From: Chloroflexi bacterium CSP1-4 | GTDB lineage: Bacteria > Chloroflexota > Limnocylindria > Limnocylindrales > CSP1-4 | Direction of reading: 5' to 3' | Length of the DNA stretch: 64,000 nucleotides | Assembly: GCA_001443375.1 (NCBI GenBank) | Contig: LDXM01000006.1 | Location: 18,133 to 82,132, forward strand | In this document: in pieces, positions 1 to 64,000 of the stretch | How positions within the stretch are numbered: the stretch's first letter is position 1 | Layout: each line of letters begins with the position of its first letter | Position numbers and translations under genes: made by a program | Notes under the pieces: generated by a model | What the model was told of the DNA's origin: nothing | Database searches by the model: none | The model's input: the letters and a program-made list of their open reading frames with translations, nothing else

Positions 1-4
1 CCGC

Positions 5-1858
5 GTGACGCTGGTGGACACGCCCGGCTACGCCGACTTCGTGGGCGAGGTCGTGGAAGGTTTTGCGGCCGTCGACGCGTCCCTGTTGGCGATGGACGCC
101 TCCGGCGGCGTCGAGGCCGGCACCGAGACGGCCATCGCCCTGGCCCGCCGCATGGGCCGGGCCGCGCTCTTCGTGCTCACGAAGTGCGACCGAGAGAACG
201 CCGACCCGAACCGTGCCCTGGACCGGTTGCGAGAGCAGTTCGGCACCAAGATCGCGCCGCTGCAGCTGGCGATCGGCGCCGGCGATGCGTTCAGCGGCTA
301 CGTCGATCTCGTCCACCGCACGGCGTATCGCTTCGAGAAGGGCGCACGTCAGGAGATGCCGATCCCGACCGAGCTGGAGCCCGAGGTCGCCCGGCGTCGC
401 GACCAACTCCTCGAGGCCGCCGCCGAGGCGGATGACGAGGTGCTGGCCAAGTACCTCGAGGGCGAGGACGTCAGCGACGCGGAGCTTGACGCGTGCCTCC
501 ACAAGGGGGTGCGCGAGAGCATCCTGGCACCGGTCGTGGTCTGCAGCGCCGAGCGGCACATCGGCATCGACGGCGTGCTCGACGCGATCATCCGCTACCT
601 GCCCTCCCCCGACGAGGAGGCGCCCGTCACCGCCCTGGACAAGGGAGGCGACGATATCCTCATGGCCGCAGACCGCGACGGCGCGCTGCTCGTGCGCGTC
701 TTCAAGACGACCGCCGACCCGTTCGTCGGCCGGCTCACCTACCTGCGCGTGCTGTCCGGCGTCCTGAAGAACAACGACCACGCCTGGAATCCTGCGCGCG
801 GGGAGGATGAGCGCATCGGCCAGCTCCTGCTCCTCCACGGCAAGGAGCAGGAGGCTGTCGGCGAGATCGGCGCCGGGGAGATCGGCGCCGTGGCCAAACT
901 CGTGTATACGAAGACCGGGGACTCGCTCTCGAGCCGCGAGCGCCCGCTGCGCCTCCCGCCCCTCGAGTTCCCCGGGCCGACGCTGCCGGTGGCCATCGAG
1001 CCGCAGACGAAGGCCGACCTCGACAAGCTGGGCACCGCGCTGGCACGGCTGCTCGAGGAGGAGCCCACGATCCGCCTCGAACGGCCCGTCGAGACCGGCG
1101 AGCAGGTGCTCTACGCGCAGGGCGAGAACCAGATCGCCGTCATCGGCGAACGCCTGAAGCGCAAGTTCGGGGCGGCCGTGGTGACCCGGCAGCCGCACAT
1201 CCCCTACCGCGAGACGATCCGAAGCCGTTCCAGGGTCGAAGGCCGCTACAAGAAACAGACCGGCGGGCACGGCATGTTCGGGCACGTCTGGCTGGAGATC
1301 GAGCCGAATAACGGCGGCGGTGTCGAGTTCGTCGAGAAGGTCGTCGGCGGCTCCGTGCCCAGGGGCTTCTTCCCCGGCGTGGAGAAGGGCGTGCGCGAGG
1401 TCGCCGCCGAGGGCGCGCTGGCCGGCTACCCGGTCATCGACTTCAAGGCCACACTCGTGGACGGCTCGTTCCACACCGTCGACTCCAACGAGCTCTCCTT
1501 CAAGATCGCCGCCTCGATGGCCACCAAGAAAGGTATCCAGGATTCGAACCCGGTGCTCCTCGAGCCGATCATGGACGTCGTGGTGCGCGTGCCCGAGCAG
1601 TACATGGGCGACGTGAACCGCGACCTCAACACGCGGCGGGGCCGCGTCCTCGGTCTCGACAGCGAGGACGGGATGCAGGTCGTGCGTGCACAGGTGCCGA
1701 TGGCCGAGCTGCCGACGTACGCGACCGAGCTGCGCTCGCTCACCCACGGCCGCGGCTCCTTCAGCGCCGAGCTGGCGACCTACGAGGAGGTGCCGGCGCA
1801 CATCGCGCAGAAGGTCATCGACCTGCACCGCAAGGAACTCGAGGCTGCCGGCCACTAG
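5..1858 (+). CDS. elongation factor G family GTPase (N-terminus truncated by window edge)
   Basis: ORF begins inside the G domain (DTPGYADF = G3 motif) and continues through EF-G domains II-V. About 85 aa including G1/G2 lie upstream of the window. Not in a visible rpsL-rpsG-fusA-tuf context, so possibly an EF-G paralogue. Confidence 0.8.
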   Translation: MTLVDTPGYADFVGEVVEGFAAVDASLLAMDASGGVEAGTETAIALARRMGRAALFVLTKCDRENADPNRALDRLREQFGTKIAPLQLAIGAGDAFSGYVDLVHRTAYRFEKGARQEMPIPTELEPEVARRRDQLLEAAAEADDEVLAKYLEGEDVSDAELDACLHKGVRESILAPVVVCSAERHIGIDGVLDAIIRYLPSPDEEAPVTALDKGGDDILMAADRDGALLVRVFKTTADPFVGRLTYLRVLSGVLKNNDHAWNPARGEDERIGQLLLLHGKEQEAVGEIGAGEIGAVAKLVYTKTGDSLSSRERPLRLPPLEFPGPTLPVAIEPQTKADLDKLGTALARLLEEEPTIRLERPVETGEQVLYAQGENQIAVIGERLKRKFGAAVVTRQPHIPYRETIRSRSRVEGRYKKQTGGHGMFGHVWLEIEPNNGGGVEFVEKVVGGSVPRGFFPGVEKGVREVAAEGALAGYPVIDFKATLVDGSFHTVDSNELSFKIAASMATKKGIQDSNPVLLEPIMDVVVRVPEQYMGDVNRDLNTRRGRVLGLDSEDGMQVVRAQVPMAELPTYATELRSLTHGRGSFSAELATYEEVPAHIAQKVIDLHRKELEAAGH

Positions 1859-1870
1859 GACCGGCGCCGC

Positions 1871-2596
1871 TCACCCCGCCGTGGCGGTCAGGGCCATCGC
1901 GAGATCCAGGCGCCCCTCGTAGAGGGCGCGTCCCAGGATCGCCCCGTCGCAGCCCGCATCCGCGAGCCGACGCAGGTCGTCGATCGTCGTCACACCGCCC
2001 GACGCGATGAGGGTGGCCTCCGGGGCGGCCGATCGGAAACCCCGGTACAGGTCGAGGTCGGGCCCGCCGAGGAGCCCGTCGCGCTCGATGGCGGTGACGG
2101 CCAGGACACGCAGGCCCGCGGCGATGAGGTCGCCCAGCACCTCGAGCGCCGGTCGGCCCGCGGCCCCCTGCCGCCAGGCCTCGCCAACGACGCTCCCGGC
2201 GCGCACGTCGAGGGCGGCGACGATGCGCTCGACACCGTGGCCGGCGACGAGCCGGGATGCGAACCCCGGATCACGCAGGAGCGCCGTGCCCAGCACGACG
2301 CGATCCGCGCCTGCCGCGAGCGCCGCCTCCACACTCGCGGCGTCCCGCAGGCCGCCGGCGACCTGACAGGGCACGCCGGCCCCCGCGATCACCCGCGCCA
2401 CCAGGTCCGCCTGGACGGGACGGCCCTCACGCGCGCCGTCGAGGTCGACGATGTGCAGGCGGGTCGCCCCCTCCCCCACCCACCGCCGGGCGATCAGCAG
2501 CGCGTCGTCGCCATACGTGGTCTCGCGCGCGAAATCGCCCGCCACGAGCCGCACGACGCGGCCTCCGCGCAGGTCGATGGCGGGGATCAGCTCCAC
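1871..2596 (-). CDS. hisA: 1-(5-phosphoribosyl)-5-[(5-phosphoribosylamino)methylideneamino]imidazole-4-carboxamide isomerase HisA/PriA
   Basis: N-terminal IPAIDLRGG and (beta/alpha)8 HisA signature along 241 aa. GTG start. Divergent from the rest of the his operon. Confidence 0.85.
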   Translation of the reverse strand: MELIPAIDLRGGRVVRLVAGDFARETTYGDDALLIARRWVGEGATRLHIVDLDGAREGRPVQADLVARVIAGAGVPCQVAGGLRDAASVEAALAAGADRVVLGTALLRDPGFASRLVAGHGVERIVAALDVRAGSVVGEAWRQGAAGRPALEVLGDLIAAGLRVLAVTAIERDGLLGGPDLDLYRGFRSAAPEATLIASGGVTTIDDLRRLADAGCDGAILGRALYEGRLDLAMALTATAG

Positions 2597-2610
2597 GGGT
2601 TGACGGGCCG

Positions 2611-2660
2611 TGCAGTCATCTGATAGCGTTGTACCATGCTACAACGATACCATGACTGCA
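2611..2660. promoter_or_regulatory. 50-bp nested palindrome in the hisA / yerC-hisG divergent intergenic region (candidate operator or RNA hairpin)
   Basis: Perfect 9-bp inverted repeat TGCAGTCAT...ATGACTGCA (2611-2619 / 2652-2660) enclosing a 26-bp near-palindrome TAGCGTTGTACCATGCTACAACGATA (2624-2649, 22/26 symmetric). TTGACG hexamer at 2599-2604 just upstream. Confidence 0.5.
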
Positions 2661-2685
2661 CGTCCTTCCGGTCGAGGCGCCCCTG

Positions 2686-3003
2686 ATGCGCGAGTTCGAG
2701 GACTGGCGGACCCCGGCCACGGGGGATCTCCTGGACGCGATCCTGGCCCTCCCCGACCGAGACGAGGCCGAACGGTTCCTGCGCGACCTGTGCACGCTGC
2801 GTGAGATCCACGACCTGGCGCAGCGCTGGCAGGTCGTCCGGCTGCTCCAGGAAGGGCTCCATTACGCCGAGATCTCGGGTCGCACCGGCGCGAGCACGGC
2901 GACGATCACCCGCATCGCCTCCTGGCTCCACCACGGGACCGGCGGCTACAGGGCCGCCCTGGCGCGGACGAAGGGCCGGGCGGCCACGGCGACCGGTCGA
3001 TGA
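2686..3003 (+). CDS. TrpR-like / YerC-YecD family DNA-binding protein
   Basis: 105-aa ORF with TrpR-family helix-turn-helix region (HYAEISGRTGASTATITRIASWL). Stop overlaps hisG start (ATGA). Confidence 0.7.
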   Translation: MREFEDWRTPATGDLLDAILALPDRDEAERFLRDLCTLREIHDLAQRWQVVRLLQEGLHYAEISGRTGASTATITRIASWLHHGTGGYRAALARTKGRAATATGR

Positions 3004-3863
3004 CACCGGATCGCCTGCGCCTGGCCGTCCCCAACAAGGGCCGGCTGCTCGAGCCGACCCTGCGCCTCCTGCGCGACGCCGGGCTCGAGTTCGAGGACCA
3101 GTCGCGCGCGCTCGTCAGTCACGCCGAGAACGTGCCGCTCGACATCCTGCACGTTCGTACCGAGGACATCGTCGAGCTGGTGGGCGACGGCGTCGCCGAC
3201 CTCGGCATCACCGGTACGAATCTGCTGGCGGAGGCCGACGTCCAGCTTCCCGTGCGCCTGGAGCTGGGCTACGGCCGTTGTCGTCTCGAAGCCGCAGTCC
3301 CGGTTGACGATGAGGCGGTCTCATTCGAGCAGCTCGCCGGCCGGCGCCTGGCCACGAGCCACCCTGCGACGACGCGACGCTTCTTCGGCGAGCGCGGCAT
3401 CGACGTCGCCATCGTGCCGCTCAGTGGTTCCGTCGAGGTGGCGCCCCGTCTGGGCCTGGCCGAGGGGATCGTCGACCTCGTCTCCACGGGCTCGACACTG
3501 ATCATGAACGGGCTGCGCTCGGTCGGCTGTCTGCTCGAGAGCCAGGCCGTGCTGGTCGGCCGGCCCTCGGCCGTGGCGCGACGCGACGCCACGGTCGACG
3601 AGGTCGTGACGGTGCTCGGCGCGGTCGTCGCCGGCCGGCGCCGGAAGTACCTGATGATGAACGCACCGCGCCGAGCGCTCAGCGCCATCGAGGCGATCCT
3701 GCCCGGGCTCGCATCGCCGAGCGTCATCCCGCTCGCCCACGACGACATGGTCGCCGTCCACGCCGTGGTCGAGGACGCGGACGTATGGCGCATGCTCCCG
3801 CCGCTGCGCGCGGCCGGGGCGTCGGGCATCCTCGTGGTGCCCATCGAGAAGCTCGTCCCGTGA
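3000..3863 (+). CDS. hisG: ATP phosphoribosyltransferase, long form
   Basis: 287 aa. Catalytic HisG domains plus C-terminal regulatory domain. First gene of a chain of overlapping his genes. Confidence 0.9.
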   Translation: MTPDRLRLAVPNKGRLLEPTLRLLRDAGLEFEDQSRALVSHAENVPLDILHVRTEDIVELVGDGVADLGITGTNLLAEADVQLPVRLELGYGRCRLEAAVPVDDEAVSFEQLAGRRLATSHPATTRRFFGERGIDVAIVPLSGSVEVAPRLGLAEGIVDLVSTGSTLIMNGLRSVGCLLESQAVLVGRPSAVARRDATVDEVVTVLGAVVAGRRRKYLMMNAPRRALSAIEAILPGLASPSVIPLAHDDMVAVHAVVEDADVWRMLPPLRAAGASGILVVPIEKLVP

Positions 3864-5200
3864 GCGTCGCCTTCGCGCGCCTCCGCCGCGTCCGCCTGGC
3901 CGACTGCTCCGTGACCGAGCGCGCCGCGCTCGTCGAGCGCAGCGCGAGCGCCTCGTCGGACGTGCGGGAGGGCGCCCGTGCGATCGTCGACGAGGTTCGG
4001 CGCGGCGGGGACGCCGCCCTGCGCGCGGCGAACGCCCGGTTCGGCGGTGGGCTTGCCCCCAGCGCCGGCGTGCCGGCACCGCTGCGCGTCTCCGCCACGG
4101 AGCTGGCCGCCGCCCGGGATGCCCTGCCCGATGTTCTGCGGGACGCCCTGCTCGCGATGGCCCGCAACATCGAGGCCTTCCACGCCGTCCAGGTGCCGCC
4201 ACGCGAGCAATGGGTCCAGGTCGCCCCGGGCATCCGGGTCGGGCGCGCCTGGCGAGCGCTCGACCGCGTCGGCGCCTACGTCCCCGGTGGCGAAGCCTCC
4301 TACCCCTCGTCACTCCTCATGAGCGCCATCCCGGCTCGCCTGGCGGGTGTCCGGGAGCTGGTCGTGGCCAGCCCCGCCGGGCGCGACGGACGCGTCTCAA
4401 CGGCGCTCCTCGGCGCCGCGGGGCTCATGGGCGTCGACGAGTTCTACGCCATGGGCGGAGCCCAGGCCATCGGCGCCCTGGCCCACGGCACGGAGAGCAT
4501 CGGGCCTGTGGACCGCATCGTCGGTCCGGGCAACGCCTGGGTGACGGCGGCCAAGCTGGAGGTCCTGGGCACAACCTCGATCGACTTCCCCGCCGGTCCG
4601 TCCGAGGTGATGGTCCTTGCCGACGGGACCGCCGAGCCGGCCCACGTCGCCGCCGACCTGCTCAGCCAGGCTGAGCACGGGCCCGATTCGGCTGCCGTCC
4701 TCGTGACCACCTCGCCCGTCCTCGCCGACGCCGTCGAGGCCGAGGTCGCCCGCCAGCTGCCGGCCCTGCCTCGCCAGGCGTTCCTGCAGGCCTCACTGGC
4801 CTCGGCCGGCCTCGTAGTGGAGGCAGCCGACCTCGACGAAGCGCTCGACTTCGTCAACGCCTACGCACCGGAGCACCTGTCGATCGTCGTGGCCCGCGAT
4901 GATCGGGCGTTCGCGGCGGTCCGGCACGCGGGCTCCGTCTTCCTCGGTGCCTGGGCGCCCGAGTCGGCCGGGGACTATGCGACGGGATCGAACCATGTCC
5001 TGCCCACCGGCCGCCTGGCGCGCGCCTACGGTGCGCTCGGCGTGGAGTCCTTCGGCAAGTGGGTCCAGGTGCAGCGGGTGACGCGCGAGGGCTTGGCCGC
5101 CATCCGGCACACGGTCGCGGTCGTGGCGGAAGCGGAGGGCCTGACCGCCCACCGCCGCGCCGTGGACATCCGCTTCGAGATGGGAGACGCCGCGCCATGA
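3860..5200 (+). CDS. hisD: histidinol dehydrogenase
   Basis: Conserved HisD core (GPGNAWVTAAK, SQAEHGPDS). Start placed at GTG 3860 overlapping the hisG stop. The ORF-track Met at 3785 lies inside hisG. Confidence 0.85.
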   Translation: MSVAFARLRRVRLADCSVTERAALVERSASASSDVREGARAIVDEVRRGGDAALRAANARFGGGLAPSAGVPAPLRVSATELAAARDALPDVLRDALLAMARNIEAFHAVQVPPREQWVQVAPGIRVGRAWRALDRVGAYVPGGEASYPSSLLMSAIPARLAGVRELVVASPAGRDGRVSTALLGAAGLMGVDEFYAMGGAQAIGALAHGTESIGPVDRIVGPGNAWVTAAKLEVLGTTSIDFPAGPSEVMVLADGTAEPAHVAADLLSQAEHGPDSAAVLVTTSPVLADAVEAEVARQLPALPRQAFLQASLASAGLVVEAADLDEALDFVNAYAPEHLSIVVARDDRAFAAVRHAGSVFLGAWAPESAGDYATGSNHVLPTGRLARAYGALGVESFGKWVQVQRVTREGLAAIRHTVAVVAEAEGLTAHRRAVDIRFEMGDAAP

Positions 5201-6297
5201 CCGATGCCGCCCGCCGCACCGGTACCACCCAGGTCTACACCTGGGAACCCTCCAACCAGGCCATCGCCGCGCGGTACGGCGTGCGCCCCGAGGATGTCGT
5301 GCGCTTCGACACGAACACCTCGCCGGCCGAGCCGGCCGGGCTGGCCGGCGCGCTCGCGGGGCCGTTCGACCCGAGCCTCAACGAGTACCCCGACAGCGAG
5401 TACGCGGAGCTCACCGCGGCGGCCGCCGCGTACACGGGCGTCGACCCGGGCGAGATCGTCGTCGGCGCCGGCGCCGACGAGGTCCTCGACATCATCGCCA
5501 AGACCTTCCTGCCGGCCGCCGGCGCGGCGATCGTGCCCATCCCGACCTACGGCATGTACGGTGTCCTGACATCGCAGCGTGCCGCCCGGGCGATCGCGGT
5601 CCCCCGGCGCGGGACAGACGGCGCCTTCGGGCTCGACCTGGATCGCCTCCTCCCCCTCCTGGCCGAGGCGCAGGTCGTGTGGCTCGCGGTGCCCAACAAC
5701 CCGACCGGCGCGGATGAGCCGGAGGCCAACCTGCTGGCGCTCCTCGACGCCGCCGCGGCGCTCGGGCCCCAGGCACCGGCGATCGTCGTGGACGAGGCCT
5801 ACCACGAGTTCACCGGACGGACGGCCATCCCGCTGCGCGACCGCTATCCGCATCTCATCGTCGTGCGCACGCTCTCCAAGGCCTTCGCCCTGCCCGGCAT
5901 CCGCATCGGCTATGCCGTGGCCGCCCGCGCGACGATCGCGCGCCTCGAACGCGTCCGGCCGCCGGGCAGCGTCTCCACGGTCTCGGCGACCATCGGCGCG
6001 GCGGCGCTGCGAGCGCCGGCGACCGCCGTCGAGAATGTGCGGCGGCTGGTCGAGGAACGGAGCCGCTTCGCCGCCGCGCTCACCGCCGCCGGGTGGACGC
6101 CGCATCCCTCGGTCACGAACTTCCTCCTCGTGCGCATCGGCAGCCACGAGCAGGCCGAGGAAGCCGCCGAGCGGCTGCTGCACCGCGGCCTGGTGCCGCG
6201 CACGTTCGGGCCGGCCAACCCGCTGCGCGGCCACCTGCGCCTGACGGTGCGCTCCGCGGCCGAAAACGCGCGGCTCGTCGAGGCCATCGGCGCATGA
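5197..6297 (+). CDS. hisC: histidinol-phosphate aminotransferase
   Basis: Class II aminotransferase with the PLP lysine in TLSKAFALPGIRIGY. ATG 5197 overlaps the hisD stop (ATGA). Confidence 0.85.
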   Translation: MTDAARRTGTTQVYTWEPSNQAIAARYGVRPEDVVRFDTNTSPAEPAGLAGALAGPFDPSLNEYPDSEYAELTAAAAAYTGVDPGEIVVGAGADEVLDIIAKTFLPAAGAAIVPIPTYGMYGVLTSQRAARAIAVPRRGTDGAFGLDLDRLLPLLAEAQVVWLAVPNNPTGADEPEANLLALLDAAAALGPQAPAIVVDEAYHEFTGRTAIPLRDRYPHLIVVRTLSKAFALPGIRIGYAVAARATIARLERVRPPGSVSTVSATIGAAALRAPATAVENVRRLVEERSRFAAALTAAGWTPHPSVTNFLLVRIGSHEQAEEAAERLLHRGLVPRTFGPANPLRGHLRLTVRSAAENARLVEAIGA

Positions 6298-6914
6298 GCG
6301 GCACGATCGGTCGAGCGCGCACGGCCGAGGTCCGCCGCACCACGCGGGAGACCGACGTGACCGTGCGCCTCGACCTCGACGGCATCGGCACGGCCGACGT
6401 GCGCACCGGCGTGGGCCTCTACGACCACCTGTGGACCTCGTTCGCCCACCACGCCCTGGTGGACCTCGCCGTGGCCGCGACCGGCGACCTCGAGGTGGAC
6501 GAGCACCACACGGTCGAGGACGTCGCCCTCGTCGTGGGCAGTGCCCTCTCGCAGGCGCTCGGCGACCGCTCCGGTATCCGCCGCTTCGGCGACGCGTCCG
6601 TGCCCATGGACGAGGCGTTCGCGAGCGCCGTCGTGGACTGCTCCGGGCGGCCGTACGCCGTGCTCGACCTGGCCTTCCGCGGCGAGCGGATCGGCGCCCT
6701 CTCGACGCAGCTCATCGAGCACGCCCTCGAGGCGTTCGCGCGCTCGGCCGGCCTGACGCTCCACCTCCGCGCCGCCGGCCGCAACGACCACCACGTCGCC
6801 GAGGCCGCCTTCAAGGCGCTCGCGCTCGCCGTGCGCGAGGCCACCGAGTCCGATCCGCGGCGCAGCGGCATCGCCTCCACGAAGGGGACCCTCGACCCGG
6901 GGTCCGCCACGTGA
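6294..6914 (+). CDS. hisB: imidazoleglycerol-phosphate dehydratase
   Basis: 206 aa with the duplicated HisB motifs (RTTRETDV, DxHH, HHxxE). ATG 6294 overlaps the hisC stop. Confidence 0.9.
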   Translation: MSGTIGRARTAEVRRTTRETDVTVRLDLDGIGTADVRTGVGLYDHLWTSFAHHALVDLAVAATGDLEVDEHHTVEDVALVVGSALSQALGDRSGIRRFGDASVPMDEAFASAVVDCSGRPYAVLDLAFRGERIGALSTQLIEHALEAFARSAGLTLHLRAAGRNDHHVAEAAFKALALAVREATESDPRRSGIASTKGTLDPGSAT

Positions 6915-7528
6915 CCCCGGTGCGCGCGGCGGTCGTCGATCACGGCGCCGGCAACCTCGTCAGCGTGCGCGCCGCGCTCGAGGCGGCCGGAGCCGTCGTC
7001 ACCATCGCCAGCCGGCCCTCCGGCCTGGCCGGCGTGTCGCTCATCGTGGTCCCGGGCGTCGGCGCCAGCCGGCCGGCCATGGCGCGGCTGCGCCGGAGCG
7101 GGCTCGACGACGCGATCCGCGCGTCGCTCGACGACGGCGCCTGGTACCTCGGCATCTGCCTCGGCCTGCAACTCCTCTTCGAGCGCTCCGAGGAGGACGG
7201 TGCGGAACTGCTCGGCCTGCTCGGCGGCACGGTGCGCCCCATCGTCGGCGCGCCGCGGCTGCCACACATCGGCTGGAACGCCATCGAGCGTCGCCGCCGC
7301 CACTCCCTCCTCGAGGGCATCCCCGATGGAGCCGCCGCCTACTTCGTCCACTCCTTCGTGGGCGTCCCCGACGACCCGTCGGTGGTCCTCGCCCAGACCG
7401 AGCACGGGGGGCGCTTCCCGAGCGTCGTCGCGTCGGGCCGGCTGCTCGGCACGCAGTTCCACCCGGAGCGTTCCGGGAGCCGCGGGCTGCGCCTGCTCGC
7501 CAACGCCGTGGCCCTCGCGGGCGCCTGA
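6911..7528 (+). CDS. hisH: imidazole glycerol phosphate synthase, glutamine amidotransferase subunit
   Basis: Class I GATase with the catalytic Cys in LGICLGLQLL and the C-terminal HPE triad. GTG 6911 overlaps the hisB stop. Confidence 0.85.
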   Translation: MTPVRAAVVDHGAGNLVSVRAALEAAGAVVTIASRPSGLAGVSLIVVPGVGASRPAMARLRRSGLDDAIRASLDDGAWYLGICLGLQLLFERSEEDGAELLGLLGGTVRPIVGAPRLPHIGWNAIERRRRHSLLEGIPDGAAAYFVHSFVGVPDDPSVVLAQTEHGGRFPSVVASGRLLGTQFHPERSGSRGLRLLANAVALAGA

Positions 7529-7531
7529 GCG

Positions 7532-8308
7532 ATGCTGCTCCGTCGCGTCATCCCCTGCCTCGACGTGGCCGGCGGCCGCGTCGTGAAGGGCACGCGCTTC
7601 GTGGACTTGCGGGATGCGGGGGATCCGGCCGAGCTGGCGGCCCGCTATGCTGCGGCCGGTGCCGACGAGATCGTCCTCCTCGACATCACCGCCGCGCCGG
7701 AGGGCCGCGCGACGCTGCTGGAGCTGGTCGAGCGGACCGCGCGGCGGCTGTTCGTGCCCCTCACCGTGGGCGGCGGCGTGCGCTCCACGGCGGGCATGCG
7801 AGCGGTGCTCCGCGCCGGCGCCGACAAAGTGGCCGTGAACACGGCCGCCATCGCCGACCCGGGACTCATCCGTCGCTGCGCGCGCGTCTTCGGGCGGCAG
7901 TGCGTCGTCGTCGCCGTTGACGTGCGGGCCGTGTCGGCGGACGGCGGCTGGGAGGTGCTTGCCCGCGGCGGCCGGGACGCGACCGGCCTGGATGCCGTGG
8001 CCTGGGTTCGCCGCGCCGCCGGGCTGGGGGCCGGTGAGATCCTCCTCACGTCGATCGACCGCGACGGCACGCGCTCGGGGTTCGACCTGGACCTGCTGCG
8101 CGCCGTGACGGCGGTCGTGGATGTGCCGCTCATCGCGTCGGGCGGTGCGGGCACGCCCGCCGACATGGTGGCGGCCATCGTCGAGGGCGGCGCCGACGCC
8201 GTCCTCGCCGCGTCGGTCTTCCATCGCGGCATCCACTCGATCGCCTCGGTCAAGGCCGCCCTGGCGGCCGCGGGCGTGCCGGTGCGGCCCGTGGAGGAGG
8301 CCGCCTGA
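7532..8308 (+). CDS. hisF: imidazole glycerol phosphate synthase, cyclase subunit
   Basis: HisF (beta/alpha)8 barrel: [19 protein letters not shown]. Confidence 0.9.
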
Positions 8309-8985
8309 TGGCCGCCGCCCGAGTCGTCCCCCGCTGGGGCGCGGATGGGCTCGTCCCGGGCATCGTGCAGGACGCCGCCGATGGTCGGGTGCTGATGCTC
8401 GGCTGGCTCGACGCGGAGGCTCTCGCCGCGACGCTGGACAGCGGCCAGGTCCACTTCCACTCCCGCTCCCGCGACCGGCTGTGGCGGAAGGGCGAGGAGA
8501 GCGGCAACGTTCTGCGGCTCGTCGGGCTCGCCCTCGACTGCGACGGCGACGCGCTCCTGCTGACGGTGGAGCCGGCCGGCCCCGCCTGCCACACGGGCGA
8601 TCGCTCCTGCTTCGATGCCGGGCTCGCCCACGGGCGCACGGCGTTCGCCGCCGGGACGCCGCAGGGCTTCGGCTGGCTCGAGACCCTCTGGGCGACCATC
8701 GGCGATCGAGCCGAGCGGATGCCCCCGGACTCCTACACGACGAGCCTGCTGCGCGGCGGCGTGGACGCCGTGGCGCGCAAGGTCGCCGAGGAGGCGGTCG
8801 AGGTCGTCATCGCGGCCAAGGACGACGCTCATGCGGAGGCGGCCGATGCAGATCGCCCCTGGGCCAGTGCAGCGCTGGCCGGCGAGGTTGCCGACCTGCT
8901 GTACCACGCGCTGGTGCTGTGCGCCCAGCGGGGCCTCTCCCCGAGCGCAGTGCTCAACGTCCTCCGCGGCCGCCACGCGGCCTGA
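8308..8985 (+). CDS. hisIE: bifunctional phosphoribosyl-AMP cyclohydrolase / phosphoribosyl-ATP pyrophosphatase
   Basis: N-terminal HisI signature ([17 protein letters not shown]) fused to a C-terminal HisE MazG-like domain. ATGA overlap with hisF. Confidence 0.85.
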
Positions 8986-8987
8986 GC

Positions 8988-10277
8988 TCAGCGCCGGACG
9001 CGCCCGATGGCCAACCGCTTCTTCCCGGCACGCACCACGAGCCACTCCCCGGCGATCGGGGTCACGGCCTCATCCGTGGCCGTCACGCGCCGCTCGTTGA
9101 GGGAGAGCCCGCCCTGGGCGATGGCACGCCGTACCTCGCCGCTCGAGGCGTAGAGGCCCGACGCGAGCGCCACGGCCAGCGCCCCGGCGCGCAGGGCCTC
9201 GTCGCCGATCTCGAAGCCCCCGAGCGCGGCGTGAAGGTCGGCCAGCACCGCCGGGTCCTCGATGGGCCCGCCGCCGCCAAAGGCTGCTTCGGCCACGTGC
9301 ACCTGGCGCTGCGCCTCGTCGTTGCCGTGGACGCGCGCGGTCAGGTCGAACGCAAATGCGCGCTGGCCCGGGCGGCGTTCCGGGTGGGCGGCCTGCTCGG
9401 CCTCGAGCGCTTCGACCTCCTCGCGCCCGAGCAGCGTCAGCCAGCGCAGCAGCGTGCTCACCATCGCGTCCGGCTGGTTGAGCAAGTACTGGTAGAAGTC
9501 GTACGGCCGCGTCAGCTCCGGGTCGAGGAAGACGGCGCCCTGCTCGGTCTTGCCCATCTTCTCGCCGCCCGGCGCGATCAGCAGCGGGCTGCACAGCGCG
9601 TACGCGGCTGGCTCCTCCCCCTCTTCACGCCCCTCGACGCGCCGGATCAGCTCCAGACCGGCAGTGATGTTGCCCCACTGGTCGGCGCCGCCCATCTGCA
9701 TCTCCACCCCGTGCTCACGGAAGAGGTGCAGGAAGTCGGCCGCCTGCAGGGTCATGTAGCTGAACTCGGTGAAGGAGAGTCCCGCCGCCATGCGCTGCTG
9801 GACGGATTCCTTGGACAACATGTAGGCGACGGTGAAATGCTTCCCGATGTCGCGCAGGAACTCGAGCAGCGACCATCGGCCCAACCAGGCGCGGTTGTCG
9901 AGCATGACCGCCCCGGCGGAGCCGGCGGAGAAGTCGAGGAAGCGCCCCAGCTGGGTGCGGAACCGCGCCCCGTTCGCGTCGAGCGTCGCATCGTCGAGGA
10001 GGTTCCGCTCGGCGCTCTTGCCCGTCGGGTCGCCGATCATGCCGGTGCCGCCGCCGATCAGGGCGACCGGCCGCCCTCCGGCCCGCTGGAGGTGCGTGAG
10101 CAGGAAGACCTGCACGAGATGCCCGACGTGCAGTGAGGGCCCGGTCGGGTCGAAGCCGACGTAGGCGCTGATCGGTCCGCGCGCGAGGCGGGTCTCGAGA
10201 CCGGCCGTGCGGTCCTGGATCAGGCCGCGCCAGCCGAGCTCCTCGATGAACCGGCGGGAGTCGAGGGGGGCGGGCAT
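8988..10277 (-). CDS. tyrS: tyrosine--tRNA ligase
   Basis: Class I aaRS with HIGH-type motif (HVGHL), KMSKS-type motif (KMGKT) and a C-terminal S4 domain. Confidence 0.9.
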   Translation of the reverse strand: MPAPLDSRRFIEELGWRGLIQDRTAGLETRLARGPISAYVGFDPTGPSLHVGHLVQVFLLTHLQRAGGRPVALIGGGTGMIGDPTGKSAERNLLDDATLDANGARFRTQLGRFLDFSAGSAGAVMLDNRAWLGRWSLLEFLRDIGKHFTVAYMLSKESVQQRMAAGLSFTEFSYMTLQAADFLHLFREHGVEMQMGGADQWGNITAGLELIRRVEGREEGEEPAAYALCSPLLIAPGGEKMGKTEQGAVFLDPELTRPYDFYQYLLNQPDAMVSTLLRWLTLLGREEVEALEAEQAAHPERRPGQRAFAFDLTARVHGNDEAQRQVHVAEAAFGGGGPIEDPAVLADLHAALGGFEIGDEALRAGALAVALASGLYASSGEVRRAIAQGGLSLNERRVTATDEAVTPIAGEWLVVRAGKKRLAIGRVRR

Positions 10278-10411
10278 CGGCGGGCGAGCGGACCTCGGTG
10301 CAGCGGCCTGGGCGGAACGACGCGATCCCGTCGCGCGTCACTACCGAGCGCGGGTCGCCGGCGCCCATGAGAACGGAACAGCCGGCTGAGTATGGTAGAG
10401 TCCCGGGCCGT

Positions 10412-13126
10412 ATGCAAACCAGCCTCGCGCGCCGCAACGCGCGTCGCCGCAACGGCGGCCGACGGCGCGGCGGAGGGGCGGCTCGTGCCGCCGCTGTCAT
10501 TCTCCCTCTGTTCCTCTTCGTCACCTTCGTCGCGGTCGCCGGCGTGGCCTTCGTGGGGGCCGTTTCGGCCTATGCGTTCTACAGCCGGGACCTGCCCGAC
10601 GCCACGGACCTCGAGAAGATCGCCTTCAACGAGCAGTCGATCATCTACGACCGCACCGGCATCGTGGAGCTGGCGCGCTTCGGCGACCAGCGGCGCGAGA
10701 CGGTCACCTTCAACGAGATCCCGCCCGTCCTGCTCGACGCCACGACGGCGGTCGAAGACCGGTCCTTCTGGACCAACACCGGCTTCGACCCGGTGGGCAT
10801 CGCCGCCGCGGCCGTCGCCACCCTGAGGGGCGACCCTCGCGGCGGGTCGACGATCACCCAGCAGCTCGTGCGCCAGCGGCTCCTCGACGCGACGCTGGTG
10901 CAGGACCCGGCGCGCACGGTCGAGCGGAAGATCAAGGAGATCATCCAGTCGGTGCGCGTCACGCAGGCCTACCCCGGCCTCGAGGGCAAACAGCGCATCA
11001 TCACCGCGTACCTGAACCAGAACTTCTACGGCAACAACGATTACGGCATCAAGGCAGCCGCGAAGGACTACTTCGCCGTGGCCGACCTCAAGGACCTGAC
11101 GCTGGTCCAGGCGGCCGTCCTGGCCGCCATCCCCAAGTCGCCCACGAGCTTCGACCTCGTCCGCAACGCCGTCGCCCAGGAGGACGGGACGCTCATCGTG
11201 CCGGCCGACACGGACATCGCCAGGCGCCGCAACCTCGTGCTCGACCTCATGGAGGAGGGGCGCACGCCGATCAGCGACGAACGCGGCATCCGCTACTCCG
11301 CCGCCGACTTCGACGAGGCCCGGGCGTCGCCGATCATCCTCGCCCCGCGTGCCGTGCCCACCTGGAAGGCGCCGCACTTCGTGTGGCAGGTGCGCGAGCA
11401 GCTGACGTCGGTCCTCTGCGATCCCGGGGCCGGGACCTGCCCGGCCCTCGAGCACGGCGGCCTCAAGATCATCACCACCCTCGACTGGCGCCTCCAGGTG
11501 CTCGGCGAGCGTTGGGTCAGGGCCGCCGCCATCCTGCCCCACGCCAAGGATCCCGAGGCCTACGCGGCGAAGATCGGCGTCAAGTACCAGTCCTGGATGG
11601 CCAAACTGCGGACCAAGAACGTCTTCAACGGCGCGCTGGTCGCGATGGACTACGAGACCGGCGAGATCGTCGCCTACGTCGGATCGGCCGACTACTACGC
11701 GACCAAGGCCACGAAAGAGTTCCAGCCGCAGTTCGACGTCCTCGCCGACGGCTGGCGCCAGCCGGGCTCGGCCTTCAAGCCGTTCAACTACGTGACGGGC
11801 ATCGACGATCGCACGATCACCGCGGCGACGATGCTCATGGACGTCACGACGAACTTCGCCGCCAGCGGCAAGGAGTACGTGCCCACCGACTTCGACAACC
11901 TCGAGCGCGGTCCGGTCCGCGTCCGCAGCGCCCTGCAGTTCTCGCTCAACATCCCCTCCATCAAGACCCTCGCCTACAACGGCATCGACCACGTCTTCGA
12001 GGCGTCCAAGAAGATGGGCCTGCGCTTCCAGCGTGAGCGCACCGATGCCGGACTCTCGATGGCCATCGGGACGGTCGAGACGCATCCCGTGGATCTCGTG
12101 ACCGGCTACGCGACGATCGCCAACGGCGGTCGGTACATCGGCCACACGGCGATCCTGCGGGTGCTCGACGCGCAGGGGAAGGACGTCGTCTCGCCCTACA
12201 CCCCCCCGGCCGGGGAGCAGAGCGTCAGCCCGCAGGCGGCCTACATCATGACTGACATCCTCGAGGGGAACACCGACCCGAAGATCAACCCCTTCTGGGG
12301 CAAGTTCAACATCCTCGACAAGGACGGGAAGCGGCGGCCGGCGGCCCTCAAGACCGGTACCAACAACGACGCCAAGGACCTCAACGCTTACGGCTACATC
12401 GCGCCGCCCACGGCCGAGGGGCGCAAGCGCGGCGAGTACGCCCTCGCGGTGGGCGCCTGGAACGGCAACAGCGACAACACCGAGGTGAGTACGCCGCGCA
12501 ATCCGGTCTTCTCGCTCGACGTGCCGGCGCCCGTGTGGCAGGGCTTCCTGGTGCAGGCGACCAAGCAGTGGGAGATCCGCGATTTCGTGCGGCCCACGGG
12601 CATCACCGAGGCGACCGTGGATGCCTTCACCGGCATGGCGCCGGGCGCGTTCACGACCAGCACGATCGAGGAGCTGTTCATCGAGGGCACCGAGCCGCGC
12701 ATCCCCGACGACACGAAGTTCGCCCTCCAGATCGAGGAGGAGTCCGGGCTGCTGTGGGCCGAGGGCTGCAGCGGCACGCCGGTCACCCGCGGCTTCCTGG
12801 ACCTGTCTCGCGTGGAGTCGGCCTTCCCGCTCTGGCAGGAAGCGAACCGGGGCTGGATCGAGCGCGCGAAGCAGGGCCCCGGCGTCCGTGGCGGTCCCAA
12901 GGGCACCCGTACGACCTACTTCTACAATCTCGGCTACCACCCCTACGGCTCCACCTGGGGCGCCCCGTTCCCGCCCACAGAGACCTGTGTTCCTGCCCCC
13001 TCCCCGCTCCCGCCCGACACGCCGTTCCCGCCCGACACGCCGCTCCCGACCGACGCGCCACAAGCGAAGCACACGCCGAAGCCGAGGCCCACCGCGATCC
13101 CCGCACCGACGCCCGCCCCGACCTGA
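10412..13126 (+). CDS. class A penicillin-binding protein (bifunctional glycosyltransferase/transpeptidase)
   Basis: Arg-rich cytoplasmic N-terminus, one TM helix, GT51 motifs (EDRSFW, GGSTITQQL) and a transpeptidase domain. ATG 10412 is the first start clear of divergent tyrS. Pro-rich C-terminal tail. Confidence 0.85.
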   Translation: MQTSLARRNARRRNGGRRRGGGAARAAAVILPLFLFVTFVAVAGVAFVGAVSAYAFYSRDLPDATDLEKIAFNEQSIIYDRTGIVELARFGDQRRETVTFNEIPPVLLDATTAVEDRSFWTNTGFDPVGIAAAAVATLRGDPRGGSTITQQLVRQRLLDATLVQDPARTVERKIKEIIQSVRVTQAYPGLEGKQRIITAYLNQNFYGNNDYGIKAAAKDYFAVADLKDLTLVQAAVLAAIPKSPTSFDLVRNAVAQEDGTLIVPADTDIARRRNLVLDLMEEGRTPISDERGIRYSAADFDEARASPIILAPRAVPTWKAPHFVWQVREQLTSVLCDPGAGTCPALEHGGLKIITTLDWRLQVLGERWVRAAAILPHAKDPEAYAAKIGVKYQSWMAKLRTKNVFNGALVAMDYETGEIVAYVGSADYYATKATKEFQPQFDVLADGWRQPGSAFKPFNYVTGIDDRTITAATMLMDVTTNFAASGKEYVPTDFDNLERGPVRVRSALQFSLNIPSIKTLAYNGIDHVFEASKKMGLRFQRERTDAGLSMAIGTVETHPVDLVTGYATIANGGRYIGHTAILRVLDAQGKDVVSPYTPPAGEQSVSPQAAYIMTDILEGNTDPKINPFWGKFNILDKDGKRRPAALKTGTNNDAKDLNAYGYIAPPTAEGRKRGEYALAVGAWNGNSDNTEVSTPRNPVFSLDVPAPVWQGFLVQATKQWEIRDFVRPTGITEATVDAFTGMAPGAFTTSTIEELFIEGTEPRIPDDTKFALQIEEESGLLWAEGCSGTPVTRGFLDLSRVESAFPLWQEANRGWIERAKQGPGVRGGPKGTRTTYFYNLGYHPYGSTWGAPFPPTETCVPAPSPLPPDTPFPPDTPLPTDAPQAKHTPKPRPTAIPAPTPAPT

Positions 13127-13150
13127 TCGGGGGCTCGCCTGCGGGGACGC

Positions 13151-15544
13151 CTAGAGCAGGACGATGCTGGCGCCGTCGCCGCCCTCGCCGCGCTCACCCG
13201 GCCGCCACTCCTTCACCAGCGGGTGCCCCGACAGGAGTGCGCGGACCGCGTCGCGCAGCGCGCCCGAGCCATGGCCGTGCACGATCGTCAGGCGCACGGC
13301 GCCGGCGACCGCGGCCTGGTCCAGATAGCGGTCGAGGGTCTCGAGCGCCTCGTCCACCCGCGCCCCTCGCAGGTCGAGCGTGGCCTGGACGCCACGCGGC
13401 GGTGCCTCCCGCGTCGGGCGCGCGGCCCCCAGAGCACCCCGCCGGCCGGATCGTGGCTCGGCGGCGACGACCACTCCGTCGGCGCGCGCCGGCGTCGCCG
13501 CGCCGGTCGGTGCCACGAGGTCCGCCACCTCCACGGCGACGCGCATCCCGCCGGCCTCGAGCGTCGCCCGGCGGCCGTCCTTCTCGATCACGGCGATCCG
13601 GCCCTCCCACCCACCGCTCCCGCTGCGTGCGTGCATGCCGACACGCCAGGCCGGGGCCACCGCCTGCGCGGCCGATTCGGGGCGTGAGCGGGCTCGTCGC
13701 GGGGCGGGGATGGCCGCCAGGCGTCGGTCCAGCGCCGCGTCGAGGGCATCGAGCCGCTCCACGGTGAGCGCGCCGCGCTCGAGTGCAGCCCGGGTGACGC
13801 GGATCTCCTCACGCACGGCGGCCAGCGCCCGATCCGCCTCTTCGCGGGCGCTCATGAAGGCGTCGTCGCGCTCGCGGCGCGCTCGCGCCCGCTCGATCTC
13901 GGCGGCCTGTTGCGCCTCGCGCGCCCGGGCCTCGGCCAGACGGGCACGCTCGGTGGCAGCGTCGGCCGCTTCCCCCGCCTCGCGGATGCTGGCCAGCGTC
14001 GCCTCGAACTCGACCTGCGCCCGCGAGAGGCGCGAGCGGGCGTCGGCGACGAGGTCAGCCTGCAGTCCCAACCGCTCGGCGATGGCGAAGGCCTGGCTGG
14101 TGCCCGGCAGCCCGATCGTGAGACGGTATGTCGGGCTGAGCGTCTCGAGGTCGAACTCGACCGCGGCGTTGCGCGCCGCCGGGGTGTTGTGCGCGTACGT
14201 CTTCAGCTCCGCGTAATGGGTCGTGGCGGCCACGAGCGCCCCGGCGCGGATGAAGTGATCGAGCAGCGACTGGGCCAGTGCCGAACCCTCGGTCGGGTCG
14301 GTACCGGCGCCCAGCTCATCGAGGAGTACCAGGCAGCCCAGCCCGGCCGAGGCGACGATGCGCACGATCGAGCGCAGGTGCCCGGAGAAGGTGGACAGGG
14401 ACTGCGCCACCGACTGCTCGTCGCCGATGTCGGCGAAGATGTCACGGAAGACGGGTAGCCGGCTACCGGTCGCGGCGGGCACGTGGAGCCCCGCCTGGTG
14501 CATGAGGGCCAGCAGGCCGAGCGTGCGCAGCGCGACCGTCTTGCCGCCCGTGTTGGGCCCGGTGATGACGAGCGCGGTGTAGTCGCCGCCGAGCCGGACG
14601 TCGATGGGTACCACGCGCCCCGTCAACCCGGGATGACGGGCCCCGAGGAGTTCGACCTCGGGGACGGTCGCCGTCTCCGCGCGCACGCCGTCGAGCTCGC
14701 CGGCCAGGCGCGCCTTGGCCGACCAGAAGTCGAAGTCGGCAAGCGCGCCGAGGGTCGCGCGGAGCGCCGCGGCCTGCGCGCCCACCAGCGCCGAGAGCTC
14801 GTCGAGGACCCGCTCCTCCTCGACCTGCACGGCCAACTGGGCTTCGCGCCAGGCGTTGCCCAGCTCCACCACGGCGAGCGGCTCGATGAACAGGGTCTGG
14901 CCGCTGCCCGACTGGTCGCGCACGATGCCCTTCACCCGGCCCTTCGCCTCGGCGCGCACGGGGATGACGTAGCGGCCGTCGCGCAGCGTGACGATCGGCT
15001 CCTGCAGGGCGCCGGAGAACTCCGCGCCGTGGACCATCTGCTCGAGGCGTGAGCGCAACCGCTCGTAGGCGACGCGCACCGCGCGACGCAGCCCGCCCAG
15101 CGCCGGCGAGGCCGAGTCGAGCATCTCGCCCGCCGGATCGAAGCTCGTCTCCAGGCGCAGCCGCAGGTTCGGCAGCGGCTGGATGCGCCGGCCGAGCTCG
15201 CGCAGCAGCGGTCGCCGCTCGTCGCCCAGCGCGTCGGCGAGGCGCGTCGCCGCCTCGAGCGTGACCATCACGTCCACCAGCTGCGCCGCCTCGAGCCGCC
15301 CGGCCCGGGCAGCCCGCTCGATGGCCGGCCCGATGTCGCGCGCGCCACCGATGCCCACGCCGGGCCGCTCCGCGAGGAGTCCGCGGGCCTGGTCCGTCTC
15401 ATCGAGGCCCCGCCCCACGATGACCGGCTCCGGGCTCGGGCTCAGCGCATCGGCAAGCCGGCGGCTGGGCCCGAAGCTCGTGTTCGCCGCCAGCCGCTCG
15501 CGGACCTGTGGGAATTCCAGCAGCGCCTGGGACTTGGTGTCCAC
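13151..15544 (-). CDS. mutS2: endonuclease MutS2
   Basis: MutS domain with Walker A (GPNTGGKT) and a C-terminal Smr domain (LDLRGARVDEALE...TIVHGHGSGALR). Confidence 0.9.
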   Translation of the reverse strand: MDTKSQALLEFPQVRERLAANTSFGPSRRLADALSPSPEPVIVGRGLDETDQARGLLAERPGVGIGGARDIGPAIERAARAGRLEAAQLVDVMVTLEAATRLADALGDERRPLLRELGRRIQPLPNLRLRLETSFDPAGEMLDSASPALGGLRRAVRVAYERLRSRLEQMVHGAEFSGALQEPIVTLRDGRYVIPVRAEAKGRVKGIVRDQSGSGQTLFIEPLAVVELGNAWREAQLAVQVEEERVLDELSALVGAQAAALRATLGALADFDFWSAKARLAGELDGVRAETATVPEVELLGARHPGLTGRVVPIDVRLGGDYTALVITGPNTGGKTVALRTLGLLALMHQAGLHVPAATGSRLPVFRDIFADIGDEQSVAQSLSTFSGHLRSIVRIVASAGLGCLVLLDELGAGTDPTEGSALAQSLLDHFIRAGALVAATTHYAELKTYAHNTPAARNAAVEFDLETLSPTYRLTIGLPGTSQAFAIAERLGLQADLVADARSRLSRAQVEFEATLASIREAGEAADAATERARLAEARAREAQQAAEIERARARRERDDAFMSAREEADRALAAVREEIRVTRAALERGALTVERLDALDAALDRRLAAIPAPRRARSRPESAAQAVAPAWRVGMHARSGSGGWEGRIAVIEKDGRRATLEAGGMRVAVEVADLVAPTGAATPARADGVVVAAEPRSGRRGALGAARPTREAPPRGVQATLDLRGARVDEALETLDRYLDQAAVAGAVRLTIVHGHGSGALRDAVRALLSGHPLVKEWRPGERGEGGDGASIVLL

Positions 15545-16207
15545 TCAGCCGCTCCGCGGAAAGGGGCGCGACAGCGAGGCGTGATCGCGCACGCCGAAGC
15601 GCCAGGGCCGGTCGGACCAGCCGGCGCCGGCATAGGCGACGCCGACACGCGCGGCAGCCGCCACACCGTCGGCCAGCAGCGCCTCCCGCATGCCCGCCGC
15701 CGGCGCCGCCAGCCAGAGCGGCCCGGGAGCCGTGAGGTCGGCGCCGTCGAGCTCGAGGCCGATGCCGAAGGCCGCCCCGACGTTGCCCGGGCCCGCCGCC
15801 AGCCGTGCCCGCGGCGGTGCTGTCCGAGCGGGGGGCGTCCGGCGGACAGCCAGGGCCACGATGCCCTCGAGCGGAGCCACCGCCCGCACCAGCACGGCGC
15901 CCACCCCACCGTCAGCGGCGCCCACGACGTTCAGGCATGTGTGCAGTCCGTACACGCGGTAGACGTAGGCGTGGCCCGGCGGCCCGAACATCGCCGCGTT
16001 CCGCCGGGTCGGCCCGGCGCGGGCGTGGCTGGCGCGATCCGCGGGACCGCCGTATGCCTCCGTCTCGACGATCACGCCGACGCTCGCGGTGCCGTCCTCC
16101 CAGCGCCGCACGAGGCGCACGCCGAGGAGGGCCACCGCCAGCTCGATGGTCGGGCGCGTGAAGAAGGACCGCGGCAGCGGAGAGAGGCCGGTCCTCGACT
16201 CGTGCAT
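15545..16207 (-). CDS. DNA-3-methyladenine glycosylase (MPG/AAG family)
   Basis: VETEAYGG...HAYVYRVYGLHTCLNVV matches the MPG family. Start placed at the internal ATG 16207. Upstream part of ORF 15545..16888 overlaps cvpA in another frame. Confidence 0.75.
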   Translation of the reverse strand: MHESRTGLSPLPRSFFTRPTIELAVALLGVRLVRRWEDGTASVGVIVETEAYGGPADRASHARAGPTRRNAAMFGPPGHAYVYRVYGLHTCLNVVGAADGGVGAVLVRAVAPLEGIVALAVRRTPPARTAPPRARLAAGPGNVGAAFGIGLELDGADLTAPGPLWLAAPAAGMREALLADGVAAAARVGVAYAGAGWSDRPWRFGVRDHASLSRPFPRSG

Positions 16208-16245
16208 CCCGGTCGCGCGCCCGTCGGGCCGCGCATCGGCGGGGC

Positions 16246-16827
16246 TCAGCCGAGGACGAGCTGTCGGATCTCGCCCGGGATGAACGGGGCGAGCACCGCC
16301 AGGACGAACGGCACGATCGTGTCCCGGACCCAGCCGCCGACGACCGAATCGACGAGGGCGGTGTGCAGTCCCGTGACCCAGGAGACGTCGACGATCCCCT
16401 GGAGTGGGCGCCCGGCGTAGAAGGTGTCGAGGCCGATGATCGCACCGGCGACCAGGAGCAGGGCGACGGCCAGCATGAGGAACCCGCCCAGGACTTCGTC
16501 GAGGATCGGCCAGCGGCCGAGCAGCGGGGCGCGCTTGGTGAAGACGGCGACGGCAATGCTGGCCAGCACGAGGGCGACCGTGAAAGCGATGCCGAAGGCC
16601 AGCATCTCGCTGTACCCGGTCTCGAACTGCGTCCAGTAGCCCGACAGCCAGGTGCCCAGGGGCTGCCACAGGTTCGCCGCCAGGACGAAGGCGAAGGCCC
16701 ACGTGCCGAACACCATCAGGCCGCGCGTCACGCCCTGGAAGAAGCCGAAGACGAACGCCGCGGCGAAGAACAGCAGGAGGAGGATGTCCGCTGCGGTCAT
16801 GCTCTGGACGAGACCGACGATGTCCAT
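16246..16827 (-). CDS. cvpA: CvpA family membrane protein
   Basis: 193 aa with four predicted TM helices and CvpA-like organisation. Confidence 0.65.
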   Translation of the reverse strand: MDIVGLVQSMTAADILLLLFFAAAFVFGFFQGVTRGLMVFGTWAFAFVLAANLWQPLGTWLSGYWTQFETGYSEMLAFGIAFTVALVLASIAVAVFTKRAPLLGRWPILDEVLGGFLMLAVALLLVAGAIIGLDTFYAGRPLQGIVDVSWVTGLHTALVDSVVGGWVRDTIVPFVLAVLAPFIPGEIRQLVLG

Positions 16828-16905
16828 GACGACTCCGTGTTCGGGGACTCGGTGGCCTAGCGTAGCAGCGCGTCATCCCCACGGGCAACAGACCCGGACC
16901 GGCCC

Positions 16906-19371
16906 TCAGGACCGCAGACGCGCCCCGAGACGTTCGCCCAGGGCGGTCACGACGCCGGCGACGATGGCCTCGATCTCGGCGTCGGTGAGCGTCCGGCCGG
17001 CCTGCAGGCGCAGCCGATAGGCGAGGCTCGACTCCTCCGCCCCCAGCGGCGCGCCCCGGTAGCGATCGAAGAGCCGGACGTCGCGCAGCATCGGCCCGGC
17101 CGCGTCGCGGATGACCGCCTCGACCGCGCCGGCGGGCACATCGTCGCCCACGACCACCGCCAGGTCACGCTCGACGGCCGGTACGCGAGCCAGGGGCACG
17201 AGCCGGCGCACGGCTGGCACGGCCCCCAGCAGCGCGGCTACGTCCACCGTCGCGAAGGCCGCTCGGCTCGCCCGCGCGTCGACGGCGGCCAGGAGTCGCG
17301 GATCCAGCTCGCCGGCACGCCCCACCTCGGCACCTGACGACACGAGGCGAAGGAGCGCCGTCCGACCCGGGTGCTCGACGGTGGGCAACGACGCGGTCGT
17401 CTCGGCCACGAGGCGTCCGGCGCCTGCGCGGTCCACCAGCCAGGCCAGGAGGCCCACGACATCGGCCATCTCCGCGCCGCGGGCAGCCTGGTCCCAGGCC
17501 CCGGGCACCCAGTCCCCGGCGAGCAGGATGCCGAGCACGAGCGACTCGACCGGTGCGCCGTCCCGGAAGCGATGGATCGACCCGACCTCGAACAGGGCCA
17601 CGTCATGCCGGCGCTGGTGCTCGTTCTCGATCAGGACCCGCAGGAGCCCCGGCAACAGCGAGCGGCGAAGCTGCGAGTGCTCCAGGGAGACCGGGTTCGC
17701 GACGCGGATCGTGGCCGGGTCGTCGGCGGCAAGGCCGAGCCGGCCGTGGTCTTCGGGCCCGATCAGCGCATGGGTCACGACCTCGTCGAGGCCTCGACCG
17801 GCGAGCAGCTCGCGCAGGTCGTCGAGACCGCGGCGCGGGTCGGGACGGTAGCCGGGCATCGAGCTCGCCGGCCGCTCGCCGGGGATCGTCTCGTAACCGC
17901 GTACGCGGGCGACCTCCTCGATGAGGTCCGTCTCGATCGCGATGTCGCGGCGGTGACCGGGGACGATGGCCACGAGCGCCGCAGCCGCCGAGACCGCGTC
18001 GAGTGCCATCAGGTCGGAGCTTCTGGCGATGGGCACCAGGTCGCCTGCCACCGCGCCCTCGGTGGCGATCCCGACGCGCGCGAGCAGCGCCTGCTGCTCG
18101 TCAGCGGTCACGTCCACGCCGAGCAGGCGGCCGACGCGGGACGGCCGGAACGGGACCCGGCGCGGCGGCGGCTCGACGGGGTCGGTGTCCACCACGCCGC
18201 GCGCCACGCGCCCGCCGGCCCAGGCCGCGATGAGCTGCGCCGTGCGGTCCGCGCCCAGGCGGGCGAGGCGATGCTCCTGGCCCTTCTCGAAGCGCAGGCT
18301 GGCCTCGCTGCGCAGGCCGTAGCGCTGCCCGGTGCGGCGGATGCTGACCGGATCGAAGATGGCCGACTCGATGACGATGGCCGTCGTCCCCTCGCCGACC
18401 TCGCTCGCGGCGCCGCCCATGACCCCGGCGATGGCCAGCGGTCCCGTCCGGTCCGCGATGAGCAGCGTGTCGGTCGTCAGCTCGCGCACGACGTGGTCGA
18501 GCGTCTCCAGCCGCTCGCCGGCGCGGGCGTGGCGCACGATGAGGCGGCCGCCCGCAACGGCGGCGGCATCGAAGGTATGGATCGGCTTGCCCAGCTCGAG
18601 CATGACGTAGTTGCTCGCGTCCACGACGTTCGAGATGGGGCGCATCCCGGCCGCCATCAGCCGCAGCTGGACGTCGAGCGGCGAGGGGCCGATGGCCACG
18701 CCATCCATCCAGCGCCCGACGAACCGGGGACAGAGGGCCGGGTCCTCGACCTCGACGACCAGGTGGGAAGCCGCCTCGTCGCCACTCTCCGCGACGTCGA
18801 TCGCGGGCCAGCGCACCATGGCGCCGGTGGCCGCGGCCACCTCGCGGGCCAGCCCCAGCAGCGACAGCGCATCGCCGCGGTTCGGCTTGACGTCCACGTC
18901 GAGCACGACATCGCCATAGACGTCCGCGAGTCGCGCTCCCAGCGGCGTGCCGGCGGGCAGGATGAGGATCCCCTCGGCGTCGGTCGTCAGGCGCAGCTCG
19001 TCGCCGGAGCAGAGCATGCCTTCGCTGACCACGCCCATCTTCGTCGTGCGCTCGATGCGCCGCTCGCCAGGCAGCATCGCACCGGGCAGGGCGACCGGGA
19101 CGCGCTGTCCCGGGGCGATGTTCGTGGCGCCGCAGACGATGGACAGCACGCCGCCGCCACCGTCCACGCGGACCCTCGTCAGCGAGAGCCGGTCGGCGTT
19201 GGGATGCGGCTCCACGGCCAGCAGCTCCCCCACTACGACATCGCGCCAATCGTCGCCGCGGCGCTCGATGCCCTTGACCTCCATGCCCAGCAGCGTCAGG
19301 CGCTCGGCGAGGGCCTCCGGGCTGAGGTCGACGTCGACGTACTCGCGCAGCCACGACAGCGGGACGCGCAT
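16906..19371 (-). CDS. pheT: phenylalanine--tRNA ligase beta subunit
   Basis: MRVPLSWLREYVDV N-terminus with tRNA-binding, B3/B4, B5 and FDX-ACB domains. ATG 19371 overlaps the pheS stop. The extra 191 aa in the ORF track overlap pheS and are rejected. Confidence 0.9.
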   Translation of the reverse strand: MRVPLSWLREYVDVDLSPEALAERLTLLGMEVKGIERRGDDWRDVVVGELLAVEPHPNADRLSLTRVRVDGGGGVLSIVCGATNIAPGQRVPVALPGAMLPGERRIERTTKMGVVSEGMLCSGDELRLTTDAEGILILPAGTPLGARLADVYGDVVLDVDVKPNRGDALSLLGLAREVAAATGAMVRWPAIDVAESGDEAASHLVVEVEDPALCPRFVGRWMDGVAIGPSPLDVQLRLMAAGMRPISNVVDASNYVMLELGKPIHTFDAAAVAGGRLIVRHARAGERLETLDHVVRELTTDTLLIADRTGPLAIAGVMGGAASEVGEGTTAIVIESAIFDPVSIRRTGQRYGLRSEASLRFEKGQEHRLARLGADRTAQLIAAWAGGRVARGVVDTDPVEPPPRRVPFRPSRVGRLLGVDVTADEQQALLARVGIATEGAVAGDLVPIARSSDLMALDAVSAAAALVAIVPGHRRDIAIETDLIEEVARVRGYETIPGERPASSMPGYRPDPRRGLDDLRELLAGRGLDEVVTHALIGPEDHGRLGLAADDPATIRVANPVSLEHSQLRRSLLPGLLRVLIENEHQRRHDVALFEVGSIHRFRDGAPVESLVLGILLAGDWVPGAWDQAARGAEMADVVGLLAWLVDRAGAGRLVAETTASLPTVEHPGRTALLRLVSSGAEVGRAGELDPRLLAAVDARASRAAFATVDVAALLGAVPAVRRLVPLARVPAVERDLAVVVGDDVPAGAVEAVIRDAAGPMLRDVRLFDRYRGAPLGAEESSLAYRLRLQAGRTLTDAEIEAIVAGVVTALGERLGARLRS

Positions 19372-20426
19372 CAGAACTGCTCCAGGAAGCGCGCGTCGTT
19401 CTCGAGGAAGTAGCGGATGTCGTTGATGCCGTAGCGGAGCATGGCGATGCGGTCGATGCCCATGCCGAAGGCGAAGCCCTGGTAGACCTCCGGGTCGATG
19501 CCGCCGTTGCGCAGGACGACGGGGTGGACCATGCCCGCGCCGAGGATCGTCATCCAGCCGCTGCGACCGCAGGCCGGGCAGCCCCCGCCGTCGCACACGA
19601 CGCACTGGATGTCGAACGCCACGGAGGGCTCGGTGAAGGGGTAGTAGCCGGGCCGGAAGCGCGTCGGGCGCCCGGCGCCGAAGAGCGCGTGGGCGAACTC
19701 GTCGAGCAGGCCACGCAGGTGGGCCATGGTCGTGCCCTCGTCCACCATGAGTCCCTCCACCTGGAAGAACTCGAAGCCGTGGCTGGCGTCGACCGCCTCG
19801 TGGCGGAAGCAGCGACCGGGCAGCAGGGCCCGGATGGGCGGCCGCGTCTGCCGCATCACCCGCATCTGGCCGGGCGAGGTGTGGGTGCGCAGCAGCAACC
19901 GATCCCCGTCGTTGGTGGGCGCGTCCACGTAGAGGGTGTCCCACAGGTCGCGGGCGGGATGGTCGGCGGGGATGTTGAGCGCCTGGAAGTTCAGGCTGTC
20001 GGTCTCGACCTCGGGGCTCTCGTAGACCACGAATCCGAACTGGCCGAAGATCCGCGCGATCTCGCGAGTGGTCTCGACGAGCGGGTGCAGCGAACCGCGG
20101 CGCAGGGGGCGTCCGGGCAGCGTGACGTCGACCCGCTCGGCGGCCAGGCGGACCTCGAGCGCGATCGCGGCGAGACGGGCGCGGCGCTCCGCGATGGCCT
20201 CCTCGACGGCCTCGCGCACCTCGTTGGCGATGGCGCCGACGCGCGGCCGATCCTCGGCCGGGAGGGCCCCGATGCCGCGCAGGACCGCCGTCAGGGCTCC
20301 CTGTTTGCGACCGACGAAGGCGGTCTCGGCCGCCTCCAGCTCCTTGAGATCGTCGGCGTCGGCCACCGCCGCCAGGGCGCGCTGGCGGAGCGCCGCGAGA
20401 TCGGCGCTGACCGAGGCGAGATCCAC
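19371..20426 (-). CDS. pheS: phenylalanine--tRNA ligase alpha subunit
   Basis: Class II aaRS core (motifs 1-3, FRPGYYPFTEPS) plus an N-terminal coiled coil. Confidence 0.9.
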   Translation of the reverse strand: MDLASVSADLAALRQRALAAVADADDLKELEAAETAFVGRKQGALTAVLRGIGALPAEDRPRVGAIANEVREAVEEAIAERRARLAAIALEVRLAAERVDVTLPGRPLRRGSLHPLVETTREIARIFGQFGFVVYESPEVETDSLNFQALNIPADHPARDLWDTLYVDAPTNDGDRLLLRTHTSPGQMRVMRQTRPPIRALLPGRCFRHEAVDASHGFEFFQVEGLMVDEGTTMAHLRGLLDEFAHALFGAGRPTRFRPGYYPFTEPSVAFDIQCVVCDGGGCPACGRSGWMTILGAGMVHPVVLRNGGIDPEVYQGFAFGMGIDRIAMLRYGINDIRYFLENDARFLEQF

Positions 20427-20447
20427 GACCGCCGGCTCAGCTCGCCG

Positions 20448-20798
20448 TCAGGACGGGCGGGCGACCTCGACGATGCGGGCGAAGGTCGCCGCATCGCGCA
20501 CGGCGATGTCGGCCAGGACCTTGCGGTCGAGGGCGACGCCCGCGGTCTTCAGCCCGTTGATGAGCTGTCCGTACGTCGTACCGTTGAGGCGCGCCGCGGC
20601 GTTCAGCCGAACCACCCAGAGGCCGCGCATCTGGCGCTTCCGCTGCTTGCGGCCCACGTAGCTGTAGGCCATCGCGTGGAGGAGTGCCTCTCGCGCCGGC
20701 TTGATGAGCTTCGAGCGCGTGCCCTTGCGGCCTTCGGCGGCCTTGAGGAGACGCTTGTGTCGCTTGTGGGCGGCGACGCCGCGCTTGACGCGTGCCAT
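20448..20798 (-). CDS. rplT: 50S ribosomal protein L20
   Basis: MARVKRGVAAHKRHKRLLK... is a canonical L20 sequence. Confidence 0.95.
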   Translation of the reverse strand: MARVKRGVAAHKRHKRLLKAAEGRKGTRSKLIKPAREALLHAMAYSYVGRKQRKRQMRGLWVVRLNAAARLNGTTYGQLINGLKTAGVALDRKVLADIAVRDAATFARIVEVARPS

Positions 20799-20813
20799 CG
20801 GTTCGTGGTGCTC

Positions 20814-21011
20814 CTAGAGGTACGGCAGCAGACGCCGGATCTGCGCGGCGTGCGTGGTGTCGAGGACCGCCTTGCCGGCGTACCGGCGCGTGCGGCGTGA
20901 GGACTTCAGCTCCAGATGGTGTCCCCGCCAGGCCTTGACCCGGACGACCTTGCCGCCCCCGGTCACGCCGAAGCGCTTCTGGGTCGCCTTGTGGCTCTTC
21001 ATCTTCGGCAC
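20814..21011 (-). CDS. rpmI: 50S ribosomal protein L35
   Basis: (M)PKMKSHKATQKRF... is a canonical L35 sequence. GTG start at 21011. The upstream part of ORF 20814..21311 is not coding. Confidence 0.9.
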   Translation of the reverse strand: MPKMKSHKATQKRFGVTGGGKVVRVKAWRGHHLELKSSRRTRRYAGKAVLDTTHAAQIRRLLPYL

Positions 21012-21016
21012 GGTCG

Positions 21017-21640
21017 TCAGTCTCCTGCGGGGGGCGGGGCCGGCGGGGCCTCGTCCGGTGCCGCACCCAGCCCTGAGGCCGGTGCGACGGGTAGTGGCGG
21101 GACCGGCAGCGGGGCGCCCGCCCCGTCGTCCGTCGGCCCGGCGGCATGGCTCTTCGGTTTGTGCGTCGAGGTGATCACGAGCCACATCGACTTCCCCTCG
21201 AGAAGGGGCTGGCGCTCGATGGCGCCGTGCTCGCCGACCTGCTCGGCGAACTTGAGGAGCAGATCGCGGCCCAGGTAGGCATGTGTCAACTCGCGTCCGC
21301 GGAAGCGACACGAGACCTTGATCCGGTCGCCGTCCTCCAGGAACTGGGTGGCGCGGCGGACCTTGGTATCGAAATCACCCTTGCCGATCTTCGGGCTGAG
21401 GCGGATCTCCTTGAACTCGACCGACCGCTGGTGGCGGCGGGCCTCCTTCTCACGGCGCGTCTGCTCGTATTTGTATTGGCCGTAGTCGAGCAGGCGGGTG
21501 ACCGGCGGGGCGGCCATGGGAGCCACCTCGACGAGGTCGACCCCCTTCTCCTGCGCGAGCCTGAGAGCCTCGACGGTGGGCATCACCCCGAGCTGGCTCC
21601 CGTCTTCGTCCACCACCCGCACCTGCGGGACGCGGATCAT
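21017..21640 (-). CDS. infC: translation initiation factor IF-3 (true start probably non-AUG, upstream of 21640)
   Basis: IF-3 N and C domains. The conserved RINE motif lies in frame upstream of the first ATG, so the start is probably a non-AUG codon near 21660-21670 after an AAGAGGAA ribosome-binding site. Pro/Ala-rich C-terminal tail. Confidence 0.85.
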   Translation of the reverse strand: MIRVPQVRVVDEDGSQLGVMPTVEALRLAQEKGVDLVEVAPMAAPPVTRLLDYGQYKYEQTRREKEARRHQRSVEFKEIRLSPKIGKGDFDTKVRRATQFLEDGDRIKVSCRFRGRELTHAYLGRDLLLKFAEQVGEHGAIERQPLLEGKSMWLVITSTHKPKSHAAGPTDDGAGAPLPVPPLPVAPASGLGAAPDEAPPAPPPAGD

Positions 21641-21743
21641 CTCGTTGATGCGCAGGTCTCGACTCAGGCTCGTTCCTCTTCCGTGCGTTTGGGGGCCGGC
21701 AGGCGCGCGAACAAGGCCGACTCTCGGCGTCGGTTGCCCGCGG

Positions 21744-21773
21744 GACTATAGCACGGGCTTTCCGAGAGCCGCA
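21744..21773 (-). promoter_or_regulatory. candidate infC promoter (TTGCGG-N18-TATAGT)
   Basis: On the minus strand a TATAGT -10 (plus 21744-21749) lies 18 nt after a TTGCGG -35 (plus 21768-21773), between the thrS stop and the infC RBS. Confidence 0.35.
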
Positions 21774-21786
21774 ACGCGAGCCGAAG

Positions 21787-21808
21787 GTGTTCGGTGCAAG
21801 CCGAACAC
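21787..21808 (-). terminator. 8-bp perfect hairpin immediately 3' of the thrS stop codon
   Basis: GTGTTCGG-N6-CCGAACAC, two nt after the thrS stop. No U-tract, so it may be a processing/stability element or a weak terminator. Confidence 0.35.
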
Positions 21809-21810
21809 GC

Positions 21811-23646
21811 TCAGTCCGGCCGCCGCGCGGCCGCCTCCTCCGCCAGCCGCTCGGCCAGCTCCTCCCAGCCCACCGCCGGCTGCTGCTCGCCGCCGCGCGT
21901 CCGCGGTGACGCCGTGCGTGCCTCGGCCTCGCGATCACCGAACACGAGCATGTAGGGCACCTTCTGCTCCTGCGCGAGCCGGATCTTGTTCTGCATGCGG
22001 TTCGAGCTGTTGTCCACCTCCACCCGCAGGCCGCGCGCGCGGAGGACCCCGGCCAGCTCGCCGGCCGCATCGAGATGCCGGTCGGCGATGGGTACGACGA
22101 CCGCCTGGACCGGCGCGCACCAGAAGGGGAACGCGCCGGCATAGTGCTCGGTGATGATGCCGATGAAACGCTCGAAGCTGCCGTAGATCGCATAGTGGAT
22201 GACGACCGGCCGCTCGACCCCGCCAGCGGCGGCGCGGTACTCCAGCTCGAACCGCTGAGGCAGCTGGTAGTCGAGCTGGATGGTGGCCATCTGCCACTCC
22301 CTGCCCAACGCATCCTCGACGAAGACGTCGATCTTGGGGGCGTAGAACGCACCGCCGCCCGAATCGACCGCGTAGGCGATGCCGGCCCCGTGGAGCGCCT
22401 CGGCCAGCTTGCCCTCCGCCATCTCCCAGAACTCATCGGTGCCCAGCTTTTTCTCCGGTCGCGTGGCGAGCTTGAAGCGAGGCTCGAAGCCGAACGGGCC
22501 GTACTGACGGCGCACCAGCCGGAGCGCCAGGTTCACTTCCTCGATCACCTGGTCGTCGCGGCAGATGACGTGACTGTCATCCTGGGTCAGCTGCCGTACG
22601 CGGAACATGCCGGCCAGCGCGCCGGTTCGCTCGTTGCGGAAGAGCCAGCTGTAGTCCGCCAGCCGCATCGGCAGGTCGCGATAGGAACGCACCTGCGTCC
22701 GGAAGATCAGCATCGATTCCGGGCAGTTCATCGGCTTGAGGCCCGAGAGGTGGTCGCCGTCCTCGAAGACGAACATGTTCTCGCGGTACAGGGCCCAGTG
22801 ACCGGAGGTCTCCCACAGCTCCTTGCGCACGACCGCAGGGGTGCGCACCTCCACGAAGCCGCCCTCCAGCCGCACCTGGCGTGACCAGGCCTCCAGGGCG
22901 CGCCAGAGGGCCATGCCCCGTGGGTGCCAGAAGGGGGCGGCCGGCGATTCGGCGTGGAAGCTGAACAGGTCCAGGTCGCGACCGAGCTTGCGGTGGTCGC
23001 GCTTCTTCGCCTCCTCGCGCCGCCACAGGTAGCGCTCCAGCTCCTCCTGGGTCGCCCACACCGTGCCGTAGATGCGCTGGAGCATCGGCCGCTTCTCGTC
23101 GCCGCGCCAGTAAGCACCGGCCACCGACAGCAGCCGGAAAGGGCCGATGCGCCCGGTGGAAGCCACGTGCGGACCTCGGCAGAGGTCGATGAACGGGCCG
23201 TGCTCGTAGGTCGTCACCGGCGGCATCGGCCGGCCGGCCGCCCGGGCGGCGACGCCCAGGTCGTCGAGGATCTCCACCTTGTACGGCTGACCGCGCTCGA
23301 CGAAGAAGGCCCTCCCCTCCTCCGGCGGCAGCTCGTGGCGCACGAAGGCATGGTCGGCCGCGACCGACGCCGCCATGCGCGCCTCGATGGCGGCGAGGTC
23401 ATCCGGCGTCAAGGCCCGCGGCAGTTCGAAGTCGTAGTAGAAGCCATCGGCGATGGCCGGACCGATGCCCAGCTTCGTGCCCGGGAAGAGGTCCATGACC
23501 GCCTCGGCCATGACGTGCGCGGCGGAGTGCCGCATGGGGTCGAGCGGGTCGCCCGCGCTCGCGTCGAGCAGCTCCTCGACCGACCCTCGCTCGGGCGCGA
23601 CGAGGACCTCCTCGTCCGGCGGGGCTTGCCCCTGCGCTTCTGCCAT
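21811..23646 (-). CDS. thrS: threonine--tRNA ligase
   Basis: Second additional (editing) domain (HSAAHVMAEAV) but no N-terminal TGS domain, class II catalytic core (FRNERTGALAGMFRVRQ, GGGAFYAPKID) and a C-terminal anticodon-binding domain. Confidence 0.9.
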   Translation of the reverse strand: MAEAQGQAPPDEEVLVAPERGSVEELLDASAGDPLDPMRHSAAHVMAEAVMDLFPGTKLGIGPAIADGFYYDFELPRALTPDDLAAIEARMAASVAADHAFVRHELPPEEGRAFFVERGQPYKVEILDDLGVAARAAGRPMPPVTTYEHGPFIDLCRGPHVASTGRIGPFRLLSVAGAYWRGDEKRPMLQRIYGTVWATQEELERYLWRREEAKKRDHRKLGRDLDLFSFHAESPAAPFWHPRGMALWRALEAWSRQVRLEGGFVEVRTPAVVRKELWETSGHWALYRENMFVFEDGDHLSGLKPMNCPESMLIFRTQVRSYRDLPMRLADYSWLFRNERTGALAGMFRVRQLTQDDSHVICRDDQVIEEVNLALRLVRRQYGPFGFEPRFKLATRPEKKLGTDEFWEMAEGKLAEALHGAGIAYAVDSGGGAFYAPKIDVFVEDALGREWQMATIQLDYQLPQRFELEYRAAAGGVERPVVIHYAIYGSFERFIGIITEHYAGAFPFWCAPVQAVVVPIADRHLDAAGELAGVLRARGLRVEVDNSSNRMQNKIRLAQEQKVPYMLVFGDREAEARTASPRTRGGEQQPAVGWEELAERLAEEAAARRPD

Positions 23647-23915
23647 CGTCCGACCTCCAGGAATCGAAACAGCCTCTCGTCCATCGACAGGACGAGAGGC
23701 TGTGCCTCCCGCGGTCCCACCCGCCTTCGCCGCCGGACGCGCCGGCGACGCTCTCGTGGCCGCGCTAACGGGCGGCGCCCGGGCCGGTTCACCGGCCGCT
23801 CACGGGTGGTGGCGACGTCCCGCCGCTCCGTCGGGGCTTCCAGCCTCGGCCCCGACTCTCTGGTGGATCGGCTCACTGCTGATCGTCGCGTCCCGCTCGG
23901 CGCGTTGCTTCGCGA
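23647..23915 (-). promoter_or_regulatory. T-box riboswitch leader of thrS
   Basis: Minus-strand leader has the T-box sequence GGGUGGGACCGCG (plus 23710-23722). Next comes a terminator hairpin CAGCCUCUCGUCC-N8-GGACGAGAGGCUG (plus 23670-23702) followed by UUUCGAUU, then GGAGG and the thrS AUG. An AGAGAG box and ACC triplets lie upstream. Confidence 0.6.
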
Positions 23916-23992
23916 TGGTGGGCGACACTGGACTCGAACCAGTGACCTCTTGCATGTCAAGCAAGTGCTCTAACCAGCTGAGCTAGCCGCCC
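23916..23992 (-). tRNA. tRNA-Val (anticodon GAC), CCA encoded
   Basis: Folds by hand as a cloverleaf: acceptor GGGCGGC/GTCGCCC, D arm GCTC/GAGC, anticodon stem CTTGC/GCAAG with loop TTGACAT, T arm ACTGG/CCAGT with loop TTCGAGT, 3' ACCA. Confidence 0.85.
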
Positions 23993-24194
23993 GCGGCTGC
24001 GGATGATACCAGAGGGTCCGTGGCGGGCTCTGTCGGCCGGGGAATCGAACGGCCCCCGCGACGAGCTGTCTCACCTGGGGAACCGGGTGACGTCGCGGAG
24101 GCCTTGGGCGCAATGGAACGCGCCGCTCCTTGCACGCAACCTTGCCGAACGGGGCCCGTCCGCGCTCGGCGGTGCGTCTGTGCAACAGCGCTGC

Positions 24195-25916
24195 TCACGC
24201 GTCGAAGCCGGCCTCCCGGTAGCGCTCTTCGCCGTCGAGCAGGGTCAGGCGCGGGCGCGCCAAGGCCAGCGCGCCGCCGGGGCGCACCGGCTCGTCGATG
24301 ACAGCCGCGTCGAGCACGACAAGGTCGGCCGGCGAACCGGCCACGAGGCGCCCGCCAAGCTCGTCCCGCGCGGCCCGCCAGGGACCCGAGGTCGCCGCGC
24401 GGAGCGCCCGGTCCAGGGTGATGGACTCCTCGGGCGTCGAGGGCGGGACCCCGTCACCCCACTCGGCGGCCTGCCGCGTCACGGCCATCGCGATGCCCGG
24501 CCAGGGGTCCGCCGGCTCCACGGGCGCGTCGGTGCCGAATGCGAGGAGGCCGCCCGTCGCCTCCAGGCTGGCCAGCGCGAACGCATGGCGCGTGCGGTCG
24601 CCCCATGCCCGCCGCATGATGGTCTCGTCGCTGCGCAGCTGGACCGGCTGCAGCGAAGCCACGACACCGAGCCGCCCGAAGCGGCCGACGTCGTCGGGGT
24701 GGATGAGCTGGGCGTGCTCGATGCGCGGCCGGTATGGCAGGTCGGCCAACCGCTCCGCCGTGACGGCGGCGAAGGCGTCGAGCGTCGTGCGCACGGCGCC
24801 GTCGCCGATGGCGTGGATCATCGTGGCGATGCCCGCCTCCGCAGCCGCGGTCACGCGCTCGATCATCCGCTCGCGCGACTCGAGCAGGCGTCCCCGTGGC
24901 CCGGCCGGGAACGCGCGACCCCCGGGGTCCGCCGCGTAGGGCTCGAGCATCGCCGCGGTGCGCGAGCCGACGCTGCCGTCGCCGAAGAGCTTCAGCCAGC
25001 CGACCCGGAAGCGCGCCGCTGAGAGCCTCGCCTGGGGGTCGCCCGGATCCGCCGGCGCCACGCCCTCGCCGCTGTGCAGACCGGCCGCCACGGCCGTTTC
25101 CAGCTGCTCGTCGCGGACGCCGGCATGGACGCGCAACAACAGGCGACCCGCGGCGGCGAGGCGCCGGTAGACGAGCAGGCCGCCTTCCAGGGTGGGGTCC
25201 GGCGCGGTCGCGCCGGGGTCATGGACGCCGGCGATGCCCAGGGCGGCCAGGCGGTCGGCGTGACGGACGACCGCCTCCGCGAGGCGCTCGGACGTGGGAC
25301 GTGGGACGGCCTCCACGCCGATGCGCGTGGCGTGCTCGAAGAGGACGCCGCTCGGCTGCCCGTCCGCATCCCGCCCCACCATGCCGCCGGGCGGATCCGG
25401 CGTGCCGGCGTCGATGCCGCACGCGGCCAGCGCCGCGGGGCTCATCCAGCGCGCATGGTGGTCGTGGGCCCAGAGGGCGATGGGGCGGCCGGGCGCCACG
25501 GCCTCCAGGGCCCCCGCGGCGGGCAGCCGGCCCCAACGATCGGCCAGCCAGCCGTGGCCGAACAGCCAACCCGCGCGGTCGCCGGCCCGGACCCGTGCCT
25601 CGTGCGCGCGGGCGACGATGGCCAGCGCTTCCTCCATGGTGGTCGTCCCCTCGAGGTCGATCTCATCCGCGGTGACCGCGGCCTCGAGGAAGTGGATGTG
25701 CGCGTCGGTGACCGCGGGCGCCACGACATGCCCGTCCGGGATCCGCAGCCAACGTGTGCCGCGGGTGACGAGCACCCCTACCTCGGCCAGCGGACCGGCG
25801 GCGAGCACCCGCCCCTCCCCGACCGCGAGCGCCTCGACCCAACCCAGGCCGGCCTCGCCGGCGAGGGTCGCGATGCGCCCGACGACCAGCAGGTCGGCGC
25901 GGCTCAGGTAGGTCAT
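24195..25916 (-). CDS. amidohydrolase family protein (amidohydrolase 3 / metal-dependent hydrolase)
   Basis: 573 aa with the HxH metal motif (VTDAHIHFLEA) and amidohydrolase-3 architecture. Confidence 0.7.
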   Translation of the reverse strand: MTYLSRADLLVVGRIATLAGEAGLGWVEALAVGEGRVLAAGPLAEVGVLVTRGTRWLRIPDGHVVAPAVTDAHIHFLEAAVTADEIDLEGTTTMEEALAIVARAHEARVRAGDRAGWLFGHGWLADRWGRLPAAGALEAVAPGRPIALWAHDHHARWMSPAALAACGIDAGTPDPPGGMVGRDADGQPSGVLFEHATRIGVEAVPRPTSERLAEAVVRHADRLAALGIAGVHDPGATAPDPTLEGGLLVYRRLAAAGRLLLRVHAGVRDEQLETAVAAGLHSGEGVAPADPGDPQARLSAARFRVGWLKLFGDGSVGSRTAAMLEPYAADPGGRAFPAGPRGRLLESRERMIERVTAAAEAGIATMIHAIGDGAVRTTLDAFAAVTAERLADLPYRPRIEHAQLIHPDDVGRFGRLGVVASLQPVQLRSDETIMRRAWGDRTRHAFALASLEATGGLLAFGTDAPVEPADPWPGIAMAVTRQAAEWGDGVPPSTPEESITLDRALRAATSGPWRAARDELGGRLVAGSPADLVVLDAAVIDEPVRPGGALALARPRLTLLDGEERYREAGFDA

Positions 25917-26893
25917 CCGGCGAAGAACCGCCGCAGCCCTCCGGGGTCGAGCCCGGCGCCGAGGCCGAGCGCCAGACCGATGCGCGCCTTCGCGCCGCCA
26001 AGCGGGCCGGCCAGGATCGCCCCGGCGCGGACCCAGTGCACCCCGCCGCCGGGGAACGCGTAGGCGGGGCGCGCCTCGCCCGCGGGACAGCGCGTCGTGA
26101 GCACCACGGGGATGCCGGCCGCGATCGCCTCCTTCGCCGCCTCGAGCAGGTCGGGATGCGTGTTGCCCGCGCCGGTGGCGGCCACGACGATGCCGCGCGT
26201 CTCCGACGCCAGCGCCAGCCGCAGCGGTCGCCCGTCCTGCCCGACGAGCGCGGTCACCAGGTCGATCGGCTCGGCCGCCGCCTCGGGGATGGCGGGCAGC
26301 CAGCGTCGGCGCGCCCGACGGCGCACGATCCGCACCCGGCCCCCGAGCACGGATCCGATGGGCCCCTCGTTGAGCGCCTGGAACGTGCCGTAGGCGTCCG
26401 TGTGGGTCTTGGTGGCGTCGTCGCCGGGCAGGATGGAACCGGCCATCACGACGAGGGCACCCTGATGGCGGGCCTCGGGAGCCGCGGCGACGCGCACCGC
26501 GTCGCGCAGGTTGGCCGGTCCGTCGTAGCCCTCCTCCCCGGCGTTGCGCATCGCGCCCGTGACGACCACCGGCTTCGAGCCCGGCACGAGCAGGTCGAGC
26601 GCGAAGACCGTTTCGTCGATCGTGTCGGTGCCCTGTACGACCACCGCTCCGACGACGTCGGGTGGTTCGAGCCGCAGGCGCACGGTCGCGGCGAGGTCCA
26701 GGATCTGCGCGAAGGAGAGGTGCGAGGCCGGCACGAGGCCCCAGTCGACGGCGTCGACGGCGGCGATCTCGGCCAGGCCGTCGGTGCGCGCCAGGATGGC
26801 GGCCCCGTCGAGGACCGGCACGGCGCCGCCCAGGACCGGGTCGACGCGCATCGCGATGGTGCCGCCGGTGAAGATGACCGCGACACGGCTCAT
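25913..26893 (-). CDS. L-asparaginase (type I family)
   Basis: VIFTGGTIAM threonine-active-site motif, GxVVxxGTDT and the full asparaginase/glutaminase fold (326 aa). ATG 26893. The remainder of ORF 25913..27754 overlaps the MFS gene and is rejected. Confidence 0.85.
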   Translation of the reverse strand: MSRVAVIFTGGTIAMRVDPVLGGAVPVLDGAAILARTDGLAEIAAVDAVDWGLVPASHLSFAQILDLAATVRLRLEPPDVVGAVVVQGTDTIDETVFALDLLVPGSKPVVVTGAMRNAGEEGYDGPANLRDAVRVAAAPEARHQGALVVMAGSILPGDDATKTHTDAYGTFQALNEGPIGSVLGGRVRIVRRRARRRWLPAIPEAAAEPIDLVTALVGQDGRPLRLALASETRGIVVAATGAGNTHPDLLEAAKEAIAAGIPVVLTTRCPAGEARPAYAFPGGGVHWVRAGAILAGPLGGAKARIGLALGLGAGLDPGGLRRFFAG

Positions 26894-28470
26894 CGGCGTG
26901 CCTCGCCTTCGGGTGCGTCGGGGCCCGCGCCAGCGGGGGGTCGGCGGCGGGGCCCCGTGGTCACCGTCACCGGATCGGCCGGTTCGAGGTGGCTGGGGAC
27001 GGCGGTGGCGAAGGCCAGCGTGGGCGCGGCGAGGATGGAGCGGAAGCCGGCCACCAGGACCAGGGCGGCGCAGGCGAGGATGACCAACTCCGGACCGATG
27101 AGGTCGGCGATCGGGCCGACGAGGATGATGGGCAGGAAGCTGGCCACGTTGACAAGCATGTTCAGCACGCCGAATACGCGCCCTCGGATCTCCTCGGGCA
27201 GCTCCTCCTGGAGCTGCGTCTGCGCCGGCACGGCCACCAGGGCGTAGGCCACCCCCGAGACGAGCGCCAGCATGACCACGATCCCGAGCAGCGAGACCAG
27301 GCCGCCGATGGTCGTCCCGTCGGTGGTGCCCTTGAGGAACATCGAGATCGGCTGGGCGAGGGCGAGCATGCCCAGCGAGACCGCCAGCGCGACCATGCCG
27401 CCCTCGATGACGCGCCGCCGGGAGAAGTAGCGCCCGTACGCGTTGAGCAACAGGATGCCGATCACCAAGCCGGCCCCGAGCGGCAGCAGCACGACCGCCA
27501 GGCCCTCGTCGGTCAGGCCCAGGGAGTTGCGTGCGAAGCCGGGCCCGAGGACGCCGAGGACGCCGATGAGGGAGGCGCTGATGGCCAGGTAGCTGAGCGA
27601 CCAGAAGATGCTGGGGTTGTCGCGGATGAAGCGCAGGCCCTCGCGCAGCTCGCCGAACGTCGAGGCGACCGCCTGCTCGGCCTCGCCGATGGCGCGCGTG
27701 GCCGAGAGCCTCTCGCCGGGCTGCGGGACTGGCGCCGGTGGCAGGATGAAGCACAGGACGGCCGCCCCGAAGTACAGCCCGGCCACCAGGATGATCAGCG
27801 CGTTCACGCTCGTGACGCCCACCACGAGCGGGCCGAGCAGCGCGAAGCCGATGGCGAACGAGGCCTGCAACGTCAGCGTGAAGAGGCTGTTCGCCGCGAG
27901 CAGCTGGCGCCGGTCCACGAGGACCGGGATCATCGAGGCCTCGGCCGGCGCGAAGAAGACGGTCAGCGTGGAGACCACGATGGTCAGCAGGTAGATGTAG
28001 GCCAGCTGGCTGTCCACGGCCACCATGGCCACGAAGGCGAGGCCACGCGCGACGTTGGTGGCGATGAGCACCTTGCGCCGATCGAGCCGGTCCACGTAGA
28101 CCCCGGCGAGGGCGCTGAAGACGACGGCCGGCACGAGGAAGCTGAGGATCAGCAGGCTGACCGCCGAGTTCGAGTTCGTCCTCGCACTGACCAGCACGGT
28201 CAGGCCGAAGAGGACCATGTTGCCGCCGATCTGGCTGGCGACCTGGGCCAGCCAGAGGGCGAGGAAGCGGCGGTTCCTGAGGACGCCGGCGACCGTGGTA
28301 TCGACCGCCGGGCCCTCGGCCTCCTCCTCGGCCACGGCCGGGCCGCGCAGCTCGACAGCGCGCTCCACCATGGACAGACCGGCCGCCTCTTCGGCGATGA
28401 AAGTGCTCGATGCGTGATCGGGCGCCGGCTCGTCGTCGAGCGCCAGCCGCGTCTGCTCGAGCTCGTTCAT
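26890..28470 (-). CDS. MFS transporter
   Basis: About 12 predicted TM helices, MFS-type layout, acidic N-terminal cytoplasmic region and Pro/Arg-rich C-terminal tail. Confidence 0.75.
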   Translation of the reverse strand: MNELEQTRLALDDEPAPDHASSTFIAEEAAGLSMVERAVELRGPAVAEEEAEGPAVDTTVAGVLRNRRFLALWLAQVASQIGGNMVLFGLTVLVSARTNSNSAVSLLILSFLVPAVVFSALAGVYVDRLDRRKVLIATNVARGLAFVAMVAVDSQLAYIYLLTIVVSTLTVFFAPAEASMIPVLVDRRQLLAANSLFTLTLQASFAIGFALLGPLVVGVTSVNALIILVAGLYFGAAVLCFILPPAPVPQPGERLSATRAIGEAEQAVASTFGELREGLRFIRDNPSIFWSLSYLAISASLIGVLGVLGPGFARNSLGLTDEGLAVVLLPLGAGLVIGILLLNAYGRYFSRRRVIEGGMVALAVSLGMLALAQPISMFLKGTTDGTTIGGLVSLLGIVVMLALVSGVAYALVAVPAQTQLQEELPEEIRGRVFGVLNMLVNVASFLPIILVGPIADLIGPELVILACAALVLVAGFRSILAAPTLAFATAVPSHLEPADPVTVTTGPRRRPPAGAGPDAPEGEARR

Positions 28471-28703
28471 GCGGTCGATCCGGGCTCGGGTCCGCGTTCG
28501 ACGTACCCGCGGAAGCGCCGCTCCAGGTCGCCGCGTGCGAGCAGGATACGGCGGCGGCAGCCGTCGCAGACGAGGCCGATGTCCGCGCCCAGGCGCACCA
28601 CCGACCAGCGGCGCTCGCCGCAGGGGTGGGGTCGGGCCAGCTCGATGCGGTCCCCCAGGCGGAGTTCGAGCACCGGCCGCGGCGTGGCCATGGTCCTGCT
28701 CAA
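28467..28703 (-). CDS. DUF951 family small protein
   Basis: 78 aa. GDRIELARPHPCG...WSVVRLGADIGLVCDGCRRRILLAR matches the DUF951 pattern. Overlaps both neighbours. Confidence 0.6.
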   Translation of the reverse strand: MSRTMATPRPVLELRLGDRIELARPHPCGERRWSVVRLGADIGLVCDGCRRRILLARGDLERRFRGYVERGPEPGSTA

Positions 28704-30052
28704 TGCTCCGTCGCCCCGGTGAACGTGAAGGCGCTCAGGCGCAGTGCCGGCACGACCACGGGCCCGAGGTATCCGCGCAGGAGCCGTCGCTCGCGGGATA
28801 CCGCCTCCACGCCGGCGAGCGCCGCCAGGTAGCTCTGCGTGAAGCGCAGGTTCCGCACCGGCCCCACGACCCGCCCGTCCTCGACCAGAAAGAGCCCGTC
28901 GCGCGTCATGCCGGTGATGATGGCCAGCTTCGGGTGCACGGTGTTCGTATAGTGGAAGCGCGTCACCAGCAGGCCCCGATCGAGGCCGGCAACGAGGTCA
29001 TCGCGCGGCGTCTCGCCGGCGGCCATGAGCTGGTTGAGCGGGAAGGGGCCCCAGGGGTTCGGCGCGGGCAGGCCGTGGCCCGTCGAGCGACGGCCGGCGC
29101 GGGCGGCCGTCTGTGCGTCGTAGACGACGTCGCGGCAGACACCGCGCTCGATGAGCGTCACGCGCTCCTTGGCGACCCCCTCGTAGTCGAACGAGGCAGG
29201 CATGCCGGCTGGGTCCCTCGCGTCGTCCACGATCGTCACCAACTCGGAGCCGACGACCCGCCCCGCTTCGTGGAACGAGCGCCCCTCCTGGACGGCGAGG
29301 GCGGAGAAGCCGATATAGCCGAGCGTATCGAGCACGTCGGCCACGGCGTACTCCTCGAGCACGACGGGGTAATCTCCGGGCTCCACGGCCACGGCGCCGC
29401 GAGAGTGGCGCGCCTTCGAGGCCGCCTCGCGTCCCACGGCAGCGGCATCGATCGTCGTCGCGTCGACCGCGTCCGCCTCCGCATAGCCAGCCTCGCCGTC
29501 CGGCCCCATGCACACCGTGATGAGCTGCGCCCAGGTCCGCTCCTCAAAGGCCCGCACGCCCTTCGAGTTGACGATCCCGACCCGCTCCAGGTGCGTGGCG
29601 AGGGAGCCGTAGGCGAGGACACCCGCCGCGTCGGCCGCGGCGATGACCTCGCGCGCGGCCGCGGCGCGCATCTCCGGCGACGTCGACGCGGTGCCGGGGC
29701 TGTAGGCGCCAGCCACGGGCGTGATGGGGCCCGGCTCGGGCAGCTCGACGGCCTCCTCCAGCTCTGGCTGGAGGCGCGCCGTGCGCGCCGCGCTGGCGGC
29801 CAGCCGCCGCAGCGACGCCTCGTCGAGGCGGTTGGTGGCCGCGCAGCCGACCCGCCGGCCATCGACGAAGCGAAGGCTGAGGCGCCGGTCGAGCGTGGCC
29901 ACGTTCTGATGGATCTCGCTGTTGGCGAAACGCGTCAGCGCCGACTCGTCGGCGTCGACGAGCACCTCGGCCTGGCTCGCGCCCTCGGCAGCGGCGAAGC
30001 CGAGCAGCCGATCCGCGAGCACGAGCATCTCCTCGCCCGCCGCGATCACCAT
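28700..30052 (-). CDS. pmbA: TldE/PmbA family metalloprotease component
   Basis: 450 aa TldD/PmbA fold lacking the HExxxH motif, consistent with PmbA/TldE. Overlaps tldD by 7 nt. Confidence 0.8.
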   Translation of the reverse strand: MVIAAGEEMLVLADRLLGFAAAEGASQAEVLVDADESALTRFANSEIHQNVATLDRRLSLRFVDGRRVGCAATNRLDEASLRRLAASAARTARLQPELEEAVELPEPGPITPVAGAYSPGTASTSPEMRAAAAREVIAAADAAGVLAYGSLATHLERVGIVNSKGVRAFEERTWAQLITVCMGPDGEAGYAEADAVDATTIDAAAVGREAASKARHSRGAVAVEPGDYPVVLEEYAVADVLDTLGYIGFSALAVQEGRSFHEAGRVVGSELVTIVDDARDPAGMPASFDYEGVAKERVTLIERGVCRDVVYDAQTAARAGRRSTGHGLPAPNPWGPFPLNQLMAAGETPRDDLVAGLDRGLLVTRFHYTNTVHPKLAIITGMTRDGLFLVEDGRVVGPVRNLRFTQSYLAALAGVEAVSRERRLLRGYLGPVVVPALRLSAFTFTGATEH

Positions 30053-31485
30053 CTGCCAACCCCGACCTGGACGTCGCGGAAGCGCGCGCCGCTCGTGCCG
30101 TGGCCGACGTGGCCGACCTGCCCCGGCTCGCCCTTGCCACAGTTCGGCGTGCCGATCATGACGTAGCTGCGGGCGTCGGCGACCGCGTCACAGGAGCGCC
30201 AGAACTCGTAGGTGATGCCCGTGTAGGTGGGGTTCTTGAAGAGCCGACCGAGCTTGCCGCCTTTGACCTCGTAGGCCACCTCCGTCGCGAACTGGAAGTT
30301 CAGGCGCCGGTCGTCGATGCTCCAGGAGCGGTTGGAGGCCAGGTAGAGGCCGTCGTCGGTGTCGGCCACGATGTCGTCGAGGCTCAGGCCCTCGCGGGGC
30401 AGGAGGTTGACGTTCGTCATGCGGATGAGCGGGATGCGGTCCCAGCCATCGGCGCGCATGGTGCCCCCGCTGCGCCGGCCGATGCGCGGCGCCGTCTCCC
30501 GCGAGCTGAGATAGCCGCTGAAGATGCCGTCCTGGACGAGCGGCACGCGCTGCGCGGCAACGCCCTCATCGTCCCAGCCGAAGGTGCCCATGCCGCCCGG
30601 CGCCGTCGCGTCGGCGACGATGGTCACGAGGTCCGAGCCGTAGCGGAAGCCGCTCTCGAGCTTGTCCGTGGTCAGGAAGCTCGTCCCCGCGTACGAGGCC
30701 TCGGTGCCGAAGACGCGGTCCAGCTCAGTGGGGTGGCCGCAGCTCTCGTGGACCTGCAGGTAGAGCTGTGACGGGTCGAGGATGATCGTGCGCCGGCCGG
30801 GCGGGCACTGCGGGGCCGAGAGGAGCGCCACCGCCTCGGGCGCGATGCGTTCGGCGTTGCCGGCGAGGTCGAGGCCGCGCACCCATTCGTAGCCCGCCGC
30901 CTGGCCCGAATCGGCGTAGCTGCGGCGCTGGAGCTCGTCGCCCGACACGGCATTGGCCTCGATGTTGGCCACCACGTGGGTGATCTCCTGGTCGGTCTCC
31001 GAGCCGTCGCTGGCGGCGAACGACTTCCACTCCCGCTGCGCGGAGTAGTTGGCCTCGGCGAAGGCGATGCCCGGAGTGCGCGTCATGGCGGCCTCGGCGG
31101 CCATCAGGTCGGCCACCTTCTCCTCGACGGGCACGGCGAAGGGGTCGACCTCGTACGGCGTGCGGTACGAGCCGTGCGCGGGAGGCCGGTCGTCCAGGAC
31201 GACGGGCCGGCGCAGGGTGGTCGCCGAGGCACGTGCGATGCGCACCGCATCGCCGGCCACGCGGTCGGCCTCGGTCATCGTCAGCCCGCTCGAGGCGGCG
31301 AAGCCCCACGCGCCGTCCACCAGCACGCGCACCCCGAAGCCCTCGCTCTCGCCGAAGGCCACGGCCTCGATACGGCCGGACTTCACGGAGATCGATTCCT
31401 CGGCACGGCGCACCACGCGCACGTCGGCATACGTGGCGCCCCGCTGGACCGCCGTGTCCAGGGCGCGCTGGCTGAGGTCTCGCAC
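30046..31485 (-). CDS. tldD: TldD family metalloprotease
   Basis: 479 aa with the HESCGH (HExxxH) zinc motif and C-terminal GxC/Gly-rich region. Confidence 0.85.
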   Translation of the reverse strand: MRDLSQRALDTAVQRGATYADVRVVRRAEESISVKSGRIEAVAFGESEGFGVRVLVDGAWGFAASSGLTMTEADRVAGDAVRIARASATTLRRPVVLDDRPPAHGSYRTPYEVDPFAVPVEEKVADLMAAEAAMTRTPGIAFAEANYSAQREWKSFAASDGSETDQEITHVVANIEANAVSGDELQRRSYADSGQAAGYEWVRGLDLAGNAERIAPEAVALLSAPQCPPGRRTIILDPSQLYLQVHESCGHPTELDRVFGTEASYAGTSFLTTDKLESGFRYGSDLVTIVADATAPGGMGTFGWDDEGVAAQRVPLVQDGIFSGYLSSRETAPRIGRRSGGTMRADGWDRIPLIRMTNVNLLPREGLSLDDIVADTDDGLYLASNRSWSIDDRRLNFQFATEVAYEVKGGKLGRLFKNPTYTGITYEFWRSCDAVADARSYVMIGTPNCGKGEPGQVGHVGHGTSGARFRDVQVGVGRW

Positions 31486-31508
31486 GACGCCGGAGGATAG
31501 CAGAGGCG

Positions 31509-32186
31509 TCAGATGCGGGGCTTCGCGTCCTGCGGGCGGAGGTCGCGCGTCGTGGCCGGGAGGACCAGCGGGGTCTCGCGCGGCATGACCTCGATGACCA
31601 CATCGGGCTGGGCCACGGCGATCCGCCCGATGATGCCGCCGGCACGGCTCAGGACGGCCTGCAGCGCCGAGGGCGAGCCGATGGCCTCGATCCGGATCTC
31701 CGGCCCGAGGGGCGCGCCGACCAGGACCAGCGCGCCGGGCTCGCCCCCGACCACGGAGCCGGGCACCACGCGGACATCCCCGATGGCGATCGCCTCAGCG
31801 CCGGCCAAGCGGAGCTCGTCCACCAGGTCGTTGACGGCATCGGCCGTGATCGGGCCGTCGATGACGACGACCACGCCCCTCCCCTGCACCGGCTCGAGCC
31901 CCGACCAGCGCCGCAGGCGCAGCAGATCTGCCTCCAGCTGTCCGACGTTGGTCCGGCCGCTGGCCGTCGCGTCGCTCATGTCGCGCAACTGCGCCTCCAG
32001 CTGGGCCACTTCGTCGCGCAGCTGGCCGTTGCCCAGGTTCAGGCTCGCGATGAGCGTCGTGAGGTCCTGCGTGCTGAGCTGCCCGAGGCCGCCGGCCGAA
32101 CCCTGGGCGCGCAGCTGGAGGACCAACAGCAGACCCATGATGAAGGCCACCACGGTCATGGCGGCCCGGGCGCGGGGCGCCTTCAC
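31509..32186 (-). CDS. DUF881 domain protein (YlxW/YlxX-like)
   Basis: N-terminal TM helix, coiled-coil segment and C-terminal DUF881-like domain. GTG 32186 overlaps the upstream stop (alternative ATG 32159). The upstream 106 aa of ORF 31509..32504 are rejected. Confidence 0.6.
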   Translation of the reverse strand: MKAPRARAAMTVVAFIMGLLLVLQLRAQGSAGGLGQLSTQDLTTLIASLNLGNGQLRDEVAQLEAQLRDMSDATASGRTNVGQLEADLLRLRRWSGLEPVQGRGVVVVIDGPITADAVNDLVDELRLAGAEAIAIGDVRVVPGSVVGGEPGALVLVGAPLGPEIRIEAIGSPSALQAVLSRAGGIIGRIAVAQPDVVIEVMPRETPLVLPATTRDLRPQDAKPRI

Positions 32187-32944
32187 GGCGCGCTCGACGG
32201 GCTGGGCACCGGGCGGGCCTGCACGAGGTTGATGACACCCGAGTAGGCCGCCACGACCACGTCGCCCGCCGGCACGAAGCCGAGCTGCAGGCCGTACCCC
32301 TGGACCCGGGTCCGGGTGAAGTCGATGAAGCCCGATGCGGTCGTCAGCCGGTCGTAGAGCTCCGGCGGCCCGATGACCGAGATGTCGTAGGGCGGCTGGA
32401 GGTAGGAGCTGTTGACGAGGACCGATGAGCCGATGTCGGTGAGCGCCGTGCTCGCCACGATGCGCTCGCTGTTCACGCTGATGGCCTCCGCACCGGCCAG
32501 CCACAGCTCGGTGAGGACGTCGCGCAGGTCGTTGGCCGAGACGAGGTAGTCGGCCGCCGCGACATCGGGTGGCACCGGCTGGGTCGAATCGTCGAGACGG
32601 ACGACGAGACCGGGACCCTCGAGCTCCACGAGCCCAGCTACCAGGCGCGCGTCGCGCAACTCGTCGTTCAGGCGGCGCACGCGCTCGTCGTTGCCCTCCG
32701 CCGAGGCCTCGGCGTCCCCGATCTGTGCCCGCAACTCGAGGATGCGCGCCTCAAGCTGCTCCTGCGCCGCGCGCAGCTCGTTGGCGGTCTCGAGGAGCGG
32801 CGGGCGCTCCGAACTGCTGTAGCGGATGCGCGGTCCTTCCGTGCCGAGCTGGATGGCGATGAGGAAACCGAGCGCGAGCAGGGCGACGCCGAGGGTCACC
32901 TGCCAGCTCGGGATGCGTCGGAGGCGCGCCAGCAGCCCGCTCAC
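32183..32944 (-). CDS. DUF881 domain protein (second paralogue)
   Basis: Same architecture as the downstream paralogue: TM helix, coiled coil, DUF881 core. 4-nt overlaps with both neighbours. Confidence 0.6.
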   Translation of the reverse strand: MSGLLARLRRIPSWQVTLGVALLALGFLIAIQLGTEGPRIRYSSSERPPLLETANELRAAQEQLEARILELRAQIGDAEASAEGNDERVRRLNDELRDARLVAGLVELEGPGLVVRLDDSTQPVPPDVAAADYLVSANDLRDVLTELWLAGAEAISVNSERIVASTALTDIGSSVLVNSSYLQPPYDISVIGPPELYDRLTTASGFIDFTRTRVQGYGLQLGFVPAGDVVVAAYSGVINLVQARPVPSPSSAP

Positions 32945-34338
32945 GGTCCGTCCTCCGGCCCGGCCGGCGGCGCCGCTGCGGACGACGCGGGACGGCCACG
33001 GCGCACGATGACGACGATGACGCCGGCCGCGATCACGAAGAGGGCCGCGACGATGACGCCGACCAGGAACCCGGTCTGGGCCGCGCCGCCGCCGTCGGGC
33101 CCGGGCGTGGCCGACGGCGTGGGGCCGCCGCTGCCCTCGGTCGGAGCGGGCGTGGCCGAACCGCCCCCGATCGCCCAGTCCGCTGGCGTCGGCCCGGGCG
33201 CCGGTGGCTGCGGGCCGTACGCCTTCGGCTCACGCGCACCGATGTCCTCGAGCCATGCCTGCCCGAAGGCCTCGATGCCGGCGCCGGTGGCGGCGCGGAA
33301 CGCTTCGTCGTCGGTGACGCCGTCCGCGTAGCTCCGGATGAGGTCCACGAGCTTCGCCTCGCTGTATCTCCGGATGAAGAAGTCGACCGCCGCGGTCCCC
33401 TCGGCGTAGCCGAGGTAGAACAGCTCCTCGCGCGCCTGCGGGAAGCCGGATGCCAGCGCATCGAGCGGCAGGAGCGTGCCGCGCTCGATCGCGTTGGCGA
33501 CGCGCTGCCGATCGCCGGAGCCGAAGCCTTCCGAGAGGTACGTCGCGAGGCCCTCGTTCAGCCAGTGGGGCGGATCATGGAAGACGTTCTGCGTGGCCGT
33601 GTCGAAGACGAGGTGGGTCAGCTCGTGCGTGATGAGGACGGGCACCCAGTCGCTGCCGATCTGGTCGGGCGCCACGGCCCCGAAGAGCGTCCGGATCTCG
33701 GCGATCGCGCGGCCGGCGACGAACTCCTTCGTGTTCGGCCCGATCGCGGTCTGCAGCAGCGTCGGGTCGCCGTAGACGTAGAAGTCGATCGGTTCGGTCT
33801 CCGTCACGCCGAGCAGAGCGGAGGCCGAGGCGACGGCTTCCTCGCCGAAGCGCAGGGCGCGCCGGGCGAAGGCTTCGCTGCCTTCGTACCAGTGGATGCG
33901 CACGACGTCACCCTCGAGCGTCTTCCACGTGACGCGATCGTCCTCGATGCGGACGGTCGCCCGCGGGCCGTCGACCACACCGTCGGGGGTGGTGACGCGG
34001 AAGCGGTAGTCGATGACGCCGTTGGGCAGGTAGAAGCCGCCATCGATGAAGTCGACCCGGTACGCGGAGCCGCCCGTCGTGGCCTGGCCGACCTCGCGCG
34101 CCTGGACCTCCTGGACGAACCACGTCTCGGTGCCGGTGAGGCGCGTCATCAACTCGACGCGGGCCGGCGGGGTCGCGGAACCGAACCCCTGTGACCAGGT
34201 GATCGCCTGGCCGAAGCGGACCTCGACCGACGGCGCCTCGAAGGTGACGCTCGTGGCGGCCCCTGCCACCGGCCCGGCGACCGATGCCCCGAACACCAGC
34301 CCCAGCACGGCGACCAGAAGTGCGAAGCGGCGCGTCAT
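32941..34338 (-). CDS. secreted zinc metallopeptidase-like protein (HExxH) with C-terminal membrane anchor
   Basis: Signal peptide, HELTH...NEGLATY zinc-binding arrangement, Pro/Gly/Thr-rich linker and a C-terminal TM helix with basic tail. Family not assignable by eye. Confidence 0.55.
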   Translation of the reverse strand: MTRRFALLVAVLGLVFGASVAGPVAGAATSVTFEAPSVEVRFGQAITWSQGFGSATPPARVELMTRLTGTETWFVQEVQAREVGQATTGGSAYRVDFIDGGFYLPNGVIDYRFRVTTPDGVVDGPRATVRIEDDRVTWKTLEGDVVRIHWYEGSEAFARRALRFGEEAVASASALLGVTETEPIDFYVYGDPTLLQTAIGPNTKEFVAGRAIAEIRTLFGAVAPDQIGSDWVPVLITHELTHLVFDTATQNVFHDPPHWLNEGLATYLSEGFGSGDRQRVANAIERGTLLPLDALASGFPQAREELFYLGYAEGTAAVDFFIRRYSEAKLVDLIRSYADGVTDDEAFRAATGAGIEAFGQAWLEDIGAREPKAYGPQPPAPGPTPADWAIGGGSATPAPTEGSGGPTPSATPGPDGGGAAQTGFLVGVIVAALFVIAAGVIVVIVRRGRPASSAAAPPAGPEDGP

Positions 34339-36008
34339 CGGTCGGCCCAGTCCAGGCCCGCGAAACGGAGGATGCCGGTGCCCGACACCGCGGTGCCCTC
34401 GAGGCCCGTACGGGCCAGCGCCCAGCCGGCGCGGTAGGCCACCGCGATGGCCGGCGCCTCGTCGCGGACGATCGCCTGGGCGTCAGCGTAGCGCGCCTGC
34501 TGCTCGGCGGGGTTACCCGTGGCAGCGGCCGCATCGAGCGCGGCGTCGTAGCGCGGCTCGCTCCAGCGACCGTAGTTGTTGGTGCTCCCGGTTTCGAGGA
34601 GGAGGCCCAGGAAGTCCTGCGGGGCGGGGTAGTCGGCGACCCAGGACATCGCCCAGAAGGCCGGCCGATCGGGCTCCTCGAGCCGCGCGAAGTACTCGGC
34701 GGACGGCATCAGCTCGAGGCGCAGTTGGACGCCGAGCACGCGAGCGATCTCGGCGGCGATGGGCTCGTCCCAGCTGTAGCCCTGCGTGACGAGTGCGACC
34801 TCGGGGAAGCCCGCTCCACCTGGATAGCCCGCCTCCGCAAGGGCGGCACGGGCGGCCTGGGGGTCGTACGAGGGCGTGAAGTCCGTGTCGCTGCGACCGG
34901 GTATGCCGGGTGGCAGCAGGGACGTGGCGCCGATGGCGTCGGGCGTCGTCAACTCGACGAGCCGGTGCCAGTCGATCGCCTGGGCGAAGGCCCGCCGGAC
35001 GCGGGCATCGTCGAAGGGCGGCTTCGTGGTGTCGAAGCCGTAGTAGTCGACGGTCAGCTCGGTGCGCTCCAGCAGCTGCGGCCCGAGGTCGGCGTCGTAG
35101 CGCACCCACCCGGCGTCGAAGGCGTCCAGCCGGCTGTAGTCGATGTCGCCCGCCTCGAAGGCCTCGACGATCGACGTCTCGCCGAGGTCGAAGACGATCT
35201 CGAGCACCTTCAGCGCAGGCGCGCCGGCCCAGTAGCGTGGGTTCGCCTCCAGCCGGATCGCCGTGGTGGTCTGGCTGGTCGGGACGTAGGCACCGGAGAC
35301 GACGAGACCGAGCGGCAGGAACGGACCCTGGCCCTGAAGGGCCACGATGGCGGCGGCGGGCAGCACGGCCAGCGACGGAGAGGCGGCCACCGAAGGGAAG
35401 TACGCGGCCGGGCGGCGGAAATCGACCACGACGCGATCGCCATCGGCCCGGATGCCCACGCCGTCAGGGCCGCTGCGCCCGGCAAGGCGCTCGTTGGCAC
35501 CCACGACGTCGGAGAGGAGCGAGGCCAGCGGTGAGGGCCGCGCCGGGTCGATCAGGCGCAGCCAGCTCGCGACCACGTCCGCGCTGGTGATCGGCGTGCC
35601 GGCCGAGTCGGTGATGCCCGGCCGCAGCGCGAACACGACGCGCCGGCCTCCGTCCTCTACCGACCAGGTCGCGGCGAGGGCGGGCTGCACGGCGCCTTGC
35701 GCGTCCACCGCGGTCAGCGACTCGAAGACCTGGGCGATCGTGATCGCCGAGCCGTAGTCGCTCTGCATGGCGGGGTCCCAGTCGGCGGGTGCAAAGCCGA
35801 CGATGCGGGCATCGACGTCACCACGGGGGGCCGCCGCGGCCGACTCGCCGCCCGTCGTGCTGGACGGCACGGCCGGTGCGGCCGGTGCTGACCCGTACCA
35901 CGTGGCGGCAGTGACGACCAGCGCGACGACCAGGAGCAGTGCCACCCCCGCGAGGCCCCGCCGGGCGCGTGGCTCGAGCGGCTCGTCGACATCGGCGGAG
36001 GACAGCAT
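34335..36008 (-). CDS. ABC-type substrate-binding protein, family 5 (peptide/nickel type), membrane-anchored
   Basis: SBP_bac_5 architecture over about 500 aa. N-terminal TM anchor instead of a lipobox. Start at ATG 36008. No permease or ATPase genes adjacent. Confidence 0.7.
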   Translation of the reverse strand: MLSSADVDEPLEPRARRGLAGVALLLVVALVVTAATWYGSAPAAPAVPSSTTGGESAAAAPRGDVDARIVGFAPADWDPAMQSDYGSAITIAQVFESLTAVDAQGAVQPALAATWSVEDGGRRVVFALRPGITDSAGTPITSADVVASWLRLIDPARPSPLASLLSDVVGANERLAGRSGPDGVGIRADGDRVVVDFRRPAAYFPSVAASPSLAVLPAAAIVALQGQGPFLPLGLVVSGAYVPTSQTTTAIRLEANPRYWAGAPALKVLEIVFDLGETSIVEAFEAGDIDYSRLDAFDAGWVRYDADLGPQLLERTELTVDYYGFDTTKPPFDDARVRRAFAQAIDWHRLVELTTPDAIGATSLLPPGIPGRSDTDFTPSYDPQAARAALAEAGYPGGAGFPEVALVTQGYSWDEPIAAEIARVLGVQLRLELMPSAEYFARLEEPDRPAFWAMSWVADYPAPQDFLGLLLETGSTNNYGRWSEPRYDAALDAAAATGNPAEQQARYADAQAIVRDEAPAIAVAYRAGWALARTGLEGTAVSGTGILRFAGLDWADR

Positions 36009-36045
36009 GGGATGCGAGTCTAGCCGGACTGGCGCCGGCCGCACC

Positions 36046-36384
36046 TCAGGCCGGGGGTTCGGGCCGGTCGCGCAGGAGCAGCAGGAGCATGACCACTGGC
36101 GTCCGCGCCGTGAGCGCGTGACGCATCCCGGCCGGCATGTGGATCCACGTGCCGGGGCCGGCCTCGCGCCGGTCATCGCCGAGCAGCACCTCGGCCTCTC
36201 CCTCGAGGATGTGGATGACCGCCGACATCGCCGCGGTGTGCTCGGACAGCTCCTGTCCGGCGTCGAAGCCGAAGATGACCACCTTCAGCCGGCCGTCGCT
36301 GAACACCGTCCGGCTGAGGATGCCGTCCTTGGGGATCTCCACCTCGGCCCGCAGATCGGCGAGGAACGCGTAAGGAGCCGTCAT
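36046..36384 (-). CDS. cupin domain protein
   Basis: 112 aa with cupin_2 motifs (G...H.H..E...VLLG, P.G..H). AAGGAG RBS. ATGA overlap with the upstream gene. Confidence 0.7.
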   Translation of the reverse strand: MTAPYAFLADLRAEVEIPKDGILSRTVFSDGRLKVVIFGFDAGQELSEHTAAMSAVIHILEGEAEVLLGDDRREAGPGTWIHMPAGMRHALTARTPVVMLLLLLRDRPEPPA

Positions 36385-37472
36385 GGCGCTGCTGAGACCC
36401 ACTCGATCGCCCCGCGCCGGCAGCGTGTGACGCACAGGCCGCAGCGCGTGCACAGCTGCTCGTCGATGACCGCCAGCTTGTCCACGACCGTGATGGCCTC
36501 GTAGGGGCACGACACCGCGCACAGGTCGCAACCGTTGCACGGTGCCTCCGAGACGACGGGCTTCCCGGCCGACCAAGCGGCGGGCTGATCGGCCATCGCC
36601 AGACCGCGCAGCTCCGCCGCCGTCGCATAGCCGTGCTCGTCGAGCCAGGCGTCCAGCTCGTGCGCGATCTTCCCGAAGACGCCCGGCCCACGCAGCATCG
36701 CGGCCGTGCAGACCTGGACTGCGGATGCGCCGGCCATGAGCATCTCGACGGCGTCGATCCCGTGACTGACGCCCCCGACGCCCATGATCGGCACGCGGAC
36801 GGCGCGAGCGATGTCGCGGACGCAGCGGAGCGCGAGTGGCTTCAACGCCGGCCCGGAGAGCCAGCCGTAGCCATCGGAGCCGCCGAGGTACGGCAGCCGG
36901 GTTTCGGGGTCGATGGCCAGCACCGGCCCGAACGAGTTGATGGCCACGATCCCGTCGGCTCCGGCGGCCTCGGCCTGCTCGGCGGCCCGGACCATCTCGC
37001 GGCCGAGCGGACTCAGCTTGACGAAGACGGGAACGTCGACCGCCGCCTTCGCCGCCCGGATCGCGGCGACCATCGGGCCCGCGTCCTCGCCGATGTAGTG
37101 CGTCGAGAGCTCGAGCGCATCGGCGAAGGGCCGGACCCGGGGCGCGAGCCAGGCGATCTCGTCCGGGCTGTAGCCCAGGCTGACGATGAGCGGCAGGCCG
37201 GTCTGGCGCGCCAGCGCGTACTCGTGCTCGAGCCACTGCTCCGGCGGCAACTCCGACCAGAGCTCGGTGTTGACCATGCCATGCGGGATCTCCGCGATGT
37301 TCGGCGTGGGCGGCTCGGCGGCTCGGGTCGAGATCGTCTTGGACACCAGCCCACCGGCGCCGCCCTCGGCGCAGCGGACCATCGCCCGGCCGTCGCGAAC
37401 GGGCGGCCCCGCCGCGGGCAGGATCGGGTTGGAGAAGCGGATGCCCGCGACCTCGACGCTCAGGTCCGCCAT
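36381..37472 (-). CDS. dihydroorotate/dihydropyrimidine dehydrogenase family protein (PreA-like TIM barrel with C-terminal 2x[4Fe-4S] ferredoxin domain)
   Basis: DHOD/DPD-B-like barrel (IAINSFGP, MGVGGV) followed by two CxxCxxCxxxCP clusters. ATG 37472 preceded by GGGGAGGG. Confidence 0.75.
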   Translation of the reverse strand: MADLSVEVAGIRFSNPILPAAGPPVRDGRAMVRCAEGGAGGLVSKTISTRAAEPPTPNIAEIPHGMVNTELWSELPPEQWLEHEYALARQTGLPLIVSLGYSPDEIAWLAPRVRPFADALELSTHYIGEDAGPMVAAIRAAKAAVDVPVFVKLSPLGREMVRAAEQAEAAGADGIVAINSFGPVLAIDPETRLPYLGGSDGYGWLSGPALKPLALRCVRDIARAVRVPIMGVGGVSHGIDAVEMLMAGASAVQVCTAAMLRGPGVFGKIAHELDAWLDEHGYATAAELRGLAMADQPAAWSAGKPVVSEAPCNGCDLCAVSCPYEAITVVDKLAVIDEQLCTRCGLCVTRCRRGAIEWVSAAP

Positions 37473-38821
37473 GGCGCACCCTCCCCGTGGCGACCGGGCT
37501 CGAAGGGATGGACGTCGATCTCCTCGAGCCGGCCCCACAACCGCGTCGCACCGGCCCGCGTTTGCGCTGCCAGCGCCTGCGGGTCCAGGCGGACCAACCG
37601 GCCGTCGCGGACCACCGGCTCGCCGGCCACGACGACGTCGCGGACCGACGCCGCGCCGATCCCGAACAGCCAGTGCGCGGCCAGGGTCGAGGCGTCGACC
37701 GGGGTGACCGCCGGGTACCCGAGCACGACCAGGTCCGCAGGCGCACCGGGCTCGATGCGACCCAGGAGCGGCTCGCCGAAGGCCTCGCCCGCGACCCGCG
37801 CGCCCTCGGCCAGTCGCTCGAGGGGCCAGGTCATGCCCGTCAGGACGTCCTCCTCACGACGCCGGAAGTAGGCCGCCCGACCCTCCTCGAACATGTCCGC
37901 CCCGATGCCGTCCGTGCCCAGCGCGACCCGCTCGCCGAGTGCGGCGAGGGCGGCCCGACCGACCGCGTTGTTCATGTTCGAGCGGGCGTTGTGGACGACG
38001 GTCGCACCCACCGAGCGGACGATCTCGATCTCGGCCGGGTCGAGGTGGACGCCGTGGGCCAGGATCGAGCGACGGTCGATGGCGCCGGACGCGGCGAGCC
38101 GCTGCACGACGCGCAGGCCGAAACGGGCCTCGGCGTCACGCTCGTCCGCGGCGTCCTCGGCCACGTGGACATGGAGGCCGACACCGCCCTCGCGGGACAG
38201 CTCGGCACAGGCTCCGAGCGTCTCTTCCGAGAGCGTGAACGAGGCGTGCGCCCCGACCATGGCCCGCGTTAGCGAACGAGCGCCGGACGTCGTCGTGGCG
38301 ACGAACCGGGCGTTCTCGGCGATCCCCTGGCGGGCGATCGCCGGTCCATCGCGATCGCTCGTCTCATAGCACAGCAGGGACCGGACCCCGAGCTCGCCGA
38401 GGGCGTCGGCGACGATATCGAGCGAGCCGTCGACGGCCCCCGGCGACGCGTGATGGTCGATGAGCGTCGTCGTCCCGGCCAGCAGCGCCTCCATGCCGCC
38501 GGCGAGGGCGGAGGCGCGGATGGTCGTCTCGTCGAGTGCCCGGTCGAGCCGCCACCAGATCCGCCGCAGGATCTCGACGAACGTCCGTGGCGACTCCAGC
38601 CGGTACGGCATGCCCCGTGCCAGTGCCGAATAGAGGTGGGTGTGGGCGCAGACGTTGCCCGGGATGACGAGGCACCCGCCGCAGTCGATGCGCCCGACGC
38701 CCTGCGGCGCCGCTCCGCCGACCGCGACGACCCGCCCGCCCTCGACGAGGACGTCACCCACCTCCACGACCGGCGGGGCCAGTGAGCGGACGACCGTCCC
38801 GCCGCTGAGGAGCAGCGTCAT
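37460..38821 (-). CDS. ssnA: SsnA-like aminohydrolase (TRZ/ATZ chlorohydrolase / guanine-deaminase superfamily)
   Basis: Amidohydrolase_1 with an N-terminal HTH metal motif (VCAHTHLYSALARGM) and HVHVAED. Same gene order as E. coli ssnA next to xdhD. Confidence 0.7.
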   Translation of the reverse strand: MTLLLSGGTVVRSLAPPVVEVGDVLVEGGRVVAVGGAAPQGVGRIDCGGCLVIPGNVCAHTHLYSALARGMPYRLESPRTFVEILRRIWWRLDRALDETTIRASALAGGMEALLAGTTTLIDHHASPGAVDGSLDIVADALGELGVRSLLCYETSDRDGPAIARQGIAENARFVATTTSGARSLTRAMVGAHASFTLSEETLGACAELSREGGVGLHVHVAEDAADERDAEARFGLRVVQRLAASGAIDRRSILAHGVHLDPAEIEIVRSVGATVVHNARSNMNNAVGRAALAALGERVALGTDGIGADMFEEGRAAYFRRREEDVLTGMTWPLERLAEGARVAGEAFGEPLLGRIEPGAPADLVVLGYPAVTPVDASTLAAHWLFGIGAASVRDVVVAGEPVVRDGRLVRLDPQALAAQTRAGATRLWGRLEEIDVHPFEPGRHGEGAPWRT

Positions 38822-41478
38822 CGTTCGCAGCCCGCCGCGACGGGCGCCCGCCGCGCCGTCAAGCGGTCCAGCCGCGGGACGGCGGCCCGAGCTGCGGCCG
38901 AGTCGCGCATCGGGAGGCGCGTGCGCCGCACGCCGTCGAACGCGTGCAGGGCACCGGCCACCGCGGCCGCCGTCGGGACGAGGACCGCCTCCCCTGCCCC
39001 CTTCGCCCCGTACGGGCCTTCCGGTTGGGCCTCCTCGACGAGGATGCACTCGACCGCTGGCATCGCGGCGGCGGGGATGATCCCCAGCGACTTCAACGAC
39101 TCGCTGACCGGCACGCCATCCTCGACGAGGTACGCCTCGCTGAGCGCGTAGCCGAGGCCCATGTGTACGCCGCCCTCGACCTGGCCCTCGAGCACGAGCG
39201 GGTTGATCGCCCGTCCGACGTCCTGGGCCGCGACGACCCGCTCGATGCGGCCCTCGTCGTCGAGCACCACGACCTGCGTCGCCCAGCCGTACGCGAGGTG
39301 CGTCACTGGCTCTTCGGTCGCCGACTCCGGGGCGGTCGTCCAGTCGACGACGAACTCACCCGGGAACTCGCGTCCGACGAGGTCCTCCAGCGACCCGTGG
39401 CCGAGCGCCTCGCGCAGCCGCCGGGTCGCGTCGAGCACCGCCCGGCCGCCCAGGACCGTGGCGCGCGACGCGGTCGTCTGGCCGGTGTCGAGCTCATGGT
39501 CCGTATCGACGACGACGCGGACGCGATCGGCGGGCAGGCCCAGTTCCCCGCACACGATCTGGCGCAGCGCGGTGTGGATCCCCTGCCCCATCTCCGTCCA
39601 GGAGTGGAAGAGCGTGACGGTGCCGTCCGGTTCGGGCCGGAGCACGGCGCGCCCACGCTCGGTCACGCCGTTGCCGATGCCGGTGTTCTTGGCTCCGCAG
39701 GCGATCCCCGCGTAGCGGGCGGAGCGGAACGCGTCGCGGACCGCGAGGAGCGTCCGCTTGAGGCCGACCCCGGGGCCCAGCCGCTGTCCGGTCCCGAACC
39801 GGTCACCGGCCTCGAGGGCGTTCCGCCAGCGCATCTCCCAGCGGTCGAGACCGACCCGCTCGGCGAGGACGTCGACTAGCCCCTCGACGGCGAAGGTGAC
39901 CTGCGGCACGCCGAATCCGCGCATCGCCCCACCGGGCGCGTTGTTCGTGTAGACCGCCCGCGCCTCGACATCCACGTTCGGGACGCGGTAGGCGCCGCAG
40001 GCGTGGCCGGCGGCCCGTTCGAGCACCTTCGCCCCGACGCTGGCGTACGCGCCGGTGTCACCGACGATGCGGGCCCGGACCGCGGTCAGTCGTCCGTCCT
40101 CGTCGCAGCCCACCGAGTAGGTCATCGTCAGCGGGTGGCGCTTGGGGTGGAAGCGCAGGCTCTCGCGCCGGGAGAGCGCCATGAGGACCGGCCGACCGGT
40201 CGACCACGCCAGGAGCGCCGCATGGCCCTGGACCCCCAGGTCCTCCTTGCCCCCGAACGCCCCGCCGGTCGCGACCTGCGTCACCCGGACCGAGCGCTCC
40301 GGCAGGCCCAGGATCGAGGAGATCTGGCGGCGATCCTCCCAGGCGCCCTGGCCCTGCGAGAAGACGCGCAAGGCGGGCTCCCCCGCCCCGCCGGCGTCGT
40401 CGAGACCGCCGCTCCGCGGCACGGCAAGGGCGGCCTCTGGCTCGAGGAACGCGTGCTCGACGCGCTGCGTCTCGAACGTCTCGGTCGCCACGTGCGCGGC
40501 CGCGGCAAGAGCGGCGTCCACGTCACCGTGACGGATCGCGCTGACCGAGAGCAGGTTGCCCGAGTCGTGGATGCGCGGGGCGCCGTCCACGAGTGCCACG
40601 ATCGGATCGGTCAGCGGCTCCAGGACGTCGTACTCGACGTCGACGAGCGCGGCGGCCTGACGGGCGGCGTGGCGGCTGGTCGCCGCCACGGCCGCCAACG
40701 CGTCCCCGACATAGCGGGTGGTCTCACCCTCGGCGACGAGCAGCGGCCAGTCGCGTGTCAGCAGGCCCTGGACCCGCTCGCCCGGGACGTCACGCCACGT
40801 GACGACCCGCACCACGCCGGGGTGGACGGCGGCCCGCGACACGTCGATCCGGCGGACGAGTGCGCGCGGATGATCGGCGAAGCGCAGCGCCCCGTGGAGC
40901 ATCCCGGGGACGGCCATGTCCGCCACGAACGCGTGCTCACCGAGGGCCAGCGCGGCCCCGTCGTAGCGCACGCTCCGATCCCCCACCCCGTCGCCCGGGC
41001 CCGCCCGGGTGTCGAGCGCGGGCGCCTGCCGGCCGTCGGCGACCGACGCGATGGCGTCGATCACCTTGACGTACCCGGTGCAGCGGCAGAGGTTGCCGGT
41101 GAGCGCCCGGGCGATCTCGTCGCGCGTCGGGGCCGGCCGCCGACCCAGGAGGGCCTCCGCCTTCATGACGATCCCCGGCGAGCAGAACCCGCACTGCGCG
41201 GCGCCGCTCGCCTGGAATGCCGCCGCCCACTGCGCGCGCGCGTCCGGCGCAAGCCCCTCGAGGGTGACCACCGAGCGGCCGGCGACGCGGCCGGCCGGCT
41301 GGGCGCAGGAGACGATGGCCCGACCGTCGACCACGACGGTACAGGCCCCGCACGAACCCTCCGGGGCACAGCCGTCCTTCATGGAGCGCAGGCCGCACTC
41401 CTCGCGGAGCACCTCGAGGAGGCTCGCATCCGGCCGGGGCCGGATGTCGACCGTGCGCCCGTTGAGCGTGAACTCCAT
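38818..41478 (-). CDS. xdhD: fused [2Fe-2S]-binding / molybdopterin-binding molybdenum hydroxylase (XdhD-like)
   Basis: N-terminal CoxS-type 2Fe-2S domain (CGACTV...QCGFCSPG...CRCTGY) fused to a CoxL/XdhB-type MoCo domain (GGAFGGKE), 886 aa. No FAD domain. ATG 41478 overlaps the ssnA-like start. Confidence 0.85.
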
Positions 41479-41651
41479 CGAGATATCCTTCGCGCCATGG
41501 GCGGGCCATGTGGCCCTTTCGGGGGCGCTCGTCCCGTCCGAATCTAAACACAGCCGACGGTCGTGACCCATGCTGTTGGTCCCGGCCTCGGTCCCTTTGG
41601 TCCCGATCGCCACCGGATGATACCGGCGCCGACCCGGGGCGGGAGCCGACG

Positions 41652-43150
<1,499 letters not shown>

Positions 43151-43154
<4 letters not shown>

Positions 43155-44599
43155 GCCGCGTCGGCGGGGCCGCGGCGACCCCCGCGGCGTCAGCGGGGAC
43201 CGCGCTTCCGTTCGGCCCGCGTCCGATCGAGCTGGTCTGCGCCGGCTGCGGCCATCGCGTCGCCCCCGGGGAGCCGGCTCCGCTGCGCTGCCCGCGCGCC
43301 GTGGTCGGCGATGACATCGACCACGTCATCGGCCGCGTCCTGGACCCGGCCCGCCTGCCCTTCCCGAGCGGCGATGAGCCGAACCCCTTCGTCCGTTACC
43401 GCACGCTCTTCCACGCCTTTCACGTCGCAACAGCGAGCGGCTGGACGGATCGCGACTACGTCGGCATGGTCGAGCGGCTCGACCGGGCCGTCGCGGCGGT
43501 GGACGGGGCAGGGTTCCGGGTGACGCCGTTCGCCCGCGGTGCCGCCCTGGGCCAACGCCTGGGCTTCAGCGCCGGCGGCGGGGTGTACGTCAAGGACGAG
43601 ACGGGCAACGTCTCGGGCTCCCACAAGGCGCGCCACCTGATGGGCACGATCCTCGAGCTGGAGGTGGCCGAGGCGCTCGCGGGCAGTGGCGCCGACCGAC
43701 GCCCGCTGGCGATCGCCAGCTGTGGCAACGCCGCGCTGGCCGCGGCGGTCATCGCGCGGGCCGCCGGCCGCGACCTCGAGGTGTTCATCCCGCCCGACGC
43801 CCATCCCACGGTCGTCGCCCGCCTGCGAACGCTGGGCGCGCACCTGACGGTGTGCCAGCGCGAGCCCGGGGTCCCCGGTGACCCGACCTACCGGCGGCTC
43901 CGCGAGGCGATCGAACGCGGCGCCGTCCCGTTCACGTGCCAGGGCAACGAGAACGGCTTCGCCATCGAGGGGGGCCTGACCCTGGGCTACGAGCTGGCCG
44001 CCTACCTCGCCGCCGCGGGCACGACCCTCGACCGGCTGTTCATCCAGGTCGGCGGGGGCGCGCTGGCCTCGGCGTGCATCCAGGGCCTCGCGGAGGCGCG
44101 ACTGCTGGGCTCGGGCAAGGCGGACCCGCGGATCCATCCCGTCCAGGCCGGGGCCGTCGCACCGCTCGCCCGAGCCTATGAGCGCCTGACGCGGCGGCTG
44201 GACGAGAAGCCGCCCAGCGAGGCTGACTTCGCCTGGGCCGCCCGTCACCGCTCGGCGTTCATGTGGCCCTGGGAGCACGAGCCCCACAGCGTCGCCGGCG
44301 GGATCCTCGACGACGAAACGTACGACTGGCTGGCCATCGTGCGCGGAACGCTGGCCAGCGGCGGCCGCCCCGTGGTCGTCGACGAGGCCACGCTGCTGGA
44401 GGCGAACGAACTCGGTCGCGCGGCGACCGGCATCGACTGCGATCCGACCGGCACCGCCGGCCTGGCCGGACTGCTGGAGCTGCGGCGCCACGGCGTCGTC
44501 GGCTCCGGCGAGACGGTCGCCGTCCTGTTCACCGGCGTCCGACGAGACGGCGCGCCGGCCACCGACCCGTCCCATGCACATGAGGGAGAACGACGATGA
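43151..44599 (+). CDS. PLP-dependent enzyme, threonine-synthase-like (N-terminal Cys4 ribbon)
   Basis: Zn-ribbon-like CAGCGHRV...LRCP, then [14 protein letters not shown] (PLP lysine). GTG 43151 overlaps the upstream stop. The N-terminal 216 aa of ORF 42503..44599 are rejected. Confidence 0.7.
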
Positions 44600-45549
44600 G
44601 GAGCTTTCTCGGCCGCGACATCCTGTCTCTGAAGGACTTCAGCCGCGACGACTTCCTCCGCGTCTTCGAGGTCGCCGACGACCTTCGCCCGCACGCCACC
44701 GACCGGCGCAACGGCGACCTGCTCAAGGACAAGACGCTGCTCACGGCCTTCTACCAACCGAGCACCCGGACACGCCTCTCGACGGAGGCCGCGATGCACC
44801 GGCTGGGTGGTCACGTCCTGGGCTTCGCGGACGCCAAGATGACCCGCGCCGGCGACTTCTACCAGGAGTCGATCAAGGACACCTTCCACATGCTGGAGTA
44901 CTACGGCGACGTCATCGCCATGCGGCACTTCGAGCAGGGCGCCCCAGCTGAAGCGGCGCGCTGGGCGTCCGTCCCGGTCATCAACTGCGGCGACGGGTGG
45001 GGCGAGCACCCCACCCAGGTCCTGACCGACCTGTACACGGTCCAGCGCGAGTTGGGGACCCTCGACGGGCTCACCTACCTGCTCGTGGGCGACATGCGCA
45101 TGCGAACGATGCACTCGCTCCTCTACGCCCTGTCGCAGTTCGACGCGGAGGCGATCGTGGTCAGCCCGCCGGACATGGCCCTCCTGCCCGAGTTCAAGGC
45201 CGAGCTCGATGAGCTGAACGTCGCCTACCGCGAGGCGCCCTCGGTCGCCGACGCGATCGCCGACGCGGACATCATCTACATGGAGCCGGTCGTCCAGGCC
45301 GACTACACGCAGTCGCGCGTCGAGCGCGGCGGCGAGACCGGCCGAACGCCGGAGGCATACCGGGTCACCCGGCAGCTGCTCCGCGACAAGGCCAAGCGCA
45401 GCTCGATCATCCTCCACTCGCTGCCCCGGATGGACGAGCTGCCGGCCGATGTCGACGGGACCCGACACCAGCGCTACTGGGCCGAGGCCTTCAACGGCGT
45501 TCCCCTCCGGATGGCGCTCCTCGCGCTCGTCCTCGGCGCGGTGGAGTGA
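44596..45549 (+). CDS. carbamoyltransferase, aspartate/ornithine carbamoyltransferase superfamily (paralogue 1)
   Basis: STRTR carbamoyl-phosphate motif, HPTQ and HSLP motifs. 317 aa. ATGA overlap with the upstream PLP gene. GAGGGAGAA RBS. Confidence 0.8.
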   Translation: MRSFLGRDILSLKDFSRDDFLRVFEVADDLRPHATDRRNGDLLKDKTLLTAFYQPSTRTRLSTEAAMHRLGGHVLGFADAKMTRAGDFYQESIKDTFHMLEYYGDVIAMRHFEQGAPAEAARWASVPVINCGDGWGEHPTQVLTDLYTVQRELGTLDGLTYLLVGDMRMRTMHSLLYALSQFDAEAIVVSPPDMALLPEFKAELDELNVAYREAPSVADAIADADIIYMEPVVQADYTQSRVERGGETGRTPEAYRVTRQLLRDKAKRSSIILHSLPRMDELPADVDGTRHQRYWAEAFNGVPLRMALLALVLGAVE

Positions 45550-45553
45550 GGAC

Positions 45554-46537
45554 ATGACGATGCAGACGAACCTTCGCGGTCGCGACCTGATCAGCCTCCG
45601 GGAGTGGACCCGCGAGGAGATCGAGACCGTGCTCGACGTGGCCATGGACCTGAAGCGCCAGCGCGCCCTCGGGTTGCCGCATCCGTACCTCCGCGACAAG
45701 GTCCTGGCGATGCTCTTCTTCTACTCGAGCACGCGCACCCGGGCCTCGTTCGAGGCGGGCATGGCCCAGCTCGGTGGGCACGCCCAGTTCATCGAGTCCC
45801 GCACGACCCAGATCGCCCACGGCGACACGGCCCGCGAGATCGGCGAGATCCTGGGTCGCTACAACGACGGGATCGCCATCCGCCACGTCGAGTGGGGCGT
45901 GGGCAACCAGTACATCCGCGAGGTGGCCCAGGCGAGCCGCGTGCCGGTCCTCAACATGCAATGCGACCTCTATCACCCGCACCAGGTCCTGGCCGACCTG
46001 CTGACCATCCGCGAGAAGCTGGGCGACCCGCGCGGCCGGACGCTCACCGTCTCGTGGGCCTACGCCGCGAGCTACCAGAAGCCCATCAGCGTGCCCCAGG
46101 ACCTCGTCCTGCTGGCCACGCGCTTCGGGATGCACGTCCGGCTGGTCCATCCGCCCGAGTTCCAGCTCATGGACGACGTCCTGGCCGAGGCGGCCGAGAA
46201 CGCCCGGCGCTCCGGCGGTGCGTTCGAGCTGATGGACGACTTCGACGCCGGGATGCGCGACTCGGACGTCGTCTACGCCAAGAGCTGGGGTCCCCTGCTC
46301 GTGGCCAAGGACGACGCGGAGGGAGCGGCGATCTCGGCGCGCTACACCGACTGGATCACCGACGAGCGCCGCATGGCGCTGGCCGGCCCGGACGCGATCT
46401 ACATGCACCCGCTGCCGGCCGACCGGAACATCGAGGTCGCCGATGCGGTCATCGACGGTCCTCATTCGGTCGTCTACGACGAGGCGGAGAACCGCCTCCA
46501 CGTCCAGAAGGCGGTCATGGCCCTCACGATGGCCTGA
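45554..46537 (+). CDS. carbamoyltransferase, ornithine/putrescine/oxamate carbamoyltransferase-like (paralogue 2)
   Basis: STRTR, HPHQ and HPLP motifs. 327 aa. Start ATG 45554 (the ORF-track start 45449 lies inside the preceding gene). Confidence 0.8.
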   Translation: MTMQTNLRGRDLISLREWTREEIETVLDVAMDLKRQRALGLPHPYLRDKVLAMLFFYSSTRTRASFEAGMAQLGGHAQFIESRTTQIAHGDTAREIGEILGRYNDGIAIRHVEWGVGNQYIREVAQASRVPVLNMQCDLYHPHQVLADLLTIREKLGDPRGRTLTVSWAYAASYQKPISVPQDLVLLATRFGMHVRLVHPPEFQLMDDVLAEAAENARRSGGAFELMDDFDAGMRDSDVVYAKSWGPLLVAKDDAEGAAISARYTDWITDERRMALAGPDAIYMHPLPADRNIEVADAVIDGPHSVVYDEAENRLHVQKAVMALTMA

Positions 46538-46572
46538 CGGCACGGGCGCCGCGCCCGCAAGGAGAGCGAACG

Positions 46573-47520
46573 ATGGGCGACAGGACCCTCGTGGTCGCGA
46601 TCGGCGGCAACTCGCTGATCAAGGACCCACGCCACCAGACGGTGCCGGACCAGATCGCCGCCCTGGCCGAGACGAGCGTGCACATCGCCAACGCCATCCG
46701 CGATGGCTGGCAGGTGGCCATCGGCCATGGCAACGGCCCCCAGGTCGGGTTCATCCTGCGCCGTTCCGAACTCGCCGCCCACGAACTCCACGAGGTCCCG
46801 CTCGACGTGTGCGACGCGGACACCCAGGGCGCCATCGGCTACGAGCTCCAGCAGAGCCTGGGCAACGACTTCCGGCGCATGGGCCTCGACCGCCAGGCGG
46901 TCACCGTGGTCACGCAGGTCGAGGTGGCGCGCGACGATCCGGCCTTCGGGCGCCCGACCAAGCCGATCGGCACGTTCATGGACGAGGCGCGCGCCATGCA
47001 GCGGCGCGACGGGGACGGCTGGGACGTCGTCGAGGACGCCGGCCGGGGCTGGCGGCGCGTCGTCGCCTCGCCACGCCCGCTGCGCATCGTCGAGGAACGT
47101 GCGGTCAAGGCCCTCCTGGCGGACGGGTTCGTGGTCATCACCGTGGGTGGCGGCGGGATCCCCGTCGTGGCCGACGAGACCGGCAGCCTGCACGGTGTCG
47201 CCGCGGTCATCGACAAGGACTACGCGTCCTCGCTGCTGGGCACGGTCGTGGGGGCAGAGGTCTTCGCCATCACCACCGCGGTCGAGCGGGTGGCGCTCGA
47301 CTGGGGCAAGCCGAGCCAGACCTGGGTGGATCGCCTGACCGTCGCCGAGGCGCGCGCCTACCTCGCCGAGGGCGGCCACTTCATGCCCGGCAGCATGGCA
47401 CCGAAGATCGAGGCCTGCCTCGAGTTCCTGGAGCGCGGCGGCTCGGAGGCGATCATCACCGCGCCGGCGAACCTGGAACTTGCCCTGGCCGGCCGGGCGG
47501 GGACGCGCATCGTCCCCTGA
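46573..47520 (+). CDS. arcC: carbamate kinase
   Basis: VVAIGGNSL, GHGNGPQVG and the amino-acid kinase fold. 315 aa. AAGGAGAG RBS. Confidence 0.85.
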   Translation: MGDRTLVVAIGGNSLIKDPRHQTVPDQIAALAETSVHIANAIRDGWQVAIGHGNGPQVGFILRRSELAAHELHEVPLDVCDADTQGAIGYELQQSLGNDFRRMGLDRQAVTVVTQVEVARDDPAFGRPTKPIGTFMDEARAMQRRDGDGWDVVEDAGRGWRRVVASPRPLRIVEERAVKALLADGFVVITVGGGGIPVVADETGSLHGVAAVIDKDYASSLLGTVVGAEVFAITTAVERVALDWGKPSQTWVDRLTVAEARAYLAEGGHFMPGSMAPKIEACLEFLERGGSEAIITAPANLELALAGRAGTRIVP

Positions 47521-47568
47521 GCCGGCCCCACGCGGTCGGTCCGGCGGTCGAACCGCTCGGTGGGAGTT

Positions 47569-47590
47569 CCCCCGCTACAGTGGGGGTTTC
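47569..47590 (+). terminator. candidate intrinsic terminator after carbamate kinase
   Basis: CCCCC-GCTACAGT-GGGGG stem-loop followed by TTTC, 50 nt after the arcC stop. Confidence 0.4.
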
Positions 47591-47682
47591 GGGAGCGCCC
47601 GAGGTGCGGCATGATAGCCCGCGTGGCACGCGCGGCGCCGCGGAGCGCCGACCGCTACGCAGGGACATCAGAGGAGGGTTCG

Positions 47683-47976
47683 ATGGCCACCTACGTTTCG
47701 CTGCTCAACTGGACCGATCAGGGGATCAAGGGGTACCGGGAAACGACGGCCAGGGCCGAGGCTGGGAAGGCGTTGGCTGCCAAGTTCGGAGGCCGCATCG
47801 TATCGATCTGGTGGACCATCGGGCCGTGCGACCTCGTTGCCGTGTCAGAGTTCCCGGACGACGAGTCGGCGACCGCGTTCGCGCTCGCTCTCGGCGCCGC
47901 CGGCAACATCCGGACGACCACGATGCGCGCCTTCGGGGCGGACGAGATGTCGGCGATCATCGCCCGGACTGGCTAG
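47683..47976 (+). CDS. GYD domain protein
   Basis: 97-aa ORF MATYVSLLNWTDQG...GNIRTTTMRAF matches the GYD family. AGAGGAGGG RBS. Confidence 0.65.
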   Translation: MATYVSLLNWTDQGIKGYRETTARAEAGKALAAKFGGRIVSIWWTIGPCDLVAVSEFPDDESATAFALALGAAGNIRTTTMRAFGADEMSAIIARTG

Positions 47977-47988
47977 CGCCCGGCGCCC

Positions 47989-48474
47989 GTGGAGGATCAA
48001 GAGTCGGCCGGCGCCCTGTCAACGCTCACCGCTCTCGTGGGCACCTGGCGCGGCAAGGGCACGGCCAGGCTTCCGTCGATGGGGGCGGTGGACTTCGACG
48101 AAGTGGTCCGCTTCTCGCGACGGAGCCCGAACTCGCTCGACTCCTGGCAGCGGGCCGTAGCCGCGGGCGACGGAACGATGCTCCACAGCGAGTCGGGGAT
48201 CTGGCGCGTGACCTCCACCGGTTCGCTGGAGGTCACGGTCGCCCTGCCCGGTGCGACCGAGGTGTCCGAAGGGAGCGTTGACGGGGCGACGATCCGGCTC
48301 GAGTCGACGGCGATCGGCCTGGCCGCCACCGGTGCCAAGCTCCGGCAGGCGACTCGGCGCTACGAGCTCCGCGGCGACTCGCTCGGCTACGACATCTCGA
48401 TCGCGACAGCGGAGCTCGCGCTTACCGCCCATATCAGCGCTGAGCTGCATCGGTCGGAGAGCCCCAGCCGCTGA
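47989..48474 (+). CDS. hypothetical protein, possibly nitrobindin-like beta-barrel (DUF1794)
   Basis: LVGTWRGKGT N-terminal motif typical of nitrobindin/THAP4-C-terminal-like barrels. GTG start. Weak assignment. Confidence 0.4.
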   Translation: MEDQESAGALSTLTALVGTWRGKGTARLPSMGAVDFDEVVRFSRRSPNSLDSWQRAVAAGDGTMLHSESGIWRVTSTGSLEVTVALPGATEVSEGSVDGATIRLESTAIGLAATGAKLRQATRRYELRGDSLGYDISIATAELALTAHISAELHRSESPSR

Positions 48475-48537
48475 TCGATGGCGCCCCCGGAAGCCATCAG
48501 GCGGTCGGGGTCAGCCCGAACACGATCCTGCGGAGGC

Positions 48538-48576
48538 CCAGCACGCGGACGACGCATTCGCGTGGGACGCGACGGC
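48538..48576. repeat. 39-bp imperfect direct repeat, copy R1
   Basis: CCAGCACGCGGACGACGCATTCGCGTGGGACGCGACGGC. 33/39 identical to the copy at 49944-49982. Contains CACGCG-N11-CGCGTG inverted repeat. Confidence 0.6.
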
Positions 48577-48636
48577 GGCTTCCTCCGCGAGGGCCGAGAT
48601 CCTGACCGCGGCGCAGCCGGCCGTCACATCTATTCG

Positions 48637-48664
48637 TTGACAATGCATCAGAGTCTGATATAGT
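48637..48664 (+). promoter_or_regulatory. near-consensus sigma-70-type promoter (TTGACA-N16-TATAGT) driving a leaderless padR transcript
   Basis: TTGACA 48637-48642 and TATAGT 48659-48664 in an unusually AT-rich patch. padR ATG at 48672, 7 nt after the -10 and with no RBS, implies a leaderless mRNA. Confidence 0.6.
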
Positions 48665-48671
48665 CCGCGCC

Positions 48672-49028
48672 ATGGAAGCCGTCGAACAGCCGCAACGAGT
48701 CCCACCGTTGTCGCGGACGGCGATGCACGTCCTCATCGCGATCGGCCCGGAGGAGCGGCACGGGTACGCGATCATGCGCGAGATCGTGCGGATGACCGAG
48801 GGGGCGACGCGGCTCGGACCCGGCGGCGTCTACACCACGATCAGGCGACTCCTGGACGACGGGCTGATCGAGGAGTGCGACGAGCGTCCGGACCCCGAGC
48901 TGGACGATCAGCGCCGACGCTACTACCGGCTCACTGGGACCGGGCGGGCCGTGGCGGGGGCGGAGGTCCGTCGCCTCGAGAGCCTCGTCCGCGCGGCACG
49001 CCCGTGGGCGCTCGAGGCCGTCGAGTGA
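48672..49028 (+). CDS. PadR family transcriptional regulator
   Basis: Winged HTH PadR signature (HGYAIMREI...GVYTTIRRLLDDGLIE...RRRYYRLT). Confidence 0.85.
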   Translation: MEAVEQPQRVPPLSRTAMHVLIAIGPEERHGYAIMREIVRMTEGATRLGPGGVYTTIRRLLDDGLIEECDERPDPELDDQRRRYYRLTGTGRAVAGAEVRRLESLVRAARPWALEAVE

Positions 49029-49873
49029 TCCCGCGGGACGGGGGCCACGAGCGCGTGTACCGCTGGCTCCTGCGCCTGTACCCGGCCAAGTTCCGGGCCC
49101 GGTTCTCGAACGAGATGGTGCAGCTCTTCAGCGACCAGCTCCGCGATGCGCGAACCGGCGGTGCGCCGGCCGGGGCCGCGAGAACGTGGCTGAGGACCCT
49201 CGGCGACCTGGCCGTCACTGCCGCGGCCGAGCACGTACGGAGGGATCGAACCGTGGCTCATTCGCTTGCCGCACCGTCGATCACGAGCCGGGCCCTCGGG
49301 ACCCTCGGGATCCTGGGCGGCGCCGTCCTGGTGGCGGCCTTCCTGCCCTTCATCCCCTGGGGCCCGGACTTCTTCAACCTCCGGCTGGCGTTGTTCAACG
49401 CAGGCGCGATGGCGATCGTCATCGCCCTGCATCGCCGACAGGCGTCGGTTGCTCCGGCGCTCGCGCTGCTGGCCGCGGTCCCGGCCTTGCTTGCCAACGC
49501 GTGGCACCTCGTCATGATCGTCATCGTGGTCAGCCGGCCCGGGCCACCGGGCGTCGGGGACTACGGGCCCGTCTACATGGCCGCGAGCTCGGCCATGTGG
49601 CTGTCCGACGCCTGGTTCGGGCTGGTGACCCTGCGCCTGGGTGTCGTGAGCCGCTTGGGCCCGCTCGCGCTGACGATCGGCTCCGTGCTCCCGTTCTTCG
49701 GACAGGACCAGGTGCTCGCGTTCCTCGGACCGGACCTGTCGGCGATCATCGGCCCCCTGGCGCTCGCCGGCGTGGCCCTGAACGGGCTCGGCTGGATCGT
49801 CCTGGGGATCGTCGTGGCCACCCGACGCCGCGCGTCGAAGACGCCGTCGCAGGAGGTCCGGCCCGAAGGCTAG
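49025..49873 (+). CDS. PadR-associated integral membrane protein
   Basis: GTG 49025 overlaps the padR stop. N-terminal YRWLLRLYPAKFRARFSNEM (permease-prefix-like) then 5-6 TM helices. Confidence 0.6.
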   Translation: MIPRDGGHERVYRWLLRLYPAKFRARFSNEMVQLFSDQLRDARTGGAPAGAARTWLRTLGDLAVTAAAEHVRRDRTVAHSLAAPSITSRALGTLGILGGAVLVAAFLPFIPWGPDFFNLRLALFNAGAMAIVIALHRRQASVAPALALLAAVPALLANAWHLVMIVIVVSRPGPPGVGDYGPVYMAASSAMWLSDAWFGLVTLRLGVVSRLGPLALTIGSVLPFFGQDQVLAFLGPDLSAIIGPLALAGVALNGLGWIVLGIVVATRRRASKTPSQEVRPEG

Positions 49874-49900
49874 CGTAGGGCGCCGGATGCGAAACCCGAC

Positions 49901-49927
49901 CGTGCTGTTCTGGCGCCCTCCGGACGG
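49901..49927. repeat. duplicate of tRNA-Arg 3' end plus trailer (att-like direct repeat, left copy)
   Basis: CGTGCTGTTCTGGCGCCCTCCGGACGG matches 51096-51122 (CGTGCTGTTTCTGGCGCCCCCGGACGG), which spans the last 16 nt of tRNA-Arg and 11 nt of trailer. Confidence 0.6.
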
Positions 49928-49943
49928 CCTTGGGGGAACGGCA

Positions 49944-49982
49944 CCAGCACGCGGACGACGCACTCGTGTAGTACGCGGCAGC
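49944..49982. repeat. 39-bp imperfect direct repeat, copy R2
   Basis: CCAGCACGCGGACGACGCACTCGTGTAGTACGCGGCAGC. The first 19 nt are identical to R1. Confidence 0.6.
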
Positions 49983-50005
49983 ATCCAAGCGAAGGACCGA
50001 GCCGA

Positions 50006-50935
50006 TCAGACCTCGCCTTCGAAGTAGCCGTCGTCGACTCGTTTCACGGCAAGGCTTCGACCCGCTCGGACGCCGATGCCGTAGTCGTACATGAGCCGAG
50101 TAAGGGTGCGCCCATCGACAAGGACGATCCGTCGGCTGATTCGCCTCACGTACTCCTCGGCTTCCGGTGTGAAGTGCGACGTCGTCAAGAACACTCCCTT
50201 GCTGGCCCGTTGGCCCTCGAGGCTCCCAGCGAAGGCCTGGAGTGCCGGCCGGCCAACCCCGGTCTTCGCCTGGTACTTCTTAGCCTGGATGTACACAGCG
50301 TCGAGACCGAGCTTGTCCTCATCGATCACGCCGTCGATACCCTCATCGCCGGTCAGCTTGGTAACGCGCAGCGACGTCTCGTCGGTAGAACTCCCGTAAC
50401 CCATCGCCCCGAGGAGTTCGACCACGAGGCGCTCGAACGCCTCCCATGGGTATCCCGGCGCCTGGAGCCGGTCCAGCATGTCCGCCTCGATCGACCGACG
50501 GAGGGCGTCATAGGTCAGGTAGAGGAGTTCCTCTGGATTCTGATCGGGGATCGGGACCGGAGCCCCTTCGCTCCCGGTCTTCGGCTTCGACTTCGCCCGG
50601 AAGGCCTCGAAACCCGGGTAGCCCATGAGGAATGCGACGTTGACCTTGGCAGGCTTCTTGGCAAGGGCCTCACGTCCCACGTCGGTGATCTGCACCCGAC
50701 CCCGAGCCGGACGTGAGAGCAGTCCCGCCTTGCTCAGGTAGGTCACGGCCCAATGGGTCCGGTTGACGAAGATCGACTGACTCCCGGACAGGAGCATCCG
50801 CTGATGATCTTCCGAGGTCAGGTGGAACTGCTCAGCGAGCGGGTCCGTGATGTCGGGGACGATCCGTCGCACTTGGCCGTCGCTGAGCAGTTGGAGCACC
50901 GGAAGCATCAGCGTCTGGTAGTCCGGGATCGCCAT
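50006..50935 (-). CDS. mrr: Mrr family Type IV restriction endonuclease
   Basis: N-terminal Mrr_N winged helix (MAIPDYQTLMLPVLQLL) and C-terminal Mrr catalytic domain (DGVIDEDKLGLDAVYIQAKKY). Start ATG 50935. The upstream 27 aa of the ORF track are rejected. Confidence 0.8.
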   Translation of the reverse strand: MAIPDYQTLMLPVLQLLSDGQVRRIVPDITDPLAEQFHLTSEDHQRMLLSGSQSIFVNRTHWAVTYLSKAGLLSRPARGRVQITDVGREALAKKPAKVNVAFLMGYPGFEAFRAKSKPKTGSEGAPVPIPDQNPEELLYLTYDALRRSIEADMLDRLQAPGYPWEAFERLVVELLGAMGYGSSTDETSLRVTKLTGDEGIDGVIDEDKLGLDAVYIQAKKYQAKTGVGRPALQAFAGSLEGQRASKGVFLTTSHFTPEAEEYVRRISRRIVLVDGRTLTRLMYDYGIGVRAGRSLAVKRVDDGYFEGEV

Positions 50936-51106
50936 GGCCGGGAGTATGGCACCGGACGCGACGTCGGAGGCGTTCTTGGCGCGCTCCTCTGACGCCCCCG
51001 ACGCCCCTTCGCGCACGCTTCCAGCACTGTGACGATTAAACTGGCTTGATATTCGGCGGCAACCACTTGACAGCTGAGGCCGCCGACGACCCTGGCGTGC
51101 TGTTTC

Positions 51107-51182
51107 TGGCGCCCCCGGACGGACTCGAACCGCCGACGCAGGCCTTAGGACGGCCTCGCTCTATCCACTGAGCTACGGGGGC
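51107..51182 (-). tRNA. tRNA-Arg (anticodon CCT), CCA encoded
   Basis: Hand-folded cloverleaf: acceptor GCCCCCG/CGGGGGC, D arm GCTC/GAGC, anticodon stem AGGCC/GGCCT with loop GTCCTAA, T arm GGCGG/CCGTC with loop TTCGAGT, 3' GCCA. Confidence 0.85.
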
Positions 51183-51252
51183 GCGCTCCCATCATCCTAC
51201 GCTGCCGCCGGAAAACGGCTGACGGAGCCGGCCGCCCTACAATCCCCGGGCG

Positions 51253-51534
51253 ATGGAGTCCCGACCGACGATCCGCTTCCTCACCCGGCCCGGCTGCCAT
51301 CTCTGCGTCGAGGCGCGCGCCGGTCTCCAGGCCATCCTGGAAGAGCGGGGCGCGACCGGACGGCCCCCGGCGCAGGTGCGCGAGGTGGACATCACCGCCG
51401 ACGCGGAGCTCGAGCGCCTGAACTTCGAGCGCATCCCGGTCCTTATCGTGGGTGACGAGGAACTGCCCCTCGCGACGAGCGTCCGGGCCATGCGCGTCTT
51501 CCTCGAGCGGACGCTCGACGGCCACCTGGCCTGA
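51253..51534 (+). CDS. glutaredoxin-like thioredoxin-fold protein (DUF836/Grx2-like)
   Basis: 93 aa with a CxxC motif (PGCHLCVEA) and thioredoxin-fold features. Confidence 0.6.
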   Translation: MESRPTIRFLTRPGCHLCVEARAGLQAILEERGATGRPPAQVREVDITADAELERLNFERIPVLIVGDEELPLATSVRAMRVFLERTLDGHLA

Positions 51535-51540
51535 CCCGGG

Positions 51541-52287
51541 ATGCCCGACCTGACCCTCGCGGCCGCGTTCGTAGCGGGCATCATCAGCTTCCTCTCCCCG
51601 TGCGTGCTGCCGGTCGTGCCGGCCTACCTCGGCCAGCTTGGGGTCATCACGGTGGCCGGCGCGCCGGCCGGCACGACCGACCTGCTGGGGACCCGTCGCT
51701 GGCGGGCGCTGCGGGCGGCCCTGGCCTTCGTGCTCGGCTTCGGGGCGATCTTCACGCTGCTCGGCCTGACCGTCTACGTCGGCGGCTCGATCGGCGTCTC
51801 GCTGCCGCTCCTGCGCCAGGCCGGCGGGCTGATCCTCATCGTCCTGGGGCTGAACATGATGGGCGTCATCCGGCTGACCGCGCTGGCCCGCTCCTGGCGG
51901 CCGCTGGACCGCGTCGCGGCGCGAAGGTCGACGGCAGGCCTGGCTGCGTCCCCCGCGGGCGCCTTCGGGCTGGGCGCCATCTTCGCCATCGGCTGGACCC
52001 CCTGCATCGGGCCCACCCTGGGCGCCATCCTCGGCCTCGCCTCGCTCGGGCCGAGCGCCCAGGCGGTGGCCCTCTTCGTCTTCTACTCGATCGGGCTGGC
52101 CATCCCGTTCCTGGCCCTGGCGCTGACGCTCGACCGGGCTCCGGCCCTCGTCCGGCCCCTGCTGCGCCACAGTCGGACGGTCGAGATCGTGGGGGGTGGG
52201 CTCATCGTCATCATCGGCGTGGCGATGGTGTTCGACTGGCTGTTCGTCCTCGCCTCGACGTTCAGCTGGCTGTGGCCGCGGGTCTGA
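51541..52287 (+). CDS. ccdA: cytochrome c biogenesis / thiol-disulfide transporter CcdA (DsbD family)
   Basis: Six TM helices with the two conserved Cys (SPCVLP and TPCIGP). Confidence 0.85.
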   Translation: MPDLTLAAAFVAGIISFLSPCVLPVVPAYLGQLGVITVAGAPAGTTDLLGTRRWRALRAALAFVLGFGAIFTLLGLTVYVGGSIGVSLPLLRQAGGLILIVLGLNMMGVIRLTALARSWRPLDRVAARRSTAGLAASPAGAFGLGAIFAIGWTPCIGPTLGAILGLASLGPSAQAVALFVFYSIGLAIPFLALALTLDRAPALVRPLLRHSRTVEIVGGGLIVIIGVAMVFDWLFVLASTFSWLWPRV

Positions 52288-52291
52288 GCGG

Positions 52292-52939
52292 ATGACCGAA
52301 CCCGCGCGCACTCGGCGCCCCGGGCTCATCGGGCCCTTCAGCGGGCGGCACATCGCGCTCGCGCTGGTGATCGTCCTCGGTACCGCCGCCGTCATCGCCC
52401 TCGTCACGGCGCCGATCACGAACCCGGCCGTGCCGCAGCCGTCGCCGGGCACCACCTTCTTCGCCATCGGTCCGCCGGTCGAGGGACTGAAGCCGGGCGA
52501 TCGAGCGCCCGAGCTGGAGGGCGAGGTCGAGGGCGTCGTCCAGCCGCTCCTCGACCTTGACGGCCGCCCGGTCCGCCTGGCCGACCTGCGCGGCCGGCCG
52601 GTCTGGCTGAACTTCTTCGCCACCTGGTGTCCGCCCTGCCAGTACGAGACGCCGGTGCTGCAACAGGTCTACGAGGCGCATGCGGCCGACGGGCTGGCGC
52701 TGGTCGGCGTGAGCGTCCAGGAGACGGTGCCAGAGGACGTCGCGGCGTACGCCTCCACGTACGGTCTCACCTACACCATCGGCTTCGACGCGACCTCGGC
52801 CATCTTCCGCACCTACAAGGCCTACGGGCTGCCCACGCACTACTTCATCGACCGCGAGGGTGTCATCCGCGCCGTGTGGCGGGGGCCGCTGACCGTCGCG
52901 CAGGCCGAGGCCTTCCTGGCGCCGCTGCTGGCGCCCTAG
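52292..52939 (+). CDS. TlpA/ResA-like thiol-disulfide oxidoreductase (redoxin)
   Basis: N-terminal TM anchor and thioredoxin fold with WCPPC active site. ATG 52292. The upstream 32 aa of the ORF track are rejected. Confidence 0.8.
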   Translation: MTEPARTRRPGLIGPFSGRHIALALVIVLGTAAVIALVTAPITNPAVPQPSPGTTFFAIGPPVEGLKPGDRAPELEGEVEGVVQPLLDLDGRPVRLADLRGRPVWLNFFATWCPPCQYETPVLQQVYEAHAADGLALVGVSVQETVPEDVAAYASTYGLTYTIGFDATSAIFRTYKAYGLPTHYFIDREGVIRAVWRGPLTVAQAEAFLAPLLAP

Positions 52940-53796
52940 ACGATCGGCTCGAAGCGGAAGCGGTCGCGGTCGGCGAGGAGGCGACCGACCGGGCGCCGCG
53001 GCTCGTGGGAGAGGACGACGGTCCAGCCCTCCTCGGCGGCGCGGCGGAAGAGCGAGGCCTTGACTTCGACGCTGGTCAGCGGGAAGTCGTCGAAGCTGGG
53101 CACCCAGCGCGGGTTGGCGCTCCAGGGGCGCATGCACAGGTCGCCGAAGAAGCCGACCGTGCCGCCCGGTCCATGGACGACGATGGCCTGGTGGCCGCCG
53201 GAATGGCCGCCCGTGCGGATGACCTCGACGCCGGGGATCAGCTCCTCCTGGCCGTCGGCGGCGCCGGCGAGGCCCATCGCCTCGACCAGCCGCAGCTCCT
53301 CCTGCTCGTACGAGGCGACGAGGCGCGGGTTGTCCCCCAGCGCGAACGACCACTCCACGCGCTGGGCGACGAAGCGGGCGCGCGGGAAGGCCGGCGCGCC
53401 GTCGGCGGCGAGGATGCCGCCGGCGTGGTCCCAGTGGAGGTGGCTGACCGCCACCGCGTCCACCGTCCCCGGATCGAACCCGGCCTGGCGCAGGGCGGGC
53501 AGGATGGCCGGGCCGCTCACGCCCCGCTGGGCGCTGCGCTTCTCGTCGAAGCGCTCCCCCACCCCGGTCTCCACGAGCACGCGCCCCGCCGGCGTCTCGA
53601 CGAGCAGGCAGTTGAGCGCCTGCGTCAGCGTCGCGTCGGGGTTCAGCTCGTCGGCGACCAGGCGCTCCCAGAGGACGCGCGGCACAGGCCCGAAGACAGT
53701 GCCCGCGTCGGAGGTGAAGGTGCCTGCCTGGATGAGCGCGACGCGCACGCCGCCGCCCAGCTCGGTCCGCCAGTCCACGCGCTCGTTGATGGCCAC
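52936..53796 (-). CDS. MBL-fold metallo-hydrolase
   Basis: HLHWDHAGG (HxHxDH) motif and later GGHSGGH. 286 aa. Confidence 0.75.
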   Translation of the reverse strand: MAINERVDWRTELGGGVRVALIQAGTFTSDAGTVFGPVPRVLWERLVADELNPDATLTQALNCLLVETPAGRVLVETGVGERFDEKRSAQRGVSGPAILPALRQAGFDPGTVDAVAVSHLHWDHAGGILAADGAPAFPRARFVAQRVEWSFALGDNPRLVASYEQEELRLVEAMGLAGAADGQEELIPGVEVIRTGGHSGGHQAIVVHGPGGTVGFFGDLCMRPWSANPRWVPSFDDFPLTSVEVKASLFRRAAEEGWTVVLSHEPRRPVGRLLADRDRFRFEPIV

Positions 53797-53814
53797 GGCC
53801 GCCTTCTCGCGCCG

Positions 53815-54420
53815 CTAACCGCGGCGCGGACCGCCCTTGACGGCGCGGCGGTCGCGCTCGAAGTCGCGGTAGAAGGCGGAGGCGGTGGGGGTGGACTGGC
53901 CCTGGTATTTCGAGCCCAGCTCCTTCGAGCCGTAGGGGCGCTCGACCGGGCTGGTCATGGCGAAGAAGCTGATCTGGCCGATCTTCATGCCGAAGTAGAG
54001 CGCGATGGGCAGGTTGGCCACGTTCGACAGCTCGAGGGTGAGGTTGCCCTTCCAGCCGGGATCCACGTAGCCGGCCGTGGAGTGGATGAGCAGCCCCAGC
54101 CGGCCTAGCGAGCTCTTTCCCTCGAGGCGCGCGACGATGTCGTCGGGCAGCTCCACCCACTCGAGCGTCTGGCCCAGCACGAACTCACCGGGATGGAGGA
54201 TGAAGGCCTCCTCGTCCTCGACCGTCACCAGCTCGGTCAGGTCCGGCTGCGCGGTCCGCGGGTCGATGTAGGGGTAGCGATTGTTGCGGAAGACGCGGAA
54301 CTCGCGATCGAGGTGGAGGTCCACCGAGGAGGGCTGCAGGCAGCTCGGGTCGTAGGGGTCGATGCGCACGCGCCCATCCTCGAGGGCGGCGCGGATGTCG
54401 CGATCGGACAGGACGGCCAT
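53815..54420 (-). CDS. dcd: dCTP deaminase (possibly bifunctional dCTP deaminase/dUTPase)
   Basis: Dcd/dUTPase fold: [28 protein letters not shown]. Confidence 0.85.
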
Positions 54421-54428
54421 GCGCTCGA

Positions 54429-54938
54429 TCAGGCTCTCTTGGGGCGGACATAGCCGACGGTCTGGGGCTCGGCGCCCGGCGTGGCTCGCTCGGCGAGCAG
54501 CGTATCGACCTCGCGCTTGAGCTGCTCGATGTCCTCGAAGCTCTGGTACACGCTGGCGAAGCGGATGTAGGCGATCTGGTCGAGCTGGCGCAGACGATCC
54601 ATGGCCAGCTCCCCGATGCGGCTCGAGGGCACCTCGGAGGTCCCGGAGGCGCGCAGGGTGGCCTCGATAGCGTCGGCCGCGGCCTCGGCCGCGTCGGGCG
54701 GCACGGGCCGCCGGGTGAGTGCCTTGGCCAGGCCGGCAGCGAGCTTGTCGCGGTCGAACTCGACGCGGCTGCCGTCACGCTTCAGCACGGTCAGGCGGGC
54801 CGCCTCGACGCGCTCGAAGGTGGTGAAGCGCGATTCGCAGGCGACACACTCCCGGCGACGGCGGATGGTCACGCCGTCGTCCTGGTCGCGCGAGTCGATC
54901 ACTCGGGTCTGGGTCGCCCCGCATGTCGGGCAGCGCAC
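54429..54938 (-). CDS. nrdR: transcriptional repressor NrdR
   Basis: MRCPTCG...[14 protein letters not shown] zinc ribbon plus ATP-cone. 169 aa. Confidence 0.9.
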
Positions 54939-54966
54939 GCTCGGGTCCTGGCCTCCTCGAGACCGA

Positions 54967-54982
54967 CCACAAGGGCTTGTGG
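54967..54982. promoter_or_regulatory. candidate NrdR box (16-bp palindrome CCACAAGGGCTTGTGG)
   Basis: Perfect 7-bp arms around a 2-bp spacer, resembling the aCAC...GTGt NrdR-box consensus. Lies 29 nt upstream of the nrdR start. A weaker TCTAG-N7-CTAGA lies at 54990-55006. Confidence 0.45.
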
Positions 54983-55001
54983 TGGCAGCTCTAGGCTACC
55001 A

Positions 55002-55550
55002 CTAGATGCGGGACGCTCGCGAGCCCTTGACGGCGGCGGCGGCGAGCCCGGGCACGGCCGCCGCATGATCGACGAAGGCCTGCCGGGCGTGGAGCAGGTT
55101 GAGGTAGCCACGCTTGATCGCGGTCTGCGCCTCGAGTTCGCGCTGACGCCCGTCGCCGTCGCCGGCGAGGTCCGTCCCGAAGTCGATCATCTCCAGCGAA
55201 CGGGCCAGGCGGTCGAGGTCGCCGGCGATCGCCTCGCGCGCCGCGACGAAGCCGCGCGGCGTCCGCCAGCGCTCGATCGCCTCCCGCGCCGCGACGAACT
55301 CGCCGTGCGCGGCGGCCAGCTCCCCGCGGACCTCGTCGGCCGGCACCTGGTGGCGGCGCACCGCGTCGAGGCGCTCGAGGAGCGGATCGACGACCGACCC
55401 CATGCGCCGGGAGAGCGCATCCGTCTCCCGCGCGAAGGCGACCGCCTCGCGGGCCCGGGCCAGGGCGGCCGCAGCGCGGCGCACGAAGACGACGAGGACG
55501 AACACGACGAGGACCAGGAGGACGAGCGGCAGGACGACGCTCAGCGACAC
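55002..55550 (-). CDS. hypothetical membrane-anchored coiled-coil protein
   Basis: N-terminal hydrophobic helix ([21 protein letters not shown]) followed by Ala/Arg/Glu-rich helical region. No recognisable family. Confidence 0.45.
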
Positions 55551-55578
55551 GTTGCGGCTCCCGGCCTCATCCCCGCCG

Positions 55579-56553
55579 CTATCCGCGCCGCGCGCGAACG
55601 GCGGCCGTCAGTCGGGGCACGATCTCGAAGAGGTCGCCCACGACGACGAGGTCGGCGAACTCGACGATCGGCGCGTCCGGGTCGCGGTTGATGGCCACGA
55701 TGGTGCCCGAGGTCTGCATGCCGACCTTGTGCTGGATGGCGCCGCTGATGCCGGTCGCGACATACAGCGCCGGCTTGATGATCTTGCCCGTCTGGCCGAT
55801 CTGCTGGCTGTAGGGCAGCCAGCCGGCATCGACCACCGCGCGCGTCCCGCCCACCGCGCCGCCGAAGGCGTCGGCGAGCTCTTCCACGATGCGGAAGCCC
55901 TCGGGGCCACCGACGCCGCGGCCGCCGGCGACGACGACGCGGGCGTCGTCGATCGAGGCCGCCGCGCCGGCCTGGACGACCCGCTCGACGACACGGACCG
56001 GGGGCAGCTCCGCGCTCGGCGCCGGGTCCGCGGTCTCCACGGCTCCGGGCGCCAGGGCCGGCTCGGCGGTCACGGTGCCTGGGCGCACGAGGACGATGCC
56101 CCGGCCGTGCGTGAAGGCGCTGTCGGTGCCCAGCCGCCCGCCGAACGTGCTCATCTGCACGACCGGGCCCCCGTCGGCCCAGCGCACGCCGGCGGCGTTG
56201 ACGAGGACGGGCAGGTCGAGCCGCGCCGAGAGGAAGCCGGCCACATCCTTGCCGTCGGGCGAGGCGGAGACGAGGAGGACGTCCGGTCGCGCCTCCCCGG
56301 CCAGCGCGGCCAGGCGCGGCGCGACCACCGAGGCCGCGGGCCGGTCGCCCTCGGTGGGCGCCTCCACGGCGATCACGCGCGGCCCGAGCGCGGCCAGTTC
56401 CTTGGCCGCCCCGGCGGCGCCACTGCCCACGGCGACGACCGTGGCCGTGCCGCCAGAAGCCTGGGCCAGCTGCCGGGCCAGCGTCGCCAGCTCGAGCGAG
56501 AGCCGCGTGGGCCGGCCGCCGGCCAGCTCGGCGACGGCCCAGATGGCGGCCAT
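55579..56553 (-). CDS. etfA: electron transfer flavoprotein alpha subunit
   Basis: ETF alpha N-domain plus FAD-binding C-domain ([25 protein letters not shown]). Confidence 0.9.
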
Positions 56554-57332
56554 CAGACGAGGCTCCGAGCGGCGAGGAAGTCGACGATGCGCTCCACCGC
56601 GACGTCTGGCGCATCACGGATGATGGTCGCGCCCGCGCGCGGCGGCGGCGGCGCGGCGGTCAGGACCCGCGTCGTGGCCGCGGCCGCGCCGACCCGCGCC
56701 GGGTCGATCCCCAGGTCGGCCAGCGACCAGGTCAGCGTCTCCTTGCCGCGTGCCTGCATGATCCCGCGCAGGGACGGGTAGCGCGGCTCGCCGAGCACCT
56801 GGGTGCCCATCACGAGTGCCGGCATGGGTGCCTCCAGGACGTCGTAGCCGGCCGGGCTGAGCCGATGGACGCGCACGGTCGCGCCGTCCGCGCCGGGCTC
56901 GATGTGCGCCGCGTAGGAGAGGTAGGGCAACCCGAGCCTGGCCGCGATCGCCGCGGCGACGATCCCGCCCTGGCCGTCCGACGTGTCGGCGCCGGCGAAG
57001 GCGAGGTCGTACTCGAGCCTGCGCAGGGCCGCGGCAAGGACCTCGGCCGTGGCCCGGGCACAGGACCCGGCAAGCGCCTCGTCGCTGACGTGGACGGCGC
57101 GCGTCGCGCCCATGGCCAGGCCCTTGCGCAGCGCGTCGGCGGCGGCCGCCGGTCCCATGGTCAGGAGCGTCACCTCACCGCCGTGCGCCTCGGTCAGCTT
57201 GAGCGCCGCCTCGAGGACGTACTCGTCGTTGCCGTTCGGCTCGAGGCCGCTGCCGCGGTCGACGCGGAAACCGTCGCCGAGGCGCTCGTTGCCGACGATC
57301 GGCACGGCCTTGACGAGGACGACGATGCGCAA
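56553..57332 (-). CDS. etfB: electron transfer flavoprotein beta subunit
   Basis: MRIVVLVKAVP...NGNDEYVLEAALKL is an ETF beta signature. Confidence 0.9.
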   Translation of the reverse strand: MRIVVLVKAVPIVGNERLGDGFRVDRGSGLEPNGNDEYVLEAALKLTEAHGGEVTLLTMGPAAAADALRKGLAMGATRAVHVSDEALAGSCARATAEVLAAALRRLEYDLAFAGADTSDGQGGIVAAAIAARLGLPYLSYAAHIEPGADGATVRVHRLSPAGYDVLEAPMPALVMGTQVLGEPRYPSLRGIMQARGKETLTWSLADLGIDPARVGAAAATTRVLTAAPPPPRAGATIIRDAPDVAVERIVDFLAARSLV

Positions 57333-57357
57333 GCTCGACCTCCCTGACGTGGCGCGC

Positions 57358-58518
57358 TCAGCCGCCGCGCGCGAGCACGTCGCGCCCGATGACGTGCCGC
57401 TGGATCTGCTGGGTCCCCTCGTAGAGCTGCGTGATCTTCGCGTCGCGCATCATGCGCTCCACGGGGTACTCGGTGATGTAGCCGTAGCCGCCGAGCACCT
57501 GGACCGCGTCGGTCGTCACGGCCATGGCGGTGTCGCCGGCGAAGAGTTTACACATCGCCGACCAGCGGGCCGCCGCCGGCGAGCCCGCCTCGATCTCCTC
57601 GCAGGCGGTGTACAGGAGCTGGCGCGCGGCTTCGGTGCGCGTGGCCATGTCGGCCAGCATCGCCGCCACCATCTGGTGCTCGCCGATGGCCTTGCCGAAC
57701 TGGCGCCGCTCGGCCGCGTAGCGCGTGGCCACCTCGAGGGCGCCCTGGGCGATGCCCACCGCCTGCGCGGCGACACCCGGCCGGCTGCGGTCGAGCGTGC
57801 GCATGGCGATCGACCAGCCCTCCCCGACGTCGCCGACCCGGTTCGCGTCCGGGACACGGACGTCCTGGAACAGCAGCTCGGCGGTGGGCGAGCCGCGGAT
57901 GCCCATCTTGTGCTCGAGGCGCACGGTCGTGAAGCCCGGCGTCCCCTGCTCGACGACGAAGCAGCTGATGTGCCGCTTGGCGCGGACCGCCTCGGGGGAC
58001 GGGTCGGTGACGGCGAAAACGGTCACGCATCGGGCCACGTTGCCCTGGCTGATGAAGCGCTTGGCGCCGTCGATGCGCCAGCCCTCGCCGTCGCGCACGG
58101 CGCGGGTGCGGATGGCCGCCGCGTCGGAACCCGCCTCCGACTCGGTGAGCGCGAAGGCGGCCAGCGCCCGCCCGGCCGCGAGGTCGGGGAACCAGCGCGC
58201 CTGCTGCTCGGGCGTCCCCGCCAGGAGCAGCGGCAGCGAGCCGAGCTCCTGGACGACGAGGATCAGGCCGCTCGTGGCGCAGACGCGGCTGACCTGCTCC
58301 ACGGCCAGGCAGACCGTGAGCAGCTCGCCGCCCAGCCCGCCGTGCGCGACGGGGTACGGCAGCGCCAGCACGTCCTGCGCGGCCAGCAGCTCGACCACGT
58401 CCCAGGGGAACTCGCCGCTGGCGTCGATGGCCGCGGCGCGGGGGGCGATGCGCTCGTCGGCCAGCTGGCGGACGGCGTCGCGGAGGGCGCGCTGCTCGTC
58501 GCTGAGGCGGATCGTCAT
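57358..58518 (-). CDS. acyl-CoA dehydrogenase
   Basis: ACAD N, middle and C domains (FALTESEAGSDAAA, catalytic-base region YGYITEYPVERMMRDAKITQLYEGT). ATG 58518. The upstream 108 aa of ORF 57358..58842 are rejected. Confidence 0.85.
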   Translation of the reverse strand: MTIRLSDEQRALRDAVRQLADERIAPRAAAIDASGEFPWDVVELLAAQDVLALPYPVAHGGLGGELLTVCLAVEQVSRVCATSGLILVVQELGSLPLLLAGTPEQQARWFPDLAAGRALAAFALTESEAGSDAAAIRTRAVRDGEGWRIDGAKRFISQGNVARCVTVFAVTDPSPEAVRAKRHISCFVVEQGTPGFTTVRLEHKMGIRGSPTAELLFQDVRVPDANRVGDVGEGWSIAMRTLDRSRPGVAAQAVGIAQGALEVATRYAAERRQFGKAIGEHQMVAAMLADMATRTEAARQLLYTACEEIEAGSPAAARWSAMCKLFAGDTAMAVTTDAVQVLGGYGYITEYPVERMMRDAKITQLYEGTQQIQRHVIGRDVLARGG

Positions 58519-58672
58519 GGGGTCCGTCGCCGGATCACGGGCGCATCGTACCCCAGCCGAAGTGGCGATCGACCCGTACGCCGTTCGGGTGATTGGCGGG
58601 CTCGACCGGGAGAGGTACGCTGTTCCGCGCTCGTCCGGGCGATGCGGCCCGGCGCCCGGAGGACAGGTGCTC

Positions 58673-58909
58673 ATGGACCAGGGCACGGCCATCGTGCTGA
58701 TCACGATCGCGGCGCTGCTCGGCATCACGGCCACGGTCGCCATCGTCGGGCGGCGGGACCGCGAGGTGGAGGAGGGTGCCGAATCGCCATTCGCCGTGTC
58801 GAGCGAGGGCATGACCGCCTGCCGCCATTGCGGCCGTGGCAACCTCGTGACCGACGACGTCTGTCTCTACTGCGGCACCCCCCTCCCCAACCACGAGGAG
58901 TTCGGCTAG
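58673..58909 (+). CDS. small membrane-anchored zinc-ribbon protein
   Basis: 78 aa: one TM helix (AIVLITIAALLGITATVAIV) then CRHCG...CLYCG Cys4 ribbon. GGAGGA RBS 8 nt upstream. Lies on the strand opposite to the etfD and ACAD genes. Confidence 0.5.
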   Translation: MDQGTAIVLITIAALLGITATVAIVGRRDREVEEGAESPFAVSSEGMTACRHCGRGNLVTDDVCLYCGTPLPNHEEFG

Positions 58910-61023
58910 GCCTGCACGACCGGCAGGCCCCGCCCGGCCCCGAAGCGATCCGCCGACAGGCTCGCCGCCAGCACCTCCGCCACGTCCTGGACGCCCACCG
59001 CGCCCGCGGAGGCATCGGCCAGGCCGTCGCGCATCATGACGATGCAGAAGGGGCACGCGGTGACGACGCCCTCGGCGCCGGTCTCGAGCGCCTGGCGTGT
59101 CCGCTCGGCGTTGATGCGCGTGCCCCGGGTCTCCTCCATCCACATCCGCCCGCCGCCCGCGCCGCAGCAGAAGCTTTCCCGGCCGCTGTGCTCCATCTCG
59201 CGCAACTCCACACCGGGGATCGCGCTCAACACGGCGCGCGGCTGGGCGATGACGTCGTTGTAGCGCGCCAGGTAGCACGAGTCGTGGAAGGTCAGGCTGC
59301 CCGAGCGCCCGAGTTCGGGGCGCAGGCGGCCGTCGGTCACCAGCCGCGCCAGGTAGGCACTGTGGTGCACGACCTCGTAACGGCCGCCGAACTGGGGGTA
59401 CTCGTTCGCGATCGTGTTGAAGCAGTGCGGGCAGGCGGTCACGATCGTCTTCGGCCGGTAGCGGTCGAGCGTCTCCACGTTGGCCATGGCCAGGATCTGG
59501 TAGACGTACTCGTTGCCCATGCGGCGCGCCGGGTCGCCGCTGCACGACTCCTCCTGGCCGAGCACGGCGAAGTCCACCCCGGCCGCGTCCAGGCAGGTCA
59601 CGAAGGCCCGAGCGACCTTGCGGTTGCGGTCGTCGAAGGAGGCGGCGCAGCCCACCCAGTAGAGGCAGTCGAGCTTCGCCACGGCGTCCGGCCCGCCTTC
59701 GGCGACGACCTCGGCGGCCGTGCGCACCACGAAGGGCAGGCTCCTCGCCCAGTCGAGGCGCGAACTCTGCGGCTGGCCCCAGACGTTGCCCTGGCGCTCG
59801 AGGTTCGTGAAGGCGCCGGCCAGCTCGGCCGGGAAGCGGCTGTCCTCCAGCACGAGGTTGCGGCGCAGGCCGACGATCTTGTCGACGTGCTCGATGAGCA
59901 CCGGGCAGGCCTCGACGCAGGCGCCGCAGGTGACGCAGTCCCAGACGGCGTCGTAGGGGATGGCGGTGTCGACGATGGGCCGCCCGAGGGCACCGGCGCT
60001 CGGGGCACCGGCCGGTTTGCCCGGGGCGTCCGAGGACCGGATGAAGGGGATCGCCGGCAGCAGCCCGATGCCCTTCTCGGCCTCGACCGCCATCTCGCGC
60101 AGGCCCATGATCAGCGTCTTCGGGTTGAGCGGCTTGCCCGTCGCCCAGGCCGGGCAGGCGTTCTGGCAACGTCCGCACTCGGTGCAGGTGAAGCCGTCGA
60201 GCAGGTCCTTCCAGCCCAGGTCCTCGATCGTCTTCACGCCGAAGCGCGCGGTCTCCGCCTCGAGGTCCATGGCGGGCAGCTCGCCGCGCGGGCGCAGCTT
60301 GCGGAAGGCCGTGTTGAAGAAGGCGGTCGCGATGTGCAGGTGCTTGGAGCGCGGCAGGTACACCAGGAAGAAGCAGACGATGAGCACGTTCGCCCACCAG
60401 GCGAGCGCGAAGAGCACCTCGACGAACTCCGGGGCGAGGGTGCCCAGGGGGCGGGCGAGCAGTTCGGAGACGACCTCCCAGGCGGAGTCCGGGTCGCCGT
60501 AGCGGGCGAGGCGGAAGGCCTCGGCGACCAGCTCGGTCGTGACCACGCCGCCGATCAGCAGCAGGATCGTCAGCGCGTCGCGCGAGAGCGTCAGTCGGGC
60601 GGGCCGTGTCAGGAGGCGGCGCGTGAGCGCCCAGCCCACGCCGAACAGCACGCCCAGCGCGAGCAGGTTGCTCCCCAGCAGGGTGAGTCGCCAGGGCCAG
60701 CCGTCGAGGGGCCAGCCGAGGATCGACTGCACGAGCCCGAACGTGACGCGGTTGGCCGTGCCGACCGTGAGCACGATGAAGCCCCAGAAGATCGCCGCGT
60801 GCAGGAGCCCCGGTCCGGGGTCGCGGAACATCCGCACCTGGATGATGGAGAAGCGGATGAGCGACGCGATGCGCGCCTCCGGCTGGTCGGCGACGGTGGA
60901 GGGCCGGGCAGCGGCGAAGACCCGCAGGTGGCGCGCCATCTCCAGCGCGAAGATCAGCGCGGCGACGGCGAAGACGAGGGGCGCGAGCGGGTAGAGCGGG
61001 ACCTGCTCGAGGAGCGCGGTCAC
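58906..61023 (-). CDS. etfD: membrane-bound heterodisulfide-reductase-like Fe-S oxidoreductase (EtfD-type)
   Basis: N-terminal 5-6 TM helices with conserved His, two CxxCxxCxxxCP ferredoxin motifs and two C-terminal CCG domains (CYLAR...CCGAGGG). Co-oriented with ACAD-etfBA. Confidence 0.8.
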   Translation of the reverse strand: MTALLEQVPLYPLAPLVFAVAALIFALEMARHLRVFAAARPSTVADQPEARIASLIRFSIIQVRMFRDPGPGLLHAAIFWGFIVLTVGTANRVTFGLVQSILGWPLDGWPWRLTLLGSNLLALGVLFGVGWALTRRLLTRPARLTLSRDALTILLLIGGVVTTELVAEAFRLARYGDPDSAWEVVSELLARPLGTLAPEFVEVLFALAWWANVLIVCFFLVYLPRSKHLHIATAFFNTAFRKLRPRGELPAMDLEAETARFGVKTIEDLGWKDLLDGFTCTECGRCQNACPAWATGKPLNPKTLIMGLREMAVEAEKGIGLLPAIPFIRSSDAPGKPAGAPSAGALGRPIVDTAIPYDAVWDCVTCGACVEACPVLIEHVDKIVGLRRNLVLEDSRFPAELAGAFTNLERQGNVWGQPQSSRLDWARSLPFVVRTAAEVVAEGGPDAVAKLDCLYWVGCAASFDDRNRKVARAFVTCLDAAGVDFAVLGQEESCSGDPARRMGNEYVYQILAMANVETLDRYRPKTIVTACPHCFNTIANEYPQFGGRYEVVHHSAYLARLVTDGRLRPELGRSGSLTFHDSCYLARYNDVIAQPRAVLSAIPGVELREMEHSGRESFCCGAGGGRMWMEETRGTRINAERTRQALETGAEGVVTACPFCIVMMRDGLADASAGAVGVQDVAEVLAASLSADRFGAGRGLPVVQA

Positions 61024-61547
61024 CGGCCCCGGTCCGCCGACCGGTCCGGCCCCCCTGCCGCCGCGTGGCGGCTGGAGTCGTTGGCCAGCGTCTCCAGCGC
61101 GTGGGCGAGCGCCGGCAGGACGGCCTCGAGCGATTCGCGGGCGCCGCCCGGGCTGCCGGGCACGGCCAGCACGAGGCAGTGGCCGATGACCCCGCCGAGC
61201 GAGCGCGAGAGCGACGCAAACGGCGTGGACCGGCGACCCTCGGAGCGCATCAGCTCACCGAAGCCGGGCACCTCGTAGTCGAGCAGCGGCCGCAGCGCCT
61301 GCGGCGTGACGTCGCGGGGGGTCATCCCCGTGCCGCCCGTCGTGACCACGAGGCGGTGGCGGACGGCGGCGGCGCGAACGGCCGCAGCGATGACCACGGC
61401 GTCATCGGGGACGGCGGCGCGCTCGACCTGGAAGCCTGCCGCCTCCAGCAGCTCGGCGAGGACCGGGCCGCTCTTGTCCGGACGGGTCCCGGCGATAACG
61501 CCGTCGCTGACCGTGAGGACGAGGGCGCCGGGCAGCAGGCCCGTCAT
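61020..61547 (-). CDS. mog: molybdenum cofactor biosynthesis protein MogA/MoaB family
   Basis: MoCF-biosynthesis fold with GGTG motif (LVVTTGGTGMTPRD). Confidence 0.8.
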   Translation of the reverse strand: MTGLLPGALVLTVSDGVIAGTRPDKSGPVLAELLEAAGFQVERAAVPDDAVVIAAAVRAAAVRHRLVVTTGGTGMTPRDVTPQALRPLLDYEVPGFGELMRSEGRRSTPFASLSRSLGGVIGHCLVLAVPGSPGGARESLEAVLPALAHALETLANDSSRHAAAGGPDRSADRGR

Positions 61548-61553
61548 CGGGGC

Positions 61554-62141
61554 TCAGCCGGTGCGACGCGGCCCGCGCACCCCCTTGGGACGGGGTGGCT
61601 TCGCGCTGGGGGAACCCGCCGGCTCGGCCGGTCGTCGCCATTCACCCGATCGGCCTCCCGACTTCTCGACGACCCGCAGGTGCCGGATCTCCGCACTGCG
61701 ATCGACGCCCTTGACCATATCGTAGACGGTGAGGGCGGCCACGGCGGCAGCCGTCAGCGCTTCCATCTCCACGCCGGTGCGGGCCACGGTGGCGGCCGTG
61801 GCGCGGATGAGGAGCGCGCCACGTGCACGATCGGGCTTGACCTCGACCACGAGGTCGGTCAGCGGCAGCGGGTGGCACAACGGGATGAGGTCCGAGGTGC
61901 GCTTGCCGCCCATCACGCCGGCCAGCTCGGCCACGGTCAGCACGTCACCCTTGGGGCCACCGCCGTCCACGATGAGGCTGATCGTCTCCTGCGCGAGGGC
62001 GACCTCGGCCTCGGCCACCGCGCGGCGGGCGGTGGGCGGCTTCTCGCTCACGTCCACCATGCGCGGCCGGCCGCTGCGGTCGACGTGGGTGAGGCGCCGG
62101 CGTTCGGTGCGCTTCGGGGGCTCCATGGGCATCGGGCTCAC
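61554..62141 (-). CDS. moaC: cyclic pyranopterin monophosphate synthase MoaC
   Basis: LTHVD...MVDVS...PLCHPL MoaC signature with an about 35-aa basic Pro-rich C-terminal extension. Confidence 0.85.
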   Translation of the reverse strand: MSPMPMEPPKRTERRRLTHVDRSGRPRMVDVSEKPPTARRAVAEAEVALAQETISLIVDGGGPKGDVLTVAELAGVMGGKRTSDLIPLCHPLPLTDLVVEVKPDRARGALLIRATAATVARTGVEMEALTAAAVAALTVYDMVKGVDRSAEIRHLRVVEKSGGRSGEWRRPAEPAGSPSAKPPRPKGVRGPRRTG

Positions 62142-63406
62142 GCTCCTTCCAGTTCCCAGACGTCGACCTCGGCGCCGGCCGGCAGGCCGTCCAGATCTTC
62201 GGGCACGACCGCCAGGCCGTCGGCGGCGGCGAGCGCCGAAAGCACGTGCGACCCCTGGCCGCCTGCCAGGAGCGCCAGTCGCTCGCCGGGTCGCCCGGGG
62301 TCGGGCGCCAGCTTCACGCGCAGAAAGGCGCGGCGCGGCGGGCTCTTGGTGACGGCCGAGGCGAGGCGCGCCCGCACGACCCGGCGCGCGGTAGGGTCGC
62401 GGTCGCCCGAGAGCGCCCGCAGCACGGGGCGGACGAACAGCTCGAACGTGACGAAGCTGCTCACGGGGTTGCCGGGCAGGCCGAACAACAGCGCTTCACG
62501 ACCGTCCGGCGACGGAGCGCGCCCGAACGCGACCGGTTTGCCGGGCTGGACGGCGACGCGCCACAGGTCCACGCGCCCCAGGCGCTCGAAGGCCGCCTTC
62601 ACCACGTCGCGGGCGCCGACCGAGACGCCGCCGCTGACGATGACGAGGTCCGCCCATCCGATCGCGCCGACCAGCGCAGTCTCGACCTCGGCGAGCGTGT
62701 CGCGGGCGACGCCGAGCCGCCGAACGTCCGCGCCGGCCGCTCGAGCCTGCGCCGCGAGCGCCGGCGAGTTGCTGTCGTGGATCTGCCCGGGACCCAGCTC
62801 CTCACCGGGTGAGACCAGCTCGTCGCCCGTGGCCAGGACGGCGACGCGCGGCCGGCGGTGGACGCGCAGCGTCCCGTGCCCGCCGGCGACGAGCAGGGCC
62901 AGCGCGGCGGGCGCGATGCGCGCGCCGGGCGGGAGGAGCGGAACGCCGGCGTGGAAGTCGCTGCCGGCTCGCCGAACATGCTGCCCGGGAAGGGCCGGGG
63001 CGCGTATCGCCACCGAGGCGGGCAGCGTCGCGAGGCCCGGCTCGCTGTCGGTCTCCTCGACCGGCACGACCGCGTCGGCGCCCTCGGGGAGCATCGCCCC
63101 GGTGAGGATGCGCACGGCGGTGCCGGGCTCGACCGGGGCGGTGGGGGCATAGCCGGCCGCCACCTCGCCCACGACGCGGAGGGTGACCGGGTGACCGGCG
63201 GAGGCGGTCGCGACATCGGCGCTGCGCACCGCGAAGCCATCCATGGCCGTGTTGTCCCAGGGCGGCAGCGTCAGGCGCGCCGCCAGGGGCTCGGCCAGGA
63301 CCCGCCCCACGGCGTCGTCCACGCCGACCTGCTCCACGGGCAGCGGCACGACCCCGGCGAGCATGCGCTCCAGGGCGCCTTCGAGCGAGAGGAGCTGCTC
63401 ACCCAT
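62138..63406 (-). CDS. moeA: molybdopterin molybdotransferase MoeA
   Basis: MoeA N and MoCF domains (PPWDNTAMDGFAV, GGVSVG). ATG 63406 overlaps the upstream stop. The ORF-track start at 63454 is less likely. Confidence 0.8.
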   Translation of the reverse strand: MGEQLLSLEGALERMLAGVVPLPVEQVGVDDAVGRVLAEPLAARLTLPPWDNTAMDGFAVRSADVATASAGHPVTLRVVGEVAAGYAPTAPVEPGTAVRILTGAMLPEGADAVVPVEETDSEPGLATLPASVAIRAPALPGQHVRRAGSDFHAGVPLLPPGARIAPAALALLVAGGHGTLRVHRRPRVAVLATGDELVSPGEELGPGQIHDSNSPALAAQARAAGADVRRLGVARDTLAEVETALVGAIGWADLVIVSGGVSVGARDVVKAAFERLGRVDLWRVAVQPGKPVAFGRAPSPDGREALLFGLPGNPVSSFVTFELFVRPVLRALSGDRDPTARRVVRARLASAVTKSPPRRAFLRVKLAPDPGRPGERLALLAGGQGSHVLSALAAADGLAVVPEDLDGLPAGAEVDVWELEGA

Positions 63407-63996
63407 CAGACCGCTCCCCGCTCCAGCGCGACCGCGCGGCGCCGGGCCAGCCACCAGGCGGCGAGCCCGAGGACGATGGTGAGTGCGCCAAGGACCGTCG
63501 CGGTGCGCTCCCAGAACGGGATCGGGTAGAGCTGGACCATGTGCTCGGTGCGCGGGTCGAAGGACCAGTTCCCGCCCGGGAAGAAGACCTGGTGGAAGAG
63601 CGTGAAGGCGGCATCGAAGGCCACCAGGAACAGCGCCCCGACGATCGCGAAGGCCACCGTCAGCCCCAGCGCACCACGCGAGACGGCGCGCCAGAAGGGC
63701 GCCGCGCGGCCGGATCGGACGACCCCCGCCGCGAGCACGACGAGCGCGACGGCGGCGGCGGCGAGCAGCCCGTAGAACACGGCCCGGGCATCCCGCAGGT
63801 GGCCGGCCTCGGCGGCGTTGTAGAAGCTCGGGCCCCCTTCCTCCATCGGGAAGGCGAACGTGGCCGGCCCGAAGACGAGCTCCCTGACCGTCCGGTCGGA
63901 CAGGTCGTGCGCCTGCGACGGGGTGACGCCGAGGAAGGCCGCCGACCCGGCGTCGTCGAGTGCCGCATGGATGTAGACCGGGGTGAGCAGCAGCAC
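63406..63996 (-). CDS. DUF1461 family integral membrane protein (N-terminus beyond window)
   Basis: C-terminal 196 aa with multiple TM helices and FHQVFFPGGNWSFDP motif typical of DUF1461/TIGR01906. Truncated at the window edge. Confidence 0.55.
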   Translation of the reverse strand: MLLLTPVYIHAALDDAGSAAFLGVTPSQAHDLSDRTVRELVFGPATFAFPMEEGGPSFYNAAEAGHLRDARAVFYGLLAAAAVALVVLAAGVVRSGRAAPFWRAVSRGALGLTVAFAIVGALFLVAFDAAFTLFHQVFFPGGNWSFDPRTEHMVQLYPIPFWERTATVLGALTIVLGLAAWWLARRRAVALERGAV

Positions 63997-64000
63997 GACC

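Follow-up and report, generated by a model that had tools for sequence, protein, structure and literature searches.

A predicted HisR operator between hisA and the hisR-led histidine operon of a Chloroflexota genome

The YerC protein of Bacillus subtilis and its orthologues belong to the TrpR family and were named HisR by Ashniev et al. 2022 (BMC Genomics, PMC9413887). HisR was predicted to bind 20-bp palindromes located upstream of histidine biosynthesis genes, histidine transport genes and hisR itself (PMC9413887). Purified Ruminococcus gnavus HisR bound its site only in the presence of histidine, as seen by fluorescence polarisation, and the Trp-contacting residues are replaced in HisR (PMC9413887). 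The same survey reported hisR as the first gene of hisR-hisGD... operons and described HisR paralogues having other functions, such as tyrosine/tyramine regulation in Enterococcus (PMC9413887). Hence, regulation of histidine biosynthesis by a YerC-type protein, which an earlier sequence-only reading of the present locus had implied to be novel, has been in print since 2022 (PMC9413887).

The closest described arrangement is the HisR regulon of Xanthomonadales, Legionellales and Caulobacterales/Maricaulales, a hisR-hisGDC... operon having a single upstream site, TGTAnTArnnnnyTnTTACA (PMC9413887). The supplementary table of the survey gives tgtattagcacgctaataca for Pseudoxanthomonas, tgtgttagcgcgctaacacg for Maricaulis and tgttttatcacgctaacacg for Oceanicaulis (PMC9413887). 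Chloroflexota do not appear in that survey or in its seven supplementary files (PMC9413887), and our literature search for HisR in Chloroflexi returned nothing beyond mentions in reference lists. The HisR system is therefore a known one, and what is new here is Chloroflexota as an added phylum and a hisA gene that lies on the other side of the operator.

The hisR-his operon and divergent hisA

The window (the whole 64-kb stretch of DNA that was analysed, G+C content 72.7%) contains these histidine genes:

1871-2596, minus strand: hisA (ProFAR isomerase), Pfam His_biosynth 2.8e-62, a single gene divergent from hisR
2686-3003, plus strand: hisR, a 105-aa YerC/YecD-type TrpR-family repressor with PF01371 and TIGR02531 matches
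3000-3863, plus strand: hisG, long form with C-terminal domain, Pfam HisG 3.6e-43 and HisG_C 3.4e-25
3860-5200, plus strand: hisD, Histidinol_dh 4.5e-151, the assumed GTG start at 3860 giving a GTGA overlap with hisG
5197-6297, plus strand: hisC, Aminotran_1_2 1.4e-49, ATGA overlap with hisD
6294-6914, plus strand: hisB (imidazoleglycerol-phosphate dehydratase), NCBIfam HisB 252 bits, ATGA overlap
6911-7528, plus strand: hisH, TIGR01855 5.4e-56, GTGA overlap
7532-8308, plus strand: hisF, His_biosynth 1.2e-76
8308-8985, plus strand: hisIE, fused, the final operon gene, PRA-CH 5.4e-31 and PRA-PH 1.5e-17

The best NCBIfam match of hisA was TIGR00007 HisA at 205.9 bits, which is below the 228.95 cutoff of that model. 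An EF-G-family GTPase gene (5-1858, plus strand) is convergent to hisA, and this neighbour recurs in one relative (L061:629-2716). The hisR stop codon TGA (3001-3003) overlaps the hisG ATG (3000-3002) to give ATGA, so the sequence-only reading was right to place a YerC/YecD-type gene coupled to hisG at the head of the hisGDCBHF(IE) chain. At five of the operon junctions the genes overlap by 4 nt, or can be taken to do so (ATGA at 3000, 5197 and 6294; GTGA at 6911 and, if that start is used, at 3860) and there is one further overlap of 1 nt at 8308. As nearly all of the junctions are start/stop overlaps, very tight translational coupling is indicated. The gene call for hisD in a relative begins 12 nt past hisG instead of overlapping it.

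The 105-aa protein matched Pfam Trp_repressor PF01371 (E 7e-25, 87.4 bits, cutoff 27) and NCBIfam TIGR02531 yecD_yerC, the YerC/YecD family of TrpR-related proteins (83.8 bits, cutoff 42.2). TrpR proper, the tryptophan repressor, was rejected as its identity: the TrpR equivalog TIGR01321 gave 25.7 bits, below the cutoff of 67.25, and the neighbours are his genes only. PDB entries 3G1C, 3KOR and 3FRW matched at E 1.5e-18 to 5.8e-18, the value for 3G1C, which the survey treats as Eubacterium eligens HisR (PMC9413887), being 1.5e-18. The recognition-helix motif TGASTATI(T/S)R is common to the 105-aa protein and these three structures, and its helix-turn-helix (HTH) residues Y60, G68, S70-T73, T75 and R76 are invariant across 33 relatives. 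The match to the YerC/YecD model, the HisR similarity with its HTH motif, the association with his genes and a 20-bp TA-N6-TA palindrome (below) are all found at this locus. By its sequence the protein is a HisR orthologue of the B. subtilis YerC type.

Firmicutes HisR proteins (B. subtilis YerC, R. gnavus HisR and the three PDB entries) share with it the family (E about 1e-18), the HTH motif, a 20-bp palindrome having TA at positions 6-7 and 14-15 and histidine biosynthesis as the target (PMC9413887). The Firmicutes systems differ in their consensus, cacTTTAnnnnnnTAAAgtg, in that hisR is usually unlinked to his genes and in regulons that often include transporters (hisXYZ, yuiF) (PMC9413887). 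No transporter-linked HisR site of the hisXYZ or yuiF kind was found in the 64-kb window.

A protein search with HisR returned 3601 homologues, the named best ones of which came from Chloroflexota or 'Candidatus Limnocylindrales' MAGs; the nearest relatives of the host, an uncultured bacterium, are MAGs labelled Limnocylindrales. When species-representative genomes were scanned for HisR, the best 80 loci (HisR identity 66-78%) were all from Chloroflexota, and about 75 of these 80 had the layout in which hisA diverges from hisR-hisG. This extends to Chloroflexota, namely to Limnocylindria-like soil and freshwater MAGs, the HisR regulon, an amino-acid repressor system that was defined only recently and has hardly been tested. 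In the window hisA is absent from its usual place between hisH and hisF (7528-7532) and sits divergently upstream of hisR, a relocation kept in about 75 of the 80 loci.

A minority of the Chloroflexota genomes have hisR without a hisG or hisA neighbour (L019 and L061, and likely L016 and L033). In L019:2974-4435 and L061:2992-4439 hisR is followed by a class I/II aminotransferase gene (hisC-like), beyond which lies a convergent tyrosyl-tRNA synthetase gene. Such pairing of hisR with an aminotransferase gene rather than with hisG resembles the hisC-hisR operons of Synergistetes (PMC9413887), but in L019 and L061 the gene order is reversed, hisR being first, and this is not the arrangement of the window.

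The putative operator array and predicted promoters

The hisA-hisR intergenic spacer is 89 bp and contains both of the symmetries described in the sequence-only reading, an outer inverted repeat and an inner 26-bp near-palindrome. The inner element, TAGCGTTGTACCATGCTACAACGATA at 2624-2649, has 11 of 13 pairs complementary and lies within a larger conserved block:

2619-2654, no strand: HisR operator array, a conserved 36-bp palindromic block of four 8-bp units with its dyad at 2636/2637
2627-2646, no strand: core HisR site of 20 bp, CGTTGTACCATGCTACAACG, 9 of 10 pairs complementary

The four units in the window are GATAGCGT, TGTACCAT, GCTACAAC and GATACCAT, and follow the pattern nnTAGCry. In most hisA-hisR spacers the best or runner-up 20-bp palindrome belongs to the family CGTnnTAGCAyGCTAnnACG. 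Alignment of 74 other loci on the core gave C.TGcTAGCGT.tTAGCAyGCTAcTACGcTAgCATg as the consensus of the 36-bp block, and no information was detectable in that alignment outside the block. TA dinucleotides recur every 8 bp, those at the three inner positions being 93-100% conserved and that at the leftmost 78-85% conserved in the 74 loci. The core site of the window departs from the lineage consensus twice (C for G at 2634 and A for T at 2643). The distance from the array to the hisA start has a tight distribution (median 31 nt), and that to the hisR start is more variable (20-207 nt).

Given a Chloroflexota operator matrix built from other genomes, the window sequence being left out, the window site scored 51.3 bits and the next non-overlapping position in the 64 kb scored -8.3. 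Thus, the window holds one site, which is far beyond chance, and no further HisR sites, for example at transporters or other his genes, were found elsewhere in the 64-kb window. Such an information-rich motif, conserved in about 75 genomes, could be used to annotate histidine regulation in uncultured Chloroflexota.

The uniqueness of the site bears on the possibility that the 105-aa protein belongs to the TrpR family but has another ligand (tryptophan, tyrosine or an intermediate of the pathway such as histidinol), or is a HisR paralogue having a different regulon. Some HisR2 paralogues are linked to a tyrosine decarboxylase gene or to hut genes, and the ligand has been tested for only one HisR (PMC9413887). 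However, the 64 kb contain a single site, in the hisA-hisR spacer, the translation of hisR is coupled to that of hisG, the protein fails the TrpR equivalog model and synteny with his genes holds across about 75 genomes, which make a different ligand or regulon very unlikely.

Compared with itself, the array is 56% identical when shifted by 8 and 50% identical when shifted by 16, versus 10-36% for other shifts, and its recognition units lie in 8-bp register as in a TrpR-like tandem array. TrpR dimers reportedly can bind in tandem, an observation attributed to Lawson and Carey in 1993. E. coli TrpR, which acts on the trp, aroH and trpR operators, is also alike in fold family, in being an autoregulated amino-acid repressor and in having operator units every 8 bp that overlap the -10 box and start point. 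It differs in its operator unit, which is ACTAGT versus TAGCry here, and in its target, which here is the histidine pathway. The TrpR GNACT half-sites are likewise spaced 8 bp (PMC9413887).

A sigma-70 and terminator consensus scan of 2400-2900 gave no matches at the stringency used. From the cross-genome alignment of 75 loci we inferred the following elements:

2600-2605, plus strand: predicted -35 box TTGACG of the hisR-his operon, 18 nt upstream of TAGCGT
2624-2629, plus strand: predicted -10 box TAGCGT, identical with the first operator unit and preceded by TG at 2621-2622
2644-2652, minus strand: extended -10-like sequence TGGTATCGT, a weakly supported candidate hisA promoter element that mirrors the plus-strand -10

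A match of at least 5 of 6 positions to TTGACA was present at the -35 spacing in 20 of the 75 aligned loci versus 0-4 at control offsets. The predicted -10 position read TAnnnT in 48 of 75 loci and TAGCGT in 36 of 75. At the mirror position on the minus strand TAnnnT was found in 64 of 75 loci, and conservation is 89% for the C and 86% for the A that give the TG of that strand. No -35 box was found on the hisA side in any of the 75 loci, where only the extended -10-like TGnTAnCGT remains. The promoter assignments are tentative because a clear -35 box is present in only 20 of the 75 loci and in none on the hisA side. Both the predicted hisR -10 box and the predicted start point, the latter at about 2636 on the dyad, fall inside the 36-bp block. 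As the array fills the middle of the 89-bp spacer, the promoter of either gene must overlap the array or sit upstream of it. In several loci the hisA start codon overlaps the -35 box of the hisR promoter.

The outer inverted repeat and the RNA hairpin reading

The outer inverted repeat, TGCAGTCAT/ATGACTGCA, grows to 11 perfect bp (2609-2619/2652-2662) and is 13/14 complementary over the following arms:

2606-2619, no strand: left arm GGCCGTGCAGTCAT, within the promoter spacer
2652-2665, no strand: right arm ATGACTGCACGTCC, its first 3 nt belonging to the last operator unit

These three right-arm nucleotides are part of the conserved CATG of operator unit 4. The outer axis lies at 2635.5 and the inner axis at 2636.5, a 1-bp offset that arises from spacers of 4 nt versus 2 nt, so the symmetries do not share a centre.

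The arms were compared in five contigs that cover the spacer, from strains having 92-94% identical HisR; the P0001 contig (L088) does not extend far enough to cover the left operator half. In these five close relatives the left arm is nearly unchanged, and changes in the right arm are uncompensated, so that only 5-7 of 11 positions can still pair; such divergence rules out the outer repeat as a conserved stem. At the arm positions the alignment of the 74 more distant loci is uninformative. The window has five perfect 11-bp inverted repeats whose loop is at most 40 nt, versus 3.7 +/- 2.0 in Markov-1 simulations. The four others lie at 824-861, 3615-3675, 23669-23703 and 48207-48237, a number that matches chance. 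Only the inner element exceeds chance; the outer repeat does not. Hence, the yerC-hisG linkage and the 36-bp inner block are present in about 75 genomes but the outer repeat is not, and the 50-bp nested palindrome cannot be upheld as a functional unit, its outer 9-11-bp arms being neither conserved nor compensated in close relatives.

The arms might nevertheless be functional DNA in this strain, as further HisR half-sites placed two turns of the helix away from the dyad, as a site for a second regulator or as a cruciform-forming sequence, which would make the operator of the window strain larger than in its relatives. Eleven perfect bp flank the operator almost symmetrically, a repeat of this kind is expected only about 0.005 times in a given 90-bp stretch, and GACT/AGTC within the arms recalls the GNACT half-site of TrpR (PMC9413887). 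However, the axis is 1 bp off the operator dyad, the arms are not in the 8-bp register and the right arm begins with 3 nt that belong to the conserved CATG of operator unit 4. Taken with the loss of complementarity to 5-7 of 11 positions in the nearest relatives, the lack of information at arm positions in 74 loci and the window-wide repeat count at chance, these points make a function for the arms improbable. The outer repeat is probably a strain-specific coincidence and not part of the HisR system.

The sequence-only reading had offered an RNA hairpin in the leader as an alternative to a protein site. Across 75 loci, half-to-half Watson-Crick complementarity equalled the independent-column expectation at all 18 symmetric pairs. 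One pair (-6/25) was nominally below 5% (62 of 2000 permutations) and showed no compensatory changes, which is about chance for 18 tests. At one half-site position G is changed to C in 19 loci, and the change is never compensated in the other half. This lack of covariation between the halves fits half-sites that are each selected for protein contact rather than for base pairing.

The hairpin reading takes the 60-bp nested palindrome (2606-2665) as an attenuator or as a stability or translational control element in the hisR or hisA leader. If fully transcribed, the 60-nt segment would fold at -27.0 kcal/mol on the plus strand (z -4.75) and at -31.9 kcal/mol on the minus strand (z -6.57). However, the predicted plus-strand start at the dyad means that the left arm would not be transcribed, and the predicted leaders fold no better than shuffled sequences (z +2.05 and +0.09). 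In the strains whose HisR is 92-94% identical, the homologous segments reach only -8 to -23 kcal/mol and their outer arms have diverged without compensation, and complementarity across the 75 loci is that of independent columns. An Rfam scan of the whole window at gathering thresholds gave two tRNAs only, with neither a T-box nor a His leader in the his leader, and the 2400-2900 scan found no terminator-like site. Neither a curated leader-RNA family nor a covarying conserved stem was therefore found. The comparative data largely refute the hairpin, which we regard as extremely improbable given the absence of covariation and of an Rfam family and a predicted start in the middle of the palindrome.

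Predicted HisR repression and comparison with proteobacterial loci

We return to the inner array as a protein-binding site. Judged from the family, gene order and site conservation, the locus is very probably a HisR regulon in which histidine-charged HisR would repress hisR-hisGDCBHF(IE) and hisA through the array at 2619-2654. HisR carrying histidine would bind this palindromic array as a dimer, or perhaps, in the manner of TrpR, as two or three dimers set in 8-bp register, and the bound protein would occlude RNA polymerase at the hisR-his promoter. When histidine is plentiful, both divergent transcription units would be turned off, including hisR itself (autoregulation). As the array is predicted to hold the -10 box and start of the hisR-his promoter and separates hisA from any possible hisA promoter, its occupancy would shut both units. 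A role for histidine as the corepressor is suggested by homology to R. gnavus HisR, a Firmicutes homologue of about 40% identity. The proposal in the sequence-only reading that the TrpR-like protein autoregulates the his operon and divergent hisA through the palindrome thus agrees with published HisR biology (PMC9413887), with the conservation in about 75 genomes and with the predicted promoter position. No new mechanism is revealed, and the striking outer palindrome is not a conserved feature; the locus is a compact natural example of one predicted operator for two divergent his transcription units.

A more elaborate version is conceivable but less likely than not. The Chloroflexota operator would be a 36-bp four-unit array that is bound cooperatively by two or three HisR dimers and whose outer units are the -10 boxes of two facing divergent promoters, with the starts meeting at the dyad. 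If so, one array would switch hisR-hisGDCBHF(IE) and the relocated hisA together.

The Chloroflexota core is closest to the proteobacterial HisR sites, the 20-bp cores tgtattagcacgctaataca and tgtgttagcgcgctaacacg being nearly CGTnnTAGCAyGCTAnnACG (PMC9413887). When scored with the Chloroflexota 20-bp core matrix, 28 published sites from Proteobacteria and Elusimicrobia had a median score of 11.6 bits, the highest being 24.3 bits, and Actinobacteria-type HisR sites had a median of 0.5 bits (sites from PMC9413887). The 99.9th percentile of random 20-mers was -7.2 bits. The outermost core bases differ, being TG...CA in the proteobacterial sites (PMC9413887) and CG...CG in Chloroflexota. A further difference is that hisA is here excised from the operon and placed divergently; with hisA divergent beside the operator, one operator would serve two transcription units. 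The proteobacterial-type HisR proteins of the metagenome loci inspected are only 34-54% identical to that of the window.

A metagenome scan using the xanthomonad site pattern gave 120 loci (L092-L211), with a HisR homologue beside the site in 101 of them. In the 97 loci with complete flanks the palindrome extends to tGtgcTAA-TGTA...TACA-TTgataCa, about 36 bp, conserved cTAA and TTAg units flanking the published 20-bp site. TTGAC was present as a -35 box at 18-nt spacing in 28 of these 97 loci and in 37 over spacings of 16-19 nt; the control offsets were noisy (0-31), so this count is suggestive only. It suggests that the module having a -35 box 18 nt upstream of an operator unit doubling as the -10 occurs in a sizeable minority of proteobacterial loci also, and that overlap of promoter and operator may be common to the proteobacterial type too. 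As the proteobacterial type has the extended site and may also have the promoter overlap, neither is peculiar to Chloroflexota. Overlap of operator and -10 box in proteobacterial loci is a point absent from the available text of the survey (PMC9413887).

Two variants of the leader were seen among the Chloroflexota relatives. The HisR-type site of L033 and L061 stops 2 nt short of the estimated start of hisR, and thus hisR may be leaderless there or its start mis-set. L042, which is without a divergent hisA, has a perfect tandem run of four copies, (GGCGCGGA) x4, in the hisR leader about 20-60 nt downstream of the HisR site.

Follow-up and report, generated by a model that had tools for sequence, protein, structure and literature searches.

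What might a peptide-type substrate-binding protein do in an operon that it shares with a secreted peptidase and two DUF881 proteins? The question is raised by a locus of the Chloroflexota bacterium CSP1-4 (class Limnocylindria), which we analyzed within a window of 64 kb, that is, the whole stretch of DNA under study. Four genes form its core:

34335..36008, minus strand: family-5 substrate-binding protein (SBP; OppA/MppA-like), 557 aa, PF00496
32941..34338, minus strand: predicted extracytoplasmic zinc metallopeptidase, 465 aa, PF13485
32183..32944, minus strand: DUF881 paralogue a, 253 aa, PF05949
31509..32186, minus strand: DUF881 paralogue b, 225 aa, PF05949

The checked gene models place these genes consecutively, each overlapping the next: the SBP stop and the peptidase start share an ATGA at 34335-34338, the peptidase stop and the DUF881a start a GTGA at 32941-32944, and the DUF881a stop and the DUF881b start a GTGA at 32183-32186. 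Gene calls made independently on identical metagenome contigs yield the same 557-, 465-, 253-, and 225-aa products, bearing out the 4-nt/GTGA overlaps of a preliminary description of this DNA. SBP, peptidase, DUF881a, and DUF881b are one translationally coupled unit. According to hydropathy, all four products are membrane-tethered with extracytoplasmic domains, and the earlier picture of a tightly coupled set of such proteins thus stands on both overlaps and hydropathy. Terminator-like sites were absent from the strand carrying the block; two promoter-like elements flank it:

36017..36022, minus strand: P1, -10-like hexamer TAGACT, 8 nt upstream of the SBP ATG; putative leaderless promoter
31494..31502, minus strand: P2, extended -10-like TGCTATCCT, 8 nt upstream of the GTG of the next gene (tldD); putative internal leaderless promoter

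A TA[T/G/C]ACT hexamer stands 6 to 9 nt before the SBP start in 33 of 70 related loci, compared to 0.5% of internal start codons, and the window has only 4 such sites preceding long ORFs, P1 among them. Since the conserved TAGACT stands 8 nt upstream of it, the SBP start at ATG 36008 is supported. Similarly, in 44/66 loci the gene next after DUF881b, whichever it may be, has TGnTAnnnT 6 to 9 nt ahead of its start. P1 and P2 bracket exactly the four genes, with P2 as the 3′ boundary of the unit. Their fixed distance from the start codon suggests that both are leaderless promoters, and the two elements constitute sequence evidence suggesting leaderless transcription units in Limnocylindria.

The linkage proved conserved, as the preliminary description had proposed to check. 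Among 80 Limnocylindria species representatives, all loci being from this one class and peptidase identity ranging from 43 to 91%, the SBP gene lies directly upstream of the peptidase gene in 71/71 assessable loci, and the DUF881 pair follows in 58/68. Median gaps at the three successive junctions are -4, -4, and -1; overlaps are kept even at 43 to 60% protein identity, and translational coupling between the peptidase and the DUF881 pair is seen in 62/66 loci. The flanks vary by clade, with cupin/PreA-like genes at the CSP1-4 locus and a divergent cysS in another lineage (L037), and SBP-peptidase adjacency is nevertheless present in all three clades despite different upstream flanks; the block has therefore been kept while its surroundings change. 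Part of the linkage reflects shared ancestry, because synteny past the block is fairly conserved within the largest clade: many clade-C loci likewise keep the order of the flanking genes, namely, cysS and those for a pyridine-nucleotide oxidoreductase and a SpoU methylase.

The SBP matches SBP_bac_5 (PF00496; cluster C peptide-binding proteins) over profile positions 2-367 of 368 (5e-58, 197.4 bits; gathering cutoff, 32.4). A single N-terminal hydrophobic segment at residues 18-36, following RARR and free of Cys, confirms the TM anchor first described. That the anchor replaces a lipobox is not general, since a lipobox is present in no fewer than 16 of the 77 orthologues; the TM anchor is a lineage-specific trait and just a membrane tether. 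The closest PDB sequences are those of MppA (3.6e-36) and OppA (1e-32), with PrgZ also among the matches. The segment SWVADYPAP aligns with SWVGDYNEP of MppA, its Asp corresponding to MppA D417/OppA D419, which salt-bridges the α-ammonium group of the ligand (PMC3173086), and 76/77 orthologues have the motif W.[AGS]D[YF]. The position of the ligand-carboxylate Arg (OppA R413/MppA R411) aligns with Ala, for which reason the length and type of ligand cannot be inferred; an Arg lies one residue off the MppA-specific R402 position, where the alignment is of low confidence. These features point to an OppA/MppA-type peptide binder that retains the Asp clamping a free peptide N terminus.

As the preliminary description had noted, the SBP has no permease or ATPase partner nearby. 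Pfam, annotation, and a motif scan revealed no ABC permease or ATPase genes in the 64-kb window, including the two BPD_transp_1 permeases and one or two ATPases that would adjoin the SBP in an Opp/Dpp-type importer operon; when the related loci were scanned for Walker A/LSGGQ motifs, only 4/80 had an ABC-type ATPase within ∼10 kb, never adjacent, leaving 76/80 with none. The earlier conclusion that the module is not a transporter is unsupported. Escherichia coli MppA is likewise an SBP without permease genes of its own and delivers murein tripeptide to OppBCDF (PMC3173086). The Limnocylindria SBP shares PF00496 and the conserved α-amino Asp with MppA as it does with OppA and DppA. Different from MppA and OppA, it is membrane-anchored in a monoderm-type Chloroflexota and its gene is translationally coupled to ecto-peptidase and DUF881 genes.

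Profile-HMM searching assigned the peptidase, whose family had been left to such a check, to Peptidase_MA_2 (PF13485; 4e-31, 108.7 bits; gathering cutoff, 32.4). The protein comprises a signal peptide, a β N-domain, a thermolysin-like catalytic domain, a Pro-rich linker, and a C-terminal TM segment (residues 426-444, followed by RRGR); the signal-like N terminus, the HELTH site, and the C-terminal anchor of the preliminary description were all recovered by hydropathy and alignment. Its motifs are GTKEF, HELTH (238-242), WLNEGLA, and YAEG, and E205, H238, E239, H242, E262, and Y311 do not vary among 18 homologues of 43 to 66% identity. In the family profile, GPGT[KR]E[FN] aligns with high posterior probability on AP-GAMEN of ERAP2, albeit not as a literal GxMEN, and HELTH..WLNEGLA aligns on HExxH..WLNEGFA of the same enzyme. 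The spacing from the His to the Glu zinc ligand is x19, compared to x18 in M1 enzymes; Y311, in the context YAE[SG]xSAVDF, is a putative counterpart of the catalytic Tyr of the M1 motif YEKG/YDKG.

Pfam Peptidase_M1 (PF01433) gave no match at an E value of ≤0.01, and a profile search of the PDB reached M1 enzymes only at about 2e-3. The AF2 model (pLDDT 82) shows strands at 31-150 and an α/β catalytic domain at 155-365, and ranks 1 to 50 of a Foldseek search of the PDB are all M1 aminopeptidases (E values of 1.3e-9 to 4e-7, probability 1.0), including the two-domain Deinococcus radiodurans enzyme (PDB 6a8z); the TM-scores are low, 0.33-0.39, partly from ∼100 disordered residues in the model. 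The modeled structure thus indicates a putative aminopeptidase with a two-domain M1-aminopeptidase-like fold and conserved, probably catalytic motifs, and the zinc motif noted earlier, invariant in the 18 homologues, falls within this fold. M1 enzymes such as PepN, LTA4H, ERAP/IRAP, and 6a8z have the same β N-domain and thermolysin-like domain, with motifs that are probably equivalent. In contrast to them, the Limnocylindria enzyme is classed as Peptidase_MA_2, has GT[KR]E[FN] in place of GAMEN along with the x19 spacing, and lacks a C-terminal ERAP1_C/armadillo domain; unlike the cytoplasmic members, it is predicted to be secreted and C-terminally TM-anchored.

Both DUF881 proteins match PF05949 (DUF881a, 6e-31 and 107.6 bits; DUF881b, 4e-21 and 75.8 bits; gathering cutoff, 25). 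Each has one N-terminal TM segment by hydropathy, followed in the AF2 model of DUF881a by a long helix (47-102) and an extracytoplasmic α/β DUF881 domain, consistent with the architecture first proposed. DUF881b is built alike, the two being 28% identical (BLASTP, 1e-12), and its start is supported by orthologue N termini and conserved ATGA/GTGA overlaps. The only significant fold match of DUF881a is PDB 3gmg (Rv1825; 2e-7 by sequence), a protein that is to our knowledge uncharacterized. In YlxW/YlxX (UPF0749) of Bacillota and in Rv1823/Rv1825/Rv0012, one likewise finds paired bitopic paralogues with an N-terminal TM segment, a long helix, and an extracytoplasmic DUF881 domain, and the paired arrangement in Limnocylindria, as in Mycobacterium tuberculosis, suggests a heterodimer. 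Different from ylxW/ylxX, the Limnocylindria genes lie outside the dcw cluster: a position downstream of ftsQ/divIB in a division/wall cluster was not found, the neighbors being SBP, peptidase, and TldD genes. Nor is there a small gene between the two, because they overlap, here as in 58 related loci, which upholds the reported absence of the small basic protein. Since the organism belongs to the Chloroflexota and is no actinobacterium, the dcw context of Firmicute and actinobacterial DUF881 genes is not directly transferable.

Downstream of DUF881b follow six further co-directional, tightly packed genes and a tRNA gene:

30046..31485, minus strand: TldD-type metalloprotease, cytoplasmic; PmbA_TldD domains 1-3, NCBIfam TldD
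28700..30052, minus strand: PmbA/TldE-type partner, overlapping TldD by 7 nt
28467..28691, minus strand: DUF951 small Cys-rich protein, 74 aa; PF06107 on identical contigs
26890..28470, minus strand: MFS transporter (MFS_1/MFS_3 by Pfam, DHA3-like)
25913..26893, minus strand: asparaginase-family protein without signal peptide; 4-nt overlaps on both sides
24195..25916, minus strand: Amidohydro_3 (YtcJ-like) amidohydrolase, cytoplasmic; last gene of the co-directional block
23916-23992: tRNA-Val, after the amidohydrolase gene

TldD is the first gene of this downstream unit in the CSP1-4 lineage and present in only 9/54 assessable loci. The DUF951 gene, whose product shows no signal peptide by hydropathy, overlaps the MFS start by ATGA and occurs in 50/54 loci, and the asparaginase-family gene is conserved in two other lineages (L037 and L028). 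The MFS gene lies downstream of SBP-peptidase in all 54 assessable loci. In one subclade (L028-type loci), which has neither DUF881, DUF951, nor TldD/PmbA, peptidase and MFS genes share 4 nt, and the asparaginase gene comes next, again with a 4-nt overlap; the DUF881 pair appears to have been lost once in Limnocylindria. The constant MFS gene and its direct coupling to the peptidase in this subclade, as well as the peptide Asp kept in 76/77 SBPs, speak against excluding transport. The MFS protein matches TIGR00900 at 1e-49, below the cutoff of that model, and is nearest to DHA3-type efflux pumps (Mef, Tap, and EntS), so that it may export rather than import.

Taken together, we tentatively favor, at somewhat short of an even chance, the view that the four-gene block encodes a surface module, conserved throughout the class, that captures and trims peptides. 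Transcription would start at the leaderless P1 just before the SBP gene. Oligopeptides, whether from the environment or from the cell's own wall turnover, would be bound at the membrane surface by the SBP and shortened from the N terminus by the tethered aminopeptidase. Their products might be taken up via the linked MFS, via an Opp/Dpp-type permease encoded elsewhere on which the SBP docks, or both, and the P2-driven genes (TldD/PmbA in the CSP1-4 lineage, asparaginase, and YtcJ-like amidohydrolase) would complete cytoplasmic degradation and release nitrogen. The DUF881 pair, probably a heterodimer as predicted for its M. tuberculosis homologues, may serve as a noncatalytic membrane scaffold or positioning factor, the least supported step. 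Limnocylindraceae lack several amino-acid pathways, and a reliance on amino acids or peptides from outside has been proposed for them (PMC13212565).

Known systems offer partial parallels. In Bacillus subtilis dppABCDE (with the D-aminopeptidase DppA) and E. coli ddpXABCDF, a family-5 SBP gene is likewise cotranscribed with a metallopeptidase gene for peptide or wall-peptide scavenging; their peptidases are cytoplasmic and they include ABC permease/ATPase genes, whereas the Limnocylindria enzyme acts outside the cytoplasm and has no linked transporter other than the MFS. Lactic-acid bacteria, with anchored PrtP, the lipoprotein OppA, and intracellular PepN, illustrate nitrogen acquisition by a monoderm cell in which a hydrolase tethered at the surface works together with a tethered peptide-binding protein. 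There, PrtP is a serine endoprotease and not co-operonic with OppA, and the M1 enzyme PepN is intracellular. Against capture and trimming weigh, besides the efflux-like MFS, the Ala at the ligand-carboxylate position, the low TM-scores, and the share of the linkage owed to common ancestry, the following points: we know of no SBP-dependent MFS transporter, and a nutritional role leaves unexplained the translational coupling of DUF881 to the peptidase, the Firmicute homologues being found at the division site.

It is this coupling, in 62/66 loci, that lends some weight to a second, unlikely explanation, namely, a module for cell-wall peptide turnover or division. The DUF881 heterodimer would place it where the wall grows or the septum forms. 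Stem peptides that amidases set free, with a free L-Ala N terminus, would be bound by the MppA-like SBP, trimmed by the aminopeptidase, and recycled, and the downstream asparaginase and amidohydrolase would handle amidated or D-amino-acid products. B. subtilis dpp-ykf and E. coli mppA/mpaA tie family-5 SBPs to wall-peptide-recycling peptidases. The best solved relative of the SBP is the murein-tripeptide binder MppA, and the Asp for the N-terminal amine is conserved. YlxW/YlxX localize to midcell in Clostridioides difficile (bioRxiv 10.1101/2025.06.04.657922), and the M. tuberculosis DUF881 proteins show co-essentiality and predicted heterodimers (bioRxiv 10.1101/2022.09.27.509804). However, the margin of MppA over OppA is small, MppA being an enterobacterial offshoot of OppA (PMC3173086), and of the MppA-specific positions, Arg-411 is Ala and the equivalent of Arg-402 uncertain. 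Moreover, the block and related loci lack wall-synthesis, amidase, or division genes, and the core works without DUF881, since one subclade dropped the pair and retained SBP-peptidase-MFS. Envelope remodeling, as suggested in the preliminary description, may still apply, its sole basis being the DUF881 pair.

Could the genes be mere neighbors by descent, with a stable gene order and overlaps that reflect genome compaction only? All 80 loci come from one class, the flanks are syntenic too in many clade-C loci, and 4-nt overlaps are ordinary for operons of a 73% GC genome, adjacent gene pairs throughout the window commonly overlapping likewise. We nevertheless consider this improbable, given SBP-peptidase adjacency in three clades with differing upstream flanks, overlaps retained at such low identity, a peptidase that became coupled straight to the MFS where the genes between them were deleted, one compartment common to all four products, and P1/P2 enclosing just these four genes.

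Quite improbable, taken jointly, are two nonexclusive readings in which the SBP partners with the MFS instead of an ABC permease, as an MFS system that depends on a binding protein and whose substrate is sized by the tethered aminopeptidase, and/or the DUF881 heterodimer acts on the extracytoplasmic hydrolase as its membrane scaffold or regulator. The co-occurrence in 54/54 loci, the lack of ABC genes nearby, and the peptidase-MFS coupling once intervening genes are lost are compatible with the former, and the DUF881-peptidase coupling with the latter. A peptide-signal module, in which an exported product (possibly via the DHA3-like MFS) is matured outside by the peptidase and the SBP signals or reimports it, would fit the missing ABC genes, the exporter-like MFS, and family-5 SBPs of pheromone systems such as PrgZ, but is highly improbable. 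Neither the window block nor annotated relatives yielded a chemoreceptor, a histidine kinase, an RRNPP-type regulator, or a precursor peptide, and DUF951 lacks a signal peptide. Specific maturation is hardly a task for an M1-like exopeptidase whose motif is of the GxxEN type, and the downstream enzymes are catabolic. With neither kinase, regulator, nor precursor in the block, the sensing role first proposed finds no support either.

The four-gene operon is real and well conserved, if made of components already known. Limnocylindria are abundant Chloroflexota of soil, sediment, and freshwater for which we know of no cultured model, and part of them are auxotrophic for several amino acids (PMC13212565). 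If peptide capture and trimming holds true, the operon would be a concrete genetic source of the cell-associated "leucine aminopeptidase" activity in these habitats and a handle on nitrogen acquisition by Limnocylindria. Placing a DUF881 (YlxW/YlxX) pair outside the dcw context also makes the peptidase a testable partner, and if the pair does act as a scaffold, this would provide the first mechanistic context for the widespread "division-site" DUF881 family.

Four open reading frames with strong third-position GC bias in a window of 73% GC make up the block considered here; two further neighbouring features are listed with them.

34335-36008, minus strand: family-5 substrate-binding protein (SBP), 557 aa; Pfam SBP_bac_5, 5e-58
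32941-34338, minus strand: peptidase, 465 aa; Pfam Peptidase_MA_2, 4e-31
32183-32944, minus strand: DUF881a, 253 aa; Pfam DUF881, 6e-31
31509-32186, minus strand: DUF881b, 225 aa; Pfam DUF881, 4e-21
28467-28691, minus strand: DUF951 protein, 74 aa, with HPCG...CDGC
36046-41613, minus strand: co-directional, tightly overlapping set directly upstream of the block (molybdoenzyme, amidohydrolase, DHO_dh/4Fe-4S protein, cupin)

ORFs, junctions, Pfam matches and metagenome gene calls confirm the coordinates and overlaps given for the four genes in the preliminary description: the stop/start overlaps are, in gene order, ATGA, GTGA and GTGA (junctions CGATGACG, CCGTGAGC and CCGTGAAG), and independent gene calls on identical contigs from several metagenomes yield the same 557-, 465-, 253- and 225-aa products. 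By themselves, the 4-nt overlaps are unremarkable in this window, since neighbouring gene pairs in the run have them too. No known RNA was found in the block (Rfam). By hydropathy, the SBP, which contains no Cys, has a single hydrophobic stretch at its N-terminal end, following RARR; the peptidase begins with a signal-like segment and carries a C-terminal transmembrane segment (TM) with RRGR behind it; and each DUF881 protein has one N-terminal TM. The earlier proposal of an extracytoplasmic module is supported.

When GTDB was scanned with one genome for each species, peptidase relatives turned up in 494 species. Linkage was counted in the best 80 of these 494 loci (peptidase identity 43-91%), against which the window's proteins were run by tblastn and from which ORFs were extracted by tblastn anchoring. 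Essentially all 80 are from Limnocylindria MAGs, and the named homologues of the peptidase belong to Limnocylindrales or Limnocylindria. The peptidase itself is 100% identical to a protein of 'Chloroflexi bacterium CSP1-4'; with these matches an actinobacterial origin, to which the 73% GC and DUF881 had pointed, was rejected. The related loci L014, L015, L038, L047 and L075 have a Limnocylindria-type operon on contigs whose MAGs carry the label Dormiibacterota, Sulfotelmatobacter, Patescibacteria, Sulfomarinibacteraceae or Methylomirabilota; mis-binning of these contigs is probable.

Among the best 80 of the 494 loci, the SBP gene lies directly upstream of the peptidase wherever the contig allows (71/71), and the DUF881 pair directly downstream in 58 of 68; median intergenic distances in related loci are -4 (SBP-peptidase), -4 (peptidase-DUF881a) and -1 (DUF881a-DUF881b). 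The window's downstream unit runs TldD-PmbA-DUF951-MFS-asparaginase-YtcJ-like amidohydrolase, with junctions of -7, +8, -4, -4 and -4, and ends with a tRNA-Val. In the same best 80 loci, an MFS transporter is found downstream in 54 of 54 and DUF951 in 50 of 54; TldD/PmbA (9/54) is limited to the clade of the window and to some members of another. Upstream flanks vary by clade, from the cupin and PreA-like dehydrogenase of the window to a divergent cysS in locus L037. The window's upstream set, with its xanthine-dehydrogenase-like molybdoenzyme and PreA-like DHO_dh/4Fe-4S protein, probably forms an operon for purine or pyrimidine catabolism; it recurs only in the closest relative, L009, among the best 80 of 494 loci and therefore lies outside the conserved block. 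The four-gene block persists while its surroundings change, with the caveat that wider synteny is also kept within the largest clade.

Between 23.5 and 42.5 kb of the window, a sigma-70 consensus scan gave no promoter, and no terminator-like site was found on the minus strand, which makes read-through into the downstream unit likely. Promoter-like elements emerged only from comparison of orthologous intergenic regions. In aligned upstream regions, a TA[T/G/C]ACT hexamer stands 6-9 nt before the SBP start codon in 33 of 70 related loci. A second element, cTcTGnTA(c/t)ccT, has the extended -10 form. In 44 of 66 loci it precedes, by 6-9 nt, the gene that follows DUF881b, be this TldD (some clades) or DUF951 (other clades), and many loci have the stop codon of DUF881b within it. 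The window's copies are:

36017-36022, minus strand: P1, TAGACT-8 nt-ATG, before the SBP start at 36008
31494-31502, minus strand: P2, TGCTATCCT-8 nt-GTG, before the TldD start at 31485

Such a hexamer precedes just 0.5% of internal start codons, and P1 and P2 are two of only four such sites before long coding ORFs in the 64-kb window. No Shine-Dalgarno sequence is present at starts with a TAnnnT hexamer 6-9 nt upstream, and these hexamers are kept at orthologous positions across Limnocylindria. From these alignments we infer that two leaderless promoters, P1 and P2, bracket exactly the four genes; the pattern suggests that leaderless transcription units are used in the class. The other two of the four sites are at 48672 and 51253 on the plus strand. 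An inverted repeat enclosing P2 (GACGCC-13 nt-GGCGTC, 31486-31511) occurs in this genome only and, not being conserved in relatives, was set aside. Separately, a stretch ccctaacg...N...cgttatc[g/a]cag[c/t]agaggcc is conserved between cysS and the SBP gene, ~40-80 nt upstream of the latter, in several loci of clade C (L018, L033, L046, L049, L056, L061 and L080), and could be a cysS leader or a regulatory element on the other strand.

Unlike M1 aminopeptidases, the peptidase has the sequence profile of Peptidase_MA_2 and not of Pfam Peptidase_M1. Searched against the PDB, its family profile reached only M1 aminopeptidases (ERAP2, E ~2e-3), aligning GPGT[KR]E[FN] with the exopeptidase motif GAMEN, and HELTH...WLNEGLA with HExxH...WLNEGFA. 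The best 50 Foldseek PDB matches of its AF2 model (mean pLDDT 82, core >90) are all M1 enzymes (E 1e-9 to 4e-7, probability 1.0), including IRAP, LTA4H, ERAP1/2, APN, tricorn factor F3 and a two-domain D. radiodurans M1 enzyme; TM-scores are only 0.33-0.39, in part because the model is disordered over ~100 residues. Eighteen homologues (43-66% identity) share a signal peptide, beta-rich N-domain, catalytic domain, Pro-rich linker, TM and basic tail, and their invariant residues include E205, H238, E239, H242, E262 and Y311. We conclude from profile and model that the peptidase is a predicted membrane-tethered enzyme on the outside of the cell that would work like an M1 aminopeptidase. A Tat signal (TRRF) was rejected, as it is not conserved in orthologues.

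The best solved relatives of the SBP are MppA (3.6e-36) and OppA (~1e-32), and its WVADY aligns on WVGDY of MppA. MppA D417, or OppA D419, makes a salt bridge with its ligand's alpha-ammonium group and is required for transport (PMC3173086); the equivalent Asp is present in 76 of 77 SBP orthologues. The Arg-411/413 position (MppA/OppA) aligns to Ala. At least 16 of the 77 orthologues have a lipobox in place of the Cys-less anchor, so the anchor type is just a tether. As the preliminary description had noted, there is no permease or ATPase partner nearby: no ABC permease or ATPase was found in the 64-kb window or adjoining the block in relatives, a candidate ABC run at 55.5-58.9 kb being ETF alpha, ETF beta and acyl-CoA dehydrogenase. 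Its further step, that the module is not a transporter, is unsupported, since an SBP of this kind can work with a permease whose genes lie elsewhere, as MppA shows (PMC3173086).

Tentatively, and with a little less than even confidence, we read the block as a surface module that would bind peptides and shorten them from the N-terminus, the trimmed peptides feeding uptake and then cytoplasmic degradation, with DUF881 as a possible accessory scaffold. All parts of the block are from known families, and their arrangement resembles SBP-plus-peptidase peptide-utilisation loci. In the literature searched, we found no description of such an arrangement with an extracytoplasmic M1-like enzyme or with an MFS transporter in place of ABC genes, nor of a DUF881 pair in an SBP-peptidase context.

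The main rival reading, which we regard as rather unlikely, takes the peptides from the cell's own wall; DUF881 would place the module where the cell grows or divides. In Bacillota, the genes for YlxW and YlxX follow ftsQ, and the proteins are found at midcell in C. difficile (bioRxiv 10.1101/2025.06.04.657922); unlike them, the DUF881 pair here has neither dcw neighbours nor the small basic protein gene sbp. The two DUF881 paralogues of the window are 28% identical to each other. In its AF2 model (pLDDT 70), DUF881a has a TM, a long helix spanning 47-102 and an alpha/beta domain, and Rv1825, itself uncharacterised, is the only structure matched significantly; ferredoxin-like/dimeric alpha-beta-barrel matches were weaker (E >= 0.01) and set aside. 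Rv1823-Rv1825 and Rv0012-Rv1823 of M. tuberculosis are among the top-scoring predicted heterodimers of a co-essentiality study (bioRxiv 10.1101/2022.09.27.509804); the label 'Rv0012 (PonA1)' in one paper was disregarded as an apparent error. The literature searched held almost nothing functional on DUF881, UPF0749, Rv0012 or Peptidase_MA_2.

The MFS protein is nearest to DHA3-type efflux proteins, below family cutoffs. Its gene is translationally coupled by ATGA to that of DUF951, a possible zinc ribbon, in the window and most relatives; to our knowledge, no function of the pair has been described. One subclade (L023, L028, L039, L052 and L076; e.g. L028 9827-12714) is without the DUF881 pair, DUF951 and TldD/PmbA. 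There the peptidase is also missing its C-terminal TM, and the end of its gene runs 4 nt into the beginning of the MFS gene; asparaginase comes next, again with a 4-nt overlap. All DUF881-less loci group within a single clade of a rough NJ tree of peptidases, which agrees with DUF881 having been lost once, and the arrangement looks like one deletion that re-coupled peptidase to transporter. This coupling argues that SBP-peptidase and MFS-asparaginase-amidohydrolase act in one pathway. Pure neighbourhood by descent, with no shared function, is improbable: it fits poorly with the coupling that has been kept, with the compartment that the products share and with the re-coupling after deletion.

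A role in signal processing or sensing, the peptide-sensing function first proposed, finds no regulator or precursor gene and is very improbable. The reading as a surface module for peptide binding and trimming fits the dependence on external amino acids or peptides that has been proposed for Limnocylindraceae (PMC13212565).

Follow-up and report, generated by a model that had tools for sequence, protein, structure and literature searches.

Within the window, that is, the whole 64-kb stretch of DNA that was analysed, GC3-based gene calling found tightly packed genes (counted as eleven) at 36046–47976, arranged as a preliminary description had stated. The minus-strand genes overlap by 4, 13 and 4 nt, in agreement with the stacking by 4- to 13-nt overlaps noted there, and each of the families it named was recovered by Pfam and NCBIfam, as were the carbamoyltransferase motifs (STRTR, HPTQ and HSLP in CT1; STRTR, HPHQ and HPLP in CT2). 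The same description had called the locus an island of unusual composition; this can refer to the part list only, because base composition is uniform, with the same GC (0.70–0.745) in the cluster and in its flanks. The features are as follows.

36046..36384, minus strand: small cupin protein (Pfam Cupin_2), doubtful member of the system
36381..37472, minus strand: UacX-like reductase (Pfam DHO_dh and two Fer4)
37460..38821, minus strand: SsnA-family amidohydrolase (NF005540, TIGR03314, similarity to E. coli SsnA)
38818..41478, minus strand: fused 2Fe-2S and molybdopterin hydroxylase of XdhAC/XdhD type (Pfam Fer2, Fer2_2, Ald_Xan_dh_C, MoCoBD_1/2)
41503..41517, no strand: palindromic motif GGGCCATGTGGCCCT, conserved, in the xdhD/PALP1 intergenic region, candidate operator
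41652..43154, plus strand: PALP1, 500-aa PLP enzyme of CysK/CBS fold (Pfam PALP)
43151..44599, plus strand: PALP2, ThrC-like PLP enzyme, Cys-rich segment at the N-terminus (Pfam PALP)
44596..45549, plus strand: CT1, predicted 'pseudo-ATCase' carbamoyltransferase (OTCace_N/OTCace; TIGR00670)
45554..46537, plus strand: CT2, short YgeW-type carbamoyltransferase (OTCace_N/OTCace; YgeW loops)
46573..47520, plus strand: carbamate kinase of YqeA/ArcC type (NF009007)
47683..47976, plus strand: GYD-domain protein (Pfam GYD), doubtful member of the system

The cupin gene is translationally coupled to the reductase gene; neither it nor the GYD gene had a homologue in any related locus, and both are probably passengers rather than pathway parts. 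The proposal that a PreA-like Fe-S flavoprotein and a cupin together replace ygfK thus survives for the PreA-like protein, which fills the slot alone, and not for the cupin.

Experiments have placed the clusters of E. coli and Clostridium in a reductive route of urate degradation that runs through 2,8-dioxopurine and in which YgeW and YqeA make ATP; the C. difficile layout has no YgfM, and a small PydA/PreA-like Fe-S flavoprotein, UacX, takes the place of YgfK (PMC12507026; bioRxiv 10.1101/2025.04.24.650524). The hydroxylase of C. difficile and C. sporogenes is XdhAC or XdhD, in both cases lacking YgfM. The minus-strand trio of the window appears to match this C. difficile-type front end, UacX and XdhAC being compared by described architecture. 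The window hydroxylase, which likewise has no FAD subunit, passed the TIGR03311 model for Se-dependent XDH (963.6 bits, cut-off 830.45) and shares 25% identity with E. coli XdhD and 29% with XdhA; we propose it as a 2,8-dioxopurine dehydrogenase (urate <-> 2,8-dioxopurine), presumably with a ferredoxin-like electron donor. The SsnA-family protein, which aligns with E. coli SsnA along the full length at 37% identity, scored under the curated cut-offs (428.9 bits against 444 for NF005540, 409.5 against 455.5 for TIGR03314); its proposed role would be hydrolytic ring opening of reduced 2,8-dioxopurine. The reductase, a DHOD/DPD-type FMN barrel followed by a C-terminal 2x[4Fe-4S] domain, lay below the NCBIfam cut-offs for PreA and PyrD and had DHOD 1B and pig DPD as best PDB matches; we propose that it dearomatises 2,8-dioxopurine.

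Carbamoyl-phosphate sites are complete in both carbamoyltransferases. CT1 passed the ATCase equivalog model TIGR00670 (251.9 bits, cut-off 236.95) and keeps the alpha-carboxylate Arg167. Lys84 and Arg229 of ATCase hold the beta-carboxylate of aspartate. In CT1 these are Tyr and Pro, and HPLP has become HSLP, substitutions invariant in 57 sequences; the Arg229-x-Gln231 motif is missing, with EPVVQ at its position. Among the top 150 representatives, the genuine ATCases retain K84, RxQ and HPLP. By the criteria of the 2013 study that recognised pseudo-ATCases (PMC4016543), CT1 is classed among them by its motifs, like the allantoate-cleaving enzyme of Rubrobacter. That enzyme (Rxyl_2847 of Rubrobacter xylanophilus, ureidoglycine carbamoyltransferase) is experimentally an allantoate:phosphate carbamoyltransferase and adjoins a carbamate kinase, and a subgroup 2 pseudo-ATCase of Nocardioides sp. 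JS614 adjoins a ygeW homologue, xdhABC and hyuA (PMC4016543). CT1 shares with these proteins an ATCase-paralogue sequence with STRT and HPTQ, without RxQ and with H(P)LP changed to HSLP, as well as a neighbourhood of carbamate kinase and purine genes, and they provide a precedent for phosphorolysis of the alpha-ureido group of a diureido acid (PMC4016543). It differs in its EPVVQ, which is not an exact match to any of the three subgroup signatures published, in its proposed substrate (a diaminopropionate ureide, not allantoate), and in its partners (PALP1/PALP2, not allantoinase or asparaginase).

CT2 fell under all NCBIfam cut-offs (AOTCase 257.6/288, OTCase 256/306, YgeW 194/453 bits). It is closer to E. 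coli YgeW (35% identity, 197 bits) than to ArgI (30%, 143 bits). The YgeW loops TQIAHGD, WAYxxSYxKPxSVPQ and KSWGP are present in it, and the DxxxSMG motif of OTCases is missing; its predicted activity is phosphorolysis of 2,3-diureidopropionate. For CT1 we propose phosphorolysis of the 2-ureido (N-alpha-carbamoyl) group, in place of the hydrolase YgeY. Because the two published urate studies are at odds over which ureido group YgeW removes (PMC12507026; bioRxiv 10.1101/2025.04.24.650524), this allotment of the 2-ureido group to CT1 and the 3-ureido group to CT2 follows an analogy with ATCase/UGTCase and OTCase. The carbamate kinase (386 bits against NF009007, cut-off 266; 46% identical to E. 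coli YqeA) would convert carbamoyl phosphate and ADP to ATP, NH3 and CO2.

PALP1 has helical N- and C-terminal extensions (AF2 model, pLDDT 87.5); its best Foldseek matches are CBS and CysK, and it scored far under the NCBIfam cut-offs for CysK. The PLP-binding Lys112 and STGN loop are invariant, and identity across phyla is about 70%. PALP2, translationally coupled to PALP1, reached 81 bits against the threonine synthase model NF006050 (cut-off 303); its profile found ThrC best in the PDB (4e-20) and DAP ammonia-lyase only at E=0.0047. We propose that the two share the YgeX role, diaminopropionate -> pyruvate + NH3. Two different PLP enzymes are more than a simple pathway model requires.

Loci related to SsnA number more than 504. 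Our SsnA-centred sample comprised 80 genomic loci, most of them from soil MAGs with a Chloroflexota or Actinomycetota label (one Dormibacterales), and linkage was counted in the 44 with full 10-kb flanks; hosts of the cluster were soil MAGs of Chloroflexota, Actinomycetota, Armatimonadota and Dormibacterota. Across the 80, the hydroxylase gene occurred in 78 loci, PALP1 in 59 and PALP2 in 57, always adjoining PALP1; the carbamate kinase gene followed CT2 in 35. The reductase gene followed SsnA in 22; elsewhere its slot was taken by an LLM F420 enzyme, by YgfK or by a short protein resembling YgfK, XdhD-SsnA remaining constant. Counts in the 44 full-flank loci were XdhD 44, CT2 41, CT1 40, PALP2 40, PALP1 39 and carbamate kinase 24. 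The PALP1-PALP2-CT1 triad was called in 38 of the 44, and among the other six tblastn left only three (L017, L038 and L050) without any triad gene. Sampling from PALP1 instead, we found the fused hydroxylase and an amidohydrolase in seven of nine loci, so that linkage of the plus-strand genes to XdhD-SsnA is conserved. Linkage of these genes recurs in dozens of loci across several phyla, and chance is a very poor explanation of the arrangement. The purine context of the relatives includes a three-subunit XDH and an 8-oxoguanine deaminase (618 bits, cut-off 532). Judged by eye from sequence, a 564-aa family of the relatives is adenine deaminase-like and their ABC-transporter genes are of the BMP nucleoside type.

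Searches of the whole 64 kb by tblastn with E. coli queries gave no homologue of YgeX, YgeY, HyuA, YgfK, YgfM, YqeB or YqeC, and Pfam scans of the window's other called genes gave no SelD-type family; the absences asserted earlier for YgfM, HyuA, YgeY, selD, yqeB and yqeC are thus borne out. The related loci likewise held no YgeX orthologue and no homologue of yqeB or yqeC. Two hybrid loci point to CT1 as the substitute for YgeY and to the PLP pair as that for YgeX: L037 has PALP1-PALP2-YgeW-like-YgeY-like without CT1, and L050 has YgeY (496 bits, cut-off 321) and one ThrC-like PLP enzyme without the triad. HyuA orthologues lay beside the cluster in six related loci (five full-length matches, 39–43% identical to E. 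coli HyuA), four of which (L022, L048, L074 and L023) also had triad genes, so the triad does not replace HyuA. A hydantoinase was found neither in the window nor in about 80 of 86 loci; its absence holds for the window, but because HyuA flanks the cluster in those six loci, the step is probably encoded elsewhere and not dispensed with.

Fairly probably, the cluster encodes a form of the reductive urate (2,8-dioxopurine) pathway particular to soil bacteria, with double ureido phosphorolysis and a PALP pair leading to pyruvate. By homology, the XdhAC-type Mo hydroxylase would strip the 6-oxo group from urate to give 2,8-dioxopurine, the UacX-like FMN/Fe-S reductase would dearomatise this, SsnA would open the first ring to ureidomethylhydantoin or 5-ureidodihydrouracil, a HyuA-type hydantoinase, probably encoded outside the window, would carry the second ring to 2,3-diureidopropionate, and CT2 would phosphorolyse one ureido group as YgeW does. 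The remaining steps are suggested by changes in the active site, by precedent and by the way the genes complement one another across loci: CT1 would phosphorolyse the other (N-alpha) ureido group, which YgeY hydrolyses in gut bacteria; carbamate kinase would make ATP from each of the two carbamoyl phosphates, so that one urate gives two ATP rather than one; and PALP1/PALP2, replacing YgeX, would convert 2,3-diaminopropionate to pyruvate and ammonia. If so, phosphorolysis of both ureido groups could yield an extra ATP per urate. The earlier suggestion of a homologous substrate-level-phosphorylation pathway built from other parts is supported by the assignment of the E. coli/Clostridium cluster to urate and by conserved synteny; the accompanying statement that the substrate cannot be read gives way to urate/2,8-dioxopurine as the candidate. 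Observations against the pathway reading are the scores of SsnA and CT2 below curated cut-offs and the mere 25% identity of the hydroxylase to E. coli XdhD; the lack of YqeB and YqeC in the window and the loci, and of a SelD-type family among the scanned genes of the window, all of which the gut pathway needs; the presence of two different PLP enzymes; the locus L083, described below; and the want of a hydantoinase in the window and most loci.

The urate pathway has already been described in gut bacteria (2025), and the soil version is widely conserved. Like the E. coli cluster (xdhD-ygfM, ygfK, ssnA, hyuA, ygeW, yqeA, ygeY, ygeX), the window has SsnA, a YgeW-type enzyme, carbamate kinase and a fused Fe-S/Mo hydroxylase, and would reduce, open rings, harvest carbamoyl phosphate and use a PLP enzyme last; unlike it, the window has CT1 in addition and a pair of PLP enzymes belonging to other subfamilies. 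The first three enzymes seem retained from the gut pathway, and the last step seems to fall to two unrelated vitamin-B6 enzymes. Gut clusters contain HyuA, YgeY and YgeX, with YqeBC/SelD in the strains, and C. difficile differs further in hydrolysing the ureido group with UacY, without carbamate kinase. The arginine deiminase pathway (ArcA-ArcB-ArcC) similarly draws substrate-level ATP from a catabolic carbamoyltransferase and carbamate kinase, but the window has no arginine deiminase, CT2 lacks the ornithine-binding DxxxSMG, and the context is purine catabolism.

It is unlikely that PALP1-PALP2-CT1-CT2-CK is instead a self-contained unit for another ureido compound (allantoate/ureidoglycine of the oxidative pathway, or imported ureido amino acids, for example albizziin or an N-carbamoyl amino acid) merely neighbouring XdhD-SsnA. 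L083 speaks for this: it carries PALP1-PALP2-CT1-CK (its carbamoyltransferase 80.5% identical to CT1) beside an ABC transporter of Liv/Urt type, together with an AsnC regulator, with XdhD and SsnA not within 10 kb, and the module may therefore also serve another ureido substrate. Allantoate is moreover the substrate of the only assayed pseudo-ATCase (PMC4016543), and a few actinobacterial loci have a 146-aa family that is OHCU-decarboxylase-like by eye only. However, linkage to XdhD-SsnA is near-universal in both sampling directions, across phyla and gene orders; Pfam/NCBIfam gave no uricase, allantoinase or ureidoglycine/ureidoglycolate enzyme in the window; CT2 is YgeW-like and 2,3-diureidopropionate is the YgeW substrate; and the triad is swapped for YgeY/YgeX-type genes in the hybrid loci.

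We think it quite unlikely that either of the PLP enzymes, or the pair, has a function different from the deamination of diaminopropionate. PALP1 might beta-eliminate urea from albizziin; PLP beta-elimination might open 5-amino-dihydrouracil after CT1 has acted on 5-ureidodihydrouracil, making a hydantoinase unneeded; or one of the pair might racemise D/L intermediates. Such roles would fit the STGN carboxylate loop of CysK type, the PLP lysine and the weak SbnA match of PALP1, whose family forms and cleaves C(beta)-N bonds, as well as the lack of HyuA in most loci and the surplus PLP enzyme, and fold-type II includes racemases, with an aspartate racemase among the PALP2 profile matches. Yet HyuA and triad genes co-occur in four loci, urea release would leave one of the two carbamoyltransferases, both with complete carbamoyl-phosphate sites, redundant, and YgeY with a single ThrC-like enzyme suffices in L050.

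An anabolic reading (CT1 as PyrB, CT2 as ArgF, the PreA-like protein and amidohydrolase as reductive pyrimidine (Pyd) enzymes, and no dedicated purine module) is very improbable: despite the TIGR00670 score of CT1, the AOTCase/OTCase models that score best for CT2 and the resemblance of the reductase to PreA and DHOD, it is largely refuted by motifs (CT1 without the Lys84 and RxQ that genuine ATCases of the same search keep, CT2 without DxxxSMG and under all cut-offs) and by context (no pyr or arg genes nearby in the window, no PreT partner, 22 loci in which the reductase comes after SsnA and a TIGR03311 hydroxylase), and these losses, with the conserved XdhD-SsnA linkage, run opposite to the outcomes that the preliminary description had named as telling against its pathway.

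The predicted RNA fold of the xdhD/PALP1 spacer was nothing special. The palindromic motif GGGCCATGTGGCCCT occurs once in the window (0.00 expected) and was matched in 15 of 89 loci; in 13 of these the match was single and adjoined the start of XdhD. The same spacer contains a second conserved motif at 41571–41584.

In the homologous cluster of E. coli and Clostridium, characterised in 2025, urate is converted to 2,8-dioxopurine (by XdhD-YgfM in E. coli, by XdhAC in C. sporogenes), which is dearomatised by YgfK or, in C. difficile, by a small PydA-like Fe-S flavoprotein, UacX. Ring opening by SsnA yields ureidomethylhydantoin or 5-ureidodihydrouracil, and the product of the hydantoinase HyuA is 2,3-diureidopropionate. 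One ureido group is taken off by YgeW with the carbamate kinase YqeA, making ATP (C. difficile has a hydrolase, UacY, instead of this pair); the second is hydrolysed by YgeY, and diaminopropionate is converted to pyruvate by YgeX. Which ureido group YgeW takes off first is a stated open question in the literature, and commentary has described the reductive urate pathway as limited to anaerobes, whether obligate or facultative. Li et al. reported SsnA in Chloroflexota and Actinomycetota, with an F420 enzyme replacing the reductase; they scored neighbours solely by Pfam family, which meant that a neighbour in the OTCace family was taken for YgeW and one in the PALP family for YgeX.

Because G+C is about 72% throughout the window, genes were called from third-position GC, with starts chosen by homologue agreement. 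Every family named in the preliminary description was verified with Pfam and NCBIfam, and the essentials of its reading, a catabolic purine or ureide module, are supported, with a front end of known layout and a back end that is a variant.

Genes of the cluster, with families from Pfam and NCBIfam
36046-36384, minus strand, cupin
36381-37472, minus strand, DHO_dh barrel with two 4Fe-4S motifs (363 aa)
37460-38821, minus strand, SsnA-like amidohydrolase
38818-41478, minus strand, fused 2Fe-2S/molybdopterin hydroxylase (886 aa)
41652-43154, plus strand, first PLP-fold enzyme (PALP1)
43151-44599, plus strand, second PLP-fold enzyme (PALP2)
44596-45549, plus strand, first carbamoyltransferase (CT1)
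45554-46537, plus strand, second carbamoyltransferase (CT2)
46573-47520, plus strand, carbamate kinase (CK)
47683-47976, plus strand, GYD protein

The four minus-strand genes, from cupin to hydroxylase, are translationally coupled, and a divergent spacer of 173 nt separates the two operons. When the 64 kb were searched with E. coli proteins (tblastn), identities were 37% for SsnA (full-length), 35% for YgeW against CT2, 46% for YqeA, 25% for XdhD and 38% for PyrB against CT1, and there were zero matches for YgeX, YgeY, HyuA, YgfK, YgfM, YqeB and YqeC; the absences of YgfM, HyuA, YgeY, YqeB and YqeC that had been read from the sequence are thereby upheld, as is that of a nearby selD, Pfam scans of the window genes having turned up no SelD-type family. 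The remaining window genes are of housekeeping kinds (his operon, tRNA synthetases, EF-G, ETF, acyl-CoA dehydrogenase). Genes for molybdenum cofactor synthesis (MogA/MoaB-like, MoaC, MoeA) lie at 61020-63406, 13 kb downstream of the cluster; mocA, yqeB, yqeC and selD were seen neither near them nor elsewhere in the window.

The fused hydroxylase passed TIGR03311 ("selenium-dependent xanthine dehydrogenase"; 963.6 bits vs. a cut-off of 830.45) and appears to be of the XdhAC/XdhD type, a putative 2,8-dioxopurine dehydrogenase. As a further test we tried Glu606 of E. coli XdhD, to which Li et al. ascribe substrate orientation, but this comparison was uninformative: the residue belongs to an insertion peculiar to E. 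coli, and neither the window hydroxylase nor XdhA has an equivalent of it. The SsnA-like protein fell just under two cut-offs (NF005540, 428.9 vs. 444; TIGR03314, 409.5 vs. 455.5), with the next-best NCBIfam model reaching only 163 bits. The 363-aa reductase has a DHO_dh and two Fer4 domains (Pfam) and no FAD domain, as described for UacX, and this domain architecture would place it in the UacX-type slot. Since a UacX-containing, YgfM-less route has been published, the minus-strand trio of hydroxylase, SsnA-like protein and reductase has the C. difficile-type architecture already known from the literature, with a UacX-type reductase and no FAD subunit. The carbamate kinase also passed its NCBIfam cut-off (386 bits vs. 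266). The mechanisms proposed for the hydroxylase, the reductase, the SsnA-like protein, CT2 and the kinase are drawn from homology.

A scan with the window SsnA, taking one genome per species, found more than 504 relatives, of which the best 80 loci were analysed by tblastn and by clustering of all called genes. Almost all of these 80 come from MAGs of uncultured organisms in soil or sediment; the nearest, at 94% identity, is a Candidatus Limnocylindria MAG, and others are labelled Chloroflexota/Chloroflexia, Actinomycetes, Gaiellaceae or Thermoleophilia, with one Dormibacterales MAG. Two cluster-bearing loci, L009 (OY969809.1) and L042 (OY970218.1), sit on complete MAG chromosomes. XdhD-type and SsnA genes were each found in 78 of the 80 loci, CT2 in 60, CT1 and PALP1 in 59 each, PALP2 in 57 and the carbamate kinase in 35. 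Flanks of 10 kb were complete in 44 loci; the triad PALP1-PALP2-CT1 was called in 38 of these, and tblastn added three, leaving it missing from L017, L038 and L050 only. Gene order is divergent in the Chloroflexota type, as in the window, and co-directional in the actinobacterial type (PALP1-PALP2-CT1-XdhD-SsnA-...); because the lineages differ in this way, the linkage is a product of selection and not of inherited synteny. In a separate sampling centred on PALP1, from long contigs, a fused hydroxylase and an amidohydrolase lay within 10 kb in seven of nine cases, including an Armatimonadota MAG.

Whereas the XdhD-SsnA pair is constant, the slot after SsnA is filled by one of at least four kinds of reductase, unrelated or truncated: the UacX type (22 loci), an LLM-class F420 oxidoreductase (55 loci), full-length YgfK (36% identical to that of E. 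coli; L010, L028 and L090) and a short YgfK-like protein (L023, L085 and L088). Such variation is the pattern expected of one reaction served by different electron carriers, and suggests that a single reductase reaction draws on NAD(P)H, F420 or ferredoxin according to lineage. YqeB and YqeC homologues were found neither in the 64-kb window nor in any related locus (tblastn), whereas gut strains always carry yqeB and yqeC; this form of the pathway is possibly selenium-independent, and F420- or ferredoxin-linked.

The actinobacterial loci also carry a three-subunit XDH, an 8-oxoguanine deaminase inside the cluster (NF006055, 618 bits vs. a cut-off of 532; L005, L017, L032, L038, L050 and others), and genes for an adenine deaminase-like family and a BMP nucleoside-type ABC transporter, these last two judged by eye from sequence. 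All of these would feed urate, and the presence of such purine-related genes establishes purines as the class of substrate. The 8-oxoguanine deaminase (our family F11) connects oxidised guanine directly to urate and the pathway.

Of the two carbamoyltransferases, CT2 fell under all curated cut-offs (AOTCase, 257.6 vs. 288; OTCase, 256.4 vs. 306 and 246.7 vs. 280.85; YgeW, 194 vs. 453), is nearer to YgeW than to ArgI (197 vs. 143 bits), and has in common with E. coli YgeW the distinguishing loops TQIAHGD, WAYxxSYxKPxSVPQ and KSWGP, the last standing where OTCase has its ornithine loop, DxxxSMG. Its gene is usually followed by the kinase gene, as in ygeW-yqeA. With the cut-offs missed and the DxxxSMG loop absent, we rejected ornithine and N-acetylornithine carbamoyltransferase as identities, and CT2 with the carbamate kinase would fill the slot of YgeW and its kinase.

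For CT1 the rival reading, that it is simply aspartate carbamoyltransferase (PyrB), has in its favour a score above the TIGR00670 ATCase equivalog cut-off (251.9 bits vs. 236.95). Throughout the CT1 family (57/57), Ser52-Thr55, Arg105, His134, Gln137, Arg167 and Leu267 of E. coli PyrB are kept; equally throughout (57/57), Lys84 is replaced by Tyr, Arg229 by Pro and HPLP by HSLP, and the 80s loop is remodelled (MTRAGDFYQES). Lys84 and Arg229 are the cationic residues that grip the β-carboxylate of aspartate, and Arg167 serves the α-carboxylate. A search of 1.84 billion representatives found the CT1 signature limited to a compact family, of which two representatives are full-length (76-80% identity); the match that follows has 50% identity (294 bits). 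The 150 best representatives include genuine ATCases, and these keep K84, RxQ and HPLP. Despite its passing TIGR00670, CT1 was therefore rejected as PyrB on the loss of Lys84, the Arg229-x-Gln231 motif and HPLP. The case that the preliminary description had set against its own reading, that both enzymes are anabolic OTCase or ATCase, does not hold for either. Annotation of the gene at 44596-45549 by the TIGR00670 cut-off alone would give it the name ATCase, and a score above an equivalog threshold in such a protein flags a systematic annotation error.

Barba et al. (2013, PMC4016543) defined pseudo-ATCases by retention of STRT and HPTQ, loss of RxQ and an altered H-x-L-P, and described Rxyl_2847 as a proven allantoate:phosphate carbamoyltransferase adjoining a carbamate kinase, as well as a pseudo-ATCase of the cultured Nocardioides sp. 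JS614 adjoining a ygeW homologue, xdhABC and hyuA. CT1 is a pseudo-ATCase in this sense, its gene context, which is not one of pyrimidine synthesis, included. The published pseudo-ATCase subgroups have Q1AS69, the Nocardioides sp. JS614 protein and Q7UHC6 among their members. 2,3-Diureidopropionate is a close analogue of allantoate. The loss of K84 and R229 with retention of Arg167 would fit a substrate that is an N-α-carbamoyl acid with an amine or ureide side chain.

Turning to the PLP enzymes, the AF2 model of PALP1 (500 aa, pLDDT 87.5) has a CysK/CBS fold with helical extensions, and its best Foldseek matches were CBS and CysK (TM about 0.75 on target); structure and fold search thus yielded the fold with its extra helices and zero functional clue. 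Its PLP lysine and carboxylate-binding STGN loop are invariant, and across phyla the protein keeps about 70% identity; in source records it is labelled just "cysteine synthase" or "PLP-dependent enzyme". PALP2 is ThrC-like, and its profile matched ThrC in the PDB at 4e-20 and diaminopropionate ammonia-lyase (DAPAL) structures at E = 0.0047. Identification as cysteine synthase and threonine synthase was rejected on missed curated cut-offs (PALP1 on the cysK model, 77.8 vs. 350.95; PALP2 on NF006050, 81.3 vs. 303); the DAPAL model NF006058 matched neither protein, and neither reached the cut-off of any curated NCBIfam family.

No YgeX orthologue was found in about 90 loci, though the PALP pair is nearly universal there, and two hybrid loci are instructive. 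L037 (1519-7254) has PALP1-PALP2 followed by a closer YgeW homologue (362 bits) and then a YgeY-like M20 protein, without CT1, while in L050 (4836-9965) a true YgeY (496 bits, cut-off 321) occurs with a lone ThrC-like PLP enzyme between XdhD and SsnA, and PALP1, PALP2 and CT1 are all missing. These hybrids and the absence of YgeX lead us to match CT1 with YgeY and the PLP pair with YgeX. HyuA orthologues adjoin the cluster in six loci (TIGR02033, 567 bits vs. a cut-off of 393; the five full-length matches are 39-43% identical to E. coli HyuA), and four of the six have triad genes in the same locus; the triad is therefore not a substitute for the hydantoinase, which would then usually be encoded elsewhere.

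The boldest reading, to which we give somewhat less than an even chance, is that reductive purine catabolism ends, widely among soil phyla that are mostly aerobic, with the triad, a set of enzymes so far uncharacterised in which CT1 replaces YgeY and the PLP pair replaces YgeX. CT1 would act as a 2-ureido-3-aminopropionate or 2,3-diureidopropionate:phosphate carbamoyltransferase, a specificity new for a pseudo-ATCase, so that two phosphorolytic carbamoyltransferases would feed one carbamate kinase and both ureido groups would be conserved as carbamoyl phosphate, giving 2 ATP per urate. The CysK-like/ThrC-like pair would take the place of YgeX, and two such enzymes might be needed because they form a complex, share out the work by stereochemistry or catalyse a two-step route. 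For CT1, PALP1 and PALP2 these mechanisms are inferential. This back end of two carbamoyltransferases with a CysK-like/ThrC-like pair seems to be undescribed in the published accounts that we found on the pathway.

If this reading is true, a pathway deemed confined to anaerobes would be a general soil route for nitrogen and energy, possibly selenium-independent and often F420-linked. The soil version ends differently, with a second, ATCase-derived carbamoyltransferase that could double the ATP yield and a conserved PLP enzyme pair that has no characterised member. It would also offer a handle on the order in which YgeW acts, the two cleavages here falling to two enzymes of different ancestry: an ATCase-like enzyme for N-α-carbamoyl groups and an OTCase/YgeW-like one for distal ureido groups. 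At L083 (4871-16476), PALP1-PALP2-CT1-CK is accompanied by an ABC transporter of the Liv/Urt type and by an AsnC regulator, and neither XdhD nor SsnA lies within 10 kb; an imported ureido compound may be a further substrate of the back-end module.

The divergent xdhD/PALP1 spacer holds a palindrome, GGGCCATGTGGCCCT (6-2-6), at 41503-41517, 25-39 nt upstream of the xdhD start. Its pattern, with 0 matches expected by chance in the window, was matched in 15 of 89 loci, in 13 of them only once and next to the start of XdhD. This and a second conserved non-coding motif, TGCTGTTGGTCCCG at 41571-41584, look like candidate operator sites; no regulator gene is adjacent to them. A riboswitch or leader RNA in the spacer was rejected, as the whole window, searched at Rfam gathering thresholds, gave two tRNAs only, and the 173-nt spacer RNA folded no better than shuffles (z = -0.13).

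Several neighbours were considered as further parts. The cupin had been proposed as one; it and the GYD protein were dropped because tblastn found zero matches to either in any related locus, and the cupin match to ureidoglycine aminohydrolase (NCBIfam) is noise, at 18 bits vs. a cut-off of 338. Abutting the cupin is an orphan SBP_bac_5 solute-binding protein (34335-36008), syntenic in the close relative L003 (13445-15094) only; in L086 (6547-9975, Armatimonadota) a 25%-identical SBP5 lies with two permeases between reductase and PALP1. The orphan is at most a candidate uptake component. An upstream Amidohydro_3 gene (24195-25916) was rejected as a UacY or HyuA substitute: its product belongs to no NCBIfam family, it lies about 10 kb off with unrelated genes between, and it is unconserved in related loci. 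This gene (573 aa) forms a coupled trio with an asparaginase and an MFS transporter (24195-28470, about 8 kb from the cluster), likewise not conserved across related loci; in Rubrobacter and marine bacteria, pseudo-ATCases have asparaginase genes beside them (PMC4016543).

Operon boundaries did not emerge from a terminator and promoter scan. The one good promoter-like site in 15.5 kb of 72% G+C DNA, a near-consensus sigma-70-type promoter at 48637-48664 (TTGACA, 16 nt, TATAGT, with a TG extension), belongs to the downstream PadR gene. The interval 50006-51182 holds an Mrr-type restriction endonuclease gene adjoined by a tRNA gene (51110-51182); no other gene of the window has a GC3 as low as that of the Mrr-type gene (0.80), which lies inside the lowest-GC stretch (0.68), and this may be a small acquired insertion.
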